Source: a virus. Taken from it: a stretch of 64,000 nt of DNA. The notes beneath the pieces are model-generated. The model did no database searches, was not told where the DNA came from, and worked only from the letters and a program-made list of their open reading frames with translations. A program made the position numbers and the translations under genes. Below, piece after piece: positions 1 through 64,000 of the stretch (positions are counted from its first letter, which is position 1; each line of letters begins with the position of its first letter). The DNA lies in IMG/VR virus record IMGVR_UViG_3300045988_181101, one strand, 5' to 3'.

Positions 1-364
1 AGTCTCTTATATCCTCACTTACAAGACTCGATATTCTACCTATATCATCTTTAAAACCTAATAAATAAGTTTTATATTTTCCTTGATAGAAATCATTATA
101 TTTCTTCTGAGCTATCCAAGGATATGGAGCTTTAATAAAACAATAGGGTCCTGTAATTTTATAGTAATAAGGATTTTGTTTAATAGAACCTACTAAGAAA
201 ATGGTAGGTTCTACAGATTCTATTTCAAAAGCTTCAATTGGATGAAGTATATGATAATCCATAATTTTTCTTGTTGAACGAGCTTGATGTTCGTTAACTT
301 TTTCGTAAATCATTCCATTGTAAGAAAAGAATTCTCCTACTTTAAGATTTTTAAATAATATCAT
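1..364 (-). CDS. hypothetical protein, 3' part beyond left window edge
   Basis: ATG at 364 (cat 362-364). 121 codons are open to base 1 (MILFKNLKVGEFFSYNGMIYEK...). Absent from the ORF track because there is no stop in the window. Same strand as all neighbours. Confidence 0.5.
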   Translation of the reverse strand, partial: MILFKNLKVGEFFSYNGMIYEKVNEHQARSTRKIMDYHILHPIEAFEIESVEPTIFLVGSIKQNPYYYKITGPYCFIKAPYPWIAQKKYNDFYQGKYKTYLLGFKDDIGRISSLVSEDIRD

Positions 365-408
365 ATCAATATAATTTTAATAATTAGAAGTTCTTTGATG
401 TGTACTGT

Positions 409-627
409 TCATAATCTATTCTTACATATTTGTTTCAACCTCTCTAAATCTTTTCGTTTAGGCTCGTCTGCATTCTTAGTAGCGTCTATTATTGTCATAT
501 CGCTAACTATTGCAATCCATTGTTTTCCCGTTACAGGACTTGTATAAGTTACTTTATAGTGTCCATAACCTGATTGGATAAAATTAAAATTTGAAAGTTG
601 TGTCTTTGTCTTCATAATCTTTATCAT
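409..627 (-). CDS. hypothetical small protein (72 aa)
   Basis: ATG ORF immediately downstream of promoter-repeat copy A. Its first codons (MIKIMK) lie inside the repeat and are shared with the ORF at 8380-8535. Confidence 0.5.
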   Translation of the reverse strand: MIKIMKTKTQLSNFNFIQSGYGHYKVTYTSPVTGKQWIAIVSDMTIIDATKNADEPKRKDLERLKQICKNRL

Positions 628-714
628 TTTTAGTTGTCCTTTTTCAATACCTAAAGATACTCCTTATTTTGGAGATAACAAACGTTTATCTATATTTATG
701 GTCGAAATTAAGGA
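613..714 (-). promoter_or_regulatory. family-1 promoter/operator repeat, copy A
   Basis: On the minus strand: TTTG (682-679), 19-nt spacer, TATCTTTA (659-652), then the conserved leader AAAGGACAACTAAAAATG. The 50-100 nt block recurs at 8521-8603, 18681-18771 and 30681-30758. The spacing matches the Bacteroides -33/-7 promoter architecture. Confidence 0.6.
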
Positions 715-721
715 CTTTTAA

Positions 722-754
722 TAAAACTCTAACAATCTCTCTAAGTCAGGAAGC
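722..754. repeat. inverted repeat IR-L of putative invertible segment
   Basis: TAAAACTCTAACAATCTCTCTAAGTCAGGAAGC. The exact reverse complement is at 1547-1579. Identity ends on both sides (721/1580 and 755/1546 mismatch). Confidence 0.9.
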
Positions 755-1154
755 TGGAGAAATAACGCGAGTAACAATATCAGATGCATTAGTGTCATAT
801 GGAACTATTTATGGTTATCTAAATAGTCCTGAAGGACCTTCGGTAATAATAGGTGAATTGAAAAATTATATGCTTGTATCTTCAAGAACGTATGGATATA
901 CGTTCAAAGCAGTTGGTAGTGGAAATGTATCAATATCATTGAATTTAATCTTAAATACTAAAATATCATCACATACTGTAACGGAAGCTACAGGAGGAAT
1001 AACTGCTGACAAAATGTTTATTGTACAATCTACATCCGGAAGTATAATTACAATTAGGTTTGATAATTCTCCAAGTGGTGCAACAATTTCATCCAAAGTT
1101 TATTTTGAAGGATATATAAATCCTATATTAATGGACTTTACAATTGAACGTTAA
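723..1154 (+). CDS. silent alternative C-terminal cassette for the fibre gene 1210-2613 (no start codon of its own)
   Basis: Only substantial plus-strand ORF not antisense to a better minus-strand ORF. It begins with KTLTISLSQEA, encoded by IR-L in the same frame as in the fibre gene. There is no ATG near its 5' end (the track start at 669 is TTG inside the promoter repeat). 143 codons are open in AT-rich DNA, ending just before the 40-bp palindrome. Confidence 0.65.
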   Translation, partial: KTLTISLSQEAGEITRVTISDALVSYGTIYGYLNSPEGPSVIIGELKNYMLVSSRTYGYTFKAVGSGNVSISLNLILNTKISSHTVTEATGGITADKMFIVQSTSGSIITIRFDNSPSGATISSKVYFEGYINPILMDFTIER

Positions 1155-1166
1155 TAATTAATATAT

Positions 1167-1206
1167 TACATAATAGTCGGGTAAAATTTTACCCGACTAT
1201 TATGTA
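1167..1206. terminator. 40-bp perfect palindrome, bidirectional terminator candidate between the two convergent cassettes
   Basis: The left arm TACATAATAGTCGGGTAAAA (1167-1186) is followed directly by its exact reverse complement TTTTACCCGACTATTATGTA (1187-1206). It lies between the stop at 1154 (+) and the stop at 1210 (-). Confidence 0.6.
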
Positions 1207-1209
1207 CTC

Positions 1210-2613
1210 TTAATAAATGGTTAATGTTATTTCATCATAAGAGTTGCCTAATTGTATTGTTCCTGTAACTTTACCATCTCTATTTGTATATCTATAATTT
1301 TCAAAATCTGTACTACTTGAAAAATTACCACTTATGCCAACTGGAGGATAATCCATATCATCAAGAAAATGAATTTCACATTCCTCACATTGAGGTTCAA
1401 GAATAAGTTCTCCTCCTAAAGGAACATATAAATTTTCAGAAGTATATTGTTCAATTCGACCACTTGCATCATCTGTAAACCATTTTATTATCGGTGATCC
1501 TCCTTGAACGACATCAAACATAACACTAATAAATACTAATACTCTTGCTTCCTGACTTAGAGAGATTGTTAGAGTTTTACCACTGCTTTGTTGAGAAAGA
1601 GTAAGGGTACCTGTTCTTTGGAATGCAGCAAGATTATTTGCAGCTACTATATAGATTTCACTTGTATCATAGGAAGAAACAGAGAATGTACTATCTCCAC
1701 TAATACTTGGTGTATATGGAACTGCTGCTACTTCTGTAGTTGGATTACCATTTATATATTTTCGTCTTATTGAATTTACTGCTATTCTTTTTGTTTCACC
1801 TGTTGCTATAAAGGAAAGACTTGTAGTAGCTGATGTAAATTCATGACCCCATGTAATAGAAGCTGCAGCCTGAGTAACACTAACAGTAAAAGTATTTCCA
1901 CTAACACTCTGAGTAAAGACAACACTCCAACTTCTTGAACTTTCAACAACATTTTCTGTTACAGAGAAAGTCGTTCCTGATACAGTCAAACCTCCTTCTG
2001 GAGAAGATGATGAATAATCAAGATTTTCAGTACCAACTTGATGTCCATTAATATACTTCGTTCTATAAGAAGTAACTGAAATAGATTGACTATTTGCTGT
2101 CGCACCAAATGAAAGACTTGTTGTTGATGGTGAGAATGTATAAGTATAAGTAGGAACTCCTGCAGCCTGAGTAAAGTTCACAGTAATTTCTTGGTTAGTA
2201 ACAGACTGTTTAACACGAATATAACCTGATTTCTGTGATTCTGTCGTTTGATCTGCATTAGCATGTACTGAAACTGAATTTCCACTCACAGAATAAGTTG
2301 CCCAACTTGCATTGAATTCTGAAACTGACCAAGCAAGAGCTTCACCTCCAATTGTAGAGGTAACAGTAAAACTTTCACTACCAGTATTCTGAGGTAATTG
2401 AAATGAAGTTCTACTTACACTAAATGCAGCCTCAGCATATATTACATTATCCATAATAGGAATAGCAACATCTGAATAACTTCCCTCTATTCTTGCAAAT
2501 GGAGAAGTATCTAAGATTTCTTTTTTTGTTAGAAATCTATCTGCACCACTACCACTCGGGAATTCAGGTATTTTATTATGAACGAGATTTCTCGTTGCAA
2601 ATTCTTTACTCAT
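1210..2613 (-). CDS. tail fibre / receptor-binding-type protein with BACON-like Ig repeats; C-terminal 111 aa lie inside the invertible segment
   Basis: 467 aa, ATG at 2613. Three tandem ~90-100-aa beta-sandwich-type repeats each end in ...TV(N/S/T)(F/V/L)(T/S)Q(A/E)A. The first resembles BACON (W..S....W.......GNS..V.......). IR-R sits at codons for KTLTISLSQEA. Confidence 0.6.
   Translation of the reverse strand: MSKEFATRNLVHNKIPEFPSGSGADRFLTKKEILDTSPFARIEGSYSDVAIPIMDNVIYAEAAFSVSRTSFQLPQNTGSESFTVTSTIGGEALAWSVSEFNASWATYSVSGNSVSVHANADQTTESQKSGYIRVKQSVTNQEITVNFTQAAGVPTYTYTFSPSTTSLSFGATANSQSISVTSYRTKYINGHQVGTENLDYSSSSPEGGLTVSGTTFSVTENVVESSRSWSVVFTQSVSGNTFTVSVTQAAASITWGHEFTSATTSLSFIATGETKRIAVNSIRRKYINGNPTTEVAAVPYTPSISGDSTFSVSSYDTSEIYIVAANNLAAFQRTGTLTLSQQSSGKTLTISLSQEARVLVFISVMFDVVQGGSPIIKWFTDDASGRIEQYTSENLYVPLGGELILEPQCEECEIHFLDDMDYPPVGISGNFSSSTDFENYRYTNRDGKVTGTIQLGNSYDEITLTIY
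1547..1579. repeat. inverted repeat IR-R of putative invertible segment
   Basis: Exact reverse complement of 722-754, inside the fibre CDS. Confidence 0.9.
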
Positions 2614-2647
2614 ATCATTAATCTTATATAAACGAATAAAAACAATC

Positions 2648-3085
2648 TTATCTATAAAGTAATTCGTGAAGAGTCAGATCTTTTTTCCTTCTTATAGAAA
2701 CATTCATATATTTAGGAAAGTCAAGATTTTCTTCATTTAAAAAGTCAACGAATACTTGCCATGAAATCATATAAACAGAACCACAACGAAAATCCATCTT
2801 ATACATTTTCCATAAAGGTTTATCCTCTTTAATAGAAATACATTTCAAAGGATCTTGTTCATCATTAGATTTAAAGTTCTCAACAAGTTTCATCTTACCA
2901 AACCAAGAAATATTATATCCAGGAATAAGAACAAGAATATCTTCTTTAGGATATTCAAGATATTCCTCAATTATCTTTACTTCTTCATCAGAGATAAGCA
3001 TTCTATCTTTAATTTGAGAAAGGTATAGACGAAATCCTTTCATTTCGTCTACTACCCAATTATAACCTATTTTATAAGTACTCAT
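2648..3085 (-). CDS. hypothetical protein (145 aa)
   Basis: ATG ORF, minus-strand tiling, no recognisable motif. Confidence 0.55.
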   Translation of the reverse strand: MSTYKIGYNWVVDEMKGFRLYLSQIKDRMLISDEEVKIIEEYLEYPKEDILVLIPGYNISWFGKMKLVENFKSNDEQDPLKCISIKEDKPLWKMYKMDFRCGSVYMISWQVFVDFLNEENLDFPKYMNVSIRRKKDLTLHELLYR

Positions 3086-3087
3086 AA

Positions 3088-3312
3088 TTATAGAATTTCT
3101 TCATTTTTATTCCATTCTTCATTATTCAGGACGCTACCAAGTTCTCTACTGTTATGTTCGTAAACCGTTAGTTTATCCTCGTCAGTCAACACAGGATGCA
3201 CAAAGTCATAATGAAGAATAACCTTACTTCCGTTCACACTCTTACGCGCATGCTCAGGTACTACTATTCCCTTTTGCAAACACCATTCTACTGTTACAAT
3301 TACATATTTCAT
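3088..3312 (-). CDS. hypothetical protein (74 aa)
   Basis: ATG ORF with a 4-nt overlap with the upstream gene. Confidence 0.5.
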   Translation of the reverse strand: MKYVIVTVEWCLQKGIVVPEHARKSVNGSKVILHYDFVHPVLTDEDKLTVYEHNSRELGSVLNNEEWNKNEEIL

Positions 3313-4037
3313 CCGTTTAATCTTTTAGTCCAAATTTCATTTAACTTTATCTTCTCTTGCTCTATTTCATCAGGAGTGAGAGATTTATCGTAGAGGGCGA
3401 AGTAGTAGATAGCACCATGCAGATAACGATTATCATTCTTCCTGGTATTCCCTAAATATAATAAATTAGTATCTGTTCCAGATCCTTTTGTTATATTAGT
3501 TCCATTATAGGATGTACTCGTCTGATATGATATCGAATCAGATTTTTCTACTAATATTGAAGATAAAGTACCAAACGAACGGCATTGATCATTTGTACTA
3601 TTTTTAAGAAGTTCAAAAATGAAAGCACCAGTATCATAAGATAAACTCTTAGAAGCTACTACTGTTTCATTATCATCTTGTTTATCCCAAATCTGTCTCC
3701 TACATATCACTGTATAATCCGTTTGTATCGGCATATTGTCACATACAGCATAATCATCTACACCATCGAATACAAGAGAACCTTCATAAGAAGAAGCCAC
3801 TTTTCCTTCGTCATTTCCGCCACTGTGTTGTCCGCTTCCACCAAATCCGCTATTAGGAGTAAACGCAAAGTTCTTCAGCACAAGTTCATGTCCCTTGTAA
3901 CCACTTATCGAAGCAGGAGGATTATCATTGCTGTATCCTGACATAAACCAAGCGTCAACAAGGGACTTATCAAATGAAATTTCTGATTCAGTTCCATGTA
4001 CATGTCTAAATGGAATTCCTATACCTCTTCCTATCAT
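3309..4037 (-). CDS. LamG/concanavalin-A-like lectin-fold protein (tail-associated?)
   Basis: SLVFDGVDDYAVCDN and GAIYYFALYDKSLTPDEI resemble the Laminin_G_3 pattern (FDG.dDy... / riynraLs.eEi). Confidence 0.5.
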   Translation of the reverse strand: MIGRGIGIPFRHVHGTESEISFDKSLVDAWFMSGYSNDNPPASISGYKGHELVLKNFAFTPNSGFGGSGQHSGGNDEGKVASSYEGSLVFDGVDDYAVCDNMPIQTDYTVICRRQIWDKQDDNETVVASKSLSYDTGAFIFELLKNSTNDQCRSFGTLSSILVEKSDSISYQTSTSYNGTNITKGSGTDTNLLYLGNTRKNDNRYLHGAIYYFALYDKSLTPDEIEQEKIKLNEIWTKRLNG

Positions 4038-4100
4038 ACTATATACTCCTGATTAGACGAAAGTTTCTTATTATTAAAAACATAACATCTTGACATTTCA

Positions 4101-4424
4101 TTACCAACCTATATTAAATTGTGCAGTCGTTCCGTCTCTATATACCGTTTCCACTAAATAAGGAATAGGTAAACCAAGATTAGCAGTAATTTCTGCTTTA
4201 GAGATCGTATAATCTTCTCTACCACCAACAAGTCTTACTTTAATTGTACCTTCAGTAAGAGGTATAACATAGAAGTAATTGGGTCTATCCTCTTCTCCAA
4301 GAAAAGTTGTATCAAGATTGTCTACTATCATACCAATAGAGAATGCTCTTGAGATAGTCATAGATGAAACTGTTCCATTTTGATTGACTATCGCTGTTCT
4401 ATTATAACTTATATTTTTATTCAT
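4101..4424 (-). CDS. hypothetical protein (107 aa), probable virion component by context
   Basis: ATG ORF tightly following 4428-5585. Confidence 0.5.
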   Translation of the reverse strand: MNKNISYNRTAIVNQNGTVSSMTISRAFSIGMIVDNLDTTFLGEEDRPNYFYVIPLTEGTIKVRLVGGREDYTISKAEITANLGLPIPYLVETVYRDGTTAQFNIGW

Positions 4425-4427
4425 ATC

Positions 4428-5585
4428 TTAAAAATTAACAATTGATTGATTTCCTAAATTTGAATATGGTCTTAAAATATATTGATCAGAAAGTAAATAA
4501 CAGTTCGTTTCTAAAGCAACAGATACATCATAATATAATGTACTCGACATATCAATTTCAACAGCTAAATAACCTTCGTTAGAATTTGACGTATAAAGTA
4601 CGCTGGGGAATATTGATGTATTAGTATGTTGAAGTACTTTAACATGAAGGTTATTTTCTATTACACAAAAGTAGAAAGTTAAAAAAGTCGCATTTGAATT
4701 TGATATCCTCTGAGTGATTGTAACCATACCTGAACAAGTATTTTCACTTGCGTTTAAAGGACATCTAAGAATATTATAATAATTTCTACTGCTAATAGAT
4801 AAAGATCCTCTAACTCTATTTCTTTGATAGGTCGTTGATTCGTTGTTTGTACAAGATAAAGTGTTGTTTGTACATTGAATCACAAGTCTTCGTACTACTA
4901 AAATATTCTGATCATCTTCAAATGGAGATGAAGATGACATATTTAAAACCCAGTTTGTATTATCAGTATAAACACTTTTTATATTCCAAACTATAGTTCT
5001 GTCATTTTGATCTCCTCTTGAAACAAAAATAGCAGTAGTATCTTTAGCTCTAATAGCGATATCAGAAACGCTGTCTACATACTGTCCAAGAGCATTAAGA
5101 ATATCCTGATGAGAAGAAGACATTGTTATATTTACTATACTTTTATCAAGATAATAAATATTTGCCAAAGTATAAGATAATAAATTATTCGTAAGACTCA
5201 TCGAACCAGCAGAAAGAGTAAAAACTTTCTTTCTACTTACATTATTAATATACTGAGGATTAGGTAAGTTAATGATAGTTAAAGTGTAATTATTCGCATC
5301 TTCATCTACAGTAGCACTAAAATTAAAGCAAGATCTTGCTACTGTAAGAGAATTATTAGTAGACGATCCAAAATAAGGTGGAATACCTTTTGATACCTTT
5401 TTACATATATTTTTAAATGCTTCTTCTCCACCAAATGCACTAAGAATATCTGACGAAGAAGCTCCTGTTTTTAGAGAAGAAACAGCATCAGGTATCAAAA
5501 CCATTCCTCCTACTTCATTATTAAGAACTCGACCAATAGATTCGTCTATCTCAGGTCCAGTATATAAACTATTATAATCGGCCAT
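4428..5585 (-). CDS. hypothetical protein (385 aa), probable tail/fibre component by context
   Basis: ATG ORF with Ser/Thr/Asn-rich composition, in a cluster with lectin-like and fibre genes. Confidence 0.55.
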   Translation of the reverse strand: MADYNSLYTGPEIDESIGRVLNNEVGGMVLIPDAVSSLKTGASSSDILSAFGGEEAFKNICKKVSKGIPPYFGSSTNNSLTVARSCFNFSATVDEDANNYTLTIINLPNPQYINNVSRKKVFTLSAGSMSLTNNLLSYTLANIYYLDKSIVNITMSSSHQDILNALGQYVDSVSDIAIRAKDTTAIFVSRGDQNDRTIVWNIKSVYTDNTNWVLNMSSSSPFEDDQNILVVRRLVIQCTNNTLSCTNNESTTYQRNRVRGSLSISSRNYYNILRCPLNASENTCSGMVTITQRISNSNATFLTFYFCVIENNLHVKVLQHTNTSIFPSVLYTSNSNEGYLAVEIDMSSTLYYDVSVALETNCYLLSDQYILRPYSNLGNQSIVNF

Positions 5586-5620
5586 ATTATATTAATTTTG
5601 TGAATATTCTGAACGTAAAG

Positions 5621-5656
5621 ATAAGAAACATATTTAATATAAGAAACATATTTAAT
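5621..5656. repeat. tandem direct repeat, 2 x 18 bp (ATAAGAAACATATTTAAT)
   Basis: Two perfect adjacent copies at 5621-5638 and 5639-5656, overlapping a -7-like box (TAAAGATA 5616-5623, minus strand) upstream of the ATG at 5585. Confidence 0.8.
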
Positions 5657-5815
5657 AAAAAACCGGATAATCTTTCTCAAGATCACCCGGTCAAACAACT
5701 TTTTATATAAAGATTCAAATCACAGAATGTTAAAAACGACAGAAACAATCATTCCGTAAAAAGAAAGTAACAATGACGTTGTAAATTTACAATGATATTT
5801 TCATTTAAACAACTC

Positions 5816-6398
5816 TTATCTTATTTTCATATTAGATACAGGTCGAACCCAATTGTAATTGCCCTGAACGTCGCCGCTCCAATAACCATTGCACCAACAG
5901 AGAACAAAATTGCGTTTGTTTCCTTTTCTCGTAGAACACCAATACCAGTCATCTTTCACTGGTTGTTTTCCGCAGATAGCTAAGGCTGCATTCAGCATAA
6001 CCTTATGTTCATACCCTAAGACACTCTCTTGTAGTGTAGGAATGCGCCAACTTAATCCACATAAGTCCAATGCTATGACTTTCTCAGCAATTTCGCTTCC
6101 GGATGCAGCCAATGCTTTGGTATTGCCTATTCCATCGGTATCCTTCATGCCTTCTTCTGTGGTTGGATATATCTTTCCTGTTTGCTCTTTCTCCCAATCA
6201 AGAAGAATATGGGTATCATTATCCATATCTTCCGGATAGAAGAATAAAGCATTGCCATCATGGATAATAACTACACATTGTGCCTGTTCGTTTTCTTCAT
6301 GCAGTCCCCAAAATTTAGGTTCTACAAAATTCTTATTGACGGTAAAGATGAATACACCATTACCTACATTTTCTTTTGTGTAAATTCCTTTTTTTCAT
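5816..6398 (-). CDS. DUF1566-like protein, reading frame interrupted at an A7 tract
   Basis: C-terminal part (5816-6226) carries WRIPT..E / YW(C)S / VRPV, as in DUF1566. Its frame stays open upstream to 6394 without an ATG. The ATG at 6398 is followed by A7 (T7 on plus strand, 6389-6395) and is out of frame by one base. Confidence 0.5.
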
Positions 6399-6403
6399 AA
6401 TAG

Positions 6404-6805
6404 TTATATAAGTTTTAATGCTTCTTGTATCCCGGCTTCCAGTGCTTCCTCGTAGGTGACATATACTTTATAGCCATTCCCTTTGTTTATTTCGTTCTCC
6501 ATCCAGTCGCTTTCTTCTGTTGGAACATTGAAATCACAAAAAGAAAGCTTCCATCTTTTTCCAATAACAGGTTCTACATATACATACACACCTCTTATTT
6601 TACGCAGCCACTTTTGGGCGATATACAATGTTGGACACAAAAATTCAACAGGTTCGTCATCTATTTCCGTACAACACGACATACTTTGCGGAAGGTTATA
6701 TTTTGTAATAACCTTATTACGGTCTATTAGGTGTTCACACTTCCAATCAAATCCTTTCTCCTTCAGCAACTTCGCTGTTTCTAATGTTACGAGTTCTTCG
6801 GTCAT
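6404..6805 (-). CDS. hypothetical protein (133 aa)
   Basis: ATG ORF in the higher-GC island. Confidence 0.55.
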   Translation of the reverse strand: MTEELVTLETAKLLKEKGFDWKCEHLIDRNKVITKYNLPQSMSCCTEIDDEPVEFLCPTLYIAQKWLRKIRGVYVYVEPVIGKRWKLSFCDFNVPTEESDWMENEINKGNGYKVYVTYEEALEAGIQEALKLI

Positions 6806-6807
6806 AA

Positions 6808-7278
6808 TTAACTTTTATTAAAGTGTTCAATCAATTCGTTTACGGTAGCCTTGTGATAACGTCCTGAAATAATAGTTTCATGATTCCAATTTTCATTCCA
6901 AAAGAACATAATGCCTTTGGGTTCTGTGAAATAATGATCGTTGCCAATAGAATCATCATAAGAAACGCTAAGGAGCGAATCTGTTATAAACCACTGATTC
7001 TTATTTGTATCATCTCTCAATGCAGAGATAGCTAAGAAAAGTTCTTCGTTGGTTCCGCAATCAATTCTTCCAGCACAATTCCAAGTTCTATGTGGGTCTA
7101 CTGAATCAAACATCTCATTTGTGATGATTGTGTATTTAGCATACACATTATTTGCTGTTGTTGCTAAACACAACTTATCGTTATTAGATATTGTTCTTGA
7201 TTTGTACCCTAATTTTTCCAACTTCTTCCTTAATTCCGGTGTGTTTTTACGTATGAAACATGGTGTTGTAAATCCCAT
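6808..7278 (-). CDS. hypothetical protein (156 aa)
   Basis: ATG ORF in the higher-GC island. Confidence 0.55.
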   Translation of the reverse strand: MGFTTPCFIRKNTPELRKKLEKLGYKSRTISNNDKLCLATTANNVYAKYTIITNEMFDSVDPHRTWNCAGRIDCGTNEELFLAISALRDDTNKNQWFITDSLLSVSYDDSIGNDHYFTEPKGIMFFWNENWNHETIISGRYHKATVNELIEHFNKS

Positions 7279-7280
7279 AG

Positions 7281-7490
7281 TTATTCCTTCTTATCTATCT
7301 TAATATCCGTTACTTCTCCACGATTAATAAAACGTTCATCAGAGTTATAATATCCAGCAATTACTTTACACAAGGGACGATCCATTCTACATTGTTCTTG
7401 TAGACTACAATTGTCACATGGTGAACTATTCTGCATTAATACTAATTCATGCAGCACCCCATCTATTATTATTCCGTTCTTTACTTCCAT
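7281..7490 (-). CDS. hypothetical Cys-containing small protein (69 aa)
   Basis: ATG ORF in the higher-GC island. Confidence 0.5.
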   Translation of the reverse strand: MEVKNGIIIDGVLHELVLMQNSSPCDNCSLQEQCRMDRPLCKVIAGYYNSDERFINRGEVTDIKIDKKE

Positions 7491-7492
7491 GA

Positions 7493-7801
7493 TTATTCTT
7501 CTTTCTCTTTAATCCGTTCCAGTACATCCTTGTTGGCTTCGAGTATTTCATCGAAAGAGGAGATGGGCATCCAGTGGGTAACACCACCATCATAAGCAGA
7601 TAAATCTTGTCCTGTATAAAATTTACCTCCACAGTAAAACAGAACACGATATTTATAACGTCTGCCTGCAACAAACACCCATCCGCTATCTTCCGGCAAC
7701 CGTTCTTCTACTCTTATCCAAGGCGACTTAACCTTAGCATACTCCACATCCGTAGATTCCTTTTGAAGATGCCCGTCTGCTGTTTTTGTTGTATGTTTCA
7801 T
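7493..7801 (-). CDS. DUF551-like protein (102 aa)
   Basis: WIRVEERLPEDSGWVFV ... THWMPI resembles the DUF551 pattern (W..v.d.lP ... W.p.). Confidence 0.45.
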   Translation of the reverse strand: MKHTTKTADGHLQKESTDVEYAKVKSPWIRVEERLPEDSGWVFVAGRRYKYRVLFYCGGKFYTGQDLSAYDGGVTHWMPISSFDEILEANKDVLERIKEKEE

Positions 7802-8136
7802 AGTAATATTTTATTTATTCTATTAACAGCCTTATCAAATTCTTTATTAAATTCATTTATATTAATTTCCTCACCAAGAGTATGAACGTATGTATAATAG
7901 TGGGGATTAATTTTAAATACTCCGTCCTTATCGGTTTGGAATGTCACCACTATGCAGCTTGATAAGACTTTATCGTTTTTCATTCCACCCATGTATATAT
8001 CGTTTGGGGTTATAGATATAATTTTATAATACGAATACCAATAGTCCGACGGTTTCTTGGGGCAACTATATGAATCTCTACGCTTGAAACATTTCCCAAT
8101 AAGTGATGCAAATTTGGGATATTCTGCTTCTATCAA
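7798..8136 (-). CDS. hypothetical protein; annotated start is TTG, possibly a frameshifted longer gene starting at 8200
   Basis: The codon at 8136 is TTG. The frame is open upstream, and the ATG at 8200 (cat 8198-8200) is separated from it by an A8 tract (T8 at 8173-8180). Confidence 0.45.
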   Translation of the reverse strand: MIEAEYPKFASLIGKCFKRRDSYSCPKKPSDYWYSYYKIISITPNDIYMGGMKNDKVLSSCIVVTFQTDKDGVFKINPHYYTYVHTLGEEININEFNKEFDKAVNRINKILL

Positions 8137-8209
8137 ACTCTGCCGTTCTTGCTTTTCAATTTCGGCTAATTGTTTTTTTTAATTCTTCTTTCTTGTTCAT
8201 ATTTTCCTG

Positions 8210-8377
8210 TTACATGTTATTTAATTTTTCCTCAAACTCAGCAATGATACAATCCACATCATCGCCATGTACCCAATTCTCCAATACGGAAGAGAGAATT
8301 TCGATTGCCTTTCTAGATGTTTCGTCAACTGCCATATTGATCGCTTGATTCACTTCCTCTAACGTAAACATACTCAT
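8210..8377 (-). CDS. hypothetical small protein (55 aa)
   Basis: ATG at 8377, TAA at 8212-8210 (MSMFTLEEVNQAINMAVDETSRK...). Below the track cut-off. Fills an otherwise empty gap. Confidence 0.4.
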   Translation of the reverse strand: MSMFTLEEVNQAINMAVDETSRKAIEILSSVLENWVHGDDVDCIIAEFEEKLNNM

Positions 8378-8379
8378 AA

Positions 8380-8535
8380 TTATTCCTCCTTCTTTTTAAG
8401 GCTTATATCAATTGACAACCTATCGACAATTTCCTCTAAATTGTCCTTATCATCTAATTCAGATAATGCTTGTTTAAACTCTTTGAGTTTCTTAATGTCT
8501 TCAGTGTTTAATATAGGTTTCATAATCTTTATCAT
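8380..8535 (-). CDS. hypothetical small protein (51 aa)
   Basis: ATG at 8535 (MIKIMKPILNTED...). The track ORF 8380-8652 extends spuriously through promoter-repeat copy B. Confidence 0.45.
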   Translation of the reverse strand: MIKIMKPILNTEDIKKLKEFKQALSELDDKDNLEEIVDRLSIDISLKKKEE

Positions 8536-8603
8536 TTTTAGTTGTCCTTTTCTTTTGATATTGTAAAGATACGACTTATTTTGGAGATAACAAACGTTTA
8601 TCT
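8521..8603 (-). promoter_or_regulatory. family-1 promoter/operator repeat, copy B
   Basis: TTTG (8594-8591), 19 nt, TATCTTTA (8571-8564), conserved leader and the MIKIMK start. Confidence 0.6.
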
Positions 8604-8800
8604 TTAAAAATTCTTTTCTTTTCTGTATTAAAATCGTCTGTATGTCCAACAATCTTTTGTGATAAAATAGTTAATCCACTTTTATCTTTTCGAAATACAG
8701 TTTCTACAGTAACATCATCTTTATGTCCGAAATCAATAGATACGATTGCATCTCCGTATTTTTCAATGAAAACATCCTTATCGTTTTTCATCTTCTTCAT
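8576..8800 (-). CDS. hypothetical protein (74 aa)
   Basis: ATG ORF whose 3' end runs into repeat copy B. Confidence 0.45.
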   Translation of the reverse strand: MKKMKNDKDVFIEKYGDAIVSIDFGHKDDVTVETVFRKDKSGLTILSQKIVGHTDDFNTEKKRIFKDKRLLSPK

Positions 8801-8889
8801 TGTCTTTAATAAATTCTACCTCATTAAAACTAAGTTCTCTTACTTCTTCATTCTCTTCATCAATAATGATTCGAGAAAAGTCCTTTACT

Positions 8890-9411
8890 TCAATTATTTG
8901 ACCCGTTGCTTTGATTTTGATTTTTAACATAACATTCGATTTTTAAATTAGATTCTTTTCTTCTTCTAAGCATTGCGACACAACCTTTATAAGATCCATA
9001 ATGGATCATTTTGCCAGTATTGGTATCTATTACACAAAAAAGATTTTGATCTTTCTCTCCTATGATAATCATAGAGTCAAAATAGGTGTTTTCTTTCGTT
9101 ATACGATAGCGTAATTTAACTCTATCTCCTATATTAGGACAAGACTTTTTAGATCTAAAAAAATCTGTATTTAACGAGAAGAGTTGAGATCTATTAAGAT
9201 ACTTGAACTCAGGATTATCTTTAAGTTCTTGTGAGTCTATACGATATCTTGGAGGTAGATTTTCTTTTTGAAATTTACTAACCACAACTCCTTCCCAAAT
9301 GTGCCAGTCAATCTTTCGATTTTTCTTAATCACTTTTTGCATTTTAAGAACCGTTCTTCTTCGAAGTTCCTGTTTTAGTTCTTCGATAGTGTAATCACTT
9401 AACTCTTTCAT
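8890..9411 (-). CDS. hypothetical protein (173 aa)
   Basis: ATG ORF, minus-strand tiling. Confidence 0.55.
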   Translation of the reverse strand: MKELSDYTIEELKQELRRRTVLKMQKVIKKNRKIDWHIWEGVVVSKFQKENLPPRYRIDSQELKDNPEFKYLNRSQLFSLNTDFFRSKKSCPNIGDRVKLRYRITKENTYFDSMIIIGEKDQNLFCVIDTNTGKMIHYGSYKGCVAMLRRRKESNLKIECYVKNQNQSNGSNN

Positions 9412-9414
9412 AAC

Positions 9415-9615
9415 TTATTTGATTTTATATACTCCTCTTGAATAACGTTCAATTCTTCCTAAAGCAACTTGTTTAGACAAGAAATCGTCAACTATACTTC
9501 TTGACCATCTTGGATGGAGATTGAATTCATTTTCTATTTTACCAATCAATACTGTACGTCTTATTGTACTACCTTTTTCACTAAGAAATGATGATAGAAA
9601 TTCTTTTTTATTCAT
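9415..9615 (-). CDS. hypothetical protein (66 aa)
   Basis: The track start at 9645 is TTG. The first ATG is at 9615 (MNKKEFLSSF...), which removes the overlap with the upstream gene. Confidence 0.45.
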   Translation of the reverse strand: MNKKEFLSSFLSEKGSTIRRTVLIGKIENEFNLHPRWSRSIVDDFLSKQVALGRIERYSRGVYKIK

Positions 9616-9622
9616 ATTTATT

Positions 9623-9901
9623 CTAATTATCAAAATCTTCTTCAAATGACTTCATCTCTTTCTCAATAATCTTTTTGAATTGTTGAGCATCTTCAAATCT
9701 TTCTTGTTTGACTGCTAATTCTAAAGATCCATTTAGAAGAGCAATATATTTAAGACGTGTACGTCTATCAATTTCTGTAGTTGAAAACGCTATTTGACTG
9801 TTAAATAGTGCAATATCTTTGATAAAGAAATATATTTTAAACAATATAAAACAACTCACACCAATTAAAATAATAACGATTATTAATAATATGTTTACCA
9901 T
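9623..9901 (-). CDS. small membrane protein (92 aa, N-terminal TM helix)
   Basis: MVNILLIIVIILIGVSCFILFKIYFFI hydrophobic N-terminus; ATG start. Confidence 0.5.
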   Translation of the reverse strand: MVNILLIIVIILIGVSCFILFKIYFFIKDIALFNSQIAFSTTEIDRRTRLKYIALLNGSLELAVKQERFEDAQQFKKIIEKEMKSFEEDFDN

Positions 9902-10083
9902 TATATCTCTACTCTTATATAATTACTAAAATCACAATACAAATACTTACACCAACCTCCTAACTTGTATTTATCGTTTACATATCTACAACAAGAAGTC
10001 CATTTATCTTTACGAATGATTTCATATACAATATTTTTATGAATAAAAATGTCTCCTTCTTTCAATTTAAATATCTCAATCAT
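9901..10083 (-). CDS. hypothetical small protein (60 aa)
   Basis: ATG ORF with 1-nt / 4-nt overlaps with neighbours. Confidence 0.4.
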   Translation of the reverse strand: MIEIFKLKEGDIFIHKNIVYEIIRKDKWTSCCRYVNDKYKLGGWCKYLYCDFSNYIRVEI

Positions 10084-10265
10084 CTAAATGTATAATTAAT
10101 CAAATCGCTTATCCAAGTTAGAAATTGAATTGCCATAAAAAATATTACTACACTAAGAATAGCAATTATACTGTACCAAAACTTAACCCAAATCTCTCTA
10201 TATTTTGCTTTCAAGACTTTCTTACCAAAACGTCCATGAATAAAGTTTTCAATTTTCGTCATCAT
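10080..10265 (-). CDS. small membrane protein (61 aa)
   Basis: The track start at 10352 is TTG. ATGATG at 10265-10260 lies just after the upstream stop (10270). C-terminal TM segment WYSIIAILSVVIFFMAIQFL. Confidence 0.4.
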   Translation of the reverse strand: MMTKIENFIHGRFGKKVLKAKYREIWVKFWYSIIAILSVVIFFMAIQFLTWISDLINYTFR

Positions 10266-10269
10266 AGCA

Positions 10270-10836
10270 TTATTTTCTTTTGCGTTGATCATTAATTTTA
10301 TTTTCTCCCCAAAGTTTCCATACTCTATGTACATTAGTATAAGAACAACCAATGATCTTACTAATCTTATAATGTGACCAAGTAGGATGATCTTTCATCA
10401 TTTGAAGAATATTTCTTGATTGTTCACCTTTAGGTGCATCAATAGTAGTTTTATAGACTGTCTTATTCTTTTTCTTAGATGAAAGTTTTACAAGTGAAAT
10501 AATGTTTAAGAATCGATCTACACTTGCAACAATAAATCCAAATTCATTAGCATTTATTGATTTAAATGCTTTGTCTAAAGCTTCTTTATCTTTGTAATGC
10601 AATTCGAATTCACCATTATTCTTCTGTAGAATAGAAGTAGGATTTTCATTGAGAAACGATTCAAGAGCTTCTTTATTAGTAGAAAGATTCTTCAGGTCTT
10701 CAAGATCCTTTCTCTCACACTCTTTTTCTTCAACGAGCTTTATAAGCTCATCTTTCTTGTATTGCTTAACATTCTTAATGCCAAGTTCACTTGCTCTCTT
10801 TCTTAAAACTTCTACTGTTACATTCATCTTTTCCAT
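10270..10836 (-). CDS. Rho_N/SAP-like + C-terminal HTH protein (paralog of 44649-45185)
   Basis: N-terminus LRKRASELGIKNVKQYKKDELIKLVEE (Rho N-terminal/SAP pattern). C-terminus SHYKISKIIGCSYTNVHRVWKLW is HTH-like. Confidence 0.55.
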   Translation of the reverse strand: MEKMNVTVEVLRKRASELGIKNVKQYKKDELIKLVEEKECERKDLEDLKNLSTNKEALESFLNENPTSILQKNNGEFELHYKDKEALDKAFKSINANEFGFIVASVDRFLNIISLVKLSSKKKNKTVYKTTIDAPKGEQSRNILQMMKDHPTWSHYKISKIIGCSYTNVHRVWKLWGENKINDQRKRK

Positions 10837-10926
10837 AATTAGTTCGTTTTTAATTATTTTTCTTTCAATGCTTAAAGATACTATTTTGTTATGTCCTATG
10901 CAACACTTTTCGAAGAATAATCTTAA

Positions 10927-11244
10927 TTATTTATTAGGTGTTGCAGTACAATTACCACAACCAACTATTTCACTATAGTCTCCTTTGATAACACGTATCA
11001 TAGCTTCGAAAATATAACGTACTTCGTTATAATCAGAAAAACCAAATTGAATGTATTTACAACGAAATATTTTAGCTTTCGTATTCTTTATATAGCCCAA
11101 ATAATAACCATTTAAATTACCCATATTTGAAGCTCTATCTATAATAACTTCGAAATTATTACCTTCGTGTTCTACAATAGCATACCAAGAATCATTTTCA
11201 TACTTAGTTCTTGCTTTTTCAAATCTATGACTTATTATTTTCAT
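10927..11244 (-). CDS. hypothetical protein (105 aa)
   Basis: ATG ORF. Confidence 0.5.
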   Translation of the reverse strand: MKIISHRFEKARTKYENDSWYAIVEHEGNNFEVIIDRASNMGNLNGYYLGYIKNTKAKIFRCKYIQFGFSDYNEVRYIFEAMIRVIKGDYSEIVGCGNCTATPNK

Positions 11245-11249
11245 AACTG

Positions 11250-11570
11250 TTATTTTGTAAGATACTTCATATCTTTATCATTATGGTACCAATCTGTTTC
11301 TATAGGATACTTAGGATCAAACCTATATACTAAAGTTAAATTAGTTCCTTTGTTACTAAGAGGACTTTCAGAAGTTGATTTTGTAATATTGTCAACTTCT
11401 ACAGAATGAAGATTGATATTGCGTCCATATAATTCAAGTTTAGAAACTAAATTAATGATATCTTCAATCTTGCGACATGTATATTCACAGACTCTTATCC
11501 CATCTTGAAATTTTGTAATTTGAGAGATTTTCTTTTCTGCATCAAATAACTTTTTTGACATAGTTTTCAT
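11250..11570 (-). CDS. hypothetical protein (106 aa)
   Basis: ATG ORF. Confidence 0.5.
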   Translation of the reverse strand: MKTMSKKLFDAEKKISQITKFQDGIRVCEYTCRKIEDIINLVSKLELYGRNINLHSVEVDNITKSTSESPLSNKGTNLTLVYRFDPKYPIETDWYHNDKDMKYLTK

Positions 11571-11596
11571 TCGTTTATTAATAGATGAATAATATT

Positions 11597-11869
11597 TTAA
11601 ATAGCTAATTTAGTCTTTGCTTTCAAATCATATTTATCCCAGATTTCCTCAGCGTGAGATTTAACACAATCTACAACAGTTCTATGGTCTGTTAAATTCA
11701 TATTAAGGACTTTATTACCTTCCTCACAATACAATATTAAAGTAGTACCATTAATAGTACCAATTTGTTCTCCTTGAAAATAGATTGCTGAAATAACTCC
11801 ACTTCCTGCAACTCGTTCAAGTCTACGAGGTTTATAGACTATTTTAGATGTGAATTTAATCTTTTTCAT
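11597..11869 (-). CDS. hypothetical protein (90 aa)
   Basis: ATG ORF. Confidence 0.5.
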   Translation of the reverse strand: MKKIKFTSKIVYKPRRLERVAGSGVISAIYFQGEQIGTINGTTLILYCEEGNKVLNMNLTDHRTVVDCVKSHAEEIWDKYDLKAKTKLAI

Positions 11870-12111
11870 AGCTTCTCAAGTATATTAAGAATTTCTTTTT
11901 GTTTGGTCTTACTAAGTTTACTCCAACTCAAATCTACTTTGAAATTATCTGAAACTAACGATACCGTAGCAGGACCATTTTTTATAGGATTGTAGAGTAT
12001 CTTATCTGCCTCGAGTGTATTAGTAGGAAGGTTAATAAGACCAACAGCAATACCTTTTCTCATTCTCTTTTCTACTTCGATTAGAATTGGTGTAATTTCT
12101 TTTGATGTCAT
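11866..12111 (-). CDS. hypothetical protein (81 aa)
   Basis: ATG ORF with a 4-nt overlap with the downstream gene. Confidence 0.5.
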   Translation of the reverse strand: MTSKEITPILIEVEKRMRKGIAVGLINLPTNTLEADKILYNPIKNGPATVSLVSDNFKVDLSWSKLSKTKQKEILNILEKL

Positions 12112-12132
12112 AATTCTATCATCTTTTTATAA

Positions 12133-12372
12133 TTAAAATTCTACAAAGATCAGTCTTTTCTTCCTACCTGCCTCGCACACCCACATGTGATTTGAGCCAA
12201 AACCGTAATCGAAATAAGTATTGAAATCAGGATATTTTTCCTGTATATTCTTCATATTTCTACGAAGTTCAATTTCATCAGTGCTTCTCATAATTACATT
12301 AAGAATTACAACATAAGTTATAGTAGCAAGATTGTCCATGTTTAAAAATTCTGATTCGACTATTGTTTTCAT
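12133..12372 (-). CDS. hypothetical protein (79 aa)
   Basis: ATG ORF preceded by a -7 box (TATCTTTA, 12419-12412). Confidence 0.5.
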   Translation of the reverse strand: MKTIVESEFLNMDNLATITYVVILNVIMRSTDEIELRRNMKNIQEKYPDFNTYFDYGFGSNHMWVCEAGRKKRLIFVEF

Positions 12373-12488
12373 ATCTTTATTGTTTTAGTTATCGTTCCTT
12401 TTTCTTATGCCTAAAGATACGCCTTCTTTATGGACCACGCAACAGATACCATGTTTTTATCTCCATTATTAAGACTTATTAATAAAAT

Positions 12489-12537
12489 AGCCAGCAAACT
12501 CAGTCCTTATGCTAAAAAGACTGTAAGTTTGCTGGCT
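12489..12537 (-). terminator. long interrupted hairpin, terminator candidate
   Basis: AGCCAGCAAACT (12489-12500) pairs with AGTTTGCTGGCT (12526-12537). An inner CAGTC/GACTG pair adds 5 bp. A U-rich run follows on the minus strand. Lies between gene ends and starts. Confidence 0.5.
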
Positions 12538-12612
12538 CAGCATGAAAGAAAACTAAAACAATAAATCGAACAATTAAAGAACGCCCTTTCTTAAAGATTA
12601 GAGAACGATTCG

Positions 12613-12855
12613 TTACTCAATACATTCTTCCACTGGAACATTATTGATAGACTTCATTGTCCATTTACCATCTTGAACAATCCATTCTGTAGAGGTGATC
12701 TTTCGACCTGCAACGAGTTCTTCATCTAATCCTCTTTTTAACCATGTATGAGATTCAACTCTTGTTGTCCATTTTATACCATCAGTAAAAAGTTCGACAC
12801 GTGGAAGTTGCATTTCATTGACTCTTTTAAACTCTTCAAACGCTTTATTTGTCAT
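12613..12855 (-). CDS. hypothetical protein (80 aa)
   Basis: First ATG at 12855 (MTNKAFEEFKRV...). The track start at 12924 overlaps the next ORF. Confidence 0.45.
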   Translation of the reverse strand: MTNKAFEEFKRVNEMQLPRVELFTDGIKWTTRVESHTWLKRGLDEELVAGRKITSTEWIVQDGKWTMKSINNVPVEECIE

Positions 12856-13024
12856 TTTCCTTATAATTAAAAAATTTATCACATGGACAATAATCTTCAT
12901 CTTCTCTAAATGGACAACTATCACATGAAGGACAATCGTCTATTGAATTTGCCTTGAATACAGAGAAGATGATTGTCATATATAATACTATTATTATTAG
13001 ACCTACAATTATAATTGCTACCAT
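12845..13024 (-). CDS. small membrane protein with Cys-rich tail (59 aa)
   Basis: ATG at 13024: MVAIIIVGLIIIVLYMTIIFSVFKANSIDDCPSCDSCPFREDEDYCPCDK... Its stop overlaps the ATG of the next gene. Below the track cut-off. Confidence 0.35.
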   Translation of the reverse strand: MVAIIIVGLIIIVLYMTIIFSVFKANSIDDCPSCDSCPFREDEDYCPCDKFFNYKENDK

Positions 13025-13122
13025 AATATACTTTTTATTAAATTAAAAATAGGAACAATATTATCTTCACAGACACTTGTTCCTTTCAACTACTTAATGT
13101 ATGAATGTTAAACAAGTCTTTG

Positions 13123-13198
13123 TACTCGAAGCGGGACTTGAACCCGCACAGCCGCAATGGCCAAAGGATTTTAAGTCCTTCGTGTCTACCATTCGAGC
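13123..13198 (-). tRNA. tRNA-Leu(UAA)-like, type II variable arm but abnormally short D region
   Basis: Minus strand: GCTCGAA-TGGTAGACACG-AAGGA-CTTAAAA-TCCTT-TGGCCATTGCGGCTGT-GCGGG-TTCAAGT-CCCGC-TTCGAGT-A. The acceptor, anticodon and T arms pair. Only 11 nt lie between the acceptor and anticodon stems. Confidence 0.55.
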
Positions 13199-13203
13199 AT
13201 TTG

Positions 13204-13274
13204 TTGGACTAAGAGGATTCGAACCTCTACAAACAGAACCAAAACCTGTTGTGCTACCATTACACCATAATCCA
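13204..13274 (-). tRNA. tRNA-Gln(UUG)
   Basis: Minus strand: TGGATTA-TG-GTGT-AATGGTA-GCAC-A-ACAGG-TTTTGGT-TCTGT-TTGT-AGAGG-TTCGAAT-CCTCT-TAGTCCA-A. Full cloverleaf with U1:A72, as in bacterial tRNA-Gln. No encoded CCA. Confidence 0.85.
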
Positions 13275-13568
13275 ATAATTCATAGACCTTCAAAAGCGAC
13301 CTCCACTTATATTTCAATTCTTACTCTCGGTCAATTCCACGAATCAAGAATAGAAGGTCAATGAATATTTAAGAGAGAACATGATCAAATGCATAAAGTA
13401 TAACAAATAAAAGACGAACCTTTCACGTCACGACTACAAATGTAGAAGGGCTTTTGGTAAATAATCAAAATAATAATCAATGTCCTCTTTTTTGTCAACT
13501 ACCTTAGACTTGGCTACGTTTATAAAGGTATACGGCTCCTCTTTAAATAGAGAATAAAGAATAGGTTT

Positions 13569-13706
13569 TTATTTCTTTTTCAATATAGATAATCTTTCTA
13601 ATAGAGAAGTCTTGAATCGACCTTCGTTTTCATGATTACACACATTTAAACATTGTGAATAAACTCTCTTCAAATACTTTCTTTTCTGTCTTTCTACGTT
13701 CGTCAT
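13569..13706 (-). CDS. hypothetical basic small protein (45 aa)
   Basis: ATG at 13706 (MTNVERQKRKYLKRVYSQC...). A -7 box TATCTTTA (13751-13744) lies 37 nt upstream. Confidence 0.3.
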   Translation of the reverse strand: MTNVERQKRKYLKRVYSQCLNVCNHENEGRFKTSLLERLSILKKK

Positions 13707-13731
13707 TTTTAAATTCTCCTTTCTGTTGTTA

Positions 13732-14304
13732 TTAATTATTGTCTAAAGATACTAACTTATCTATCGTTTCAGCAAGTTGTTCTATCACATCACTATTTAA
13801 ATTTGAGTCGCTCAACGACTTTAATATTAATGCTTCTTTCATTCCCTTGTAGGCGATGTAGCATTTACTTTCGTTTATAATAGGAGTAGGATTGTTGGTT
13901 AATCTTTCTATCTCTCGTTCAAGCTCGTTAAGTTTCTCAGCCTGTTTGTCGATTACATAATTAAGTTCATCAATCTTCTTGTCCTTTGCGCTTAATTCTA
14001 TGATAAGTCTATTACATTCATTTTCATCTTCTTTCTCTTCAATAGGTTTACTCACTTGCATCTTATTAGCATTCATTTCTTTAAATTCTTGTAGTATCTT
14101 TTCTTTTTCTTCGTTTGATACTCGACCTTTACCTTTATTCCTTTCAATTAGTGAACAATTAGTTAACTTCACTTGAACCTTCTTATCCTCTAAAGTGTTA
14201 ATTAGTGCATTACCGTCTTTAAATGATATTACTGTTCCACCATTTAAGTTTCCTTCATGATCCTTGTATTTAACAAGACTTCCTACTTTAATACTTTGTG
14301 CCAT
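13732..14304 (-). CDS. hypothetical protein (190 aa): small beta-barrel-like N-terminus + coiled coil
   Basis: ATG ORF overlapping the sigma-factor stop by 17 nt. Central heptad-rich region (KKIDELNYVIDKQAEKLNELEREIERL). Confidence 0.55.
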   Translation of the reverse strand: MAQSIKVGSLVKYKDHEGNLNGGTVISFKDGNALINTLEDKKVQVKLTNCSLIERNKGKGRVSNEEKEKILQEFKEMNANKMQVSKPIEEKEDENECNRLIIELSAKDKKIDELNYVIDKQAEKLNELEREIERLTNNPTPIINESKCYIAYKGMKEALILKSLSDSNLNSDVIEQLAETIDKLVSLDNN

Positions 14305-14791
14305 ACTCTTTTATAATTTTCTTTCTTATGTGATGTATTTTACTCTTTACTGTTCCTAAAGATATTTCAAGTATCTGTGCTATCTCTTCGTAGAGGTATC
14401 CATTATAATAACCTAAGAAACACCTCTTGTCTACAATTGGTACATTAATACTATCTATTATCTTTATTAGGTCTTCATATTCTCCTGTCCAAAACCTCTC
14501 TTTACTTTCACATCTATCCTTGATGAACTCTTTATCTTCTTCATCGTACTTTTGGTCCTGTCTATTTGATTCCTGTCTATACTTATTGAGGAACAAATTT
14601 CGTATAATAGTCGCAATCCATTTTTCACAATCTTTCTCGTTACCACTAAACTGATTGTATTTGCTCAACGCATTTAGAACAGCTTCTTGTGCGATATCTT
14701 GTGCTTCTTCTATATTACAAGTCAACTTTAGTGCATAACAATAGAAGAACTTGTACTTCTTTTGGACTACTTCTTGTATTATTTCTTTCAT
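14288..14791 (-). CDS. sigma-70 family (ECF-like) RNA polymerase sigma factor
   Basis: Region-2-like AQDIAQEAVLNALSKYNQF...W...IIRNLFLNKYR. Region-4 HTH YLYEEIAQILEISLGTVKSKIHHIRKKI. Confidence 0.75.
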   Translation of the reverse strand: MKEIIQEVVQKKYKFFYCYALKLTCNIEEAQDIAQEAVLNALSKYNQFSGNEKDCEKWIATIIRNLFLNKYRQESNRQDQKYDEEDKEFIKDRCESKERFWTGEYEDLIKIIDSINVPIVDKRCFLGYYNGYLYEEIAQILEISLGTVKSKIHHIRKKIIKEYGTKY

Positions 14792-14979
14792 TCCATTGAA
14801 TTAAGCATTTTCTGATATCTTTCTATTCTATTAGAACATATTCTAATATTATGTTCTATTAAAAATATAGGTCCTTCAAAACTCAACCATTGGTCTATTT
14901 GTTTTCTTGTTTTGTCTATAAGAGACATTAACTCTTCTTTTGTCATCGTTTCCATAATTTGTAGTCTTTTTTCTTTCAT
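14788..14979 (-). CDS. hypothetical protein (63 aa)
   Basis: ATG ORF with a 4-nt overlap with the sigma gene. Preceded by a variant -7 box (GTAGACCTTTAGG). Confidence 0.45.
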   Translation of the reverse strand: MKEKRLQIMETMTKEELMSLIDKTRKQIDQWLSFEGPIFLIEHNIRICSNRIERYQKMLNSME

Positions 14980-15239
14980 GTCCTAAAGGTCTACTTTATT
15001 ATTCAATTAGACAACATCTTGACCACAATTATTGTCCTTTTTGGTACACTTTATTTTCCATTTTTCTTGATACATTTATAAGATCAATTAAAGGTCGATA
15101 CATGCGTTATATATAATTTTCGCTGCACTAAAACACAAGTTTTGTTGTCCATTTTAATATTGACATTTTTCTTTATTTTAAGATTGGAGATTGACAATCA
15201 TCACGACTCCCAATCTCCCATGTTAGCGCATATATGACA

Positions 15240-16337
15240 TTAATTTCTCAGTGCTTTTAGTCTTTGTAAGACTTTATTTTTCATATCTTGTTCTTCTATT
15301 ACTACAGCGTCTTCAATGTCTGAACTCATTTCATTTAGGAATTTCTTATTCTCTTCTTTTATTTCTTCCCAGTTATATTGTTTGATTAGGTCACCAGGTA
15401 GCATTATCTTTTCACTTCCTAATATATTCTTATTGAAGCCGTTAAAGTCTTTATACCAAGATTTTGCAAGTTGATTTATCATTATATCAGGTTTAATTCC
15501 TGCTTTTGCAGACACGAGTCCAATTACTATACTATTGATAGGTAAATCACGCATTACTCTACTTATGTTTTCTCCTCCATGAATAGTTGCATTGATATCT
15601 ATTTTTCCATCTACAGTAAGTTTTAACTCATTGCCTTTCACTTCTTTACGTGCTTGTTCAAGAAGACTTCTTACTTCTCGAGACATTGTCAATGCTTTTG
15701 TTTCAAGTCCTCTACTTATGTAGTCTTCGTACTTTAGTAGAAGGTCTGTAAGCATATCGTTTATAATCTCAAGTCGTCCTGCTTCTGTCGATACTCTATA
15801 TTTGTCTGATTTTAAGGCGAATTTAGCTTGTCTCTGTTCTATTAATGTCTTGTTTTCATTATAGAATTTTGCAAGATCTGCATCATCTAAATCGTATCCT
15901 TCACGTTGTTTTATTGTCTTTTTTACGTCCTTTACCGAATACATAGATCCAAAAAGGTCGAGTAACATTGGTGTAAGTTTAGCAAGTGCTTTTGATTTAT
16001 TATTGTATAAATCAAACGTATTCAGGTATTTATTACGTGCTCTATTGTATTCACCAAGTAGAGGCATGAGTACTTTTGCTCTAATTTCTTGTGCATCTTT
16101 AATTGAATCTTCTGATGCTCCTCTATTCTTCATTACTCCTTTGGCATTCACGTATTTAAGATCGATTGAATGTAGTACACCATTTCTTCCTTCATACGTT
16201 AGAAATCTATCAGGACATTCATCAATCTTTCTTCGTGCCCTTTCATATTCTATATATATGTCTTGCATATATTTTGATGCTATTTGAACAAAGTCAGGAG
16301 CGTCTTTTAATATATCTTCTCTTGTTACGTTACTCAT
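15240..16337 (-). CDS. hypothetical protein (365 aa)
   Basis: ATG ORF. A canonical TAATTTTG -7 box (16371-16364) lies 27 nt upstream of the ATG. Confidence 0.6.
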   Translation of the reverse strand: MSNVTREDILKDAPDFVQIASKYMQDIYIEYERARRKIDECPDRFLTYEGRNGVLHSIDLKYVNAKGVMKNRGASEDSIKDAQEIRAKVLMPLLGEYNRARNKYLNTFDLYNNKSKALAKLTPMLLDLFGSMYSVKDVKKTIKQREGYDLDDADLAKFYNENKTLIEQRQAKFALKSDKYRVSTEAGRLEIINDMLTDLLLKYEDYISRGLETKALTMSREVRSLLEQARKEVKGNELKLTVDGKIDINATIHGGENISRVMRDLPINSIVIGLVSAKAGIKPDIMINQLAKSWYKDFNGFNKNILGSEKIMLPGDLIKQYNWEEIKEENKKFLNEMSSDIEDAVVIEEQDMKNKVLQRLKALRN

Positions 16338-16407
16338 ATTGGGACTAATTTTTAATTTATGCGCAAAATTACAGTAAAAAGTTCAATCACGCAATGAGAT
16401 ACTTATT

Positions 16408-16548
16408 TTAGTACCAAATATCACTTAAAATAGGAGTTTCTTCATCTTCAAGTAGACCTAATTCTTGTTGAAGTTTAACTGTATTTAGATTTATACTGAC
16501 ATCAATAATATCAATACCAAAATTTTCAATTAATTCTATATCGTTCAT
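16408..16548 (-). CDS. hypothetical acidic small protein (46 aa)
   Basis: ATG at 16548, TAA at 16410-16408 (MNDIELIENFGIDIIDVS...). Fills an intergenic gap. Confidence 0.3.
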   Translation of the reverse strand: MNDIELIENFGIDIIDVSINLNTVKLQQELGLLEDEETPILSDIWY

Positions 16549-16561
16549 ATCATTTCATTTG

Positions 16562-16846
16562 TTAAAGTATTTTTGCATAATCTTCAATAGGATACAATAC
16601 GTACCAAAAAGTATCTTCTTTATTAAACTCAACAAGTATCTCTTCTTTACCTCTATAAACTGAACATTGTTCTTTCCAACCAAAACTTGAATCAAGTGGA
16701 CGAACTATTATAGAATTAAGATATAAATTATATCCAACTATCTCAGCCTCGACATCAAACTTAAAGAGAAATACCTTTTTCTTTAAATTCTTTTTTACAA
16801 ATTCAATTAGCGTTTTCATAATGTCTATAAATTGATTCTCGTGCAT
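16562..16846 (-). CDS. hypothetical protein (94 aa)
   Basis: ATG ORF. Confidence 0.5.
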   Translation of the reverse strand: MHENQFIDIMKTLIEFVKKNLKKKVFLFKFDVEAEIVGYNLYLNSIIVRPLDSSFGWKEQCSVYRGKEEILVEFNKEDTFWYVLYPIEDYAKIL

Positions 16847-17141
16847 GTCTCATATCTTCATCTCTTAATGGCACCAAACTCAAACATCTTACTTGATTTA
16901 AATATAAGTTTGATGAATTATATTTTACATTTTGTGTTGAATAAACTTCAACTTCTGCTAAGTAGAATGTGATATCTTTATCAATATAAGGTTCAAAATT
17001 ATAAGCAAATACACTCATCAAATGTTGTTGATCTCTTTCATCTCTATATTCAAGTCTAAAATTGCATATATATTCACCATTCTCTTTATAAGTTTTGGTT
17101 ACTTGTCTCTTGTGAATATTCGCTATTACTTTCTGTACCAT
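16803..17141 (-). CDS. hypothetical protein (112 aa)
   Basis: ATG ORF. Confidence 0.5.
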   Translation of the reverse strand: MVQKVIANIHKRQVTKTYKENGEYICNFRLEYRDERDQQHLMSVFAYNFEPYIDKDITFYLAEVEVYSTQNVKYNSSNLYLNQVRCLSLVPLRDEDMRHARESIYRHYENAN

Positions 17142-17271
17142 AATTATTGTTATTAAATGATCTTACTTCAATACAAGCACTTTTATCTTGATATGGACAA
17201 TTTTGTTGATAAATACAACTTTCACATACTTTAGAGAAACTCTTGTTTATATCTTTTATTGTTCTTGGCAT
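17086..17271 (-). CDS. hypothetical Cys-containing small protein (61 aa)
   Basis: ATG ORF. Confidence 0.45.
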   Translation of the reverse strand: MPRTIKDINKSFSKVCESCIYQQNCPYQDKSACIEVRSFNNNNYGTESNSEYSQETSNQNL

Positions 17272-17373
17272 ATTGATCGTTTTTATTCGTTTTATAAAGA
17301 GGAACTGTCTTAATTGCAGGAATTAATAAATAGGTATGGTTTAACTTTTGTTTAACAATTAAAAACAGTTCCT

Positions 17374-17523
17374 TTATTTATATCTTTCAAAGTATTTACA
17401 ACCGTTCTTTCTTGATGCTTTAATACGATGTTGTAATTTTGTACAATACATAAAGAAATTCACACATCGGTAATATTTACATATACTACAATGTCTATCT
17501 TCTTTTGATTTCGTATTAGTCAT
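17374..17523 (-). CDS. hypothetical Cys-rich small protein (49 aa)
   Basis: The track start at 17577 is TTG. ATG at 17523 (MTNTKSKEDRHCSICKYY...) lies 24 nt downstream of a -7 box (17555-17548). Confidence 0.4.
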   Translation of the reverse strand: MTNTKSKEDRHCSICKYYRCVNFFMYCTKLQHRIKASRKNGCKYFERYK

Positions 17524-17573
17524 ATTAGTTGTTTTCTTTTTATATTGTAAAGATACCAATAATTTATCTATAG

Positions 17574-17807
17574 TCAACTTTTTAGTTCCACATTCTGCTC
17601 AAGTTTATAACCCTTTTCTTTTAGGAAGATTTTCACAACAATCCTATTCAACATCTTCTTTCCATAATGCATATAAGAACCTACAAGATTGTTTTCAACT
17701 TCCCATTTTTTAAACGTTTCACTTTCTATGAATTTCCATAGAAGTTTGTCAAAATCTTCATTTGATAGTATCTTTTGTTCACCTTTTGGATTTGTTATGC
17801 TTACCAT
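17574..17807 (-). CDS. hypothetical protein (77 aa)
   Basis: ATG ORF. Confidence 0.5.
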   Translation of the reverse strand: MVSITNPKGEQKILSNEDFDKLLWKFIESETFKKWEVENNLVGSYMHYGKKMLNRIVVKIFLKEKGYKLEQNVELKS

Positions 17808-18343
17808 TACTCCAATTGTTTATGATATGAACTTACTTCCATTGTAGACATCAAATTTTGAATTCTTGAAATTCTTTCCCAATCCTCCAAAGTAAGTGTT
17901 TTATGTTCATTATCTTCTTGATTGTGAGAAATTTCATTTTTAGAAATAAATGCATCAAATAAATCATTCAAAGATGATTTCATAATTTTACTCCATTCCT
18001 TACGATAGAATTCAAACATTCCTTTAAGATCTATATACTCGATACGTGTTAAATCAAACTCAATTATATTAGGTCTTGATTTACTTGTAAAATAAGATAT
18101 CTTTTTGTTGTTTGTAACTTTAGCATAACATTGAAACAACAATTGTTTATCAAACTTATTATTGTATTTGATTTTAAATACATATCGCTTTTTCTCTTCT
18201 TTAAAAAGATCTTCAATGTTTACATTATGAAGTTTACATAGATTTTCAAGTACATGTTTAGCATTAGATGCTTCACCATCAAGTCCTCTATCAACAAGCT
18301 CTTTAAGTTTGATTATTTTGTCTATAATTTTATCGTATTCCAT
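17807..18343 (-). CDS. hypothetical protein (178 aa), DUF2786-like N-terminus
   Basis: IIDKIIKLKELVDRGLDGEASNAKHVLENL resembles the DUF2786 helical motif. Tentative. Confidence 0.45.
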   Translation of the reverse strand: MEYDKIIDKIIKLKELVDRGLDGEASNAKHVLENLCKLHNVNIEDLFKEEKKRYVFKIKYNNKFDKQLLFQCYAKVTNNKKISYFTSKSRPNIIEFDLTRIEYIDLKGMFEFYRKEWSKIMKSSLNDLFDAFISKNEISHNQEDNEHKTLTLEDWERISRIQNLMSTMEVSSYHKQLE

Positions 18344-18345
18344 AA

Positions 18346-18633
18346 TTACAATTTTATCTTTTGAGTGTAAATAAGTTCACCTCTATATCCTCGTGAAATC
18401 AATTCATCCATTAATTGTCTTGGAGTGAAATCTTTTAATTTAGGATTACCATTTTCAAGATTACTTATTCTTTCTTTTCGTCTTGCAGTTCTCTTTTGAG
18501 CATAATTTTGGTTTTGCTTTTTTTGACAATCCCTACAATAAGCCTGAAGTCCATCAGGACGACTTGAATTTTTACTAAAAGAATCTAACGGTAAAATTCT
18601 TTCACAACGTGGGCAAAGTTTAGTTTCTTCCAT
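18346..18633 (-). CDS. stand-alone zinc-finger protein related to the N-terminal module of the HNH family
   Basis: CPRCERILPLDSFSKNSSRPDGLQAYCRDCQKK matches the C..C...L....F.....DG....C..C module of the four HNH ORFs. No HNH domain follows. Confidence 0.55.
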   Translation of the reverse strand: MEETKLCPRCERILPLDSFSKNSSRPDGLQAYCRDCQKKQNQNYAQKRTARRKERISNLENGNPKLKDFTPRQLMDELISRGYRGELIYTQKIKL

Positions 18634-18680
18634 GACTATTCTTATTTAAAATTTATACATTATTTCTATAATTCTTCAAT

Positions 18681-18771
18681 TTTTTAGTTGTCCTTTTCTT
18701 TTGATATTGTAAAGATACGACTTATTTTGGAGATAACAAACGTTTATCTATATTTATGGTCGAAATTAAAG
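18681..18771 (-). promoter_or_regulatory. family-1 promoter/operator repeat, copy C
   Basis: TTTG (18740-18737), 19 nt, TATCTTTA (18717-18710). It also shares the distal extension TATATTTATGGTCGAAATTAA with copy A. Confidence 0.6.
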
Positions 18772-18829
18772 TTTATTAAGAAAGGACAACTTGTTTCACA
18801 ACAAATCGCCCTTGAAACTAATTAAATAA

Positions 18830-19261
18830 TCATGGCTTGACAAAATAAAGGATTTTTGTTTCTTTTATATCTACAACTCTTGCAGTACAATAGTTTTCAG
18901 TTAATTCCTCTGAAGCAATTCTATTAGCTTCTTCAGTATCTTTTGCTTGGATCAAATAATTTATATTGTAAACCTTTTCTTTACCTTTTTCATTTATTTC
19001 AATCCAAACTCCTTTTACTACGTAATAAGAACCTTCTTTATCTTCATTAGGAATAAATCGAAATACATTCAACTCTTTGATAGGTGAAATTTCAAAGTCT
19101 ACATTTATATTTTCTTCACCCCATTTTGTAGCAAGTGCTTCAGCTTCAGTATAATTTACAGCTTCACAAGCTATGACGTTGGTGAACTTCTTAATTTTCA
19201 TTGATGTTGAATTTTCATCTACATCATAGTACGTCAATGTTATTTCGAAAAACTTATCCAT
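18830..19261 (-). CDS. DUF4494-like protein (143 aa)
   Basis: FEITLTYYDVDENS...KKFTNVIACEAVNYTEAEALA resembles the DUF4494 pattern (WFE.KV.YEK......YLVDA.SFTEAE). Tentative. Confidence 0.4.
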   Translation of the reverse strand: MDKFFEITLTYYDVDENSTSMKIKKFTNVIACEAVNYTEAEALATKWGEENINVDFEISPIKELNVFRFIPNEDKEGSYYVVKGVWIEINEKGKEKVYNINYLIQAKDTEEANRIASEELTENYCTARVVDIKETKILYFVKP

Positions 19262-20042
19262 TGTTATTGCAACATTTCTTCAAATATCGAACATTTGATT
19301 CGATAAGTTCCATTTGTTCTTCTTTGATTTCTTTTTCAAAATAATCTGAAGGTGTAGGAATACGTTCGAACTTCTCTACTTTTTCAATATCTTGTCCATT
19401 TATTGCTGCAAGTATTGGATAACAACTATCTGTAGACCTAAAGATTTTCTCATTCTTATAAGGAATAAATTCTTTAGGATCACCTTGTCCAAGAAAATGA
19501 AGAGGTTTCGACAATGAATTGTATGATTTCAATTTTGATACAACTTTACTTCTTGCAAATGCAATGTTATCTGTATTCATTATATGTGGAATAGCTTTCT
19601 TACTCATTCCAATACAAGAAACATATCTATTCCACATAAAGAATTTATAACAATCATACCAATCTTCCCAATTTTTACCTTGAGGACAAGCAAGAATTGT
19701 CGTATTTAACAACTTTCCTTTTAATCTTGCTTCTTTCATCCATTCTAAGAATTGATTGAAATTGATTAATGTCTGTTTTCTATCGAACAATACGTCAAGA
19801 GGTATTACTTCATTAGGTTCTAATTCAAGTGTCAATTGAAATAATTCTTCATTAGTCAATATTTCACCTTCTTCTCCTGTACCATTATCAAGTATAGTAA
19901 AACGACCTTGTTTGATTGCTTCCTTTACATATTCACGATATCGTTCATTTTTTTTATAATATTGACCTATAATATAGAGATTATTATCTCCTAACTCACT
20001 TAAATTTAGGTGTTTCATAGGAGGAGTTAAAAATATTTTCAT
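19254..20042 (-). CDS. dpdA: DpdA-like DNA/tRNA-guanine transglycosylase family protein
   Basis: TGT-fold motif series: ILDNGTGEEG (DSGG-like), IPLDVL, ACPQGKNWEDW (VQGG-like), HFLGQGDP (HLLG.G.P), FRSTDSCYP (FDS..P). Genome context includes folE/queD/queE. Confidence 0.6.
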   Translation of the reverse strand: MKIFLTPPMKHLNLSELGDNNLYIIGQYYKKNERYREYVKEAIKQGRFTILDNGTGEEGEILTNEELFQLTLELEPNEVIPLDVLFDRKQTLINFNQFLEWMKEARLKGKLLNTTILACPQGKNWEDWYDCYKFFMWNRYVSCIGMSKKAIPHIMNTDNIAFARSKVVSKLKSYNSLSKPLHFLGQGDPKEFIPYKNEKIFRSTDSCYPILAAINGQDIEKVEKFERIPTPSDYFEKEIKEEQMELIESNVRYLKKCCNNNG

Positions 20043-20683
20043 TTTAAAGATTCTTTTATATTGTTAATAATTTCTTCAACATTATCTGGAATTTTTGCAT
20101 TTTTAATTCCTGAATTCTCATATCTCCACAATGGTTGTAAGTTTTTATAATTGAAACAAATTCTTAATTGTGTTTCATCTAATAAATTAAAATAACTTCT
20201 TGGAACAATATGATCAACTGCCCAACCATCTTTTCCACCATAATTTTCCCAACTCATTCCTTCTTTAAATTGAGATTCAAGATGTCGTTTTAAATGTTCG
20301 ATTGAACAACCAAGAAGGTCGAGTATGCTTTTATACCAATTACATTTATCAGGATTAGCTGGAGGAACATTCAATGCTTTGTAGAGTCTATTCATATATA
20401 ACATCGAAGTTCTATAATTTTCATCTAAAAATCTCTTTTTACTTCTTCGAGATTCTGCACCAGTTTCCTGTCGTTTTTGTCGAATCTTCTTTTGAGAAAT
20501 TCTTCCTTTTTCCGATTGTCTATATTTTTTATCAGCTAATTTTCCTTTCTCTGAATATTTATAACGAAATTTAGCAATCATAGAACATTCTTTGCAAATA
20601 TAATATAAACCATCTTTATACGATCTACATTTAAAGAATTCTGATTCGTCTTTATTTTTACAACATTTAGGACAATATTTCAT
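20039..20683 (-). CDS. HNH homing endonuclease (family copy 1)
   Basis: N-terminal Zn finger CPKCCKNK...DGLYYICKEC. C-terminus GGKDGWAVDHIVP......CFNYKNLQPLWRYENSGIKNAK (H-N-H/N core). Confidence 0.8.
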   Translation of the reverse strand: MKYCPKCCKNKDESEFFKCRSYKDGLYYICKECSMIAKFRYKYSEKGKLADKKYRQSEKGRISQKKIRQKRQETGAESRRSKKRFLDENYRTSMLYMNRLYKALNVPPANPDKCNWYKSILDLLGCSIEHLKRHLESQFKEGMSWENYGGKDGWAVDHIVPRSYFNLLDETQLRICFNYKNLQPLWRYENSGIKNAKIPDNVEEIINNIKESLK

Positions 20684-20730
20684 AAATTAAAATTCTAAAT
20701 GATCTATAGGTGGCGTTACAAATGCTTTCA

Positions 20731-21621
20731 TTATACTTCCTCCGTTCTAATAATAAGACAATTAGGTTGATCAATACACCAAGTGATTAATTCGTTTATG
20801 CCAAGTGATTCGTCACCATTTTCAATTTCTTCAAATGTAAGACCTTTATTCTTTTCTTTATCAACAAGTTTTTCAAATCTTTCTTTTCTTATTTCATTTG
20901 AAGCAGATAAATATATTATATTATAATCCAAATGAAGATGATTTAACTCACAAAGATACAACATTTGCTCTATAACAGATTTTTGTCTACAACCAACTAT
21001 ATAGACGTGTGCATCTGAAGTTACTTTTGTTAAAATATGAAATATTCTTTTAGCTATTTCCTTAGAAAGGAATCCTTCGAAAATACGTTTTTCTTCTTGT
21101 TTGATTTTTCTTACAATCTCTCCAACCTCTACTGTTACACATCCAACCTCTTTTATCTTCTCATTAACATAATAAGATTTTCCTGAAAAAGCTTTTCCAA
21201 CAACAAAAGTAACTAACGGTAATTTGTTATTATCTTCTTTTTCTTGTTTAATATTATCACATTCTTCTTTTTCAACTACAGCATAGTTTTCACCATCTTC
21301 ACTTACTTCAACACTATCAAAATCAAATTCCTTAAGTAATTGTTTTGCAATCATTTCACACGACATGGAACCGAAATCATAACATTCACAATGTGATTCA
21401 AATACTGGAAAATTTTGATTTATATATTGTTTTACTTTTCTTCTTAACAATATAAACTCTTCATCACGATTATCATGATTAACCCGTTTTTTACAGTTAA
21501 ATTTAAAAATATGTCTGTGAGATTGTTCTAAAAACTTCACTAAATCACCATGATTTTTTGATGCATCCGGATAATTATGAAATCCTTCTACTTCAAAACG
21601 AATTCCTACAAATGTTTTCAT
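20731..21621 (-). CDS. two-domain protein: T-fold (QueD/PTPS)-like N-terminus (tentative) + P-loop kinase-like C-terminus
   Basis: N-terminus FEVEGFHNYPD...FLEQSHRHIFKF...NRDEEFI...SCEMIA. C-terminal Walker A is GKAFSGKS. Confidence 0.45.
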   Translation of the reverse strand: MKTFVGIRFEVEGFHNYPDASKNHGDLVKFLEQSHRHIFKFNCKKRVNHDNRDEEFILLRRKVKQYINQNFPVFESHCECYDFGSMSCEMIAKQLLKEFDFDSVEVSEDGENYAVVEKEECDNIKQEKEDNNKLPLVTFVVGKAFSGKSYYVNEKIKEVGCVTVEVGEIVRKIKQEEKRIFEGFLSKEIAKRIFHILTKVTSDAHVYIVGCRQKSVIEQMLYLCELNHLHLDYNIIYLSASNEIRKERFEKLVDKEKNKGLTFEEIENGDESLGINELITWCIDQPNCLIIRTEEV

Positions 21622-21630
21622 ATCGAATTT

Positions 21631-21894
21631 TTAATACGTTAATTTAAACCTTCTTTTAATTTCATCTTTATTAGAAATATTGTAGATCAAACAATAATCT
21701 TTTTTCTTCATCTGACAAAATTGAACAGGACCTTTATAAATACATTTTCCATCAAGAAATAATCTCATAATTTTTTCACCATTAATATTTTTATTACGTG
21801 AAGCCTTTTTAATAATTTCTTTTGGAACTTTATCATCTATCCAACCGTTTTTGTGATAGATAAAATCTTTCAAATTAGGAGATAGTTCTTTCAT
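21631..21894 (-). CDS. hypothetical protein (87 aa)
   Basis: ATG ORF. Confidence 0.5.
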   Translation of the reverse strand: MKELSPNLKDFIYHKNGWIDDKVPKEIIKKASRNKNINGEKIMRLFLDGKCIYKGPVQFCQMKKKDYCLIYNISNKDEIKRRFKLTY

Positions 21895-22192
21895 AATAAA
21901 TATAATGTCCTGTAGGAGAGTTTTTACGATATTCGTATTCTTTAACTTCTTGTTCGTCTAAAGCATTCATTATAATATCAATAATTTCATCTTCTTTACC
22001 TTGTGGTACTTCAATTGAAATCTTCTCTTTTCTCTTCTTACTTTCAATAGTTAAATTAACAGTAGAGGTTTGATTTTTAAGTTCTGCCTTCTCTTTGATT
22101 TTTAAACATTCTTTCTCAAATTGATCTAATTTTGATCTTTGTTCTTCAATCCACTTTAATTGCTCTTCAACTAATTTAATTTCTTTTGCCAT
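21875..22192 (-). CDS. hypothetical coiled-coil protein (105 aa)
   Basis: ATG ORF preceded by a -7 box (22226-22219). Confidence 0.5.
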   Translation of the reverse strand: MAKEIKLVEEQLKWIEEQRSKLDQFEKECLKIKEKAELKNQTSTVNLTIESKKRKEKISIEVPQGKEDEIIDIIMNALDEQEVKEYEYRKNSPTGHYIYYERTIS

Positions 22193-22223
22193 AATTGTAA
22201 TGTTTTTAATTGTTTATCTAAAG

Positions 22224-22277
22224 ATAGGACTAATTCATAATAAACACTACTATTAGGTCCATACGAATTAGTCCTAT
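22224..22277 (-). terminator. 13-bp-stem hairpin downstream of the RNR gene, overlapping the next promoter
   Basis: ATAGGACTAATTC (22224-22236) pairs with GAATTAGTCCTAT (22265-22277). Confidence 0.4.
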
Positions 22278-22287
22278 TGAGACACAG

Positions 22288-24615
22288 TTATCTTAATTCA
22301 CATGCTCCTCCACTGCAAGCTGTAGCTACATTCTCACCTACATTCTTATATTCTTGTTCCCATTGAACATTCTCCCAATCAACAGGTTTTTGATTTTTAA
22401 TTTTCTGCCATTGATGGAATATATTGACATGCTTCAAACAACAAGAACACTTTTTATCATCACCATTAAAATGATTTTTAGAGAATTTCTTGAATCTACG
22501 TACCCAATCATTTCTAAGTTCTACTTTATGTTGTAAATGAGATGAAATTGCATTTACATCACTAACATAAAGTCCATCTATATTGACAAGAAGTTTACCA
22601 TCTTTCATATGTTTCTTAATAAAAGAAAGTAAATACTCATCAGTATAAGTAAGTAAATCATCTGCCTTACCTGTAGCTGCATTGCATGCTGTCCATATGT
22701 CACCAAATACTTGTAATCCATCTACAATAAGACCTGATGAGAGTATTGCGCCTTGTCCATAAGTTTCAGCTAATTCTTTTTCATTAAGATAAGAAGTATA
22801 AGGAGCTTGAGGATAATCAAGATCACCTGTTTCAGGCAAAAAACTTAATCCACAAAATCCTTCTCTGTGTTCCCAAATCCAATCAGCAATTTCCTTCCAT
22901 TCATTATCTCTAACAGAAACTGTGCAACTTATATTATGATGATATTTAGGTTTAAGAATAGATGAAGGATGTTCTTTATTAGTGCCTTCCATTATCCAAC
23001 CTTTTTCAGTAGTATAAATCCTATAAAGAAAATCAAGAGTACTAAAATCTGTACGAACCATTGTTTTATCATCAAGTTCAATGGGAAATGATAAAACAGT
23101 TTCGTTCTTTTTATTCCAAAAAGAAGGATTAGAAATTTCAGAATTTACTTTTAAAATCTCTTTTAATGCTTGTTCATTGTTATTTGCTTGAATATTACGA
23201 ATATACTTTCTAAAATGATAAGCATGAATACCAGATCCACAACCAAGTAATTGTGAAGCATTTCCTGAAGGTTTAATTACAGTTGTACGTGCAGCTTCAT
23301 TTATTCCAAGTATGTTAGCAACTTCTTTATTAGTTTCTTTGACAATTCGTGCACCATTTATTTGAATTCTTTCGTTAAACAAAATTCGAGGATTATCTGC
23401 CATGCCTGTAATACCTACACCAAGCAAAGCATCACGTTCCATAATCTTTTTTGTTGCTTCTGAAAGTAGAGGAAGATTTTCAGTATATGCTGCTTGAAAT
23501 GTTCCTAATATAGCTGCTGTACGACATGCTTTATAAAAATCCTGCTCGGTTTCAATTTTCTTTCCATTGATTTCACATAAATTACAAAAGGACCATCCGT
23601 ATTCTTTACTACCGTCAGAATTTATGTACATTGGATATAATAATGCTTCTGCACAAGGATTTATAACTGCTTCAGTATCAGGCATAAATAACAATCCAGG
23701 TTCTCCATATTGTTGAATATATTCAAAAATTTTGTCATATTTTTCCTTTGGAGTATCTTCATAAATAGCTACAGAATTATTGCATCTACATAATTCAGGA
23801 TAAGTTAAGAACCAATCTCCTGTTTTACATTGCAACATTTCTTCATCATCTATATCAAATATAGAGATCATTGCACTTCTTCTAATACCACCACTTATAA
23901 CAGCGTCTGCAATTATACACGATATTAAATGAAGTTCAAATGGTCTTAATTTTCTACCTTTTGCTTTACTTAGAATCTTCCGTAATTTATTATGACAAAT
24001 TTTTAATGGCTCAGGACCTGGAGCTTTAAATCCGCCTGACACAAAAGCACCTTCAGGTCTTATCTGTGAATAATCAAATTCAATATCCGGACATCCTTTA
24101 TAATATGCTTCAATTAAATCTCCCACAGAATTTGCCCATCCTTCAATTGAATCTTCTATTATAGAATAAATTTTAGGGATATCATTTGCAACTCCTTTAA
24201 TAATAGGAAGTTGTTCTATATGAACTTTTTGAACTGAAAATCCAGTACCACACCCACTTAATAAGAGTTCCATTAACTCTTTAAAGAATTCAATTCTATT
24301 ACAATAACTTCCTGAACAATTAAAAGACCTAAAATTATTTTTCAATAATTGTGGTCCTCCATATTGAAGAGATCTTTGAGAACCAAGAATTTCTTGATTA
24401 TTATATGATACCCAAGCTTCTTGGAAAACTTTGTTAAATGCATCTTTATTTTCTTCTTTGATCTTACCATCAAAAAATTGATAATGCATTTCCATTACTC
24501 TACTTACTGCTTCTTCCCAAGTCTCTTTTTTACCATCAGGCTTAACACGAGAATATTTACTGTAAAAAATATAGTCAGAAATTATATCCCGACTATCTAC
24601 ACGTTCATTACTCAT
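22288..24615 (-). CDS. nrdJ: class II (adenosylcobalamin-dependent) ribonucleotide reductase
   Basis: 775 aa. Contains NPCAE (the NPCGE active-site loop), CNLCEIN, and a C-terminal redox pair in ...ATACSGGACELR. Confidence 0.7.
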   Translation of the reverse strand: MSNERVDSRDIISDYIFYSKYSRVKPDGKKETWEEAVSRVMEMHYQFFDGKIKEENKDAFNKVFQEAWVSYNNQEILGSQRSLQYGGPQLLKNNFRSFNCSGSYCNRIEFFKELMELLLSGCGTGFSVQKVHIEQLPIIKGVANDIPKIYSIIEDSIEGWANSVGDLIEAYYKGCPDIEFDYSQIRPEGAFVSGGFKAPGPEPLKICHNKLRKILSKAKGRKLRPFELHLISCIIADAVISGGIRRSAMISIFDIDDEEMLQCKTGDWFLTYPELCRCNNSVAIYEDTPKEKYDKIFEYIQQYGEPGLLFMPDTEAVINPCAEALLYPMYINSDGSKEYGWSFCNLCEINGKKIETEQDFYKACRTAAILGTFQAAYTENLPLLSEATKKIMERDALLGVGITGMADNPRILFNERIQINGARIVKETNKEVANILGINEAARTTVIKPSGNASQLLGCGSGIHAYHFRKYIRNIQANNNEQALKEILKVNSEISNPSFWNKKNETVLSFPIELDDKTMVRTDFSTLDFLYRIYTTEKGWIMEGTNKEHPSSILKPKYHHNISCTVSVRDNEWKEIADWIWEHREGFCGLSFLPETGDLDYPQAPYTSYLNEKELAETYGQGAILSSGLIVDGLQVFGDIWTACNAATGKADDLLTYTDEYLLSFIKKHMKDGKLLVNIDGLYVSDVNAISSHLQHKVELRNDWVRRFKKFSKNHFNGDDKKCSCCLKHVNIFHQWQKIKNQKPVDWENVQWEQEYKNVGENVATACSGGACELR

Positions 24616-24639
24616 TATAACTTACTTAAAAATTTAACA

Positions 24640-24990
24640 TTAATCTTCAATTGTAGGTTGTATTATACAGATTGGTAATGCAGGGTATTGAAATACAAGA
24701 GGAATTCTTTCTCTATCAACACCTTGTCCACCTTTAAATGCAACCTTAGCAATTATCGTGTTAAATATACTCTTTTTTATTGTAAGATATAGAGGTTCAG
24801 GTTTATAATTTTCGTCTTTTTGCACTTTTATTTTTTGAATTTGTAAGTGTGTTTGTAATGCTTCTTCACTTGGTATAAATTCTTCCAATTCTTTTATCTT
24901 ATTAGCGTTTACAAGCGTTACATTACTTAACACTTTTTCACCATAATTTTTATAAGTGTATATAGGTATATACATTTTTGGTTTTTTCAT
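24640..24990 (-). CDS. hypothetical protein (116 aa)
   Basis: The track start at 25014 is TTG. ATG at 24990 (MKKPKMYIPIY...) avoids overlap with the helicase gene. Confidence 0.45.
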   Translation of the reverse strand: MKKPKMYIPIYTYKNYGEKVLSNVTLVNANKIKELEEFIPSEEALQTHLQIQKIKVQKDENYKPEPLYLTIKKSIFNTIIAKVAFKGGQGVDRERIPLVFQYPALPICIIQPTIED

Positions 24991-25001
24991 TTTTCTTAAT
25001 T

Positions 25002-26471
25002 TTATATTAAACAATAAATTAACTCATTTCTCGCTCTTGTAATAGCTACAAATTTCAAACAATATTCACTATAAAGAGCTTCTTGTGATATTGCATATTG
25101 ACTTGGAATCAAATTAGGATTTAAAAAGAATACTCTATCAGCTTCTAATCCTTTTGATTTGTGAATTGTACTTAAAATAATACCGTCAGTATCTTCATCT
25201 GTATAAATCTTTAAAACATGTTCTTTCAATTTATTTACATCCTTCCAAATAGAATATAATCTCATTATAATAGCACATTTTTCAAGCAAATTAACATAAG
25301 ATGGATTATTAATTGCAATATTATGAGGAATGCCTTTATCAAGTAACGATTGAAGTTTTTCTTCTTTAAGAATTTCAAGATCGTCTATATACTTGATCTT
25401 TTCTAAAAGTCTACATAAAGATTCTCCAAAATCTCTTCCCTTAATACTTGATCTTTTACCAAGCTCCAATAACTTAATAAATACTTCTATTAAAGGTAAA
25501 TTATTTCTACATAAAATAAAGTCACCATTTTGTGCTTCTTCAAAATCACCGTTTCTTACTATACCTTCTTTAGCATTAGGTGCAGCTACGATTCCACTTG
25601 AAAAAACTTTCTGTGCTTCTTCTACAATCTTCTTAGAACATCTATAAGTAATATCGAGAGGTAAGGTTGTTGTGTTAGGAAGTTGTTGAAGTAATCTAAA
25701 ATTTGTTACACTGGACCCTGAAAATTGGTAAATGCACTGTTTTTCGTCGCCCACGGAAATTAATCTGCCAAATTTTGGTTTTATAAATCTTAAAGTCAAT
25801 TCTCTTTGAAGAACATTTTGATCCTGTGTTTCATCTATAAACACAACATCATATTTAGGAAAATCATCTTCGTCTAATAAAATATAAGGTAAATAAAGCA
25901 TATCGGTGAAATCCATTTGAAATTCTTTATTACTGTCAATCAACTTAGAATTCTTATGCCAATAATATTCTATATCCTTAATATCTTGTATCATTCTATC
26001 ATAGAAATCAAAGTCTTTATCTAAACAGATGTTTTGTATATCGTTTTCATAATCTACAAGTAAATTAATTCTTATTTGATTCCATATTTCTTGTAAAGAA
26101 AAGATATACCTCGTTTGTTGATTGAAAGGAACTTCGTCTTCTTTATCAAACTTCAAAATCTTTTTACAAAGTTGAAAACATTTATTTTCATTTATCTTCA
26201 ATTGAAATTTAAAGTTAGAATATAATGTTCTCAATCCTTTTGAATGAAAAGTGCTAACATCAATTCTATCAGGAACTTTTGTTTTTAATTCTTCAGCAAT
26301 ACTTTTGTTAAAAGCCATAAATAAAACTTTTTTTGTAGGTGAAGTTCTTCTACAACATTCAATAATAGTAGCCGATTTCCCTGCTCCGGCTGTAGCACTA
26401 ATCATTATATTATTCCGAGTCCTTTCGTATTCATCAAAAATAGCTTCTTGTCTATCACTCCATTTTACCAT
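25002..26471 (-). CDS. UvrD/PcrA-type superfamily 1 DNA helicase
   Basis: Walker A is SATAGAGKSATI and Walker B is VFIDETQD. Also YRC, TIHKSKGLEADRVF and VAITRARNEL. Confidence 0.8.
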   Translation of the reverse strand: MVKWSDRQEAIFDEYERTRNNIMISATAGAGKSATIIECCRRTSPTKKVLFMAFNKSIAEELKTKVPDRIDVSTFHSKGLRTLYSNFKFQLKINENKCFQLCKKILKFDKEDEVPFNQQTRYIFSLQEIWNQIRINLLVDYENDIQNICLDKDFDFYDRMIQDIKDIEYYWHKNSKLIDSNKEFQMDFTDMLYLPYILLDEDDFPKYDVVFIDETQDQNVLQRELTLRFIKPKFGRLISVGDEKQCIYQFSGSSVTNFRLLQQLPNTTTLPLDITYRCSKKIVEEAQKVFSSGIVAAPNAKEGIVRNGDFEEAQNGDFILCRNNLPLIEVFIKLLELGKRSSIKGRDFGESLCRLLEKIKYIDDLEILKEEKLQSLLDKGIPHNIAINNPSYVNLLEKCAIIMRLYSIWKDVNKLKEHVLKIYTDEDTDGIILSTIHKSKGLEADRVFFLNPNLIPSQYAISQEALYSEYCLKFVAITRARNELIYCLI

Positions 26472-26477
26472 AATTAT

Positions 26478-26954
26478 TTAATTTTTAATATCTTCTTTGT
26501 AATTATCAAATTGTTTATAGTCAGCAAGTAAATCTGCAACAGCATTACCAAACACAATAGGATCATCTAAATTCTTTCCATGTCCTGGAGTCCAATTTAT
26601 TCTTATTCGCACTTTTTTATCAAGTCTCTGTAGCTCATTATAAACTTCTCTCCATAAATCTTGATTTTCAATATCTTCAAAATCTTTAGAAGCAATATCA
26701 ATAATTGTTCTCATACCATTGACAACATATTGACTATCACTCCATATTGTAACAAGAAGAGGTTTTTCATTATTCAAAGATTTTAATGCTAAAAGAATTG
26801 CTCTAAGTTCACATCTACTTATGGTCGTATTCTCATAACCTTCCTGAATAAAATATTCGTTACCATTCCATTGTATATAAACTCCTGAACCTCCTTTACG
26901 AAGTTTCCAATAACAACTACCGTCACAAAAGATTGTCACTTGCTCTCTTTTCAT
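26478..26954 (-). CDS. rnhA: ribonuclease HI
   Basis: IFCDGSC...GGSGVY...RCELRAILLAL...IWSDSQYVVNG...W.PGH.G...N..AD.LA. ATG at 26954 lies 3 nt from a -7 box (the track start at 26969 lies inside that box). Confidence 0.8.
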   Translation of the reverse strand: MKREQVTIFCDGSCYWKLRKGGSGVYIQWNGNEYFIQEGYENTTISRCELRAILLALKSLNNEKPLLVTIWSDSQYVVNGMRTIIDIASKDFEDIENQDLWREVYNELQRLDKKVRIRINWTPGHGKNLDDPIVFGNAVADLLADYKQFDNYKEDIKN

Positions 26955-26991
26955 ACTTAAAGATACCAATTATTTATCTTCTAATATCAAT

Positions 26992-28668
26992 TTAGTTACT
27001 CTTATAAGATTTAAGAAGTTCCATATCTATCGATTGTATTTTATCAATATTATCAATAGATGTTCCTTTATTTACAGCATTTATAACTTTAGATTTTTCT
27101 TTAAAAATTTCACCTATACGAGTATCAATAGTTTCATCAGATAAAAGAAAATACACATTAATACTATTTTTTTGTCCCATTCTTTCTAAACGTGAAATTG
27201 CTTGTTCTAAATCAGTAGGACCTACAGGATATTCTATAAAAATCATATTACTACAAACCTTTTGTAAACCATCTACACCTGTAGATAATGTTGCAGTGTT
27301 TGCAAATAATATTTGTTTCTTTTCTTTCCATCTTTCTACTTTATTCATCTTATCTTCAGTAGTGCTTTCACCAATAACAAGTTCACTTTCATCTTTAAAC
27401 TTTTGATGTAATTGTTTTAGAGGTTCTTTTAATGTACCAAACACTATGATCTTATCATCTTCGTTACTTTCGATCCAATCTTTCAAAAATTGTTCTATAA
27501 AATTCAACTTACCTTCTAAAGACAATCTTTTCAAATTAGAAATTTTAACAAGATGTTCAGCTTTTAAAGCTCTTTCTGCAGCATCTATATCTATACCTTC
27601 AAGATATTTAATCAAATCGTTTTCAGCTTGTTTATATTCTTTTTTATTTGTAATTGAACAATTTACAGTTTGATTAATTACATCAGGCAATTCTATCAAC
27701 ACATCTCTTTTACTCTTCCTAAAATAACAATAATGAGAAATTATTGAATTCAATTCTAAAGTATAAGAAGCTCCTGAACAATCCAATCCAAATCTCGTTT
27801 TCTTAGCATTACAATATCTATATAAAAAATAGTGTAGACTTGGAAATATCTCCTTAAATCTTCCTAATATATCAAGTACATTTATTAGCTCTTGAGGTCT
27901 ATTCATTATCAAAGTGCCACTTAAAGCCAAAACCTTCGTAGATTTTTTCACAATCTTTTTGACACTTCTTGATCTCAAAGACTTTGGATTTTTACATAAA
28001 TGTATTTCATCTAAAATGACAGTACCCCATTTTTTAGATAGACTTCTTGAATATCTTAGTTTAATTTCCTCTTTTGAACTTCCCCTTTTATAAAGATAAT
28101 CGTAATTTATAATTGTCACATCTGCTTTCCAATCTGTATTCTCACCATCTTTAGAATCTATAACATGAATCGTTCTATTAGGGTTCCATTGTTTCCATTC
28201 TTTCAACCAACTTGATTTAACTGATGAAGGACATATTACTAAACAAGGAAATAAATCTAATACTTCTACATACAAAATACTTTGCATAGTTTTGCCAGTT
28301 CCACATTCGCAACCGTTGATACAGTTACCATGATTGATCATATAAGTAATACCTTCTATTTGATAATCTCTTGGTTTCATAGGAAAATCAAGATATTCTA
28401 TCATTTCTCGAAGAAGATCTTCATCTATCGCTTTAGGTTTTTTCTTCAATTCGATTTCGCATGGCAACACAACTTTTTTATTTTCAAATCTGTTTGATTC
28501 TAAAAACATTTTTAATTTATAAGAATCATCTAACCCTATTTGAAAATACCATTCTTTTGTTGCTATATTGTATTTTGCCTTGAATTCTTTTTTCATCATA
28601 TCGATAAAATATCTATTATATTCAAAGCCTACATATATCCAATCTTTCTCTCTGTACCAATATCTCAT
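26992..28668 (-). CDS. SNF2-family DNA-dependent ATPase/helicase
   Basis: DYQIEGITYM, CGTGKT, ILDEIHLCKN, ALSGTL and C-terminal Q.ISRLERMGQ. The track start at 28686 is TTG; the first ATG is at 28668. Confidence 0.8.
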   Translation of the reverse strand: MRYWYREKDWIYVGFEYNRYFIDMMKKEFKAKYNIATKEWYFQIGLDDSYKLKMFLESNRFENKKVVLPCEIELKKKPKAIDEDLLREMIEYLDFPMKPRDYQIEGITYMINHGNCINGCECGTGKTMQSILYVEVLDLFPCLVICPSSVKSSWLKEWKQWNPNRTIHVIDSKDGENTDWKADVTIINYDYLYKRGSSKEEIKLRYSRSLSKKWGTVILDEIHLCKNPKSLRSRSVKKIVKKSTKVLALSGTLIMNRPQELINVLDILGRFKEIFPSLHYFLYRYCNAKKTRFGLDCSGASYTLELNSIISHYCYFRKSKRDVLIELPDVINQTVNCSITNKKEYKQAENDLIKYLEGIDIDAAERALKAEHLVKISNLKRLSLEGKLNFIEQFLKDWIESNEDDKIIVFGTLKEPLKQLHQKFKDESELVIGESTTEDKMNKVERWKEKKQILFANTATLSTGVDGLQKVCSNMIFIEYPVGPTDLEQAISRLERMGQKNSINVYFLLSDETIDTRIGEIFKEKSKVINAVNKGTSIDNIDKIQSIDMELLKSYKSN

Positions 28669-28746
28669 ATTATTATTAAATATCAAATGGAGGAATCTTA
28701 TTTCGCAATAAAGTTCCTCCTAACTTTTAAACAAAACTAAATTTGG

Positions 28747-30669
28747 CTACATTAAAAACTTTTCTTTAAATTCTTGAAGTGTAAAAATAGGTATACCTAA
28801 TTGTTCAGCTTTACTTTCTTTTGTAGATCCACTATTCTTGATTTTAGTCACTACACAAGAAGTTTTTTTACTTACAGACGATCCTATTTTATGACCTTTA
28901 TCAGTTAATTGTTTTTCAAGATTCTTATCTCTAAATCCTGTAAAGACAACTGTCATTTGACCTTCAAAAGTCCTTTCTTCTTGACCATAATAAGTAATAG
29001 GAATATCAATATCATTATTCATCCACCAATCTACAACACCTTGAATAAACGAAATAGCTGTAGAAACACCTACACCTTCAATATTTTTTTCAATATCTAA
29101 AGCCCAACTTTCATCGCATTCTTTTGCAAAAGAAGATATTTCTTTGTAGGAATATAATTTTAATCCATCAAGAATTTTCTGACACGTCTTTTCAGCGATT
29201 ACTCCATTAAATACATTGCAAGCTGTTAAAAACTTTGCAAAATTTGTACCTTTCTTCTTCAAATCTTCAAATTGCTTTGAAAGTACTTTAGCTGCAACAT
29301 TTCCTAATCCTTCAATCTTCTTCAAATCTTCTTCACTTAAATTGAGGATTTTAAAAGGAGTATCGTAACCAGCATTAAATAATTTTTTAATCGTAGGCTC
29401 TCTAAATTCCTTAAAGTCTAATACTGAGAAGAAATAAACACATTTAGCAAGTTTAATACCGTCACAATTTGCATTTTTACAAATCAAATCAACCTTATTT
29501 TCATCCCAACATAATTCTTTTCCACATAAAGGACATATAGAAGGCACTTTAGGATAAAGATTATTACTGTGAATAGTCTTTAAATGTTTAGGTATAACAT
29601 CACCTGATCTACATATTATTACACGAGCATCTTTGATTATATTATTATTAACTATATATCGAGCATTATATGCAGTACAACGAGACACTGTAGCACCACA
29701 TAGATCTATAGGTTCAATGTTTACAACAGGAGCAAGTCGTCCATCTTTAGAAATTTGCCAATCTACACTTTTAACAACTGTTTCTTCTCTTTCTGACCAA
29801 TCAGGATTTTTATAAGCAATAGCGTATCTTGGATTATTATTAGGTAATCGACCAAGTTCTGCTCTTAAATTCGAATCATTAACGTCTATAACAAGACCAT
29901 CACATTTATATCCACGTGTTAAATCTTCGAATAATTTATTCATCAAATTTATAAAAGATTCTTCAGATGTAACCAACGAACCTACTGTTGTTGAAGCATA
30001 TTGAACTTGCGAACTTGGTATAGTTGCTTCGTTTAAAAAATCAAGTTGTTTTTGTTTTGACCAATCTTCTCTATCACATCCATAACGTACATATGTAACG
30101 TGTGATAATATAGGATTGACTTCTGATGAATTAATTAAACCTGCAACTGCATTACGAGCTGATTTATATCCAGCGTCTTCTTTAATTTTTAAGAAATCAG
30201 TCGTTTTAAATATAGCTTCACCGAATGTGATTTCTATTTGATCAAAATCTTTCGGTTCCCATTGACTTCCTTTTATAAGTTTATAATGTTCGGAACAATC
30301 TTGACCATATTCACCATCACCTCTCGTTAAAGCATGACCTACAACATCATTAACACATAATGAAATACCATCATATTTAGGGGTTATAATCAGTTTATCA
30401 GAAAGTTTAAGATTACATGATTCAATCCATCTTTTAATTTCTTCATACGTTTTAACCTTTTCTAAACTGTACATAGGAAGATGTAATTTTTGTTTCCTTC
30501 CTTTAACTTTGTCTTGAACACCTTTTTTAAACCAATCATTATTAGGATCTATTTTATGTAAAACATCGATTAATTCATCGTATTCAGAATCTGTCATAAT
30601 TGGATTACCCCTACGATAAGCATCATTTGCTTTTCTTATTTCACTTACTCTTTCTTCTATAGATTTCAT
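28747..30669 (-). CDS. ligA: NAD-dependent DNA ligase
   Basis: KYDG adenylation motif, Zn finger CPLCGKEL...CKNANC, HhH region and C-terminal BRCT (VVFTGF). Confidence 0.9.
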   Translation of the reverse strand: MKSIEERVSEIRKANDAYRRGNPIMTDSEYDELIDVLHKIDPNNDWFKKGVQDKVKGRKQKLHLPMYSLEKVKTYEEIKRWIESCNLKLSDKLIITPKYDGISLCVNDVVGHALTRGDGEYGQDCSEHYKLIKGSQWEPKDFDQIEITFGEAIFKTTDFLKIKEDAGYKSARNAVAGLINSSEVNPILSHVTYVRYGCDREDWSKQKQLDFLNEATIPSSQVQYASTTVGSLVTSEESFINLMNKLFEDLTRGYKCDGLVIDVNDSNLRAELGRLPNNNPRYAIAYKNPDWSEREETVVKSVDWQISKDGRLAPVVNIEPIDLCGATVSRCTAYNARYIVNNNIIKDARVIICRSGDVIPKHLKTIHSNNLYPKVPSICPLCGKELCWDENKVDLICKNANCDGIKLAKCVYFFSVLDFKEFREPTIKKLFNAGYDTPFKILNLSEEDLKKIEGLGNVAAKVLSKQFEDLKKKGTNFAKFLTACNVFNGVIAEKTCQKILDGLKLYSYKEISSFAKECDESWALDIEKNIEGVGVSTAISFIQGVVDWWMNNDIDIPITYYGQEERTFEGQMTVVFTGFRDKNLEKQLTDKGHKIGSSVSKKTSCVVTKIKNSGSTKESKAEQLGIPIFTLQEFKEKFLM

Positions 30670-30680
30670 ATTTTTATTGT

Positions 30681-30758
30681 TTTTAATTGTCCTTTTTCAA
30701 TACCTAAAGATACTCCTTATTTTGGAGATAACAAACGTTTATCTCCAAAATAAGAACG
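30681..30758 (-). promoter_or_regulatory. family-1 promoter/operator repeat, copy D, with complete 16-bp-arm palindrome
   Basis: TTTG (30735-30732), 19 nt, TATCTTTA (30712-30705). CTTATTTTGGAGATAA (30716-30731) pairs with TTATCTCCAAAATAAG (30739-30754), with a 7-nt spacer. Confidence 0.6.
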
Positions 30759-30776
30759 AATTAAAGACTTTTAAGA

Positions 30777-31109
30777 TTATTCACCGAAGAATTGTTTAGT
30801 CATTTGTTCTCTTTTGTATCTTATTTTATCTTCTACACCTTCCTTTTTAGCATTTTCCTTGTAACGTTTCTTTAATACTGATGCTTTATCTTCGTTACTT
30901 TTTGAATTAAAAGACATAAATGATATATTTATATCACCTTCATTTTTAGGAAGTTCCTCTCTATATCCCATTTGTTGTCCACAACATTTACAATAAGGAA
31001 TGTTTATAGGAACTGTACCATTTTCTGTATATTTAAATGTAGGATTTATTTCGAGAATCTCTTTTCCAAAATTTTTACATTTTTCGTTTTCACACTTCCA
31101 ATATAACAT
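30777..31109 (-). CDS. zinc-ribbon protein (110 aa)
   Basis: CENEKC....CKCCG pairs. The track start at 31118 is TTG; ATG is at 31109. Confidence 0.45.
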   Translation of the reverse strand: MLYWKCENEKCKNFGKEILEINPTFKYTENGTVPINIPYCKCCGQQMGYREELPKNEGDINISFMSFNSKSNEDKASVLKKRYKENAKKEGVEDKIRYKREQMTKQFFGE

Positions 31110-31121
31110 AATCTTCAATTT

Positions 31122-31430
31122 TTAATACTCATTCTTTTTATCAGAAATTAACCACATATAATTATCATGTCCAAATTTAAAATCCTTTTTTGAACGACCT
31201 TGAATTCTTTCTTCAAAAGAGATAGGATTCATCTGAGATATTTGAAAAACCATGTGTTCTGCAAGATCAGTCACATCTTGTGCCCCTCTAACTTCATTAA
31301 AGTACACATCACGAGTTTTTGGAGAAAAACTCTCAACAAGATAAACTTTTATTTTACCTAAAAAATCAATAACAAGAAATTGTTTCTTAGTCATTGCTAC
31401 TATAGTCCATAAATCATTTATATCTATCAT
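31122..31430 (-). CDS. hypothetical protein (102 aa)
   Basis: ATG ORF. Confidence 0.5.
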   Translation of the reverse strand: MIDINDLWTIVAMTKKQFLVIDFLGKIKVYLVESFSPKTRDVYFNEVRGAQDVTDLAEHMVFQISQMNPISFEERIQGRSKKDFKFGHDNYMWLISDKKNEY

Positions 31431-31441
31431 AACCTTATTAT

Positions 31442-31963
31442 TTAAAAATTCATTCTACGTCCATATTCAGCCATAAGTAAACTGTCAGAAAAGTTATCAT
31501 CTTCATTCTTACATTTATTTGTTCTTCTAAGATCTACAGTAGGAAAAATTCTATGAGAAGCTAAGAAGCTCATTTTCTTTGTATCAATAACTTGAGTTTT
31601 ACCTGTTGTAGAAGGTTTTGTTATCACATTAATTCCTCTAAACATTTCTTTTTGCCAAATCTTGGGATTTACTTTTGTATAAGGTAACCCGATTGTAGCA
31701 ATAACACCTTCGATTAATCCTGCTATAAATCCAAAGTTAAATGTTCCTTTTGCTGAACTACCGAAAATTGCGTGTATATTCTCAATTATAACATGACAAT
31801 TATCTTCATACTTAGAAAGGTTTAATAATGTATTACTTATTTCGACTGCATCTACATTTTTCGCATTTTTCAATAAAAAAAATGATTCTATGAATTTTCC
31901 AGTTTCATCTACAATCGAGATACAACCTTTAACACCGGGGTCTATACCTATATAATATTTCAT
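31442..31963 (-). CDS. RuvC-like Holliday junction resolvase
   Basis: YIGIDPGVKG, IIENIHAIF and G...G.I......LPY..V.P..WQK follow the RuvC acidic-residue layout. Confidence 0.6.
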   Translation of the reverse strand: MKYYIGIDPGVKGCISIVDETGKFIESFFLLKNAKNVDAVEISNTLLNLSKYEDNCHVIIENIHAIFGSSAKGTFNFGFIAGLIEGVIATIGLPYTKVNPKIWQKEMFRGINVITKPSTTGKTQVIDTKKMSFLASHRIFPTVDLRRTNKCKNEDDNFSDSLLMAEYGRRMNF

Positions 31964-34900
31964 ACTTCTAATCTACTTACTCCATTTTCTTTAATAACGC
32001 GAATTTGACTAATTTCTTCATTCAGTTTTGGTACATGAGTAACTATAAGAATAGGTTGCTTGAAGAAACTTATAGAAGTTGTAATATTCTCAATACCAAG
32101 TGAATCTACACTTTCCAATATTTCATCTATAAGTAAGAATTGCATTCCACCATATTTCTTAGTAGTGTTGATCATTGATTGAAGAGCAAGTATAAGTGCT
32201 ATTTCACAACGTGCTTTTTCACCTTCAGAGTAAAATGTAAATAATTCCATTTCATCTCTAAAAATGTAAGGTGTAATTTCTTCTTTAAGTTTACCGTTTG
32301 CACCTTTCTTAAAACCTTCAATCATTAATCTTAAATCACTACCCATTTTCTTTAAAATATCATTAGCAGAAAATTGAATATTCTTCAACTGTTCCATTGC
32401 AAGATACATTTTAAAATCCTTGAAACGTTGAGTCCATTGATTTATATTGAAAATATCATTTGTTTTATCTTCTATTTTTGAAGCAATTTTAGAAATAGAT
32501 TTGTTTATACTTTCTATTCGTTTTTCAATATTAGATGTATCTTTTTCTTTTAATGGTTCTTTTAAAATTTCTTGAATAAGTTTTTCTTTATGTTCTATTG
32601 TCTCATAAGCTAACTCAACTTCAACTTTACCTGATTTTAAATTCTTATTCAATTTTAAAATCTGTGTATCAATAGTATCAATTGATTGAATTACGGTATT
32701 TAATTTATTTTTAATTGATCGTTGTGATTGTAATATAGAGTTTTCTTCATTTTCAGTCTCCTTTCTTAGAGAGTTATATTCTTTTATAACTTCATCTAAA
32801 TCTATTACAATTTGATTACATTCATCCTTTTCTTCTTTTTCTTTTTCAATAGAATTATTACACTTATCCTTTTCTTCTTTTAATTCGTCAATATTTTTAT
32901 CACATTTAAGAAGGAATTCGTGATGACATTTAGGACAAACAATCACACCTGACAAGATATTATCTATAGAATTAAGAGTTGATTTCAATTCCCTTATTCT
33001 ATCATTATGTTTATCAATTTCCTTTTCTGTAGACCTTTTATCTTCTTTATATTGATTTAAATCTTTATCAATTTCACTATATACTTCTTGAAATCTATTT
33101 AAATCAATAGACGATAATTCTTTTTCAACCTTTTCTTTTATTTTTTCAAGATCCTCTTTCTCTTTAAATTTATCCTCGAGATCCTTTTGATAAGAACCTA
33201 ATAAAATTTGCAAATCTTGAGTCTTATGATCAATTTTCTGAATTTCTTGTCGAATCTCTTCAATTCGCTCATTTCTTTCAGCTTCTTGATCTTTAGAATT
33301 TTCTTGTTCTAATTGTTCTTCATATACAGAAAGTTTGCCTGTCAATAAAGATTTTTCATCTTCTAATGAACGTTTTTCTTCAGTTATTTCATCAATTTTT
33401 TCTATAATAACATCCTTCGTTTTATCAATCTTTGAAAAATTGATAAAACGACTTATAAGAGCCAATTTTTCAGTATTAGATGCTTTAAAGAAAGAATTAT
33501 AATTATCTTTTGTTACAATATAATAAGATTTAGCATCTTCTGCAGAAATTTCAATCCAATTAGATACATATCTATTTCCATCAAGAACTGTAGCACAATT
33601 TACTGGTGTAACCTTTTCATTTTCATCAATCAAAGATAATCTTAATGTAGACGAACCTTTTATACGTATTTCTCTTTCTATAGATAGAGTTTGTTTACGT
33701 ATAGGGCAATATATTTGAACACAAGTATAAGCTACATCAAATCCATATCGAATCAACTTTTTATCTACATTTCCACGTAAATTAACACCGTAAATACCAT
33801 AAAATAAACCTTGACCAAAAAATGAATTATGTGTAACAATAAAATTGTTGGTTAAATATAATCCATCTTTATTAGAAACGGTAATACATTGCATTTCTTC
33901 TTTTCCAACATATTGAATATCAACAATTCTCCGATCAACACAGTTCATTTTCTTCTCTTGCATCAATCTTTCAGATTTTCTTTTCAGATGAAAAAGATCA
34001 AGTCCTTTAGGAGGAACAATTCTTAACCGATAACTATCCTTACATTGAATTTTCTCTCCTTTTTTATTCTTATAAGAAGATTTTAAATGAGAAACTTTAT
34101 GACATAGACAACCGAGACTTCTTGCTATAAAAGCAACGTCTTCAATTAATTGTTTAGAAGTTAAAGTTAATTCTACCTTTCCTCTTTTATCAACATATCC
34201 GTCTGTATCTAAAAGGCCTCTAAGAAGTTCAAGTCTGACTTCTTTATTATTGTACATGTATTCCTTCGGAATAAATTTTTCAGAAGAATAAAGTCCAAAT
34301 AAATTATATTTTTCTAAGATCTTCCAAAAAGCATCTTCTTGATTTTGAACTTTATTAATACGATAATCAAGTTTATTTGATGATTGAACTAATTCAAATT
34401 TTTTATAAAAATTCAATCTATTTACAATCTCTTCGTCAGGTGAAGTAAAACCAATAATTTTTTGTGTAAATCCTCCATCACCTAACAAAGCTCCTAAGGT
34501 GTAGGGGTCAATATCGACTTTTTGATAAGGATAATCTATACAATCGACTGTTGGCACTCTATATCTATAAGGATTACTATTTCCACAATTACATTGTATA
34601 GATTGTTTCATTATATCTTTAAGCGATTTTATAACCCATTTCTTAGGAGTATAACATGAAGCAACTTTCCATAGATGCTCGTTATTACATTTGACTTTTG
34701 TTCCATCATTGAATGTAATTTCGTAACAATCAATGATTCCTTGAGGATGAATCGCTACTACTACTTGTTCTTTTCCATCAGAACCTAAAATTTTAGTTCC
34801 AATTCTAACATCTCTCATTTTTATAGATCCGGATAATGTCATAATATCAGAATCTAAACTCTGCGCTTTACCTCCACCATTTGAAAGTTGATCATCCTGA

Positions 34901-35001
34901 GTTCTATTCTCTCCTATTACAGCAATAGGTTTGTGTACAAAATCATAATCAAGAGATTCAAATGGACCAAAATTCTTTAATACTAATCTTCTTGGATACA
35001 T
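31960..35001 (-). CDS. sbcC: SbcC/Rad50/gp46-type recombination ATPase, interrupted by an intein
   Basis: N-extein ends ...LSNGGGK and C-extein starts SFFGQGLFYGIYG, which restores NGGGKS. A long coiled coil follows with a CPKCHH zinc hook. C-terminal signature/Walker B is LLIDEILESVD. Confidence 0.8.
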   Translation of the reverse strand: MYPRRLVLKNFGPFESLDYDFVHKPIAVIGENRTQDDQLSNGGGKAQSLDSDIMTLSGSIKMRDVRIGTKILGSDGKEQVVVAIHPQGIIDCYEITFNDGTKVKCNNEHLWKVASCYTPKKWVIKSLKDIMKQSIQCNCGNSNPYRYRVPTVDCIDYPYQKVDIDPYTLGALLGDGGFTQKIIGFTSPDEEIVNRLNFYKKFELVQSSNKLDYRINKVQNQEDAFWKILEKYNLFGLYSSEKFIPKEYMYNNKEVRLELLRGLLDTDGYVDKRGKVELTLTSKQLIEDVAFIARSLGCLCHKVSHLKSSYKNKKGEKIQCKDSYRLRIVPPKGLDLFHLKRKSERLMQEKKMNCVDRRIVDIQYVGKEEMQCITVSNKDGLYLTNNFIVTHNSFFGQGLFYGIYGVNLRGNVDKKLIRYGFDVAYTCVQIYCPIRKQTLSIEREIRIKGSSTLRLSLIDENEKVTPVNCATVLDGNRYVSNWIEISAEDAKSYYIVTKDNYNSFFKASNTEKLALISRFINFSKIDKTKDVIIEKIDEITEEKRSLEDEKSLLTGKLSVYEEQLEQENSKDQEAERNERIEEIRQEIQKIDHKTQDLQILLGSYQKDLEDKFKEKEDLEKIKEKVEKELSSIDLNRFQEVYSEIDKDLNQYKEDKRSTEKEIDKHNDRIRELKSTLNSIDNILSGVIVCPKCHHEFLLKCDKNIDELKEEKDKCNNSIEKEKEEKDECNQIVIDLDEVIKEYNSLRKETENEENSILQSQRSIKNKLNTVIQSIDTIDTQILKLNKNLKSGKVEVELAYETIEHKEKLIQEILKEPLKEKDTSNIEKRIESINKSISKIASKIEDKTNDIFNINQWTQRFKDFKMYLAMEQLKNIQFSANDILKKMGSDLRLMIEGFKKGANGKLKEEITPYIFRDEMELFTFYSEGEKARCEIALILALQSMINTTKKYGGMQFLLIDEILESVDSLGIENITTSISFFKQPILIVTHVPKLNEEISQIRVIKENGVSRLEV
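33826..34866 (-). mobile_element. intein (347 aa) with LAGLIDADG homing-endonuclease domain, class-3-like
   Basis: Residues 46-392 of the ORF: starts AQSLDSDIM, ends FIVTHN|S. LAGLIDADG motifs are LGALLGDGGF and LLRGLLDTDGYV. Block B is NNEHLW and block F is MQCITV. Confidence 0.75.
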
Positions 35002-35963
35002 AACATCTTTTCTTTAACAGATTCGTTAATTTCATCAAACAATTCTTTATCTTGTAATAAAGCTTCTCTAACATTATCCATTCCTTGTCCTAATCGATAA
35101 TCATCGCCATAATAGAACCAAGCTCCTTTTTTCTGACACAAACCAAGTTTTACAGCAAGTTCTACTGTTTCTTGAACTATATCGAATCCGACTCCAAATC
35201 TCAACATTACTTCACACGTTCTTAATGGAGGAGCTATCTTATTTTTAACTATCTTAATTTTAGTCTTATTAGCTACTGCTATATCTCCACTTTTATCTGT
35301 GCTGATTCGAGCAAACTCGACTCTTTGTGTAGAATAAAATTTAAGAGCTTCACCACCAGGAGTTGTTGTTGTAGGTCCAAAACCAAAACCTCCATTAATT
35401 TTTTGTCTCACTTGATTAATACATAATAGAATGTTTCTATTCTTATTACATATGTTCTTGAAAATTCCTAATTGTGCAGACATTAATCGAGCAATCAATC
35501 CAATCTTAGCATCACCAACATCACCTTCAATTACACATTGAGGAACAAGACCTGCTACTGAATCAAGAACAACAATACCTATCTCAGGTTCTTCTAATCC
35601 TAAACGAACAGCTTCAAGTGCACTTTCTGCAGTATCAGGTTGAGAAAGTAGAAATTTATTTTGATCTAAATCAAGTCCTATTTTCTTAGCATATTCAAGA
35701 TCTAAAGATTGTTCTGTATCAACATAAAATACAGCTTTACCTCTTTTTTGCACTTCCTTACATAAATGTAATGCAGCAGTTGACTTTCCTGATGATGGTG
35801 GTCCATATATCTCATGTATACGAGCATTTGCAAAACCTCCTCCAAGAACTTCGTCAAAAGCTAAAGATCCTGACGAAATTGTTTCCACTTCTATTTTCTT
35901 CGTCACAACAATACCTTGTCCTAATCTTTTTTCAATAGTTGATAAAAATTTATCTAATGCCAT
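34983..35963 (-). CDS. recA: RecA-family recombinase
   Basis: SGSLAFDEVLGGGF, Walker A GPPSSGKST, Walker B VVLDSVAGLVP, plus L1/L2-type loops. Confidence 0.85.
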   Translation of the reverse strand: MALDKFLSTIEKRLGQGIVVTKKIEVETISSGSLAFDEVLGGGFANARIHEIYGPPSSGKSTAALHLCKEVQKRGKAVFYVDTEQSLDLEYAKKIGLDLDQNKFLLSQPDTAESALEAVRLGLEEPEIGIVVLDSVAGLVPQCVIEGDVGDAKIGLIARLMSAQLGIFKNICNKNRNILLCINQVRQKINGGFGFGPTTTTPGGEALKFYSTQRVEFARISTDKSGDIAVANKTKIKIVKNKIAPPLRTCEVMLRFGVGFDIVQETVELAVKLGLCQKKGAWFYYGDDYRLGQGMDNVREALLQDKELFDEINESVKEKMLCIQED

Positions 35964-35965
35964 AA

Positions 35966-37012
35966 TTATAATACTTGTTCTAAAATAGTTAATCCTTTTT
36001 CATAAGAATAATCATTCTGTTCACAAAAAATCTTAAACTTATTGATAATATCAGAATTAGTAAGAGTTTTAATTTCAGATACTTCTGCTTCTTCTGAAAT
36101 CTCTTCAATTTCTTTAGCTTTCATCTTTACATCAATACCAAGTTCTGTATAAACTTTCTTATCAATAGATTTGAGCTCATCCTGATTACCTTTAAATTCT
36201 ACTCTCAAAAGATTATCAGGATTTTCATCTTTAAACATTTTAACAATCTTATTAACTTGTTTGAGAGTCGTTACACTTAAATCAATAACAATCTTTCTAA
36301 ATTTCTTTCCTTTCGAAGGAATCAGATCATAAGTCAAATCATCGTAAATGATCCAAAATCCTTTATTTTCGTCTTCACCAAAATTATTTTGAGTCAATGA
36401 TCCAAGATGAACGAATTTTTCTCCAACTTCTTGATAATCGTGAAAATGACCTTGAAAAGTCATATCAAAATCATCAAATGTCTTTAGACTTAATCTATTT
36501 TCTGTTACATGACCAAGATTCTTACTTCCTGTTATAGCAATATGTCCTAAACAAACAAGTTTATCTTTACTATCCTTTTCATCTTGAATACACTCAATAA
36601 GTTCATCAAATCTTTCTACCCAAATATCTTCATCATAATAAGCAATACATCCAAATAAAATATCTCCTATTCTAACAATATCTATATCATCAATGAGTTT
36701 AAAATTAGGATGATGTTTAAATGGTTTAAGAAAAGAATCTGAACTTTTATAATCTGATGAATCGTGATTTCCTCTAATACAAATCAATTCTATACCAGCT
36801 TTATCGTAATGATCTAAAATCTTATCCCAAGAAGATAGAACAACTTGTTTTTGACTTATTCTTGAATCAAAAACATCACCAAGACAAAAACATTGTTTTA
36901 AATTGTTAGTTTTACAGATATCAATACCTTGTTTTATCAATAATTCTTCAATTTCTTGATAATTAGATTCTTTTAAATGAATATCTGTAAAAATCATTGT
37001 GAGTGGTTTCAT
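35966..37012 (-). CDS. sbcD: SbcD/Mre11-type nuclease (calcineurin-like phosphoesterase)
   Basis: Phosphoesterase motifs TDIHL, GDVFD, GNHD and GH.....H.H, located adjacent to sbcC. Confidence 0.8.
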   Translation of the reverse strand: MKPLTMIFTDIHLKESNYQEIEELLIKQGIDICKTNNLKQCFCLGDVFDSRISQKQVVLSSWDKILDHYDKAGIELICIRGNHDSSDYKSSDSFLKPFKHHPNFKLIDDIDIVRIGDILFGCIAYYDEDIWVERFDELIECIQDEKDSKDKLVCLGHIAITGSKNLGHVTENRLSLKTFDDFDMTFQGHFHDYQEVGEKFVHLGSLTQNNFGEDENKGFWIIYDDLTYDLIPSKGKKFRKIVIDLSVTTLKQVNKIVKMFKDENPDNLLRVEFKGNQDELKSIDKKVYTELGIDVKMKAKEIEEISEEAEVSEIKTLTNSDIINKFKIFCEQNDYSYEKGLTILEQVL

Positions 37013-37212
37013 AACGAACTAACTTTTAAAACATTATCTAATCCTGATAATATATCATTCTTTTCTTTCTCTGTATTAAAATAAAAATTTTCCCAAACGT
37101 TTGAAATCTTTATTTCAACTCTATACTGTTTCTTGGATTGACTAAAACCCATATCACGATAGCGTCCAATTGACGAAATTTTAATTCTCTGATTTCCTAT
37201 TTGTACAAACAT
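37009..37212 (-). CDS. hypothetical protein (67 aa)
   Basis: ATG ORF with a 4-nt overlap. Confidence 0.45.
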   Translation of the reverse strand: MFVQIGNQRIKISSIGRYRDMGFSQSKKQYRVEIKISNVWENFYFNTEKEKNDILSGLDNVLKVSSL

Positions 37213-37216
37213 AATT

Positions 37217-37876
37217 TTACCAAATTAAATAAGTTCCTGTTACTCCAATAAATATATCTGGTTTCTTTGTAATTAAACCGTATCCAGCTCCAATTGATAT
37301 ACCTACTCCAAATCTTTTCTTCTTTATAGGTTTAGTCCAAACTGTTACATCTTGAATTTTACCAGGTAATTGAGAATTTATCTCAATCTTATTTTGATTG
37401 TCTACTTGTTGTCTTGTTATAAGAAACTCGTTTGTAAGATTAAAATTAATCTTATATTTTTGAATATGAGTCGCCCATATCTCAAGATCATAACTTATTG
37501 TATCTGTCTTTTCCTGGAAAATATAACACGAATCCGTCTGAATAGATTTATCAACTAATTGCTCTTTCCCTTCGTATTTATATTTATATTCAAATTTAAT
37601 TGCTTCTACAAGATCCTCTTTATCTCGTAATTGAGAATAAAGTTCTTTATTTTCTTTTTTCAATTGAGAAAAACTTTTTGAAGAATATATCTTAGTATAA
37701 CGATTTAAAGAATCAATGTAGAATTCAACTTCATTTGAAATCGTTTTTAATTGTTTTTTATAATGTAAATTATCCCAAATTAAACATACGACTAATAAAG
37801 CTAACGATACAACTAAACAAGTTTTAACATCTATTTTCATACGAAACTTTTTAAGGGAGGAATTTCTTCCTCCCAT
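37217..37876 (-). CDS. membrane-anchored hypothetical protein (219 aa)
   Basis: N-terminal TM segment VVSLALLVVCLIW and a Gly-rich hydrophobic C-terminus. Confidence 0.5.
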   Translation of the reverse strand: MGGRNSSLKKFRMKIDVKTCLVVSLALLVVCLIWDNLHYKKQLKTISNEVEFYIDSLNRYTKIYSSKSFSQLKKENKELYSQLRDKEDLVEAIKFEYKYKYEGKEQLVDKSIQTDSCYIFQEKTDTISYDLEIWATHIQKYKINFNLTNEFLITRQQVDNQNKIEINSQLPGKIQDVTVWTKPIKKKRFGVGISIGAGYGLITKKPDIFIGVTGTYLIW

Positions 37877-37881
37877 TAATA

Positions 37882-39186
37882 CTATTTCTTCATTCTATTT
37901 CTTAAACCTGCTAATCTATCTTGAACAGATTGAGAAGTTTTAGATGAAGCACGATCTTCGTTTATTGGACTTTTTTCTTCAGATTCATTCGAATCATCAT
38001 TTTCTTCACTTTCACGATAATCGTCAAATGGTAACATCATTCCTTCTTTCATCATATCGTACCATTTTCGTAATTCTGTAACAGAAAGATTAGGAAGTTT
38101 TTCAGTACCTTCGTATTCTGCTTCAATATAATCATTAAGCTCAGCCTTCATCTTAATCAACGGCGGATAAGATGTTATGGGGGTAGAGGTTTGTTTAGGT
38201 TCTTCTTTCTTCTTAGAAGGAATTTTTGCAACTTGTTTGACTTCATCATCTTCAGGGACAAGTTTTTCAAGTTCTTCAAGAGCGTTCAAAAATTCATCAT
38301 TTTGAAAGATTTCAAAACCATTTTGTTTATCAAATCTTTCAAGGCCTTCAATTTGCATATCCCAATCTTTTCTTGAAAAGACATCTTTATACTGATCTTC
38401 CAAAGAAGGTAATTCTTCGAGTTCTTGCAAAATATTATCAGGAACTCTTGTTCTCAAGAAGAAATCATCCCAACTTTCACGTTTAGAAGCATCAGGTAAT
38501 CCGCATGAAATATCAAATTGTGACTTACCTTTTTCATTTAAAGTTGTATTAATAATCAAAGGATAACCTTCATCACAATCTGAAAAAATATCTATATTAA
38601 TTACATTATCATTAGATCTTTCAAGAGAAATGTTTTTCATCTTCTTCCACCATTGTGGACGTACATCAAAACGGTGAATTTCATCTTCAACATAAACATA
38701 ACAAACATAATTCAAATTTGGACTAACACCCCAAACCCATTGTTTTTGTCTATTGAAATAACCTGTTATAGGTGCTAAAAATTTCTTTTTCTCATCTGAA
38801 TCTTGAATATCATTCGCAAGTGCATAGACAAAATCGATATAAATCATTACAGCATCTTTGCCACCCATTTTATCACTATGAACATCAGATGTAAAGACAT
38901 CCTTTTGTCTTACCTCTTTTTTACCTGTATCTTTTCCATCTTTATCATAGATAGGACATTCAATAGGAAGTTTTACAACTTTACGTGAAATATAAGGTTT
39001 TTCACCTTTTACTGAAGGTAAAACTCTTAATTCATAACGACCTTCTTTATTTACTGTATAAAAACTTGCTCTACCACCTTGATTCCCAAATGCAGGATTT
39101 TTCATTGTGGCTTGCGCTTTTTTCAAATCATCATCTACTTCATCAATACTAACTTGTTTCTTGTACTTTGAACGATCAAAACTCAT
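37882..39186 (-). CDS. hypothetical protein with acidic C-terminal tail (possible ssDNA-binding protein)
   Basis: 434 aa with an acidic tail (DDYRESEENDDSNESEE), located in the recombination/replication block. The function is a guess from context only. Confidence 0.5.
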   Translation of the reverse strand: MSFDRSKYKKQVSIDEVDDDLKKAQATMKNPAFGNQGGRASFYTVNKEGRYELRVLPSVKGEKPYISRKVVKLPIECPIYDKDGKDTGKKEVRQKDVFTSDVHSDKMGGKDAVMIYIDFVYALANDIQDSDEKKKFLAPITGYFNRQKQWVWGVSPNLNYVCYVYVEDEIHRFDVRPQWWKKMKNISLERSNDNVINIDIFSDCDEGYPLIINTTLNEKGKSQFDISCGLPDASKRESWDDFFLRTRVPDNILQELEELPSLEDQYKDVFSRKDWDMQIEGLERFDKQNGFEIFQNDEFLNALEELEKLVPEDDEVKQVAKIPSKKKEEPKQTSTPITSYPPLIKMKAELNDYIEAEYEGTEKLPNLSVTELRKWYDMMKEGMMLPFDDYRESEENDDSNESEEKSPINEDRASSKTSQSVQDRLAGLRNRMKK

Positions 39187-39210
39187 AATAATAAAATTTA
39201 AAATTAATAC

Positions 39211-39498
39211 TTACTTTAATTTAATACTTTTCAATTGTTTTAAAACTTCTTCATTAATCTTCTTATACTCTTCTATATATTTTTCAAATGTTTCAAATTC
39301 CTTCTTAGTTTCAAAAATCTCATAATCTCCAATTTTATTCATAAGATGTTGTAAGGACATACCAAATGCAACAGGTTTTTCAACTTCAACATTCTCTTCG
39401 CCATTTCTATTACCATAAGATATTTTAATCAAATCCCAATTAAACGGTGCATGAATACATTGACTAATAAAAAAATTCTCAGTTAATTTTATCTTCAT
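39211..39498 (-). CDS. hypothetical protein (95 aa)
   Basis: ATG ORF. Confidence 0.5.
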   Translation of the reverse strand: MKIKLTENFFISQCIHAPFNWDLIKISYGNRNGEENVEVEKPVAFGMSLQHLMNKIGDYEIFETKKEFETFEKYIEEYKKINEEVLKQLKSIKLK

Positions 39499-40025
39499 AA
39501 TTCAGGTTTTATAATAGTAAATGAATTTATTTTACCTTCGATTAATTCGTTCACAAATTCTTTAGGTGTTACTTTAGGTAACAAATTATTCAATTTCTGA
39601 TCTTTACTTTTTATTGCCCACCATAATGCATCTAATTTATCTCTTTTTGATTCAATTTCTATTTGCTCCATTAAATATTCTTGATATTTATCATTAAGCA
39701 AAACTAATTCATCAAGTCCTTTTTCAGTCAATTTAAATTCTTCTTCATCAATAGTAACTTTACCATTATTGTTAGCAGCTTCTCTTCTATATTGTCTTTT
39801 CAATTCAGATACATAAACATCACAATAAAGTTTTGCTTCTCTTGCTTTTCTTTCGTAATCTGCTTTCCATTGTCCTATCTTATTCAATAATGCAGGTATT
39901 GTAACTACTTCACCATACAAATTAGAATAATTGATTGATGTGATATTTTCAAGATAAATCTCTTCGTCTGCATCAGGTGATATAAGTACGATTGTTTTAT
40001 CTTCTTGTTCAATAATAAGTTTCAT
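39495..40025 (-). CDS. hypothetical protein (176 aa), possibly UvsY-like mediator
   Basis: The C-terminal helix ...DKLDALWWAIKSKDQKLNNL loosely resembles the T4 UvsY C-terminus. Context is RecA/SbcCD. Weak. Confidence 0.45.
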   Translation of the reverse strand: MKLIIEQEDKTIVLISPDADEEIYLENITSINYSNLYGEVVTIPALLNKIGQWKADYERKAREAKLYCDVYVSELKRQYRREAANNNGKVTIDEEEFKLTEKGLDELVLLNDKYQEYLMEQIEIESKRDKLDALWWAIKSKDQKLNNLLPKVTPKEFVNELIEGKINSFTIIKPEL

Positions 40026-40045
40026 ATCTTCTTTATTTTTATGTA

Positions 40046-40089
40046 AAGGTATGGTTTTTATTCGTTTTATACAACATAAACCATACCTT
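40046..40089 (-). terminator. 12-bp-stem hairpin downstream of dnaE
   Basis: AAGGTATGGTTT (40046-40057) pairs with AAACCATACCTT (40078-40089). Confidence 0.4.
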
Positions 40090-40120
40090 ATAAGTATCCT
40101 TATTATCTAAATAATGTACC

Positions 40121-42134
40121 TTATGTTAAAACAGTAAATAACGAATTTATTGTCGTCTGTAAAATGTATTCTTGTCTAAACTTATCCCATTGAATATAAC
40201 CATTAAGAAGTAAAATGTTCCCCTTACTATTTCTTAATGATTCTGCAACTTCTTCAAATAATTCAGGAAATACATAGACGTTTATAAAATCATAATTACT
40301 TTCTAATGTTATAGTAGCAAAAAGACCTTTCTTAGATTTTTTCTCTACTAAATCTACAACATATCCACCTATAGAAGCTAAGCGATATTTTGTAGTGCCT
40401 GTCCAGTATTTAACTTGACTAATATCGTAGAAATCATGTTCGTCATCATAAAGTTGAGGAATATGATAATTTCTTACAAGATATTCATAATCAAAAAATG
40501 CAAGTCCTGATACCTTCTTTTGTTGTAAAGTCCACCACCAATCATTTTTCTCTTTACGAGCTTTAATAATATTAGTCAAAAGATCTTTATCTTCAAGAAT
40601 CTTCACTTTCTTATTTTCTCGATAGGATTCAATCAATTTCAATCTTTCATGAGGACGTTCTATATTCTCCAATTTATCAAACGCACCACTATAGATGAGA
40701 TTTTCAATAACAGATTTGTTTACAGGAGATCCTTTTATTACACATCTATCTATAAATTCATCAAGTGAAAAGAATTCTCCATTCTCATGTCTTTCCTTTG
40801 AAATAAATTCTTGAGCTTTTTCACCACATTGTTTAACTGAATTCAAAGCCCAATACATACTTCCTGTTTTGACATCTGAAACAATATTTATATCAGACTT
40901 ATTTATATCTACAGTGCGAAGTTCAATGTTACCTGATTTCTGAATTTCATTAACATAAAAAGGATAATCTTTACTTTCAGCATAGGAGAATGTTACAGAC
41001 CAAAACTCAATAGGATAATGCACTTTCAACCAAAGGCAATTATATCCATTTCGCGAATAAGCGATTGCATGGGATTTGTTAAACGCATAGGCACCAAATT
41101 TCACCATTTGATCCCAAAGTTCTTTTGCATAAGATTCTTCTACACCAAATTTATTGATATAACCTTTTACAAACTTTTCTTCATACGATTGAAGTTTTTG
41201 TAAATTTTTTTTACCAATAGCTTTTCGGACACCATCAGTGGTCTCTAAGTCAAAATCAGCAAGATACTGACAGAGACGCATTATATCTTCTTGGTACACT
41301 ATAAAGTTTTTTGACTTTGATAAAACTTTTTCTGCACCTATTGGAGCTTCTTTATCAATTTCTCCTTTCTTAGCAAGAATGTATTCATTGTGAAAATTAT
41401 TCTCAATAGGTCCAGGACGATATAAAGCTGCACATATCCCCATCTCATCAAGACTTTCAGGCTGCATCTGAACGCAATAAGACGAAAGTCCTTTTGCACC
41501 GAAGTGGAAAATATTCGATAAAAATCCTTTCTTTATATATTCAAAGACTATTCTATCATCTAAAGGAATATCTTTATATAAATCAAGTTTTATACCGTGA
41601 TTTTTATAAATCAAATCAAGTATATCAGATAATTGTGATAATTGTCTGATACCTAATATATCTTCTTTCAAAAATCCAGCATCTTCAATTTCTGAACCTT
41701 CCCATTGTGTAACCATTAAACCTTGTTGTTTCTTGATAGGAGTCCATTGAGCAGAGGTTTTCTCATCAGGTAATACTACTGTACCACAAGCATGAATAGA
41801 AGATGTCTTCGGTGTATTAAGAATAATCATCATATCATCAAAGAGTTCTGTGTTATCTTTGACAAATTCTCTCATTTCTTTATCCTTACAAATAATTCTA
41901 AAGAAATCCTCTGCACTTTCCATCCCTTCTTCATCTCTTAATCTTGATGTAAATCGTCTTACTGCTCCAATAGGTAAGTTGTGACAGCGAGCAAGGTCTG
42001 TAATGGCAGCTTTAAGTTTTAATGTACCATAAGTTCCAAGAGAAACGACTTGTGTTTCGCCAAATCGACTCTCCATGTATTTCTTTACTTTTTCTCGTCC
42101 TTCAGACGAAAAATCCGAATCGATTTCACTTAGT
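40121..42134 (-). CDS. dnaE: DNA polymerase III alpha (DnaE) C-terminal part, proposed exon 2
   Basis: The frame is open from 42158. LSEIDSDFSSEGREKVKKYMESRFG matches the DnaE PDxDxDF....R..V..Y....YG region, yet the first ATG is only at 42076, downstream of the catalytic Asp pair. The rest matches fingers/thumb/HhH/OB regions (FNKSHA, YRPGP). Confidence 0.8.
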
Positions 42135-43124
42135 CCGGGAGACTACCTAATGACGTAGTCTCCCGGATCTCCTTTCTTAAATCTTTAATTGTTATCATTA
42201 TTTATTTCTTGTTTTAAAAATTCAACCAATTCTTCAACGTTGTCAGGAACCTTATTTGATTTTTTAATATTATCAACTTTCCATAACGGCTGTAGATTCC
42301 TGTAATTAAGACAGATACGTTGATTTTCTTCTTTAGTCAGATCAAAGTAAGATATAGGAATAATATGATCAATCTGCCAACCGTCTTTTCCACCATAATT
42401 CTCCCACGTCATTCCAGGTTCGAATTGTTGTTCGAGATGAACTTTCAGTTCACCAAGAGAACAACCAATTAAATCAAATGTACTGTTTTTCTTCGATCCA
42501 TTTAATCTCGTTCTCAATCCGTTTCTCAAAAGGTGAGCTAATTTAAAATTCAAATCTTCCTTTCTCCTTCTTCGACTATTAATCGATCTTTTTAATCGAC
42601 CTTGATCTGATTTTAAATATAAATTCGATTGTAAAATTCTCTTCTCTTTATTCTTTTCGTAATAATCTTTATCATATAAAGACCGTCTTTCTTTATTTTC
42701 TCTTCCCCTCTCTAATATCACTTCTTTGTGATTTTGATAATAAAGTTTATCGCTTTTCTTTCGATTTTCAGATTTTAAATACAATTTAGTATATTCTTTC
42801 TTGCAATCTTTACACTGAGCTTCTAATCCATCTGAACAGCTCTTACATTTGTTAAAATGATCAAGTGAAAGTTCTCGTCTACAATGACTGCAAATCTTCA
42901 ATCCTGTCTCAAAATTAGCTTTCATACTTTATATAAAATTTTTCATTTTTCTTTATATGTTTATTCGTTATAATCCATCAATTCATCATCTTCTTGTAAT
43001 TCACCAGCCTTAACAATCATCTTTTCTTTATTACGTAAAATTCGCACAAAATCAGTAGATTTGATACAAATAGGTGAGGAACTATTTTCGTTTATAACTA
43101 CCTCTTCAACTTTATCGTGACGTA
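42135..43124 (-). mobile_element. putative group I intron (~990 nt) carrying an HNH ORF, inserted in dnaE
   Basis: It separates ...LLFERFLTTGRL(I) from LSEIDSDF. The proposed 5' exon ends in U and the insertion ends in G. A GC-rich 13-bp hairpin abuts the 3' junction. The boundaries are inferred, not proven. Confidence 0.45.
42185..42925 (-). CDS. HNH homing endonuclease (family copy 2), inside the dnaE insertion
   Basis: CSHCRREL...DGLEAQCKDC and GGKDGWQIDHIIP....CLNYRNLQPLWKVDNIKK. Confidence 0.8.
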   Translation of the reverse strand: MKANFETGLKICSHCRRELSLDHFNKCKSCSDGLEAQCKDCKKEYTKLYLKSENRKKSDKLYYQNHKEVILERGRENKERRSLYDKDYYEKNKEKRILQSNLYLKSDQGRLKRSINSRRRRKEDLNFKLAHLLRNGLRTRLNGSKKNSTFDLIGCSLGELKVHLEQQFEPGMTWENYGGKDGWQIDHIIPISYFDLTKEENQRICLNYRNLQPLWKVDNIKKSNKVPDNVEELVEFLKQEINNDNN

Positions 43125-44571
43125 TCAAGCGACCTGTTGTTAGGAAGCGTTCAAATAGAAGATCGTATTCAAGAGGATTAATATAATTAAGTTCCAATAG
43201 ATAAGAAATGAGACTCCCACAAGCTGACCCTCTACCAGCCCCTAAAAGTATATTTTCTTTCTTACACCAATTGACGATATCTCTCAACATTAAAAAGTAA
43301 TCGACTACATCTCCTTCTTCAATTACCTTCATTTCTCTTTCAAGTCGTTCTTGAATAACTTCATCTGAATATTTCTCAAGAAGCTCAGGATGATTTTCAA
43401 TACCTTTAAATATCAAATCTTCAAACATATCAATATTAGTTTCGTATTGAAGAGCTTCTTCATCAGTCATGTGATAAACAGGCATGTGTCGTATTTGCGT
43501 TTCAATTACGAAATTACATTCAAATGATACTTCTTTTAGATTTGAAACGGCTCTTTCCCACGTAGAAAAGAATTTTTCATCATTACCGAATAAATAACTT
43601 AACTCTTCAAAATACTCTTGATAATTTTTGAAATATTGATTTTTACTTTCGTGTGTAATTATCTTACCAATAGAATTTAATTTCTTTTTAACGGGATACC
43701 ATTCTTTCTCTATATAATAAGCATCACACATTGCGATAGGTTCAAGTTCACTTAAAAAGAATCTTTTTAAATTATTTAAATAATCTATATCCTTTTCTTC
43801 TTTTTCAAATACAGTTGTATCAAGTTGATAATAAGGTACTATTTCTTTTAGATTTGTAGGTATATTTCTATATTCTATTGATTTAGGATCCCAAATTAAA
43901 ACTAATCCATCATAACAATCTTCAATATCTTCTTGCGTAACAAAAGCTTTATCATTTGTATTTATTATTTCATTCAATTTTAGAAGGTTCTGCCAACCTA
44001 TTTGATTTTTTACAAATGCTTTAATAGTGTACTTCAAATCTTTTTTCTCGTCTACAATTATGATCTCCATTCCTTGAATAGAACGTAATCCTGCTTTTTG
44101 ACAAGCATTTTGAAATTTCATACAGCCTGCTAATGTTCCTTTTTCACAGATACCAAGACTTGTGATTCCTAAGAATTTAGCTTTCTCACACCATTTCTTA
44201 TAGAGACCTACACTATTTAATAATTCAAGAGGACCATGAATCCCAAGATAAGTATCTATATAAAATTCTTCATCTTCAAGTTTAGCTTTACCTAACCATT
44301 TTATAGGATTTAATTTTACTTGCAATTCATCTCCCTTTTTAAGAGAATACCAAATACTACCAAAACTAAAAATGTAATTATCACAATCAGTTCTATCGCA
44401 TGCCCAATGAAAATCTTCATCAAAAAGAACTTTCTTACCTTCTTCCCATTCTATAGGTTCAAATAGTTCATACGTTTGATTATTTATCTCAATGACATAA
44501 TCTCCTAATTCTTTGTAATCTATAAAATTGTCATTAAGATATTGAATTAATTCTTTATATAATTCTTTCAT
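43125..44571 (-). CDS. dnaE: DNA polymerase III alpha (DnaE) N-terminal part (PHP domain + start of palm), proposed exon 1
   Basis: Degenerate PHP region, then GAGRGSACGSLISYLLELNYINPLEYDLLFERFL (DnaE GPGRGSAAGS...LLFERFLNPER). If unspliced, the ORF continues a further 54 codons to the stop at 42961. Confidence 0.8.
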
Positions 44572-44585
44572 ATACGAATTTAATT

Positions 44586-44619
44586 AAAAAGGGCCAGAAA
44601 CATATTTATTCTCTGACCC
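44586..44619 (-). terminator. rho-independent terminator candidate
   Basis: Minus-strand RNA GGGUCAGA...UCUGGCCC (8 bp including one G.U) followed by UUUUU. Downstream of the stop at 44649. Confidence 0.5.
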
Positions 44620-44648
44620 TCCTCTATCAACTAAAAAAGAACTGAATA

Positions 44649-45185
44649 TTATTCTGACACTACATCAAAATGTTTATCACACACATGCTTTACAACTGTA
44701 TAATAGGTAGATAATGCTTTAGCAATTTGATAGAAAGAACGTCCGTCATTCTTCAATAGTTCATCATAAATCTGAGAAGAAAGATCTTTCATACCTTCAG
44801 GTTTAGTTTCAGATTTAGGTTTAACATTGAGAATTGTTTTCGGAGCTCTTGGTTGCTTTTCTTTTTTTTCTTTTGGCTGTTTCTTTTCTTTCTTCACAGT
44901 TTTTGCAACAATCTTTTCAGCTTTCTTGGTTTCTTTACGCTTTTTCTCATCTTCAGGACGAGGTTCTTCAGCGTTTTTACTAACAGATTCTGCGTGTTCT
45001 TCTACTGTTTTTTCTTCTTTTGCTACATCTTCATCAGAAGCAATGTACTCAGGATCTGTATAGGTTTCTATACCTGCTTCTTTTTGTTCAATCAACTTTG
45101 CAAGTTCTTCTTTAGAATACTTTGCATAATTCTGAATACCAAGTTCATTAGCTTTTTTACGAAGTGTTAACAATGATTCTGCCAT
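44649..45185 (-). CDS. Rho_N/SAP-like + Lys/Glu-rich linker + HTH protein (paralog of 10270-10836)
   Basis: LRKKANELGIQNYAKYSKEELAKLIEQ at the N-terminus. C-terminus SFYQIAKALSTYYTVVKHVCDKH. Confidence 0.55.
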   Translation of the reverse strand: MAESLLTLRKKANELGIQNYAKYSKEELAKLIEQKEAGIETYTDPEYIASDEDVAKEEKTVEEHAESVSKNAEEPRPEDEKKRKETKKAEKIVAKTVKKEKKQPKEKKEKQPRAPKTILNVKPKSETKPEGMKDLSSQIYDELLKNDGRSFYQIAKALSTYYTVVKHVCDKHFDVVSE

Positions 45186-45238
45186 AACTTTAAATTTTAC
45201 GAATTAATAAATTTGTTTCTTTTTGATGACCTAAAGGT

Positions 45239-45838
45239 CTACATTTTCTCATTACGTTGCAACATTTGGACATGAGAAAATATTATCTCTTTTAATTGTT
45301 TAAGTCTCTGTTCTACGGAACCTGATATAGTCTGATAAGGAATGCTATTTAATTGAAGAGTTGATCGAATAATCAGATCGATCTCTTTCTGAAATTCTTT
45401 TTTCATCGACCTTATACCGTCACCAACTACATTGAATTCAATAGGGAAATATATCACCGTTCCTAAATCATTCTTTCTTTCTTTTAAGATAGAAAGTTGT
45501 CTTTCTGTTTCAATTCGAGTAAACTGTTTTTCTTCTTCAGACATTTCTTTGAAACTTAGTATCCATAAAGTATATGAAACTACATCAATGATACATCTAT
45601 CACTTATCAGACTTTTCTTTTGATCGAGGACTTTCATATACTCATCAAAAATAAGTTTCTGAGACTTCCAATCACCTTCTTCGTTGATTGTAACTTTCTT
45701 TTTCTTTAAAAGATCTCTTACTTTCTCATTGCTGAATAAAAACTCTTTAAAATCAGGATCTTTTTTAGCTTCCTCAAAAAGAGTGGTTTTGCCGGTCCCT
45801 TGAGAACCGGCAAATTGAATTTTCAAATTATCTTTCAT
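45239..45838 (-). CDS. P-loop NTPase / nucleotide-kinase-like protein
   Basis: Walker A GSQGTGKTT near the N-terminus, 199 aa, adjacent to mazG and the 7-deazaguanine genes. Confidence 0.5.
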   Translation of the reverse strand: MKDNLKIQFAGSQGTGKTTLFEEAKKDPDFKEFLFSNEKVRDLLKKKKVTINEEGDWKSQKLIFDEYMKVLDQKKSLISDRCIIDVVSYTLWILSFKEMSEEEKQFTRIETERQLSILKERKNDLGTVIYFPIEFNVVGDGIRSMKKEFQKEIDLIIRSTLQLNSIPYQTISGSVEQRLKQLKEIIFSHVQMLQRNEKM

Positions 45839-45849
45839 TATTTTGATAA

Positions 45850-46389
45850 TTATCTATTATCTCCTGAACCATGTATCACCCCTCTACGAGCTCTCGAAGC
45901 AAGTTTATTAATATTACCTTGAGCAATCTCATTCATTGGTTTATCAAACACAATTGATGCAAGATCAACAAAACTCTGTAAAAGCTCATCCCATCTTTGT
46001 TGAATCTTTTCTCTTCTACTTTCAGGGAAAATACCAAAATCATTCTTTTCTGTATCCCAATCATCTCTCAAATATTTCTTCATTTGTTCGCAAATCGCTC
46101 CTGAATGAATAGATACTTTAAGGAGAGCTGCTGTAGGATTTTCACTTGGTTCCGGCCAATCAATTCTTTCTTTTAAATTGAATTCGGTTCGAATTGCTGC
46201 CATACACCATAAACAATCTTGAAATTCTGCTTCAATTGCATCAATTGGAGCTTCTTCATTAAGTTTTTCATAAAATTCTCCGACCTCTCCGGCAAGCCCG
46301 AGTGTAACATAAATCAATGCTATCTTTGGAGAATACATTTTTGTTGTGCTTGCTAAATTCTCGTAAGATTGATAATTCGTAACTTCCAT
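45850..46389 (-). CDS. mazG: MazG-like nucleoside triphosphate pyrophosphohydrolase
   Basis: N-terminal YQ..E..A..T then LAGEVGEFYEKL (the EExGE-type metal site of all-alpha NTP-PPases). Confidence 0.7.
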   Translation of the reverse strand: MEVTNYQSYENLASTTKMYSPKIALIYVTLGLAGEVGEFYEKLNEEAPIDAIEAEFQDCLWCMAAIRTEFNLKERIDWPEPSENPTAALLKVSIHSGAICEQMKKYLRDDWDTEKNDFGIFPESRREKIQQRWDELLQSFVDLASIVFDKPMNEIAQGNINKLASRARRGVIHGSGDNR

Positions 46390-47104
46390 TTACTTCTTTA
46401 TTAATTTGTTCTACAATAAATAAATAATTCTTAGGTAATCGATCGTTTTTAGATCCATTTTCTTTCGACCACATTGGTTGACAGTTTCTATAATTAAAAC
46501 AAATAAGAATCTCTTTTTCATTTGTTAAATCAAACCATCTAATAGGAACAATATGATCAACTGCCCAACCATCTTTTCCACCATAATTGTCCCAGGTCAT
46601 TCCAGGCTCAAATTGACTTTCTAAATGTTGTTTAAATTCATCAATGGAACAACCGAGAAGATCGATGGTGTGACAATCATTATATCCTTTTGTAAGATGT
46701 CTGTGAACTCGATTTCTAAGTCTTTTTATCAATCGATTGTTTACATTAGAATTGATTCTTTCTAATTCTTTTACTGCTATCTGTTCTTTATGAGTTTGAC
46801 GATACTTAATATTCGCTCTTTTATAAGATTCAGATTTTGCATTTAATCTTGCTCTTTGTCGACAAAGAGCATCGTATTCAGGATCAATTTGACGTTTAAT
46901 AGCTTTAGAAATTGCTGCTCTTTTACTTAAAACATCTTTTCCGGTTTTCTCTATTCTACGTTGATTTTGTTTCTTTTTGCATTCCTTACAACAAAAATGA
47001 AATCCGTCAGGACTATTCTTCCAATGATGAAATTCAGACAAAGGTTTTTCTTGCTTACAATATCTACAAACTTTAACTCCTTCCGTTTTAATTTCTGAAT
47101 CCAC
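46268..47104 (-). CDS. HNH homing endonuclease (family copy 3), GTG start, 122-nt overlap with mazG
   Basis: CRYCKQEKPLSEF...DGFHFCCKEC and GGKDGWAVDHIVP...CFNYRNCQPMWSKENGSKND. The start codon at 47104 is GTG and overlaps the folE stop. Confidence 0.75.
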   Translation of the reverse strand: MDSEIKTEGVKVCRYCKQEKPLSEFHHWKNSPDGFHFCCKECKKKQNQRRIEKTGKDVLSKRAAISKAIKRQIDPEYDALCRQRARLNAKSESYKRANIKYRQTHKEQIAVKELERINSNVNNRLIKRLRNRVHRHLTKGYNDCHTIDLLGCSIDEFKQHLESQFEPGMTWDNYGGKDGWAVDHIVPIRWFDLTNEKEILICFNYRNCQPMWSKENGSKNDRLPKNYLFIVEQINKEVNGSYELSILREFSKHNKNVFSKDSIDLCYTRACRRGRRIL

Positions 47105-47105
47105 T

Positions 47106-47750
47106 TTATTTATGATTAATTTTCCAAATTTGGATTTGTCTTAAAAACTCATCTCGACTATTCATAGAATTATCTAAAAATAATCCTGAACAATAATTTG
47201 TTACCATAGAAGAGTTATCTTCTGCGCCTCTCATACTTACACACATATGTTCAGCTTCAATATAAACAGCAATTCCTCTAACAGAATCACCGAACACTTC
47301 TTTAAGATAATCATGAATCTGTTTTGTCAACTGTTCCTGAAGTTGAGGTCTTTTTGCAAACCAATGAACAATTCTATTTAATTTAGAAAGTCCTACGACA
47401 TCTCCGCCTTCTTGTGGAATGTAAGAAATGTGGCAAACTCCGCAAAAAGGTAAAAAATGATGGCTACACAATGAATTAACTTCAATACCCATTTCTGTTA
47501 CCATCCCTGTATAACCAGTTCCTGGGAACGTTGCAATTCTTGGTCTTTCTTCATAAACTCCTGAAGTAATTTCATTTACCATCATCTTTGCAACACGATA
47601 AGGAGTTTTTACCATATTAGGATCATTCTTCCAATCATATCCTAATGCTTCAAGAAACTTACCGTAGGCTTCTTCTGCATTTTTCATCATTTCCTCTTTT
47701 CTTTCTTTAGAAAGAACAATGTTTTGACCTGCTTTTAATTTAAAATCCAT
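47106..47750 (-). CDS. folE: GTP cyclohydrolase I
   Basis: CSHHFLPF, RPQLQEQLT and EAEHMCVSMRG match the FolE type I active-site motifs. Confidence 0.9.
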   Translation of the reverse strand: MDFKLKAGQNIVLSKERKEEMMKNAEEAYGKFLEALGYDWKNDPNMVKTPYRVAKMMVNEITSGVYEERPRIATFPGTGYTGMVTEMGIEVNSLCSHHFLPFCGVCHISYIPQEGGDVVGLSKLNRIVHWFAKRPQLQEQLTKQIHDYLKEVFGDSVRGIAVYIEAEHMCVSMRGAEDNSSMVTNYCSGLFLDNSMNSRDEFLRQIQIWKINHK

Positions 47751-47774
47751 ATTATTTATTCCTTTCTTTTTATA

Positions 47775-49073
47775 TCAAACTCCTCTTTTTGTTCCCCAAA
47801 TTATAATTTGCAATCTATCTGAATAGTGATATCCATGTTCAGCACAATATTCTGCTACCATTTGTCTTTTTTTCAATAATTGTTCTTCATTGATACCTTC
47901 AGGCATTAAACAAACAGAACCTTTTTTAGGCTTCAGCTCTTTCAAAAGATTTTCAATTTCTTCAAAATCTTCTCTTTTTGATACAACAAACTTTAACTGA
48001 TAATTTTGAGCATATTTCATCCATTTTTTAAAATTATCAATTCTAATTCTATTCTTTTCATGAATATTTTCATACTTAGTTCCTATTGGAGTAGAATCTC
48101 TTAATTTAGGTGAAATTGATACTAAATCTATCATTTTCATTAAAGATTCGTCTAAACAAACAGTTCCATTTGTTTCTAAAGTTATAAGTTTCTTATTATT
48201 TTTAGCAATAATTATAAGTTCTTCAATTCTATTGGAAATGCAAGGTTCGCCTCCAGATAAAACGATGTGTCTTATTAATGGGTTTTCTTTGATAAGATTT
48301 TTAACGTCTAAATTGGAATAAGAACCTTTTTCCGGTTTCCAAGATGTAAATGATGTATCACACCATCTACATTTTAAATTACATCCTATCGTTCTAATAA
48401 ATAAAGAAGGTATTCCTGCATATCTACCTTCACCTTGAATTGATTTAAATATTTCTGAAAGATATTTTTCCTCAAATATTTCTTTCTTTAAAAATTCGAC
48501 TAATTCTTCAACATTATTCGGAACTTTTGCTCCTTTAGAATCATTTTCTTTTGCCCATAACGGTTGTAAATTCCTGTAATTGAAACAGATACGTTGATTC
48601 TCCTCTTTTGTTAAATCAAAATAAGAACAAGGAATAATATGATCGACATGCCATTTTCCATAATTATCCCAACTCATTCCTTCTTTAAATTGAGATTCAA
48701 GATGTCGTTTTAAATGTTCGATTGAACAACCAAGAAGATCGAGTGTATGTGTCGATTTTCGATTGTTTTTACATTTTAAAGCATTATAACAACGAGACCT
48801 TAGAATTTGAGTTAAATTCAAATTTAAATTATTTTTAACCTTTTCTCGTCTTTTTCTATCGTCTTCTTTGGCATATCCTAAAACTCGTCTTCTTATTGTC
48901 TGCTTTCTTTGAATTCTTTTACCACTTTCAGAACGATTAAATTCACTTTTACATTTTTTACAATAATTTTCTAATCCATCGTTTGAAGATTTATTTTTTC
49001 GGAAACAATCTAATGATAATTTCTTTTTACAACGACTACAAATCTTCATTCCTTTTTCAAAATCAGCTTTCAT
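47775..49073 (-). CDS. queE: in-frame fusion: HNH homing endonuclease (family copy 4, ~aa 1-200) + 7-carboxy-7-deazaguanine synthase QueE (~aa 203-432)
   Basis: N-terminus CSRCKKKL...DGLENYCKKC ... HVDHIIP...CFNYRNLQPLWAKEN. It continues without stop or Met into SEIFKSIQGEGRYAGIPSLFIRTIGCNLKCRWCDT ... LQIIIWGTKRGV, a radical-SAM QueE including the typical C-terminus. Confidence 0.85.
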   Translation of the reverse strand: MKADFEKGMKICSRCKKKLSLDCFRKNKSSNDGLENYCKKCKSEFNRSESGKRIQRKQTIRRRVLGYAKEDDRKRREKVKNNLNLNLTQILRSRCYNALKCKNNRKSTHTLDLLGCSIEHLKRHLESQFKEGMSWDNYGKWHVDHIIPCSYFDLTKEENQRICFNYRNLQPLWAKENDSKGAKVPNNVEELVEFLKKEIFEEKYLSEIFKSIQGEGRYAGIPSLFIRTIGCNLKCRWCDTSFTSWKPEKGSYSNLDVKNLIKENPLIRHIVLSGGEPCISNRIEELIIIAKNNKKLITLETNGTVCLDESLMKMIDLVSISPKLRDSTPIGTKYENIHEKNRIRIDNFKKWMKYAQNYQLKFVVSKREDFEEIENLLKELKPKKGSVCLMPEGINEEQLLKKRQMVAEYCAEHGYHYSDRLQIIIWGTKRGV

Positions 49074-49078
49074 TATTA

Positions 49079-49672
49079 TTATTTAATTTGTTTTTCTACT
49101 TTAGGATTAATAAAATATTTTCCATCAGATTCTTTAGTATGACGAAAGAAACTATGTAATTCTTCTGACCAATCATTTAATACACCAACAGAATAAGCTG
49201 TAGATAAATCTACAGGAAGTAAATCAAAATCATTTATTGTTGCTTCAGCATAACCTGTTGCAGTTTCATGATAAATTACCTTATTACATTTTACATTCCC
49301 TTCGCCATTATTAAATTCTGTTGCTTTAATCATTGCATTAATCATATAACAAATATACAATGCAAGATTTTCAGCAGAAGGACTTATAGGAAGTTCAATC
49401 CAACGATCGCACCATTTTTTCATATCGTTCTTATATTCTTCCTTGTCTTTATTCCAAATCAGCATACAATGATCAAAAGAATCGATCCATTGTCCTATAT
49501 TTTTCTTAATCAAAGAGAAATCTACAATCATTCCTCCATTATCAAGTTTATCTGAAGTTAAAAATACTTCAATGACTGCTGAATGACCATGAATACTTTT
49601 TCGACAACGATTTGTTGAACAATTGCGTACAATATGCGCTCCTTCAACTTTAAATAATTTTCTAATCTGCAT
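49079..49672 (-). CDS. queD: 6-carboxytetrahydropterin synthase (QueD family)
   Basis: FKVEGAHIV....C...HGHSAVIEV (the C-x3-HGH zinc motif), 197 aa. Confidence 0.8.
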   Translation of the reverse strand: MQIRKLFKVEGAHIVRNCSTNRCRKSIHGHSAVIEVFLTSDKLDNGGMIVDFSLIKKNIGQWIDSFDHCMLIWNKDKEEYKNDMKKWCDRWIELPISPSAENLALYICYMINAMIKATEFNNGEGNVKCNKVIYHETATGYAEATINDFDLLPVDLSTAYSVGVLNDWSEELHSFFRHTKESDGKYFINPKVEKQIK

Positions 49673-49712
49673 AATTTTAATTCGTTTAATTATTTTGTCT
49701 AAAGATACTACT

Positions 49713-50192
49713 TTACTTTAAAGCATCTATCGAAATGGTGTGCAACAGTTTAATTTTTACATAAATATATGGAACAAATGTCTTCTTTCCATTTTTATAA
49801 ATCTTGATAGAATCATAAATGGGATAATTGTTCTTGATCTTATATTCAATATTGTCAAATATCACTGTTTCACCAGGTTTTAAAAGATAAAATTTGTCCC
49901 AATATTTAGTCTTCTGATTCTTAGGTGAATATTGAAATGAAGGTAATCCTTCTTTATTTAGAAACTCATTTTCATAAAATGATTTAAATTGTTCATCAGA
50001 ATCAAAAATACAACTTAACGAGAACTTTTCTGATAATTCTATAATTTTAAACTTCTTCTTATTTGCTACATCATTATTTATTTTCTTGAATTCAGCTTGT
50101 TCATATATCAATGCTCTTAATTTATAACTAAAATATTCCAATTGAAGAATTCTAAGAAAATCTTCTTTTGATAATTCTCTTGTCTTTTCCAT
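49713..50192 (-). CDS. hypothetical protein (159 aa)
   Basis: The track start at 50198 is TTG; ATG is at 50192. Confidence 0.5.
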   Translation of the reverse strand: MEKTRELSKEDFLRILQLEYFSYKLRALIYEQAEFKKINNDVANKKKFKIIELSEKFSLSCIFDSDEQFKSFYENEFLNKEGLPSFQYSPKNQKTKYWDKFYLLKPGETVIFDNIEYKIKNNYPIYDSIKIYKNGKKTFVPYIYVKIKLLHTISIDALK

Positions 50193-50245
50193 ATTCAAAA
50201 ATTTTCTTGTAAAATTACAAAAAGAATTCTTGAATACGATTATCT

Positions 50246-51256
50246 TTATAAAATTCTTGTATAAAAATTTATAGGTTCTATAACATTATCTAATGCTTCA
50301 AGTAATTCTTCTTGAGTCGCATCTCCTGGATCTTTTTTCTTATCTTTTAATTCTGCTATTGTAACATTAAAATATTTTTGCAAAGTCAATGCTGCAGTCT
50401 TTATCATTTCAGGTTTATCAGGATCGTACATTAAGATTATATTTCGAACACTTTTCTTTTGTCTCAATAGTGAGATTTGATTATTTCCTATATTATTACC
50501 AAATGTAAATACACACTTTATCTCTTCGCTTTCATATAGATGTAATTTATCATCTACGGAAATATAATCAAACATCCCTTCTACTATAATAATAGTATCT
50601 GTATTGTCTGTTATTAAATCATAACCACCTACAACCTTAGCGAATCCATCTTTAGAGTTTTCATATCTAAGAACAAGTTTTGATTTACCTTCTTTAAATT
50701 CTTTCAAGTTTTGTTCATGCCATTCTTTACTTTTCTTAGAACGTGCTAACCAGGCTACAGTTTTACCTTTCATAGTAAATTGAAAAATGAATTTGTCTTG
50801 CAATTTTCTCTCAAGAAAGAAATTTGTTATAGCTGGTTTAAATTGTTCATAATATCTTTTATTAAATCCGCGATTATTCAAATACTCATCGTTTTTTATA
50901 TACTCAAGTTTTTTTGGTAATTCACATTCTTCTAAATCAAAATTTACTTCTTCATTATCTTCTTCATCTTTAACGAGAGGTGTGAGTTTTGATACTTTAA
51001 CACTATTTTCATAATTGATTTTCGCAAGATCGATCCTACGAATCTTTTCAAGAAATTTCTTTAAAGTTGTTTTAGTACCGCATTTAAAACAAAAAAATAC
51101 TGCATTTGTACCGAGTTCATTAAAGTGAATTCCCCATTTTTTACCACCTTTTCCACAAAATGGACAAACTTCATCTTTATTAGTCAACCAACCTGCACTT
51201 CCATTAGGACTTAACGAAAGTTCTTGTATAATTTCATCTTTATCAACTCTAAACAT
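50246..51256 (-). CDS. DNA primase (zinc finger + TOPRIM)
   Basis: CPFCGKGG....CFKCG zinc finger. TOPRIM-like IIIVEGMFDYISV and ILMYDPD. Confidence 0.7.
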   Translation of the reverse strand: MFRVDKDEIIQELSLSPNGSAGWLTNKDEVCPFCGKGGKKWGIHFNELGTNAVFFCFKCGTKTTLKKFLEKIRRIDLAKINYENSVKVSKLTPLVKDEEDNEEVNFDLEECELPKKLEYIKNDEYLNNRGFNKRYYEQFKPAITNFFLERKLQDKFIFQFTMKGKTVAWLARSKKSKEWHEQNLKEFKEGKSKLVLRYENSKDGFAKVVGGYDLITDNTDTIIIVEGMFDYISVDDKLHLYESEEIKCVFTFGNNIGNNQISLLRQKKSVRNIILMYDPDKPEMIKTAALTLQKYFNVTIAELKDKKKDPGDATQEELLEALDNVIEPINFYTRIL

Positions 51257-51258
51257 AA

Positions 51259-52704
51259 TTATATCGTATTGACTTTTCGCTCACCTCTTTTTAATTTTTC
51301 AACTTTGTCTTTAGATTTTTTATGATTGAAATTTCGTTCATCTTCATTACTGAATAATTGTATGGTTCTTGATTTGTCATAAAATCTACCTTTATCATAA
51401 TTTGTTGCTATTGGAAAAGTTAATTGAGATTCTTTAAAATCACGTAATTTATCTATATAAATACGCATAGTACAGTTATTCTTTTCTTCTCTTGTTGTAT
51501 TGCCTGTAAAAACGAATGAAAACGGCTTTACTAATGTTCTATCTCCTTCTGTATAACTTCTATCAATTACTTTTTCAGGATTATCCCAAATTTCAATAGG
51601 TACATTACCTGTTTGTGTTGCTGTTATCCCAACCATTTTAAATTCTACACAAAGATTTTTGAATAACTGAGCACAAGATTGAAGTTTATCCTTCTTAAAA
51701 TTAGGATTATTATCTATTGTACTATTAATACCAGTCTTTACAAGATCAAGTGAATCTAAAATTAAAACTCGAGGATAAAAACCATAAATTTTATGATAAT
51801 CAAGAACAATATTCCTAACTTCTACCATTGAAGCTTCACCGAATTTTTCAAAACCATAAACCGTTATATCTTCACCATAATTTTTCATGGCTTTATATGC
51901 ATTCATAATTTGTTTTTGGTCTTCAGGTTTCAAAAAACCACTTCTAATATCATTAAATTCTTGTCCTGTCCAATATTGATCATACTTATCAAGACAAGCT
52001 TTTACACCACCTTCTAATTGTATATGTAGTACAGGATGTCCATCATAAGCTGCTGCCATTCCATGATGTCTTAATACCGTAGACTTACCTTGACCACTTT
52101 TCATGATCCATAACACAGTATCTTCTATCAAAGCTCCACCATAAGAAATTGCGTCTAACCTATCGATACCTAATGTTATATGATCAGGAACTTTGTTTTC
52201 TTCTGAATCACACCTTCTATTTTTCATTCGAGTTTCGAATCCATTGAAAACTCTTGAAAAATTTCCTCCATCATGTCTTAGAGAAATAGAAAGTATTCGT
52301 TGACTTTCTTCAAGATTTACTTTAATTGCTTCATCTTTTTTATTTTCTTCATATAAATCATGAACTTTCTTAGACAATAATTGAAATTCAACATCTTTAA
52401 TGTATGATTCTAATTGATCTATTATAATCTCTCTATCAACTTTATTTGCGTTTTGAATTTCAGCAATTGTTTCTTGAACTGAATCATTTTCTATATATTT
52501 TTGAGAAACTACTCCAAGCGAAGGTACAACTTCATTCTTTGTAAAGATTTCGATAGCCTCTCTTAATAAATACTTATAACCTGGCCATTCTTTAGGTATT
52601 AATTGATAAGTCAAATTACATACAGCTATTCTTGTTAACGAAATATCTGAATAAATCAACTTAAATAATTCTGCCATAAAATTGGCACTTAATTTCTGAG
52701 CCAT
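51259..52704 (-). CDS. DnaB-like replicative helicase
   Basis: RecA-fold C-terminal domain with Walker A MKSGQGKST and Walker B LILDSLDL. Adjacent to the primase gene. Confidence 0.7.
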   Translation of the reverse strand: MAQKLSANFMAELFKLIYSDISLTRIAVCNLTYQLIPKEWPGYKYLLREAIEIFTKNEVVPSLGVVSQKYIENDSVQETIAEIQNANKVDREIIIDQLESYIKDVEFQLLSKKVHDLYEENKKDEAIKVNLEESQRILSISLRHDGGNFSRVFNGFETRMKNRRCDSEENKVPDHITLGIDRLDAISYGGALIEDTVLWIMKSGQGKSTVLRHHGMAAAYDGHPVLHIQLEGGVKACLDKYDQYWTGQEFNDIRSGFLKPEDQKQIMNAYKAMKNYGEDITVYGFEKFGEASMVEVRNIVLDYHKIYGFYPRVLILDSLDLVKTGINSTIDNNPNFKKDKLQSCAQLFKNLCVEFKMVGITATQTGNVPIEIWDNPEKVIDRSYTEGDRTLVKPFSFVFTGNTTREEKNNCTMRIYIDKLRDFKESQLTFPIATNYDKGRFYDKSRTIQLFSNEDERNFNHKKSKDKVEKLKRGERKVNTI

Positions 52705-52705
52705 A

Positions 52706-55444
52706 TTAAATCAAATTTATTCCTACTTGAACTTCTTTCTCACACTCTCTCAACGAGTTAATCGAAATAAAGGTACTCATACAAACATCATCGTGTCCCG
52801 AAGCAGCTTCAAGTTTACCATTATCACTTTTAAACGTTATAGATGAGAATTCACCAAACATTAAGTCAACTGCTTGTCTCGTTTCTCCTACAGCATAAGG
52901 ACATTTTAATTGACCTCTTTCAAACATTGCTGAAAGACTTGGTAATCCTGTATAAAGATCCTTCTTATTTCCTTCAGTCGTAGTAAAAGTTTCAATATTT
53001 TTCAATCCTCTTTCTCTTGCTAACGCAGATAATATGGACTGAAATCCGTTTGATTCACATACAATTTTATTAGGTCTAAATAATCTATCAAGTTGAACAA
53101 TCTTATCTATCTGCTCATTATGAGACATTCCTTTTTGTCTGTAATAAGTAAGTAGATAATAATTCTTCATTGAATCAATACCCCAAACTGAATATACAGT
53201 ATAGTCTGCACCAATATTACCTGAAACAGCAAAGTCTACACCTATATGAACTCTTTGTAATTTTATAGGATAATCATCTATAGATGTAGCGAATCTTATA
53301 TTTTCCATTCCTACAGTTGATCTCATCAAATATTCATAAGGAAATATTGTAGATGAATCACTAATAGGTACTACAAGATACTCACGATTAAACACGATTG
53401 TTCCAAGTTCTTCTCTCTTTGCAAGAATCTGATCAAACGTATATCTATCAGGAGCAAGTGGTCTACCATCAGGAAATATAACTGGATATTCAAAACAGTA
53501 AAATCGCTTATCAGCTTTCAATACTTGATATAATTCATTTGGTGCAGAAGAATATGGTGTTCCACAAACAATAAAATATCCATAAGGCTCTACGATAGGC
53601 TCAATTGTTCCTTTTAGAAGTTCTTTAAGTTTTTCTCTTTGTTCGTCTGAATATAAAGAAGATTCATCAGGCATATCATCACATAATACAGCTCCTACGT
53701 GTAGACCGCGAATGAAACCATCGCGACCACGAATATGTAATGTGCTTCCTGTTTCAGTTGTTATACCTGTTTCTCCAATAGATGCTTTACCATTTGGATT
53801 AAGTTTCTCAGCTATCAAATCATTTGTTTCAATTTCCTCTCTTACTTTTTTAATCTGAACTTTCGCAAGTGTCATCGTAGATGTGATATAACACGTTTCT
53901 TTTCTGTTTTGATTATCTACAGTATTTTGTCTCCAGGGAACAGGTCGACAATAACTCCATAATCTCCAAAGAATAAATGCATAAGACCACATATAACTAT
54001 TATGAACAACAGTTCCATCACTGAGTAGAAATTTATGATCACCATCTAAAGCAAATCCATAATAGTCTCCTTCTCCTGCTTGAGTAATAGTTAAAGCTGA
54101 TTTATTACCTTGTTGAACTTTATCATATTGTTGAGCTTGCTTTCTCTTTACTTTAGTAGGTATTGTCCAAATTTTACCGGATATATAAATTCTGTAGAAT
54201 TTATAATTTTTATAACTATATTCACCAATTTGTATATTTTTTCTCACATGTGTTTCTATAGAAGTACATTGAAATCCAAGTGACAAAGCAAGATAACGAA
54301 TTTGTTCTATAAGCTCATATTTCTTTAAAGATAATTCAAACGAACATGAATTTCTCGAAGTTCCTTTTCGTTTTAAATATTTTTGTTCATTTAAATGACC
54401 GTCCGAATCCAAGATACCTGCTAATAATTGAAGTCTCTGTTGACGAGAACCTTTCATATAAACATCAGGAATATGCTTGTTTTGAATTAAATTCAAATCT
54501 CTCAATTTAGATGATAAATCTACTCCGGAAATTCCGTTTAACATTTCTTTTTCTTTATAAGAATATTTTCCTCCTATCCTTTTACTATATTCTTTAATTG
54601 CATTTCTTACTTCTATATCCGGATTTGTTATGTAATAATTGCAATTCGTACCATCACCAAGCCAAAGTCCAAGCCAATATGGATCAATAGAAAGTTCTTT
54701 TTCAGGAAGTTCCCATCCATCAATCTTTCTGTATCCAAAAATTTTCTTCCGACCATAACCTGCATGTTTAGGGATGTCTTCAACAGGAATGTCTTTATAA
54801 ATTCTTTTTGTTACTCTTTTATTATCTATTGTTGTTGGTCGATCCCAAATACAACAAACCAAATGACCTTCATTCACATAATAATCTTTAGCATAAGTTT
54901 GATGAACTTTATACATCTGCGACCGACCTCTATGAAGTTGAAGAACTGTTCTTGGAGTATTATCTATTCCCATCACTTGATCTCCAACTTTAATATCTTG
55001 AACAGGCTTTAAAGAACCATCATACATAACTACTAACTCGTTGATACTGAGACATTTACCTGAACCGCGACCACAAAGATAACAGCTCCACGGAAACAGT
55101 TGTGTCATATTACCCCATTCAACATTTCTCCAACCCATCCTAAAATTAGGGAGCATTGTCAAAATGAAGTAATTCAATGAATAAATCTTCAAAGTTGTAT
55201 CCATTGAAGCTTTTACATTCTCTATATAATCAAGACTTTCAGAATCAAGTGTTCTACCAAGATACAGTGTTTTTTCAGTTTGAGTAAGTATTTCCTTTAA
55301 CATTTTATCAACATCATTATTATAACCTTCAAGAAGTTGATTTAATGCTTTAGGAGATAGATCCTCAATTATTTTATCTACAGTATCATATAGATAATTC
55401 ATTTGATTTACTGAAAGTAAATCTTTACCATCTAATGTTAACAT
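52706..55444 (-). CDS. terL: terminase large subunit, interrupted by an intein
   Basis: Exteins restore Walker A CGRGSGK|S. Walker B is AVLCDDMPDE. Nuclease motifs are HIGVDFAVSG..ADYTV, CESNGFQ and GHDDVCMS. Confidence 0.8.
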   Translation of the reverse strand: MLTLDGKDLLSVNQMNYLYDTVDKIIEDLSPKALNQLLEGYNNDVDKMLKEILTQTEKTLYLGRTLDSESLDYIENVKASMDTTLKIYSLNYFILTMLPNFRMGWRNVEWGNMTQLFPWSCYLCGRGSGKCLSINELVVMYDGSLKPVQDIKVGDQVMGIDNTPRTVLQLHRGRSQMYKVHQTYAKDYYVNEGHLVCCIWDRPTTIDNKRVTKRIYKDIPVEDIPKHAGYGRKKIFGYRKIDGWELPEKELSIDPYWLGLWLGDGTNCNYYITNPDIEVRNAIKEYSKRIGGKYSYKEKEMLNGISGVDLSSKLRDLNLIQNKHIPDVYMKGSRQQRLQLLAGILDSDGHLNEQKYLKRKGTSRNSCSFELSLKKYELIEQIRYLALSLGFQCTSIETHVRKNIQIGEYSYKNYKFYRIYISGKIWTIPTKVKRKQAQQYDKVQQGNKSALTITQAGEGDYYGFALDGDHKFLLSDGTVVHNSYMWSYAFILWRLWSYCRPVPWRQNTVDNQNRKETCYITSTMTLAKVQIKKVREEIETNDLIAEKLNPNGKASIGETGITTETGSTLHIRGRDGFIRGLHVGAVLCDDMPDESSLYSDEQREKLKELLKGTIEPIVEPYGYFIVCGTPYSSAPNELYQVLKADKRFYCFEYPVIFPDGRPLAPDRYTFDQILAKREELGTIVFNREYLVVPISDSSTIFPYEYLMRSTVGMENIRFATSIDDYPIKLQRVHIGVDFAVSGNIGADYTVYSVWGIDSMKNYYLLTYYRQKGMSHNEQIDKIVQLDRLFRPNKIVCESNGFQSILSALARERGLKNIETFTTTEGNKKDLYTGLPSLSAMFERGQLKCPYAVGETRQAVDLMFGEFSSITFKSDNGKLEAASGHDDVCMSTFISINSLRECEKEVQVGINLI
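53999..55054 (-). mobile_element. intein (352 aa) with LAGLIDADG homing-endonuclease domain, class 1
   Basis: Residues 131-482: starts CLSINELVVMYDG, ends DGTVVHN|S. LAGLIDADG motifs are LGLWLGDGT and LLAGILDSDGHL. Confidence 0.8.
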
Positions 55445-56103
55445 AATTGAAACGAATCTCTATATCTTTTTTGTTCGACTTTTTGAATAATCTGTCCTTC
55501 TCCTCTTAACTTTTTAATACACGAAATTAGATATTGAGCGTTTGCTTTTGTATCATTCAAAGCTCTATGTGCATCAACAAGATCAATTCCTGCTAATTGA
55601 CAACAAGTACCAAGTTGATAATTTTCTTGCTCTAAAGAACTTATATGAGCCCAATGCATTGTATCTATATAATATTTTACATACTTATCTATATCATCAT
55701 TCATGTATGTAAAGAAATTTCTCAAAAAAGGATTGTCAAATCCATTTGTACTTTGTCCTCCTATATTATGTCCTGCTAATGTACATAATTGTCTTGGATT
55801 CTTATACTTAGTGAACCAAGTTTTAAGTTCTTTATATATATCTTTTAATGGAGTTGCAAGTTCTTCTTGCATCTGCTCTGTAATTCCATGTACTGCAGTG
55901 GCTTGTTCTGAATAGATGAGATCCTCCTTATAATTATAAGGGAAAATTCTATCAAGTTCATCTACTATTTCCAATGTCTTCATATCAATACAAACCATTG
56001 CTATTTCAACACAAGGAGCATTTTCAAAGGCAATACATTTACTATTACATAAATTGCCAGTCTCGAAATCGTAAACTAAAATGTAATTACAAGATGTTTT
56101 CAT
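55438..56103 (-). CDS. DEDDh 3'-5' exonuclease (DnaQ/epsilon-like)
   Basis: ExoI is LVYDFETGN, ExoII is HNIGG..FDNPFL, ExoIII is HRALNDTKA. Confidence 0.75.
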   Translation of the reverse strand: MKTSCNYILVYDFETGNLCNSKCIAFENAPCVEIAMVCIDMKTLEIVDELDRIFPYNYKEDLIYSEQATAVHGITEQMQEELATPLKDIYKELKTWFTKYKNPRQLCTLAGHNIGGQSTNGFDNPFLRNFFTYMNDDIDKYVKYYIDTMHWAHISSLEQENYQLGTCCQLAGIDLVDAHRALNDTKANAQYLISCIKKLRGEGQIIQKVEQKRYRDSFQLC

Positions 56104-56345
56104 TCTTCACACACTTTATTAATATCATTAGCTAATACATTGTACAATTTTATAGTACAATGTTTTTTAGGTATAATCACAATTTCATTTCCTCCTAAAT
56201 ATTCAGGAATATGACCTCTTTTAATATAAAATGTCACATCATTTCTATTAAAAGGTTTACCATTATCTTTCGTAAAATTCTCATTTAGCCAAATTAAAAG
56301 ACCTTGAGCATTAACATCTCTTATTAAATATTTTTTTTCGTCCAT
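56100..56345 (-). CDS. hypothetical protein (81 aa)
   Basis: ATG ORF with a 4-nt overlap. Confidence 0.5.
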   Translation of the reverse strand: MDEKKYLIRDVNAQGLLIWLNENFTKDNGKPFNRNDVTFYIKRGHIPEYLGGNEIVIIPKKHCTIKLYNVLANDINKVCEE

Positions 56346-56346
56346 A

Positions 56347-56742
56347 TTATCTCATCATTAATAATTTTTCAAAATCAATATCACGCATTTCTTCACTCTC
56401 GTATTTTATAAAAAGATTCTTTATAGGATTATCTTTGAATGAAGCTGTTTCATCTTCAAGTTTGTTTATAGCAATTATAGGATTACCATTTGAATCATAA
56501 TCTTTTTGAAACGAAATTATGAAATATTTCAAAAGACTATATTGATTTTCACCAAAAATAAAATTTCTTTTCTTGTTCTTTTCTGAAAAATCATCCCATA
56601 AAAATGCTTCTGAATAAAGTCCTAAAACAGTATCGTTATTAGGTTTCTCCAAATAATTATCGATTCTATGAGAGAATCTTTTTAATCCTATATTCTTAAA
56701 GACTTCGTTACATATTTCAATAACTTCTCTATCTCTATTCAT
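56347..56742 (-). CDS. hypothetical protein (131 aa)
   Basis: ATG ORF. Confidence 0.5.
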   Translation of the reverse strand: MNRDREVIEICNEVFKNIGLKRFSHRIDNYLEKPNNDTVLGLYSEAFLWDDFSEKNKKRNFIFGENQYSLLKYFIISFQKDYDSNGNPIIAINKLEDETASFKDNPIKNLFIKYESEEMRDIDFEKLLMMR

Positions 56743-57166
56743 TATGCTCTTTTTTTAATAATTCGTCAATCATTTCTTCAGATATCTGACGTTTCAATTT
56801 CTTTCTATCTCCAAATTCATAAATTCTATGACATTGAGGACACGTCAAAACTATATTATCTTTATCACATCTTAATTTTGGATGTGCTCCTCTTGAAAGA
56901 ATATGACTAAAAAAGATTGGTTTAAGTTCTTTTCCAAGATAAGTGCCACAATGATAACAATAATGAAATCTCTCATTCCAAATCTCTTCAAATATAGATT
57001 GTAAATTATTAGATTTTTCTTCTAAATTACTTCGATCTATTCTTACAGATTTTCTTTTACTATCACAATCTTTACATAGCCATTTGATGCGATTCCAAAT
57101 CTTGTAATTTGTTTTACAACACACACAAGGTCTATTTTCTATCCTTTCTTTCTTTATATATCCCAT
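56735..57166 (-). CDS. NinG-like / HNH-type zinc-binding protein
   Basis: CVCCK...CKDCDSK and CYHCG......SHILSRG.....DKDNIVLTCPQCH. Confidence 0.5.
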   Translation of the reverse strand: MGYIKKERIENRPCVCCKTNYKIWNRIKWLCKDCDSKRKSVRIDRSNLEEKSNNLQSIFEEIWNERFHYCYHCGTYLGKELKPIFFSHILSRGAHPKLRCDKDNIVLTCPQCHRIYEFGDRKKLKRQISEEMIDELLKKEHNE

Positions 57167-57315
57167 TCTCTCAATCCTCTAATCAAAGCTTCTTCTATAC
57201 TTATAGAAGGGTCTTGTTTTAATTCTAAAAATGCAGAAGCTAAAACTTCGAATTCTAATCCTTCCTTTTTAGCAATTTTGAAATTTCTTTCTATAAAATC
57301 AATTAGATCTTCCAT
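57154..57315 (-). CDS. hypothetical small protein (53 aa)
   Basis: ATG at 57315 (MEDLIDFIERNFKIAKKEGLEF...), TAA at 57156-57154. Overlaps both neighbours by 13-17 nt. Below the track cut-off. Confidence 0.3.
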   Translation of the reverse strand: MEDLIDFIERNFKIAKKEGLEFEVLASAFLELKQDPSISIEEALIRGLREWDI

Positions 57316-57799
57316 TTTTACATGCATTATAATAATAACAATCTTTACATTTTAATTCATCAAAAAGAATACCATTATATTCTCCACAAAATATAAATCC
57401 TTTTGGAGTACTCCAAAATTTATGTCTCAAAAAATCTTTATATCTATCAGAAAAATAAGATTCTTCATCTTTTTTTAGAGGGTTGATCAAACATCTATCT
57501 CTTTGAAATTTTGAAACATAAAACATTTTTTCTCTTGTTCTCTCATTCCAACGTTTTAAAGCGTTTGAACTTACTATCTTTGTTAATGTTAAAGGATATC
57601 TGCTTATATTATTATTTCCTGATAAAACAAATTGAAACAACAAATATTCCCATAATTCATTTGTCGATTTTATATTTGAATTTAAAAAGAATTTTTCTAT
57701 AAGTTGAATTTCTCTTTTCTTCCTTTTCAAACTATAATTAGGAGAACAAGTTAATCTCTGTTTTAAATATTCAAATATTTCACAAAACTCCTCTATCAT
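57299..57799 (-). CDS. hypothetical protein (166 aa)
   Basis: ATG ORF. Confidence 0.5.
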   Translation of the reverse strand: MIEEFCEIFEYLKQRLTCSPNYSLKRKKREIQLIEKFFLNSNIKSTNELWEYLLFQFVLSGNNNISRYPLTLTKIVSSNALKRWNERTREKMFYVSKFQRDRCLINPLKKDEESYFSDRYKDFLRHKFWSTPKGFIFCGEYNGILFDELKCKDCYYYNACKNGRSN

Positions 57800-57827
57800 A
57801 ACAAAATTGTATCTCTAAAAGTTAAAG

Positions 57828-57851
57828 AAAAGGACGAATTCTCGTCCTTTT
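57828..57851 (-). terminator. rho-independent terminator
   Basis: AAAAGGACGA-ATTC-TCGTCCTTTT, a perfect 10-bp stem with U-tracts in both orientations. Downstream of the stop at 57881. Confidence 0.65.
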
Positions 57852-57880
57852 GATTTTGTAAAATTACAGAAATAAAATTA

Positions 57881-58438
57881 TTAATCCCACGTTATCTTTA
57901 AATCAACAGTCTCTTGTTTCCCTTTTTCTATAGGTTTATATCTTGATCTATGAAATGGATCAGGTTCTGCTACATTATTATATTCTTCAAGAGCTTTTTC
58001 TTTGTCTGCTGTTCTTGATAACCATAATCCTATCATCTGACCTGGATTAAGATTACCAATACTAACTTTACTATCAACTGTAGCATCGTAAAGTTGAGTA
58101 TATAATGGTTTACTATAGACAGAAGGAATATGTTCCATAAAAGGTTGTTCGTCATTAGAAAGAAGAGTTGCTCCTATTTGATAGGAACAAATATTCGAAT
58201 CCTTCTTTTCGAACCATAATTCTATATTTTCAATAATTTCTTCGCTTTCATTTTTAATGATAATAGCTCTATATTGCGTTTTTACATCTTTAATTTCTGA
58301 AAGACTTATTTCATCAAAAAGATTATCAAAAACATCATTTGGAACTTCAGTAGACGAAGGAAATCCACCTAATGAGTTTATATAGTTTCCTTGAATATCA
58401 AGATAACCTGAACTTACAGTATAATATAATTTCAACAT
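57881..58438 (-). CDS. hypothetical protein (185 aa), virion-module context
   Basis: ATG ORF. Confidence 0.5.
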   Translation of the reverse strand: MLKLYYTVSSGYLDIQGNYINSLGGFPSSTEVPNDVFDNLFDEISLSEIKDVKTQYRAIIIKNESEEIIENIELWFEKKDSNICSYQIGATLLSNDEQPFMEHIPSVYSKPLYTQLYDATVDSKVSIGNLNPGQMIGLWLSRTADKEKALEEYNNVAEPDPFHRSRYKPIEKGKQETVDLKITWD

Positions 58439-58445
58439 AATTGCA

Positions 58446-59276
58446 TTATTTATTTACAAATCCTGCTAAAGACCAAAATTCTTTCTTTACAGAATTATCA
58501 ATTGTTATTGAACCACCACTATTACGTATTCTTGATATATAAAACTCAGTATCTTCTTTAGCAGGAGGAGTTGAGTTTTCAGTTTCTTTTTCTAAGGAAA
58601 TATTGTAAAAATCGTAAGTATATAATCCTGCTTTTTGTTCTTTTGAAAAGACTGCTGTAATAGGTATTGTTCCAAGAATAATAACTCTCAAATTAGACTC
58701 CGGTGTAAATTCAGCATTTGAAGTTAAAATCAAATTTTGATCATCTACAACTGAAACAATTTGATATACACCATCATTTAAAGGTTTACTACCATCTTCT
58801 CTTTCAAATCTAATTGAAACAGGAGTTGAACCTGCTTGACCTCTCACTTTTCCTGAAAAAGAAACGTTACCATTTACATTTCCCTTTTGATTTATAGAAA
58901 CTGTTCCAAATTCATAATTTCGTGTAGCATAACTTATTTTTACCCAATAAAACTGATCATCTTGAGGACAAACAAGATTATCTTGAATATCATCTATAAA
59001 AATTATTTGTCCTAAATTATTAAACGCTAATCCTGGAAGAACTTTATAAGTTCCATTGGTCGTACCTTGTTCAACTTTAAATGGATCATTCGGTTCAAAT
59101 TCTACAGGTTTTTGAAATCCTGTATTAAATTTACTCGGATCGTTTGTTACAATTCCATAAGTATAAGTTGCTTGCAACAACAATTGTTTAAATAATGAAT
59201 TTTGCAAAAATCCTTGTAAATTCATTAATTCTTCTTTTTCAAGAAAAATGTTTCTATATATATTTAATTGATTCAT
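58446..59276 (-). CDS. hypothetical protein (276 aa), virion-module context
   Basis: ATG ORF. Confidence 0.5.
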   Translation of the reverse strand: MNQLNIYRNIFLEKEELMNLQGFLQNSLFKQLLLQATYTYGIVTNDPSKFNTGFQKPVEFEPNDPFKVEQGTTNGTYKVLPGLAFNNLGQIIFIDDIQDNLVCPQDDQFYWVKISYATRNYEFGTVSINQKGNVNGNVSFSGKVRGQAGSTPVSIRFEREDGSKPLNDGVYQIVSVVDDQNLILTSNAEFTPESNLRVIILGTIPITAVFSKEQKAGLYTYDFYNISLEKETENSTPPAKEDTEFYISRIRNSGGSITIDNSVKKEFWSLAGFVNK

Positions 59277-59279
59277 ACC

Positions 59280-59708
59280 TTATACAATTTCAATAGTTAT
59301 TTCTTCGCCTCTTTTCTGAGCAGCATCAATTATTTCATTTAATTTATCAGAAGTGTATCTTGATTCTGATAGCATTCCTTTAGAAGTGTTTTTACCAACA
59401 AGTATACATCCAGCACTATCTCTTGCTGTATTTCCGCTGTGTATAAGAATTCCTTCGAAATGAGGAACATCTAATAATCTTGGAAGATTACGACCAAACT
59501 TAGGAGACCAATTGTAGATTACTTTATATTTGCCATACGGAATGGCAGATTCTCCATAAACTTTCTTCTCGCCATTATCAAATGCTCCACTCTTATCTTT
59601 ATCTATAATTTTATCTTCTAAAGTATTAGAAAAAAATTCGTTATTCACATATAATCGACCAACAGTATAATTTTCTTTTGGCCATAATCTTTCAACTCTT
59701 AATTCCAT
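59280..59708 (-). CDS. YkuD-fold (L,D-transpeptidase-like, DUF5675-like) protein, candidate cell-wall enzyme
   Basis: ILIHSGNTARDSAGCILVG matches the YkuD catalytic H...(S/T).GC(I/V) signature. Confidence 0.5.
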   Translation of the reverse strand: MELRVERLWPKENYTVGRLYVNNEFFSNTLEDKIIDKDKSGAFDNGEKKVYGESAIPYGKYKVIYNWSPKFGRNLPRLLDVPHFEGILIHSGNTARDSAGCILVGKNTSKGMLSESRYTSDKLNEIIDAAQKRGEEITIEIV

Positions 59709-60190
59709 ATAGCATTACTGATTATTGATATATATATACTTACAAACATCCATATCTCTAACCAAAAAACAGGCTTATCATATTTATGGATTAAAAATCC
59801 TGTAGGAATTATTAAAATTAAAGGTATAAATATATAACCTGCAAAAATCATATAAAGTAATGAAGCTAATCCGCAAACTATTGTTGCTCCTATATGAACT
59901 TTACCGTCAAGTTCTAATTTAAAGCAAGGTGCTGCTCCAACGAAAATTAATCCAGCACAAGCTAAAAATGCACAACATTGATAATTTTCGCCATCAGTTA
60001 ATTCTAACCATTCAGGTAGAAGTATTCCTGCTGTTAAAATCATTACAACTTGAAACCACCAAGCCGATCGGTTACGTTTCTGTAATTGATAATAAGTATC
60101 GGAAATGCTCCAAGGAATACCTATTAATTTTATCACTTTCCAAAGATAAACAACTAAAACAATTAATGAAATAGGAATTAAATACCACAT
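59699..60190 (-). CDS. integral membrane protein (163 aa, at least 4 hydrophobic helices)
   Basis: Multiple 18-25-residue hydrophobic stretches. 10-nt overlap with the YkuD-like gene. Confidence 0.55.
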   Translation of the reverse strand: MWYLIPISLIVLVVYLWKVIKLIGIPWSISDTYYQLQKRNRSAWWFQVVMILTAGILLPEWLELTDGENYQCCAFLACAGLIFVGAAPCFKLELDGKVHIGATIVCGLASLLYMIFAGYIFIPLILIIPTGFLIHKYDKPVFWLEIWMFVSIYISIISNAIWN

Positions 60191-60215
60191 AATTTTTTAT
60201 TTTTAAATTAAACAA

Positions 60216-63200
60216 TTATTTCCAATCTGAAGGTATATCATTATAATCAGATAAATTAACACAACCTCTGTAACAACCTGTTCGTTTAGACGTATACAAT
60301 GTACTATTGTAACTTGAAGCTTGCATATTTTCAGCAGGTATATATCCATTCGTAAATCCCCATAAAGCTGTCAACCACCCCATAAAAGTTTCTCTTTCAT
60401 CATCCAATTCAGAACAACAAGATTCTCCTGTCAAAGAAGAACAACCTTCAAAACAAAATGAATAATCCTTACAATAAGCAGAAACACCTTGAACTTTCCA
60501 ATAATTTCCACCTTGTGTTCTTCTTCTTGTTACTGCGTATGAATAAAATAAATAATAAAGATCCCCTCTTAGATTAGAACATCCTGAAAAAGCTGAATTT
60601 AATGATTCTACAGGACATCCAAAAAAAGGACTTGATTCTTTTTCTCCATATATATATTGTAAATTTTTACAATTTTGAAATACACCAGCAAAATTAACGC
60701 AATTTGTAAGTCTTGAAAAATAATTAGAAGGAATTGAATTTACGCCAGTACCTGAAAACAAAAATTGAACTGAAGTTACATTAGAACATCTTAAATCAAT
60801 GTTAGTTATAGTTCCTAAATTTCCACAACCCATAAACGTTCTATCTAAAGTAGTTAAATTAGAACTTTCTATAACTGCAAACATAGAAGATAATTGACTA
60901 TTCTCAAACATTTCATCAGCATTTATACAATTTCGTGGGAATCCTCCTCTAAAATTAGAAAATCCTGAAGAACGAAACATTGCATTACAATTTACATTTG
61001 CAGTTAGATCTTCTATACGTGGCATTTGTTGTAATTTACTCGTATAATCAAACATCTCTGATGCATTTGTTAAACCAGAAGCATTTTGAAAAATCGAATC
61101 AGATACTACTTGTAAATTTGAACAACTTTTAAACATGGCACTTGCATTTGTACAAGTAGATGGAATTTGAATAGTTACACTTTCTAAACTTTTACAATCT
61201 TGAAACATTTTAGAAAGATATAATACTGTTTCAATATTTTCAATTAAACCTGATCTTACCTCAATTAAACCTGAATTTGCAAAGCATTCTGTAAAATCAC
61301 CTAATTTAGCCCAATCAAGCATACCTGGTTCAATTGAATTTAAACTCAAACAATTTGCAAATAATCTCACGCACGAACCTTGAACAAATCCAACACGTAA
61401 TTTATCTAATCTACTTAAAAGTATACATTTATAAAATCCTCCGTTTCCAAAATTAACTTGATTTGTATTTTGAAAAAACCTTTCTACATACCTTAATTTA
61501 TTTTGAATTCCATCAAGTAAAGGAGCTTCTTCACACGACCATCTTAAAGTTCCTATTTCTGAACCAAAACTAATCTTAATTTCTGTATTTTGTGATATAT
61601 CAAGACTTTCTTTAAAAATCTTACCGTAAGTTATAGTGCCATCTCCCCAATCAACTTTTAAATTAGATAATCCTTCTTGACTTGTATTAAGAATAGGAAG
61701 ACTAATTTTTTCAACTCCTGAACCACGAACAACAATGGCCATTGTATCTTCTATAGTTACAGTTACAGTTTTAGATGTTAAATCATTTGTAAAACTGCCT
61801 AAAGAATCCATACAATGTGGATAAGTAACTTTATAATTATAAGTTTTTTGTTCTGTTACTAAAAACAAAACTTCTCCATGACTATCAGTTGCTTCATTTA
61901 ACTCTCCAATCTGAATTGAAGCACCTTGTAATGCTAAACCATCACTTGTTTGAACTTTAAATGTGATTTCAGTATAAGATCTTTTCAATGTTCTTGTTAT
62001 AAAAACAGATTCGTTTTGAACAATAGCATTACCTGAAATAGTTTGATATCCTTCTTTTGAAATCGTATAATAATAACCGCTTAAATTATTACCATAACCT
62101 CTTAAAGTTAAACGACCTGGTTCTGATGAATTTAATGGATTCGTATTACCAACTTGACCACCACAACTAATATAAGCATTAGGAATTGGATTACTTAATT
62201 CATCAACTACAGTAAAAATTATAGAATATGTTGATTCACCCATTACAACATCTATTTCAGGATTTTCTGTAGTGATTGTTGTATTTTGTACTATATCTTC
62301 ATATGGCGGTTTTTTAGAACATCTATATTCTTTATTTTCAAGTGAAAGTGGTACATTTGAAAAGACTGCTTTTCCTTGTTGATTTGTTTTAATTGTCGAA
62401 CCATTAAAAGTTATAGATACATCTTGTACAGGTAACTTTTCATCAGGATTACTTGGATTAGGAATGTAAGTTGTGTTAAAAGTCACATTAGTTGTTTTTC
62501 TCGTTAAATTAACACTTACATCAGAATTTGAACCTGATATTACTCGATTACCTTCCGTTTGATTTATAAAATCTCCATTACTAACTGTATATCTATAATC
62601 TCCATTAGGAAGATTAAACGAAACTACACCTTCACTATTAGCATATCCTATTATATTACCATTAATCGTTACTAATGCTCCAACAGCAGGATTTGATTCT
62701 TGAGTAATTGTAAACTTTAACACATAAACTATAGTCGTTTGACGATACATTGTTACATTTACATTCAAAGCTTCATTCGTTACTCGAATATCTCCCCAAT
62801 TATAATTATATCCATCAGCTTCAACAGTATAATGATAATCACCATAAGATAGAAGAAACGAAGCAAGTCCTTCTTCTGTCGTATAATGAACCTCTTTATT
62901 AATTATAATTGCTGCATTGGAAAGGATCTCTCCTGATTCATTTCTAACATAGAACGTTACAACGTTTGATGATAACGTCAAATCTACAGGAACAACTGTA
63001 TTCCTATTACCAACTTCTACAGTTGAATCATATCTTTCAAACCCTTCTTTTGTAATTGAAAAAGGATAATTTCCTGAAGCAAAATTAAATATAGCTTCTC
63101 CATTTCTATTGGTTAAAATAGAATCTCTATCACCACATTTTACAGAAGCACCTTCTACAGGATTCCCATCACTTCGAACAACAAATCTAACTTCATATTG

Positions 63201-64000
63201 AATGTTACTCATTTTAATATTAAGTTGTTCATCTTTATTTGAAATAACAACAATTCCTGTATAGGTGTTATAATTTGCTAAAGAAATAGAATAATTGTAT
63301 TCACCGACTATTCTTTTAAATGTAGCTGCACCTAATGCTGTTGTAGTTTGTCTCTCAGTACCAATTGTAATTACAGCTCCAATTAACGGATTTGATTTTT
63401 CATCTGTGACTATAAAATTAATATTATATTCAATTGCAGTTACATCTATTGTTAAATTTTGATCTGCATCATTTACAATAACAGTACCACTTTTTTCAAT
63501 ATAACCAGTTTTAGAAACTTTATAACTATAAGTTCCATTAGGAAATGAAATAGAAGCTTTACCTTTATTATCTGTTACTAAGGTATTATTATCTATAGAA
63601 ATAGAAGCGTTATCTACTGGAACTCCATCTCTTAATACTGTAAAATTAACATTATAATAAGGTATTGCAGTTAAATCTACATTTATAGTAGCATTATTAA
63701 TTATATTAAAATCAGATTCCTTCGTAAAATAATCTTTCTTAGAAACAAGATAATGATAAGTTCCAGCTCTCATTAAGAAAGGATTACCATCTGAAGTTTG
63801 ATTTACAGTTCCTTGTGCATTTGTTGTTCCTGTATATTGCTGTGTTTGACCACTTCCATCAAAATCACCTGTTAAAACGACTGCTGCATTTGCAATAGGT
63901 TCAAATCCTTCTCTAACTCTTATTGTAACAGTATAATAAGGTACTTTATTTAATTCAACTGTTATATTAGTACTATCAACAACACTTACAGTATTTGAAA
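60216..64000 (-). CDS. giant adhesin-like tail protein: tandem CarboxypepD_reg-like beta-sandwich repeats + C-terminal BspA-type leucine-rich repeats; 5' end beyond the right window edge
   Basis: The frame stays open from 63773 to 64000 (...TNAQGTVNQTSDGNPFLMRAGTYHY...), so the M at 63773 is internal. About 9 repeats of ~85 aa follow (..V.D..G.P...A.V.I......T...G.A.F....G.Y.Y.VSK.GY). The C-terminal ~450 aa carry F..C..L repeats typical of BspA LRRs. Confidence 0.7.
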   Translation of the reverse strand, partial: SNTVSVVDSTNITVELNKVPYYTVTIRVREGFEPIANAAVVLTGDFDGSGQTQQYTGTTNAQGTVNQTSDGNPFLMRAGTYHYLVSKKDYFTKESDFNIINNATINVDLTAIPYYNVNFTVLRDGVPVDNASISIDNNTLVTDNKGKASISFPNGTYSYKVSKTGYIEKSGTVIVNDADQNLTIDVTAIEYNINFIVTDEKSNPLIGAVITIGTERQTTTALGAATFKRIVGEYNYSISLANYNTYTGIVVISNKDEQLNIKMSNIQYEVRFVVRSDGNPVEGASVKCGDRDSILTNRNGEAIFNFASGNYPFSITKEGFERYDSTVEVGNRNTVVPVDLTLSSNVVTFYVRNESGEILSNAAIIINKEVHYTTEEGLASFLLSYGDYHYTVEADGYNYNWGDIRVTNEALNVNVTMYRQTTIVYVLKFTITQESNPAVGALVTINGNIIGYANSEGVVSFNLPNGDYRYTVSNGDFINQTEGNRVISGSNSDVSVNLTRKTTNVTFNTTYIPNPSNPDEKLPVQDVSITFNGSTIKTNQQGKAVFSNVPLSLENKEYRCSKKPPYEDIVQNTTITTENPEIDVVMGESTYSIIFTVVDELSNPIPNAYISCGGQVGNTNPLNSSEPGRLTLRGYGNNLSGYYYTISKEGYQTISGNAIVQNESVFITRTLKRSYTEITFKVQTSDGLALQGASIQIGELNEATDSHGEVLFLVTEQKTYNYKVTYPHCMDSLGSFTNDLTSKTVTVTIEDTMAIVVRGSGVEKISLPILNTSQEGLSNLKVDWGDGTITYGKIFKESLDISQNTEIKISFGSEIGTLRWSCEEAPLLDGIQNKLRYVERFFQNTNQVNFGNGGFYKCILLSRLDKLRVGFVQGSCVRLFANCLSLNSIEPGMLDWAKLGDFTECFANSGLIEVRSGLIENIETVLYLSKMFQDCKSLESVTIQIPSTCTNASAMFKSCSNLQVVSDSIFQNASGLTNASEMFDYTSKLQQMPRIEDLTANVNCNAMFRSSGFSNFRGGFPRNCINADEMFENSQLSSMFAVIESSNLTTLDRTFMGCGNLGTITNIDLRCSNVTSVQFLFSGTGVNSIPSNYFSRLTNCVNFAGVFQNCKNLQYIYGEKESSPFFGCPVESLNSAFSGCSNLRGDLYYLFYSYAVTRRRTQGGNYWKVQGVSAYCKDYSFCFEGCSSLTGESCCSELDDERETFMGWLTALWGFTNGYIPAENMQASSYNSTLYTSKRTGCYRGCVNLSDYNDIPSDWK

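Follow-up and report, generated by a model that had tools for sequence, protein, structure and literature searches.

An inversion switch in a large gut phage predicted to exchange the tip of an Ig-repeat protein

Organization of the locus

The window, that is, the whole stretch of 64,000 nucleotides analysed here, carries near its left end a perfect 33-bp inverted repeat (722-754 on the plus strand and its reverse complement at 1547-1579) that brackets a segment of 792 bp (755..1546). These coordinates and the identity of the two arms were first given in an earlier note on this DNA and are borne out. The similarity between the arms reaches 43 nt at 91% identity, and no other such pair exists in the window (100 shuffles gave an expectation of 0.00 matches). 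As translation confirmed, each arm encodes the peptide KTLTISLSQEA in the same frame. The proximal arm (IR_P, 1547..1579, minus strand) lies, as the earlier note had placed it, within the expressed gene 1210..2613 (minus strand; 467 aa), where it specifies residues 346-356, which form the final beta-strand of Ig-like domain three, and is followed by a tail of 111 aa. The distal arm (IR_D, 722..754, plus strand), identical to IR_P over the 33 bp, forms the start of a silent cassette and heads the open reading frame 669..1154, which ends in a tail of 132 aa. Of the window's 46 ORFs with 150 aa or more, it alone lies on the plus strand. The earlier description of this ORF as lacking an ATG also holds, there being only a TTG and zero in-frame ATG codons before the repeat.

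The segment comprises two convergent, C-terminal and mutually unrelated cassettes, namely, tail A (allele A1, 111 aa and a stop codon; 1210..1545, minus strand), which is the expressed tail in the window, and tail B (allele B1, 132 aa and a stop codon; 756..1154, plus strand), which is silent in the window and expressed in genome L004, in protein P0008 and in others. The two tails converge, as previously noted, on a perfect 40-nt palindrome (1167..1206) that is predicted to fold into a strong hairpin on either strand (-26.5 and -27.4 kcal/mol, z = -6.6 and -7.6) and is 94-100% conserved among relatives. A simple terminator scan made no call at the palindrome because a T-tract is absent, and it is therefore from the hairpin energy alone that we infer a candidate terminator working in either orientation.

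The constant part of the protein (aa 1-356; 1546..2613, minus strand) is predicted to consist of an N-terminus of ~60 aa, modelled with low confidence yet conserved in relatives, and three Ig-like/BACON-like beta-sandwich domains. Of the BACON repeats that the earlier note had proposed, the three Ig-like sandwiches are recovered in the structural model, but the protein's own Pfam match to BACON stays below threshold (E = 0.003, 18 bits versus a cut-off of 25). The BACON family (PF13004) is present in homologues P0044-P0051, and the neighbouring 496-aa protein passes too. The best BFVD matches of the model are phage proteins labelled 'BACON/binding domain', and a Foldseek search with the whole B-form model as the query returned generic tandem-Ig matches only. 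Structure prediction for the two C-termini, as advised earlier, yielded a confident all-beta domain for tail B, whereas tail A was poorly modelled (pLDDT 43-68). We found no informative homologues for either tail, and nothing informative came from querying PHROGs, NCBIfam and PDB sequences with the fibre, its tails or the adjacent ORFs of 72, 137, 127 and 395 aa. A tail of the A type also occurs at the end of the distant protein P0044. Small ORFs flank the gene on one side and the genes for a holin, a BACON protein and the portal on the other, a position outside the baseplate module; in a second, unrelated phage lineage described below, the homologue is located directly 3' of the tape-measure and tail genes. 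The product is a putative surface adhesin or fibre, with the tips being candidate receptor-binding parts.

The phage itself is uncultivated and originates from the human gut, with a genome circle of ~103-105 kb and a GC content of 30%; public samples with this phage include SAMEA2338839 and ERZ831601. It is apparently a large, non-temperate gut myovirus without an integrase, and most of its ORFs lack a family assignment. Megablast of positions 1-3100 against 50,697 GenBank phages gave no matches. Judged by the capsid, the closest cultured phages are of the Bacteroides DAC type (35%), and the host is probably a member of the Bacteroidota. The Bacteroides promoter consensus TTTG..TAnnTTTG was considered as host evidence and set aside, given that the 7 occurrences found, compared with 3.9 expected, represent no enrichment.

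Both orientations occur in related genomes

The inversion was predicted in the earlier note to fuse the constant part in frame to the alternative tail, and this fusion occurs in L004 (ERZ831601, 102.7 kb). The flanks of L004 are 99.6% and 96.4% identical to those of the window, and its inner 858 bp match at 99.07% identity in the opposite orientation. Alignment of the four junctions between the two genomes revealed an exact reciprocal exchange with breakpoints inside the 33-mer. The segment is likewise flipped, with the same alleles, in L112 and L113. A different cassette pair, A2 and B3, is also found in both states, with B on in L006 and A on in L007, and the constant 356 aa are identical in P0002, an A-form, and in P0009 and P0015, which are B-forms. 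In the SNP matrix, the A-on window and L114 fall between the B-on genomes L004 and L112: distances between A-on and B-on genomes are 2-4, compared to 6 between L004 and L112, both of which are B-on. This placement implies at least two flips within this group, and in the full set of 14 genomes orientation is not linked to phylogenetic position, so that at least four flips are needed overall.

Public protein member sequences include ~20 A-forms, ~50 B-forms and 2 C-forms, with the tails across strains belonging to alleles A1/A2, B1/B2/B3 and C. The exact flipped chimera expected from the window was absent from the protein collection, in which near-identical B-forms are present; a word-index search with tail B gave no matches, a false negative given that the same collection holds B-form proteins. 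No pair of orientations was found within one sample, P0008 and P0002 coming from other samples, with contig ends away from the repeat. Taken together, these genome and protein comparisons support the main interpretation of the locus as a tip-swapping inversion switch.

How the segment may be inverted

Resolvase, Recombinase and Phage_integrase Pfam matches were sought around the whole genome circle, of which ~1.5 kb with three small genes is known only from a more distant relative, and none was found. Specifically, there is no Resolvase (PF00239) gene within 10 kb on either side of the segment or elsewhere on the circle, and no match to Phage_integrase (PF00589) in the genome. The lack of a serine or tyrosine recombinase, which the earlier note had observed for the window, is thus extended by the Pfam survey to the complete circle. 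The arms show no appreciable dyad symmetry, the longest internal inverted pair being 5 nt, a length reached by 66% of shuffles. The hix half-site and core patterns, the Mpi consensus ARACGTWCGT and the BV01 motif TGGGAGAACT are all absent from the window; the motif scan thereby agrees with the previous remark that the repeat is unlike hix/gix or Mpi-type sites. A search of host genomes for further copies of the repeat had also been suggested, and the 21-nt repeat core has no match in 185,579 bacterial and archaeal GTDB genomes. The neighbouring, lineage-specific orf395 was considered as a hidden invertase and rejected as the leading candidate: its distribution is unlinked to the switch, the gene being found in switchless sister phages and missing from the cassette-bearing second lineage. 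It has no match in Pfam, PHROGs, NCBIfam or PDB.

The phage does carry general recombination genes. A RecA homologue (34983..35963, minus strand; PF00154, E = 2.7e-73), a candidate catalyst of the inversion, adjoins a gene for an SbcD/Mre11-like phosphoesterase (35966..37012, minus strand; Metallophos, E = 3.5e-11), and a probable SbcC/Rad50-like ATPase, into which an intein bearing a LAGLIDADG endonuclease is inserted, is encoded at 31960..35001 (minus strand; weak SMC_N match). The arms themselves are perfect over 32-35 bp in 11 of the 12 genomes in which both are visible, with a single mismatch in the remaining one (L090). There are three repeat alleles across the genomes, and the two arms of one genome share the same allele in all 12 cases. 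Even L006 and L007, which carry the same cassettes, each have allele-matched arms. Towards the flanks the repeat ends abruptly, and across strains it keeps a length of 32-35 bp, features that would suit a protein-recognised site too.

A comparable arrangement recurs in a group of unrelated, siphovirus-like phages, which display the same cassette layout as the phage of the window and have up to three cassettes. Their repeats extend over 336 nt at 90% identity, including a 180-bp perfect block, and over 99 nt at 95%, and occupy different positions in the gene; for instance, L095 carries two silent cassettes with the 99-nt and 336-nt repeats. Recurrence of the layout with other repeat lengths and positions would count in favour of a homology-dependent process.

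On balance, we lean towards reading the locus as a true inversion switch that flips repeatedly, with the flip probably brought about by homologous recombination rather than by a dedicated invertase. The gene product would begin with an N-terminal anchor and continue through three Ig-like domains to a C-terminal tip, and the second, inverted copy of the repeat would head a promoterless alternative tip. Recombination from arm to arm would invert 755-1546, joining the constant 356 aa to tail B instead of tail A, and the symmetric hairpin at 1167-1206 would stop the transcript in either state. The flip would probably proceed during replication by means of the phage RecA and SbcCD-like proteins, or those of the host, and the identity of the arms would be kept by gene conversion. 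Inversion of the segment would accordingly give rise to two kinds of virion in the population, differing in the tip, and these alternatives most likely hedge against variable host surface glycans. The recombination mechanism is suggested by the gene content and the matched arms. In Escherichia coli, the minimal substrate of RecA-type recombination is about 23-27 bp; the 33 bp of the repeat is near this minimum, and the flip rate could therefore be low. More hesitantly, at a confidence just short of even, we propose a form of phase variation without a dedicated invertase, in which a non-temperate gut myovirus uses a minimal 33-bp in-frame repeat, homogenised by gene conversion, and its own RecA and SbcCD-like machinery to flip the two-cassette segment and so vary the tip of an Ig-repeat adhesin; the same principle might operate in the unrelated phage group and represent a general form of tropism bet-hedging among Bacteroidota phages, one that depends on neither recombinases nor diversity-generating retroelements.

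Alternatively, the same switch could be catalysed in trans by a site-specific recombinase, either an invertase of the host, probably a member of the Bacteroidota, or an unrecognised ORFan of the phage, a possibility that we consider less likely, though appreciable. The sharp outer edge and conserved length of the repeat would fit such an enzyme, as would the lineage-specific block of orf137, orf127 and orf395 that directly adjoins the segment, and globally acting invertases are numerous in Bacteroidales (PMC9881135). Furthermore, family matches are missing for most of the phage ORFs, so that a novel recombinase may be among them. However, the recombinase family survey of the genome was negative, the arms show neither dyad symmetry nor any of the Mpi, hix and BV01 motifs, the repeat core is missing from the 185,579 genomes, and orf395 is found in sister phages that lack the repeat but not in the second cassette lineage. 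In addition, repeat length (33, 99 and 180-336 nt) and position vary by lineage, and positions 10-11 of the arms covary, which is unexpected for a fixed crossover site.

Upkeep of the silent cassettes

All eight silent cassettes are open and full length, and dN/dS within one tail type is 0.3-0.6; the comparison of the B1 allele with the B2 and B3 alleles gave a dN/dS of ~1. Loss or decay of the left repeat in homologous phages, which the earlier note had named as an argument against a switch, is not observed among species-level relatives, every one of which retains near-perfect arms as well as a silent tail that is intact. Relatives at 66% identity have no such repeat, and their orthologue (392 aa) stops after the Ig repeats and is tailless. 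With silent copies intact and both states common, the sequences suggest that the switch is maintained by selection.

These data bear on a reading in which there is no working switch, and rare past inversions combined with cassette exchange among co-infecting strains have produced a static polymorphism with the second cassette as a leftover. Strains do reassort cassettes, repeat alleles and constant regions, indicating that inter-strain recombination is frequent, and the dN/dS of ~1 between B1 and B2/B3 would be compatible with such a history. Nevertheless, we regard this explanation as improbable, considering the at least four independent flips in 14 genomes, which took place at a constant-region divergence of only 0-4 SNPs, the intactness of 8 of 8 silent copies although stop codons arise easily at 30% GC, and the maintained identity of the arms; the frame-preserving design and the symmetric hairpin also match a working switch. 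Still less probable is a reading in which the 'silent' ORF starts at the TTG (669) and yields a small protein of its own, for example a chaperone or decoy, so that both tails are made and inversion merely swaps the tethered one. Gene callers do annotate a gene of 151-161 aa here, and the leader, being outside the invertible segment, is identical in both states and unchanged by inversion; yet an ATG is absent, the length of the leader ORF differs among genomes, the leader and the region upstream of the following minus-strand gene overlap, and the ORF is the sole one of at least 150 aa on the plus strand among the minus-strand genes of 64 kb. Finally, although repeats can mislead assemblers and one Logan contig (L092) has a scrambled B tail, a repeat-induced assembly artefact can hardly account for the two states, because metaSPAdes and MEGAHIT end with k-mers longer than 33 bp, each orientation recurs in contigs of >100 kb from samples, assemblers and databases that are independent of one another (IMG/VR, ENA, JGI and Logan), and the junctions show clean, in-frame joins.

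Comparison with known systems

DNA inversion lets gut Bacteroidota vary both capsules and surface proteins, and the known counter-strategies of phages are diversity-generating retroelements and, very recently, the recombinase-dependent shufflon of temperate BV01-like phages. The present locus represents a third route, that of inversion within a large phage genome in which neither an integrase nor an invertase was found. If homologous recombination drives the flip, surveys that require a nearby recombinase would overlook such switches, which could be searched for in viromes by a signature of short in-frame inverted repeats beside promoterless gene tails, and the arrangement would offer a simple, portable tip-swapping design for engineered phages. 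With both junctions at hand, the orientation ratios at the locus are measurable from existing metagenomes, with SAMEA2338839 (ERZ28597095), ERZ831601, ORVC01, SAMN13509494 and JGI 3300076320 as suitable public samples.

The closest likeness in logic is to the G segment of Mu and the C segment of P1 and P7, in which a segment bounded by inverted repeats likewise provides a constant N-terminus with one of two convergent C-termini. Inversion in Mu and P1 yields a phage population with two adsorption specificities. The earlier note had invoked this logic, which is indeed shared, whereas the locus itself falls outside the Gin/Cin family; e14 Pin was included in the comparison with serine-invertase tail-fibre switches. 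In contrast to Mu and P1, the phage of the window has no serine invertase gene, either adjacent or elsewhere, and its arms, made up of 33 bp of coding sequence, do not have the dyad-symmetric 26-bp organization of hix, gix and cix. The segment is 0.8 kb long, compared to 3-4 kb in those phages, and lacks a second chaperone gene of the U/U' type; the carrier, a gut myovirus of large size, is apparently non-temperate and has no integrase, and, unlike in Mu, the protein is of the Ig/BACON-repeat type rather than an S-type fibre.

Among shufflons, we compared the locus with the R64 Rci shufflon, p15B Min and the shufflon of BV01-like phages. In the BV01-like Phocaeicola phages, a flanking recombinase acts alongside 10-bp core sites, TGGGAGAACT, located between three cassettes (PMC13596623, 2026 preprint). 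The likeness lies in the switching of C-terminal cassettes in a gut Bacteroidota phage, the BV01 protein being a carbohydrate-binding tail protein. Whereas shufflons of the Rci or BV01 type have a tyrosine recombinase alongside and three or more cassettes set apart by short core repeats (sfx, 19 bp, or the BV01 sites), the window has two arms, two cassettes and no recombinase that we could find. Milman et al. (2023, PMC9881135) surveyed gene-altering programmed inversions in bacteria, and intragenic invertons form a related class (PMC10028968); both are similar in that inversion between coding repeats recodes specificity genes, including prophage tail fibres. These surveys, however, cover bacterial chromosomes and prophages, typically with recombinases enriched nearby, whereas the locus studied here resides in a free phage genome where none was found.

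A further parallel is homology-driven flip-flop, which needs no invertase and is characterized by identical arms under concerted evolution and isomers without phylogenetic signal. Plastid and herpesvirus genomes exist as such repeat-bounded isomers. In cyanophages, segments of ~30 kb flip between repeats of 400-700 nt (bioRxiv 10.64898/2026.02.14.705889). Several features of this class are present at the locus, with arms that exceed the length of the minimal substrate and are subject to concerted evolution, general recombination genes in the genome and a negative recombinase survey. The difference is one of scale and outcome: in homology-driven flip-flop, the repeats measure hundreds of bases, with no known remodelling of coding sequence, whereas the 33-bp repeat of the window is intragenic and, being in frame, yields two isoforms.

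The phage and its switch locus

The phage has a genome of about 103-105 kb with a GC content of 29.7% and is a myovirus, encoding tail sheath, Baseplate_J and tube initiator proteins; its capsid protein shares 35% identity with that of Bacteroides DAC-type phages. Pfam searches recognized replication genes (DnaE-type polymerase, helicases, ligase, RNase H and RNR), a sigma factor, QueD, QueE and FolE, an intein-containing terminase, and portal, MuF, capsid and tail genes. The sigma factor (window 14288-14791) belongs to the sigma-70 family, with Sigma70_r2 and r4_2 domains. The genes for FolE (GTP cyclohydrolase I), QueE (radical SAM) and QueD (PTPS) are consecutive (47106-49672), an arrangement suggesting that the phage DNA carries 7-deazaguanine modifications. 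Inteins or Hint domains are found in the terminase large subunit (52706-55444), in an SbcC-like ATPase, along with a LAGLIDADG endonuclease (31960-35001), and, in relatives, in the DnaE polymerase (L011:12496-15051) and a free-standing Hint-like 139-aa ORF (L014:10964-11383). The sister species L016-L019 also have ~440 nt inserted in a 316-aa gene that lies downstream of the portal gene.

A perfect 33-bp inverted repeat, the sole such pair in the window, with none expected from shuffled sequences, occupies positions 722-754 (distal arm) and 1547-1579 (proximal arm); when extended to 43 nt, the arms are 91% identical. The proximal arm lies within a gene for a 467-aa protein (1210..2613, minus strand), in which it encodes residues 346-356 (KTLTISLSQEA), followed by the 111-aa tail A. 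The distal arm specifies those 11 residues as well, in frame with the 132-aa tail B, which is unrelated to tail A; the tail B ORF is the only plus-strand member of the 46 window ORFs of at least 150 aa and has no in-frame ATG ahead of the repeat. Between the convergent ends of the tails lies a perfect 40-nt palindrome (1167-1206), whose folding energies are -26.5 kcal/mol on one strand and -27.4 kcal/mol on the other (z about -7). The repeat, the shared in-frame peptide, the two tails, the ORF devoid of an ATG and the palindrome are thus all present as described in the earlier note. Immediately outside the distal arm, upstream of a 72-aa gene (409-627, minus strand), lies an intergenic element of ~45-85 bp (611-694) with further copies in the genomes of relatives (84-95% identity; e.g., L001:975-1058 and L006:4645-4714), which could be a promoter or regulatory sequence present in several places.

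Structure and identity of the protein

In the AlphaFold model, the constant part of the protein (356 aa) consists of a low-confidence N-terminus of ~60 aa and three Ig-like sandwiches (residues 61-355, pLDDT about 90). Tail B is modelled as a confident all-beta domain (pLDDT 75-92), and tail A is poorly modelled. In this model, the 33-bp repeat encodes the final strand of Ig domain three, which places the exchange at a domain boundary. Foldseek searches retrieved only generic tandem-Ig proteins from the PDB and 'BACON/binding-domain' proteins of gut phages from BFVD; the BACON match is sub-threshold for the window protein and above threshold for its homologues. Neighbouring genes encode a holin, another BACON protein and the portal; in a second phage lineage, described below, the homologue comes straight after the tail genes. 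The designation 'fibre' is thus plausible but unproven, and a capsid-borne adhesin is a possible alternative.

In relatives with 66% identity, the orthologues end after the Ig repeats, with neither tail nor repeat. In some strains, a 99-aa Ig-like domain (window 1863-2186) is duplicated in tandem, yielding 587-aa forms (L003, L008; P0035-P0039), so strains also differ in how many Ig domains make up the shaft; two contigs terminate within this duplication. L019 represents a sister species lacking the switch; there, the entire fibre orthologue lies between the copies of an AT-rich, 21-bp inverted repeat (1067-1087 and 2641-2661) that resembles the sequence ahead of the fibre start codon.

Orientation of the segment in related phages

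Species-level relatives were retrieved from IMG/VR and human-gut metagenomes with the constant part of the protein. In one of these, the 102.7-kb contig L004, the flanks are collinear with the window (99.6% and 96.4% identity), and 858 bp spanning both arms are inverted (99.07% identity). Alignment of the four junctions revealed an exact reciprocal exchange within the 33-mer, and therefore the L004 gene encodes the predicted fusion of the constant part to tail B (488 aa), with tail A silent behind the distal arm. Both the in-frame fusion to the alternative tail anticipated by the earlier note and its reading of the switch logic are thus corroborated. A protein identical to that of the window was found on a 105.4-kb scaffold from a different sample. 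Exact look-ups and homologue searches of called proteins yielded about 20 A-form, 50 B-form and 2 C-form (a third tail) member sequences. A word-indexed search left the 143-aa B cassette unmatched although near-identical 488-aa proteins were in the same collection; negatives obtained with short queries in this type of search are unreliable.

Cassette pairs were compared across 14 genomes. For the allele pair (A1,B1), tail A is expressed in the window, L009 and L114, and tail B in L004 and L112. For (A2,B3), L006 expresses B and L007 expresses A. The pair (A2,B2) was found with B expressed (L001, L002 and L005) and (C,B3) with C expressed (L090 and L091). L113 expresses B1, and L093 expresses A2 with a repeat allele of the (A2,B2) type; in both, the silent cassette lies beyond the contig. 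The 356-aa constant regions of P0002 (A-form) and P0009/P0015 (B-form) are identical, and, at the DNA level, A-on genomes fall between two B-on genomes, 2-4 SNPs from each, the B-on genomes being 6 SNPs apart. These identities and distances indicate that orientation does not track phylogeny and that at least four flips are needed to account for the data. All silent cassettes are open and full length (8/8). Together with dN/dS values of 0.3-0.6 between tails of one type and of about 1 for B1 versus B2/B3 alleles, this fits fast-evolving binding domains rather than pseudogenes. Judging from these genomes, the locus is very likely a real, recurrent, tip-swapping inversion.

One form of the protein, 359 aa long, ends 3 aa past the repeat (L092:4850-5040; cluster P0041, whose 11 members all derive from Logan assemblies). 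Inside its B3 tail, a stretch of ~185 bp is inverted and has lost part of its sequence, and the junctions share no more than a TATA microhomology; the variant could be genuine and degenerate, or an artefact of minimal assembly.

Mechanism of inversion

A bona fide RecA (E = 2.7e-73) is encoded in the window; its gene lies between those for an SbcD-like nuclease and the intein-split SbcC-like ATPase, and together the three are the functional equivalent of T4 UvsX and gp46/47. Three repeat alleles occur across the genomes (CTAACA, CTATCA and CTCTCA), and both arms carry the same allele in all 12 genomes in which both are visible. Even where cassettes are common and repeat alleles differ (L006 versus L007, L090 versus L091), the arms still match within each genome; those of L090 show a transient single mismatch. 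This consistent matching points to concerted evolution of the arms, as would be expected from heteroduplex repair in homologous recombination, unlike a fixed crossover site. The arms would thus recombine by general homologous recombination, flipping the segment and swapping the tip, and we give about even chances to such a process operating without a dedicated invertase. However, 33 bp is near the lower length limit for RecA-type recombination, and the repeat boundary is sharp and conserved.

The same cassette layout is found in an unrelated, siphovirus-like group of gut phages (about 33-41 kb), in which the homologue is directly 3' of the tail genes. Here, a BACON protein of 701-712 aa closes the tail module, and the cassettes come after it (L094:7345-9207; L095:7345-9549). 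L094 expresses an A-type tail and has one silent inverted B-type cassette, with a repeat of 336 nt at 90% identity that includes a 180-bp perfect block at its outer end; in L095 there are two cassettes, both silent, with repeats of 336 nt and 99 nt. The cassettes are absent from L096 and L100, and no recombinase adjoins them in this lineage. Since the repeat varies in length, sequence and position between the lineages, the differences fit a homology-dependent process.

Alternatively, a trans-acting or unrecognized site-specific enzyme might drive the flip, which we consider less likely. Precomputed and direct Pfam scans around the whole genome circle, ~1.5 kb of which (three small genes) was covered via a more distant relative only, gave no match to the Resolvase, Recombinase or Phage_integrase families. 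The arms have no more internal dyad symmetry than expected by chance and lack hix, Mpi and BV01 motifs, and the 21-nt repeat core has no match in 185,579 representative bacterial and archaeal genomes. The earlier note, which saw no serine or tyrosine recombinase in the window and no resemblance to hix/gix or Mpi-type sites, is borne out on both points.

A lineage-specific block of three ORFs adjoining the segment (orf137, orf127 and orf395, of 137, 127 and 395 aa; L004:7403-9799, just past window position 1) is confined to this species and the sister species L016-L019, and is absent from 63 more distant relatives with conserved flanking genes. The product of orf395 has no match in Pfam, PHROGs, NCBIfam or PDB; its distribution argues against a role as the switch enzyme, as it is present (81-83% identity) in L016-L019, which have no repeat and no A/B/C tail, and missing from the cassette-bearing second lineage.

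Comparison with known systems

The parallel with the Mu G and P1 C segments drawn in the earlier note holds for the logic but not for membership of that family, two tested defining features of which, an adjacent serine invertase and hix/gix/cix-type sites, were not found here. Nor is the switch a shufflon in the sense of Rci or BV01, the BV01-like tail-fibre shufflon having a flanking recombinase and 10-bp cores (PMC13596623). Surveys of programmed inversions have covered bacteria and prophages (PMC9881135), and a metagenomic tool published in 2026 reported 16 putative viral invertons, the detailed example being a Microviridae capsid gene, not a tail gene (PMC13501310). In cyanophages, ~30-kb segments are reported to flip-flop without a recombinase between 400-700-nt repeats (bioRxiv 10.64898/2026.02.14.705889), but are not known to recode a gene, in contrast to the tip recoding here. 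We found no description of this locus or phage group in the literature searched. Overall, the genomic comparisons indicate that the feature is a real inversion switch that swaps C-termini, carried by a large gut phage in which neither integrase nor invertase was detected, and probably driven by general recombination.

What the first reader, a model, noticed from the sequence alone, without database searches (positions are those of the whole stretch)
33826..34866. Intein in the SbcC/Rad50 Walker A loop with Ala1 and a class-3 (W-C-T) signature
Removing residues 46-392 restores ...LSNGGGK|SFFGQGL..., the NGGGKS P-loop of gp46/SbcC ATPases. The insert has Hint blocks plus two LAGLIDADG motifs. 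Its first residue is Ala (AQSLDSDIM), which aligns with the Cys1 of the TerL intein (CLSINELVV). It also carries the triad described for class 3 inteins:
- Trp two residues after the block B His (NNEHLW).
- Cys at the block F position that is usually Asp (MQCITV versus VYDLTV).
- Thr before the terminal His-Asn (VTHN|S).
This implies splicing through a block F cysteine branch rather than an N-terminal nucleophile, in a host protein class where I am not aware of such inteins being typical.
Basis: partly seen in the sequence, partly recalled or inferred. Interest (0 to 1): 0.65.

Follow-up and report, generated by a model that had tools for sequence, protein, structure and literature searches.

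The report
Class 3 intein in phage SbcC
A 347-residue self-splicing, mobile protein insert (a class 3 intein with a homing endonuclease) splits the ATP-binding loop of a gut phage's SbcC/Rad50-type repair ATPase; the reading is correct, but it is an ordinary member of a very large, already described intein family.

Summary
Window 33826..34866 (- strand) is a 1041-nt in-frame insert between the Walker-A Lys and Ser of a 1013-aa SbcC/Rad50-like ORF (31960..35001).

- **Empty sites:** Natural vacant alleles are 98% identical in DNA. They lack exactly these 1041 nt and read NGGGK|SFFGQ.
- **Fold:** The insert folds (AF2 pLDDT 92) as a Hint domain plus a LAGLIDADG endonuclease.
- **Class 3 signature:** It has Ala1, Trp at B:12, Cys at F:4, Thr at G:5, His-Asn, and Ser+1. 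In 152 related inteins, His, Cys, Thr and Asn are invariant and Trp is present in 150.
- **Closest solved mini-inteins:** These are the experimentally characterised class 3 inteins Msm DnaBi1 and MchDnaB-1.

Splicing through a block-F cysteine branch is therefore the best-supported mechanism. It is inferred, not shown.

The insert is not isolated. Other SbcC lineages of the same roughly 100-110 kb gut-phage group carry allelic class 3 inteins at the same site. These include full-length forms (58-68% identical) and 141-aa mini-inteins. Relatives also sit in the P-loop of the group's DnaB-like helicase. About 4,700 cluster representatives match at E<=1e-30.

I found no paper that names SbcC/Rad50 as an intein host. 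Verdict: a new member of a known kind, of modest interest.

The parts
31960..35001 (-). SbcC/Rad50-like ATPase precursor ORF (1013 aa, including the intein)
   Evidence: ORF. The spliced extein matches PHROG 77, the SbcC-like subunit, at E 3.8e-46. Homologues are named SbcC/Rad50 by their sources and carry SMC_N or AAA_23 Pfam hits. The CPKC zinc hook, the YSEGEKAR signature motif, the LLIDE Walker B and the VTHV H-loop are all visible in the alignment.
34867..35001 (-). N-extein, residues 1-45, ending in Walker-A ...SNGGGK
   Evidence: Alignment with intein-less homologues.
33826..34866 (-). Class 3 intein, 347 aa (AQSLDSDIM...FIVTHN)
   Evidence: These 1041 nt are exactly absent from vacant alleles L010 and L011. 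The family HMM matches at E 1.6e-121. The AF2 model has pLDDT 91.9 and pTM 0.91. Foldseek matches intein-endonucleases and class 3 mini-inteins.
34864..34866 (-). Ala1, the non-nucleophilic first intein residue (block A)
   Evidence: Residue 1 is Ala in 117 and Pro in 14 of 152 relatives; only 5 have Ser or Cys.
34669..34677 (-). Block B His64-Leu65-Trp66 (B:10-B:12)
   Evidence: His is 152/152 and Trp 150/152 in relatives. The motif aligns with HQW of MchDnaB-1 and Msm DnaBi1.
33967..34569 (-). LAGLIDADG homing-endonuclease domain (about intein residues 100-300). Motif 1 is at 34471..34497 and motif 2 at 34195..34227.
   Evidence: Pfam LAGLIDADG_3 and Hom_end. Foldseek matches TliVMA, PI-SceI and PI-PfuI. 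The acidic residues Asp130 and Asp222 are conserved in 143 and 147 of 152 relatives.
33886..33888 (-). Cys327 (block F position 4), the predicted initiating nucleophile
   Evidence: Invariant in 152/152 relatives. Aligns with Cys124 of MchDnaB-1 (VRCVEV) and with RCVEV of Msm DnaBi1.
33826..33834 (-). Block G Thr345-His346-Asn347 (G:5-G:7)
   Evidence: Thr is 152/152, His 148/152 and Asn 152/152.
31960..33825 (-). C-extein, starting with Ser+1 (33823..33825), the Walker-A Ser
35966..37012 (-). SbcD/Mre11-like nuclease partner gene. RecA (34983..35963) lies between it and SbcC.
   Evidence: PHROG 100 at E 2e-41 and Pfam Metallophos. RecA matches Pfam at 2.7e-73.

Best explanation
The insert is a mobile class 3 intein with a LAGLIDADG homing endonuclease. 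It sits between the Walker-A Lys and Ser of a phage SbcC/Rad50-like ATPase.

**Predicted splicing pathway (inferred).**
1. The precursor cannot bind ATP until it splices.
2. The block-F Cys327 attacks the Lys(-1)-Ala1 peptide bond. It is assisted by His64, Trp66 and Thr345. This forms a block-F thioester branch.
3. The N-extein is passed to the hydroxyl of Ser+1.
4. Asn347 cyclises and releases the intein.
5. An O-to-N shift restores ...NGGGKSFFGQ..., giving an active SbcC that works with the neighbouring SbcD-like nuclease.

**Predicted homing (inferred).** At the DNA level the endonuclease cuts intein-less SbcC alleles during co-infection, and repair copies the intein in.

**What is shown and what is inferred.**
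- Shown here: the exact boundaries, the fold, the full sequence signature, family membership, and a population pattern consistent with homing.
- Inferred: the chemistry and the endonuclease activity.
For: **Boundaries.** Vacant alleles 98% identical in DNA lack exactly the 1041 nt.

**Signature.** A1, W66, C327, T345, H346, N347 and S+1 are all present. The four catalytic positions are invariant in 152/152 relatives and Trp is present in 150/152. The same positions are invariant in the 68-sequence alignment A2.

**Similarity to proven class 3 inteins.**
- The best PDB sequence matches are 6rix/6riy and 6bs8, with matching HxW, xCxEV and THN.
- The best mini-intein fold matches are 6riy (TMt 0.82) and 6bs8.
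- The model is confident, with pLDDT 91.9.

**Definition and mechanism.** These come from PMC2807308 and PMC5050341.

**Evidence that the intein is functional.**
- The 3-kb ORF is intact in 27 protein variants; the exact window protein is on 15 contigs of up to 105 kb.
- pN/pS is 0.11 for the intein (window vs L003) and 0.065 for the C-extein (window vs L004).
- Allelic 141-aa mini-inteins with no endonuclease keep A1, HLW, QCITV and THN|S at the same SbcC site. They occur in clusters of 829 and 658 members and can persist only if they splice.

**Evidence of mobility.**
- The intein differs by 0.1-0.2% where the C-extein differs by 2.5%.
- Distribution among SbcC homologues is sporadic.
- Inteins are 67-68% identical across exteins that are only 41% identical.
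Against: - There is no biochemical evidence for splicing, for a block-F branch, or for endonuclease activity.
- Grafting W/C/T onto the class 1 gp41-1 intein did not yield splicing (PMC7664689). The triplet alone is therefore not sufficient proof of mechanism.
- Block B position 7 is Asn rather than Thr or Ser. This position is variable in the family, and the paper reports it as dispensable in the prototype.
- The selection estimate for the intein rests on one divergent allele. Its changes cluster in a 46-codon patch, which probably reflects recombination.
- The extein variation may also have been imported from intein-less alleles.
Confidence: 0.85

Rival explanations
1. The intein is dead or no longer splices. 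The SbcC gene would then be inactivated by a parasitic insert that persists only through homing.
For: No splicing data exist. The intein is nearly invariant among most alleles, which could simply mean very recent spread.
Against: - All catalytic residues are intact.
- The 3-kb ORF is uninterrupted in 27 variants from many samples.
- The C-extein shows pN/pS 0.065 and keeps its Walker B, signature, zinc-hook and H-loop motifs.
- Endonuclease-free mini-inteins at the same site retain the full signature in very abundant lineages.
Confidence: 0.04
2. The intein splices by another route. One option is class 2-like direct attack of Ser+1 on the N-terminal junction. Another is use of a nearby Ser (Ser3 or Ser6) as an N-terminal nucleophile, with a shifted junction.
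For: Residue 1 is Ala, as in class 2 KlbA inteins. Ser residues lie at intein positions 3 and 6.
Against: - Class 2 is defined by the absence of the WCT triplet (PMC2807308). Here the triplet is present and invariant across the family.
- Position 3 is Pro in most relatives.
- A junction at Ser3 would leave GGGKAQ|SFF and destroy the P-loop. The vacant alleles read GGGK|SFF.
Confidence: 0.06
3. The insert is not an intein. It would be a permanent domain insertion (a Hint or BIL-like domain plus endonuclease) or an assembly artefact.
For: The Pfam Intein_splicing and Hom_end_hint matches are below their curated cut-offs.
Against: - The same allele is found on independent contigs from several samples.
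- The absence from 98%-identical alleles is precise.
- The terminal HN|S is canonical.
- The model shows a confident Hint fold that matches solved inteins.
- A permanent 347-aa insert between the Lys and Ser of GKS is incompatible with ATP binding.
Confidence: 0.01

Closest known systems
Mycobacterial DnaB P-loop class 3 mini-inteins (Msm DnaBi1, PDB 6bs8; MchDnaB-1, PDB 6rix/6riy)
   Same: - Ala1, HxW in block B, xCxEV in block F, and THN followed by Ser or Thr.
- Insertion in a P-loop ATPase.
- They are the best mini-intein matches by sequence and by fold.
   Different: - They are mini-inteins without an endonuclease.
- Identity is only 25-30% over the N-terminal Hint half.
- The host is a bacterial replicative helicase, not a phage SbcC.
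Mycobacteriophage Bethlehem DnaB intein (class 3 prototype; Tori et al. 2010, PMC2807308)
   Same: It is a full-length phage intein with a LAGLIDADG endonuclease. It has a non-nucleophilic residue 1, a WCT triplet at B:12/F:4/G:5, and Thr or Ser at +1.
   Different: It has Pro1 rather than Ala1, it sits in a DnaB-like helicase, and it comes from an actinophage.
Allelic SbcC P-loop inteins of related gut phages (P0425, P0439 and P0452 full-length; the MT835601.1/P0405/P0420 141-aa mini-inteins)
   Same: - Same insertion point (GxGK|S) in orthologous SbcC genes.
- Same class 3 signature.
- 58-68% identity for the full-length forms and 48-50% over the splicing domain for the mini forms.
   Different: - The exteins are only 41-42% identical.
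- Residue 2 is Leu (ALSLDS or ALTMD) rather than Gln.
- The region at intein residues 101-190 is only 40-48% identical.
- The mini forms lack the endonuclease.
- None of them is annotated or published, as far as I could find.
Class 3 inteins in the P-loop of the DnaB-like helicase of the same phage group (P0257; MT835760.1/L019; L002)
   Same: - K|S/T insertion in a P-loop.
- Class 3 signature.
- 57% identity overall and 77-79% over the C-terminal 157 residues.
   Different: - They sit in a different host gene, the homologue of window ORF 51259..52704, which is vacant in this window.
- The N-terminal 190 residues are only about 40% identical.
Class 1 TerL P-loop intein of this same window (53999..55054)
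   Same: It is inserted between the Walker-A Lys and Ser, carries a LAGLIDADG endonuclease, and is of similar size at 352 aa.
   Different: It has Cys1, no Trp at B:12, no Cys at F:4, and VVHN rather than VTHN. It is 26% identical.

Membership tests
Intein (Hint-domain protein-splicing element) | In-frame insertion in a conserved host protein, absent from orthologues, whose removal restores the host motif | tested here: met
   Vacant alleles L010 and L011 are 98% identical in DNA, lack exactly 1041 nt and read NGGGK|SFFGQ. More than 100 homologues of 666-668 aa lack the insert.
Intein (Hint-domain protein-splicing element) | Hint fold with blocks A, B, F and G, a terminal (His-)Asn, and a Ser/Thr/Cys at +1 | tested here: met
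   AF2 pLDDT is 91.9. Foldseek matches TliVMA and PI-SceI at E 1e-17 and class 3 mini-inteins. THN|S is present.
Intein (Hint-domain protein-splicing element) | Autocatalytic excision with ligation of the exteins | not testable with these tools
   There is only indirect support. The host gene is intact and constrained, and endonuclease-free allelic mini-inteins persist.
Class 3 intein (Tori et al. 2010) | No Ser/Thr/Cys nucleophile at intein residue 1 | tested here: met
   The residue is Ala1. The register is fixed by the vacant alleles and by alignment to Ala1 of Msm DnaBi1 through the allelic mini-intein.
Class 3 intein (Tori et al. 2010) | Trp at block B position 12 | tested here: met
   NNEHLW, Trp66. 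Trp is present in 150/152 relatives.
Class 3 intein (Tori et al. 2010) | Cys at block F position 4 | tested here: met
   MQCITV, Cys327. It aligns with VRCVEV of MchDnaB-1 and is 152/152 in relatives.
Class 3 intein (Tori et al. 2010) | Thr at block G position 5 | tested here: met
   VTHN, Thr345, present in 152/152 relatives.
Class 3 intein (Tori et al. 2010) | Ser or Thr (rarely Cys) at +1 | tested here: met
   The residue is Ser+1. Across the family it is Thr in 96, Ser in 49 and Cys in 7.
Class 3 intein (Tori et al. 2010) | Obligate block-F Cys that forms a thioester branched intermediate, with N-terminal cleavage possible without residue 1 or +1 nucleophiles | not testable with these tools
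   This needs mutagenesis and biochemistry.
Class 2 (KlbA-like) intein | No N-terminal nucleophile AND no WCT triplet, with direct attack by the +1 residue | tested here: not met
   The WCT triplet is present and invariant across the family. The definition is in PMC2807308.
LAGLIDADG (double-motif) homing endonuclease | Two LAGLIDADG motifs with conserved acidic residues, in an endonuclease fold inserted in the Hint domain | tested here: met
   Pfam LAGLIDADG_3 at 5e-10 and Hom_end at 5e-8. Asp130 and Asp222 are conserved. The fold matches PI-SceI and PI-PfuI.
LAGLIDADG (double-motif) homing endonuclease | Site-specific cleavage of the intein-less allele, followed by homing | tested here: inconclusive
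   Several observations are consistent with homing.
- The intein is almost identical in diverged extein backgrounds.
- Distribution is sporadic.
- The silent GGT AAA versus GGC AAG difference is linked to occupancy in 4 occupied and 2 vacant alleles.
- pN/pS is 0.11.

No activity was measured.
SbcC/Rad50 (SMC-like ABC ATPase), host protein | A split ABC head (Walker A; signature motif, Walker B and H-loop at the C-terminus), a long coiled coil with a CxxC zinc hook, and an SbcD/Mre11 partner | tested here: met
   - PHROG 77 at E 3.8e-46.
- The motifs NGGGKS, CPKC, YSEGEKAR, LLIDE and VTHV are visible.
- The SbcD-like gene lies two genes upstream, with RecA between them.
- The AF2 secondary structure shows a beta-rich N-terminal head half, a long helical hairpin and a C-terminal head half. 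The head is low confidence (pLDDT 65.8), so I did no fold search on it.
- The PDB profile search gave only a coiled-coil artefact.

The most novel reading that the evidence does not exclude
This phage group may be a natural, still-active 'intein ecosystem'. Related class 3 inteins would move between the P-loops of different genes (SbcC and the DnaB-like helicase) by extein switching and would exchange segments by recombination. Silent target-site changes in vacant alleles would act as resistance. In addition, the redox- and zinc-sensitive block-F cysteine could make SbcC maturation conditional on the infected cell's state, so the intein would act as a post-translational switch on the phage's SbcCD nuclease rather than as a pure parasite.
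Probability: 0.12. Interest if true: 0.55.

Novelty: new member of a known kind. Interest (0 to 1): 0.3.

Why it matters
For annotation, the 1013-aa ORF should be read as a 666-aa SbcC/Rad50-like ATPase plus a 347-aa class 3 intein.

For intein biology, it adds SbcC/Rad50 to the list of class 3 extein hosts. I found no paper that names this host. The phage group also offers several comparable forms:
- occupied SbcC alleles
- vacant alleles with the cognate site
- vacant alleles with a diverged site
- endonuclease-free mini-inteins
- a paralogous copy in the helicase P-loop
- a class 1 intein in the TerL P-loop

That makes the group a convenient natural system for studying homing, target-site resistance and extein switching. 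Extein switching through nucleotide-binding sites has already been described for actinophages (bioRxiv 10.1101/2025.01.02.630785).

It does not change what is known about splicing mechanisms.

Tried and rejected
1. **Megablast of the gene against GenBank phages:** no match.
2. **First intein search.** It listed neither the window's own protein nor any SbcC host. For a while this suggested that the SbcC insertion was unique and that the closest relative was a DnaB-like helicase intein. That conclusion was wrong.
   - A tblastn hit that began at extein residue 43 led to a mini-intein at the same SbcC site.
   - A further search then found full-length allelic SbcC inteins that are 58-68% identical.
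   - I have therefore toned down the 'mosaic origin from the helicase intein' idea. The N-terminal Hint half is 81% identical to the SbcC allele P0425. Only residues 101-190 are divergent from everything sampled.
3. **Exact search for the fused site in IMG/VR:** no hit, because the vacant cognate alleles differ by two silent bases.
4. **Comparison of the ±30 nt around the SbcC and helicase sites:** only the generic GGT-NNN-GGT-AAR P-loop core is shared, 12 of 24 core bases. There is no striking identity to prove extein switching.
5. **AF2 model of the spliced SbcC:** low confidence in the head (pLDDT 65.8, pTM 0.33), so I did no fold search on it.
6. **PDB profile search with the SbcC alignment:** only a coiled-coil artefact.
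7. **NCBIfam:** gave only intein-containing host-protein models, far below their cut-offs.
8. **Tools and papers that were unavailable.**
   - Tori & Perler 2011 (PMC3133030) is not held.
   - The first paper search timed out.
9. **Family HMM scan of all six frames of the window:** only the SbcC and TerL inteins were found.
Full report
**1. The observation**

The - strand ORF 31960..35001 encodes 1013 aa. Residues 46-392 map to window 33826..34866 and read AQSLDSDIM...NNFIVTHN. They are flanked by ...LSNGGGK and SFFGQGLF.... I checked the key codons on the sequence:
- His64: 34675..34677
- Trp66: 34669..34671
- Cys327: 33886..33888
- Thr345-His346-Asn347: 33826..33834
- Ser+1: 33823..33825

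Pfam finds LAGLIDADG_3 at 5e-10 and Hom_end at 5e-8. The Intein_splicing and Hom_end_hint matches are weaker and below their cut-offs.

**2. The boundaries are proven by natural empty sites**

The spliced 666-aa sequence finds more than 100 homologues of 666-668 aa without the insert. Some are 91% identical. All of them read GxGK|S/T at the site.

Two IMG/VR contigs, L010 and L011, are 98% identical in DNA to the spliced gene. They lack exactly the 1041 nt and encode the same NGGGK|SFFGQ. At the site they differ only by silent changes in the two or three codons 5' of the insertion point: GGA GGT AAA versus GG(A/G) GGC AAG. All four occupied alleles examined carry GGT AAA.

A second group of vacant alleles (L001, L006-L009) is about 90% identical overall. 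Ten of the 20 nt around the site are changed, giving NGTGK|TSVGQ.

**3. What the insert is**

With a 68-sequence family alignment, AlphaFold2 gives pLDDT 91.9 and pTM 0.91.

Foldseek against the PDB gives two kinds of match.
- The whole model matches intein-endonucleases: TliVMA, PI-SceI and PI-PfuI, at E 1e-17 to 1e-12.
- Among mini-inteins, the class 3 inteins match best: MchDnaB-1 (6riy, TMt 0.82) and Msm DnaBi1 (6bs8, TMt 0.77).

By sequence, 6rix/6riy and 6bs8 are also among the top PDB hits. So is 6riz, the gp41-1 intein engineered to carry C1A/F65W/D107C. The aligned motifs are HQW with HLW, VRCVEV with MQCITV, and PTHN with VTHN. The allelic SbcC mini-intein aligns from residue 1 (Ala) with Ala1 of Msm DnaBi1. 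This fixes the register.

**4. The class 3 test**

The literature defines class 3 by three features (PMC2807308; PMC5050341):
- a non-nucleophilic residue 1
- the Trp/Cys/Thr triplet at B:12, F:4 and G:5
- usually Ser or Thr at +1

All three are met. The signature is not a chance coincidence. An exhaustive HMMER search finds 19,772 cluster representatives at E<=1e-3 and 4,714 at E<=1e-30. The 152 full-length inteins in the best 145 representatives show the following.

| Position | Count out of 152 |
|---|---|
| His B:10 | 152 |
| Trp B:12 | 150 |
| Cys F:4 | 152 |
| Thr G:5 | 152 |
| Asn G:7 | 152 |
| Residue 1 | Ala 117, Pro 14, Ser or Cys 5 |
| Residue -1 | Lys 116 |
| Residue +1 | Thr 96, Ser 49, Cys 7 |

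I reject it for two reasons. Position 3 is Pro in most relatives, and the empty sites read GGGK|SFF. Class 2 is excluded by definition, because the triplet is present.

**5. The host protein and its context**

The extein matches PHROG 77, the SbcC-like subunit, at E 3.8e-46. It has a Walker A motif, a CPKC zinc hook, a YSEGEKAR signature motif, an LLIDE Walker B and a VTHV H-loop. It follows an SbcD-like nuclease gene (35966..37012) and a recA gene (34983..35963).

The window has 29.7% GC. Related contigs are 100-110 kb. The nearest cultured relatives of the SbcC gene are Cellulophaga, Chryseobacterium and Bacteroides phages, and there are also unverified 'Bacteriophage sp.' scaffolds from human faeces. 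The window is therefore most likely an uncultivated phage of gut Bacteroidota.

**6. The insert is not unique to this SbcC**

The first intein search missed this. A tblastn hit that started at extein residue 43 led to MT835601.1. Its SbcC is 42% identical in the extein and carries a 141-aa class 3 mini-intein at the same GSGK|S site: ALTMDADIL...SHLW...QQCITV...IPTHN|S.

A search with that extein found more.
- The mini-intein form occurs in many clusters, two of them with 829 and 658 member sequences.
- Three further SbcC lineages carry full-length inteins of 361-363 aa at the same site: P0425, P0439 and P0452.
- These three are 68%, 67% and 58% identical to the window's intein, although the exteins are only 41-42% identical.

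Inteins that are more similar than their exteins, together with a sporadic distribution, are what horizontal spread by homing predicts.

The persistence of endonuclease-free mini-inteins with an intact signature is the best indirect evidence that this family splices in the SbcC context.

**7. Population evidence within the window's own lineage**

The 90% cluster of the precursor has 27 variants; the exact window protein is on 15 contigs of up to 105 kb. In most listed variants the intein has no amino-acid change, while the extein has 1-9.

At the DNA level:
- L004 and L005 differ from the window by 0.1-0.2% in the intein and 2.5% in the C-extein.
- L003 carries 18 synonymous and 7 non-synonymous codon differences in the intein. 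They are clustered at intein codons 243-288. This gives pN/pS of 0.11.
- The C-extein has pN/pS of 0.065.

These numbers argue against a decaying element. They rest on few alleles, and recombination may have imported some of the variation.

**8. Relatives in other genes**

In GenBank phages, 851 records carry relatives of this intein. The closest is 49% identical. Most are annotated as helicases, primase-helicases or terminases, and none of the top 40 sits in an SbcC gene.

Within this phage group, the DnaB-like helicase corresponds to window ORF 51259..52704 (PHROG 19). Its P-loop is vacant in this window. Homologues carry a class 3 intein at their K|S/T site: P0257, whose extein is 75% identical, and MT835760.1/L019. 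That intein is 57% identical overall to the SbcC intein. It is 77-79% identical over the C-terminal 157 residues and about 40% identical over the N-terminal 190.

This pattern is compatible with 'extein switching' through similar nucleotide-binding sites, as described for actinophage class 3 inteins (bioRxiv 10.1101/2025.01.02.630785). However, the two sites share only the generic P-loop core, so it is not proven.

**9. Comparison with the literature, and novelty**

Class 3 inteins, their phage association, and the 'classic' K|S/T P-loop site are all established. Full-text searches for intein with SbcC or with Rad50 returned no paper that describes an intein in these proteins. The recent actinophage survey lists only four class 3 hosts, and none of them is SbcC.

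The finding is therefore a correct identification of a new host and insertion allele for a known kind of element. Both the mechanism and the site type are already known.

**10. Verdict**

Confidence is 0.85 that this is a functional class 3 intein that initiates splicing at Cys327. The chemistry is inferred. Novelty: new member of a known kind. Interest: 0.3.

Noticed in passing
window 53999..55054 (-), within the TerL ORF 52706..55444: There is a second intein in the same window. It is a 352-aa class 1 LAGLIDADG intein (GRGSGK|CLSINELVV...TVVHN|SYMW), also inserted between the Walker-A Lys and Ser. It is 26% identical to the SbcC intein. A related phage (L019, MT835760.1) has a shorter intein, apparently lacking the endonuclease domain, at the same TerL site.
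   Followed up: partly
window 51259..52704 (-); L002; L019 1880..4405; P0257: The DnaB-like helicase next to TerL has a vacant P-loop here (SGQGK|ST). Homologues carry a class 3 intein exactly at K|S/T. That intein is 57% identical to the SbcC intein overall and 77-79% identical over the C-terminal 157 aa. This may reflect extein switching or recombination between inteins.
   Followed up: partly
window 34867..34875 (last three N-extein codons); L010 and L011 at 1126..1135: The silent differences GGA GGT AAA (4 occupied alleles) versus GG(A/G) GGC AAG (2 vacant alleles, 98% identical) are perfectly linked to intein presence. They could be a co-conversion tract or silent target-site resistance to the endonuclease.
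   Followed up: partly
L018 2087..2509 (MT835601.1); P0402-P0413, P0420: 141-aa class 3 mini-inteins without an endonuclease sit at the same SbcC P-loop site in a 42%-identical SbcC lineage. They are very abundant in metagenomes, with clusters of 829 and 658 members.
   Followed up: yes
L002 position 871: The helicase intein on this 1.5-kb, 1x-coverage contig has an in-frame TAA in its endonuclease domain. The near-identical copy in L019 is intact, so the stop is either a sequencing error or a decaying endonuclease.
   Followed up: partly
window 34983..35001: The recA stop overlaps the SbcC start by 19 nt. The gene order is sbcD - recA - sbcC, with recA inserted between the two nuclease subunit genes, and it is conserved in L001 and L003-L005.
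   Followed up: no
(tool behaviour): The word-indexed search with the intein listed neither the window's own 1013-aa protein nor the 58-68% identical allelic SbcC inteins. The 50%-representative search also omitted them, probably because intein-less SbcC sequences represent those clusters. Host-range conclusions drawn from those two lists alone would have been wrong.
   Followed up: yes
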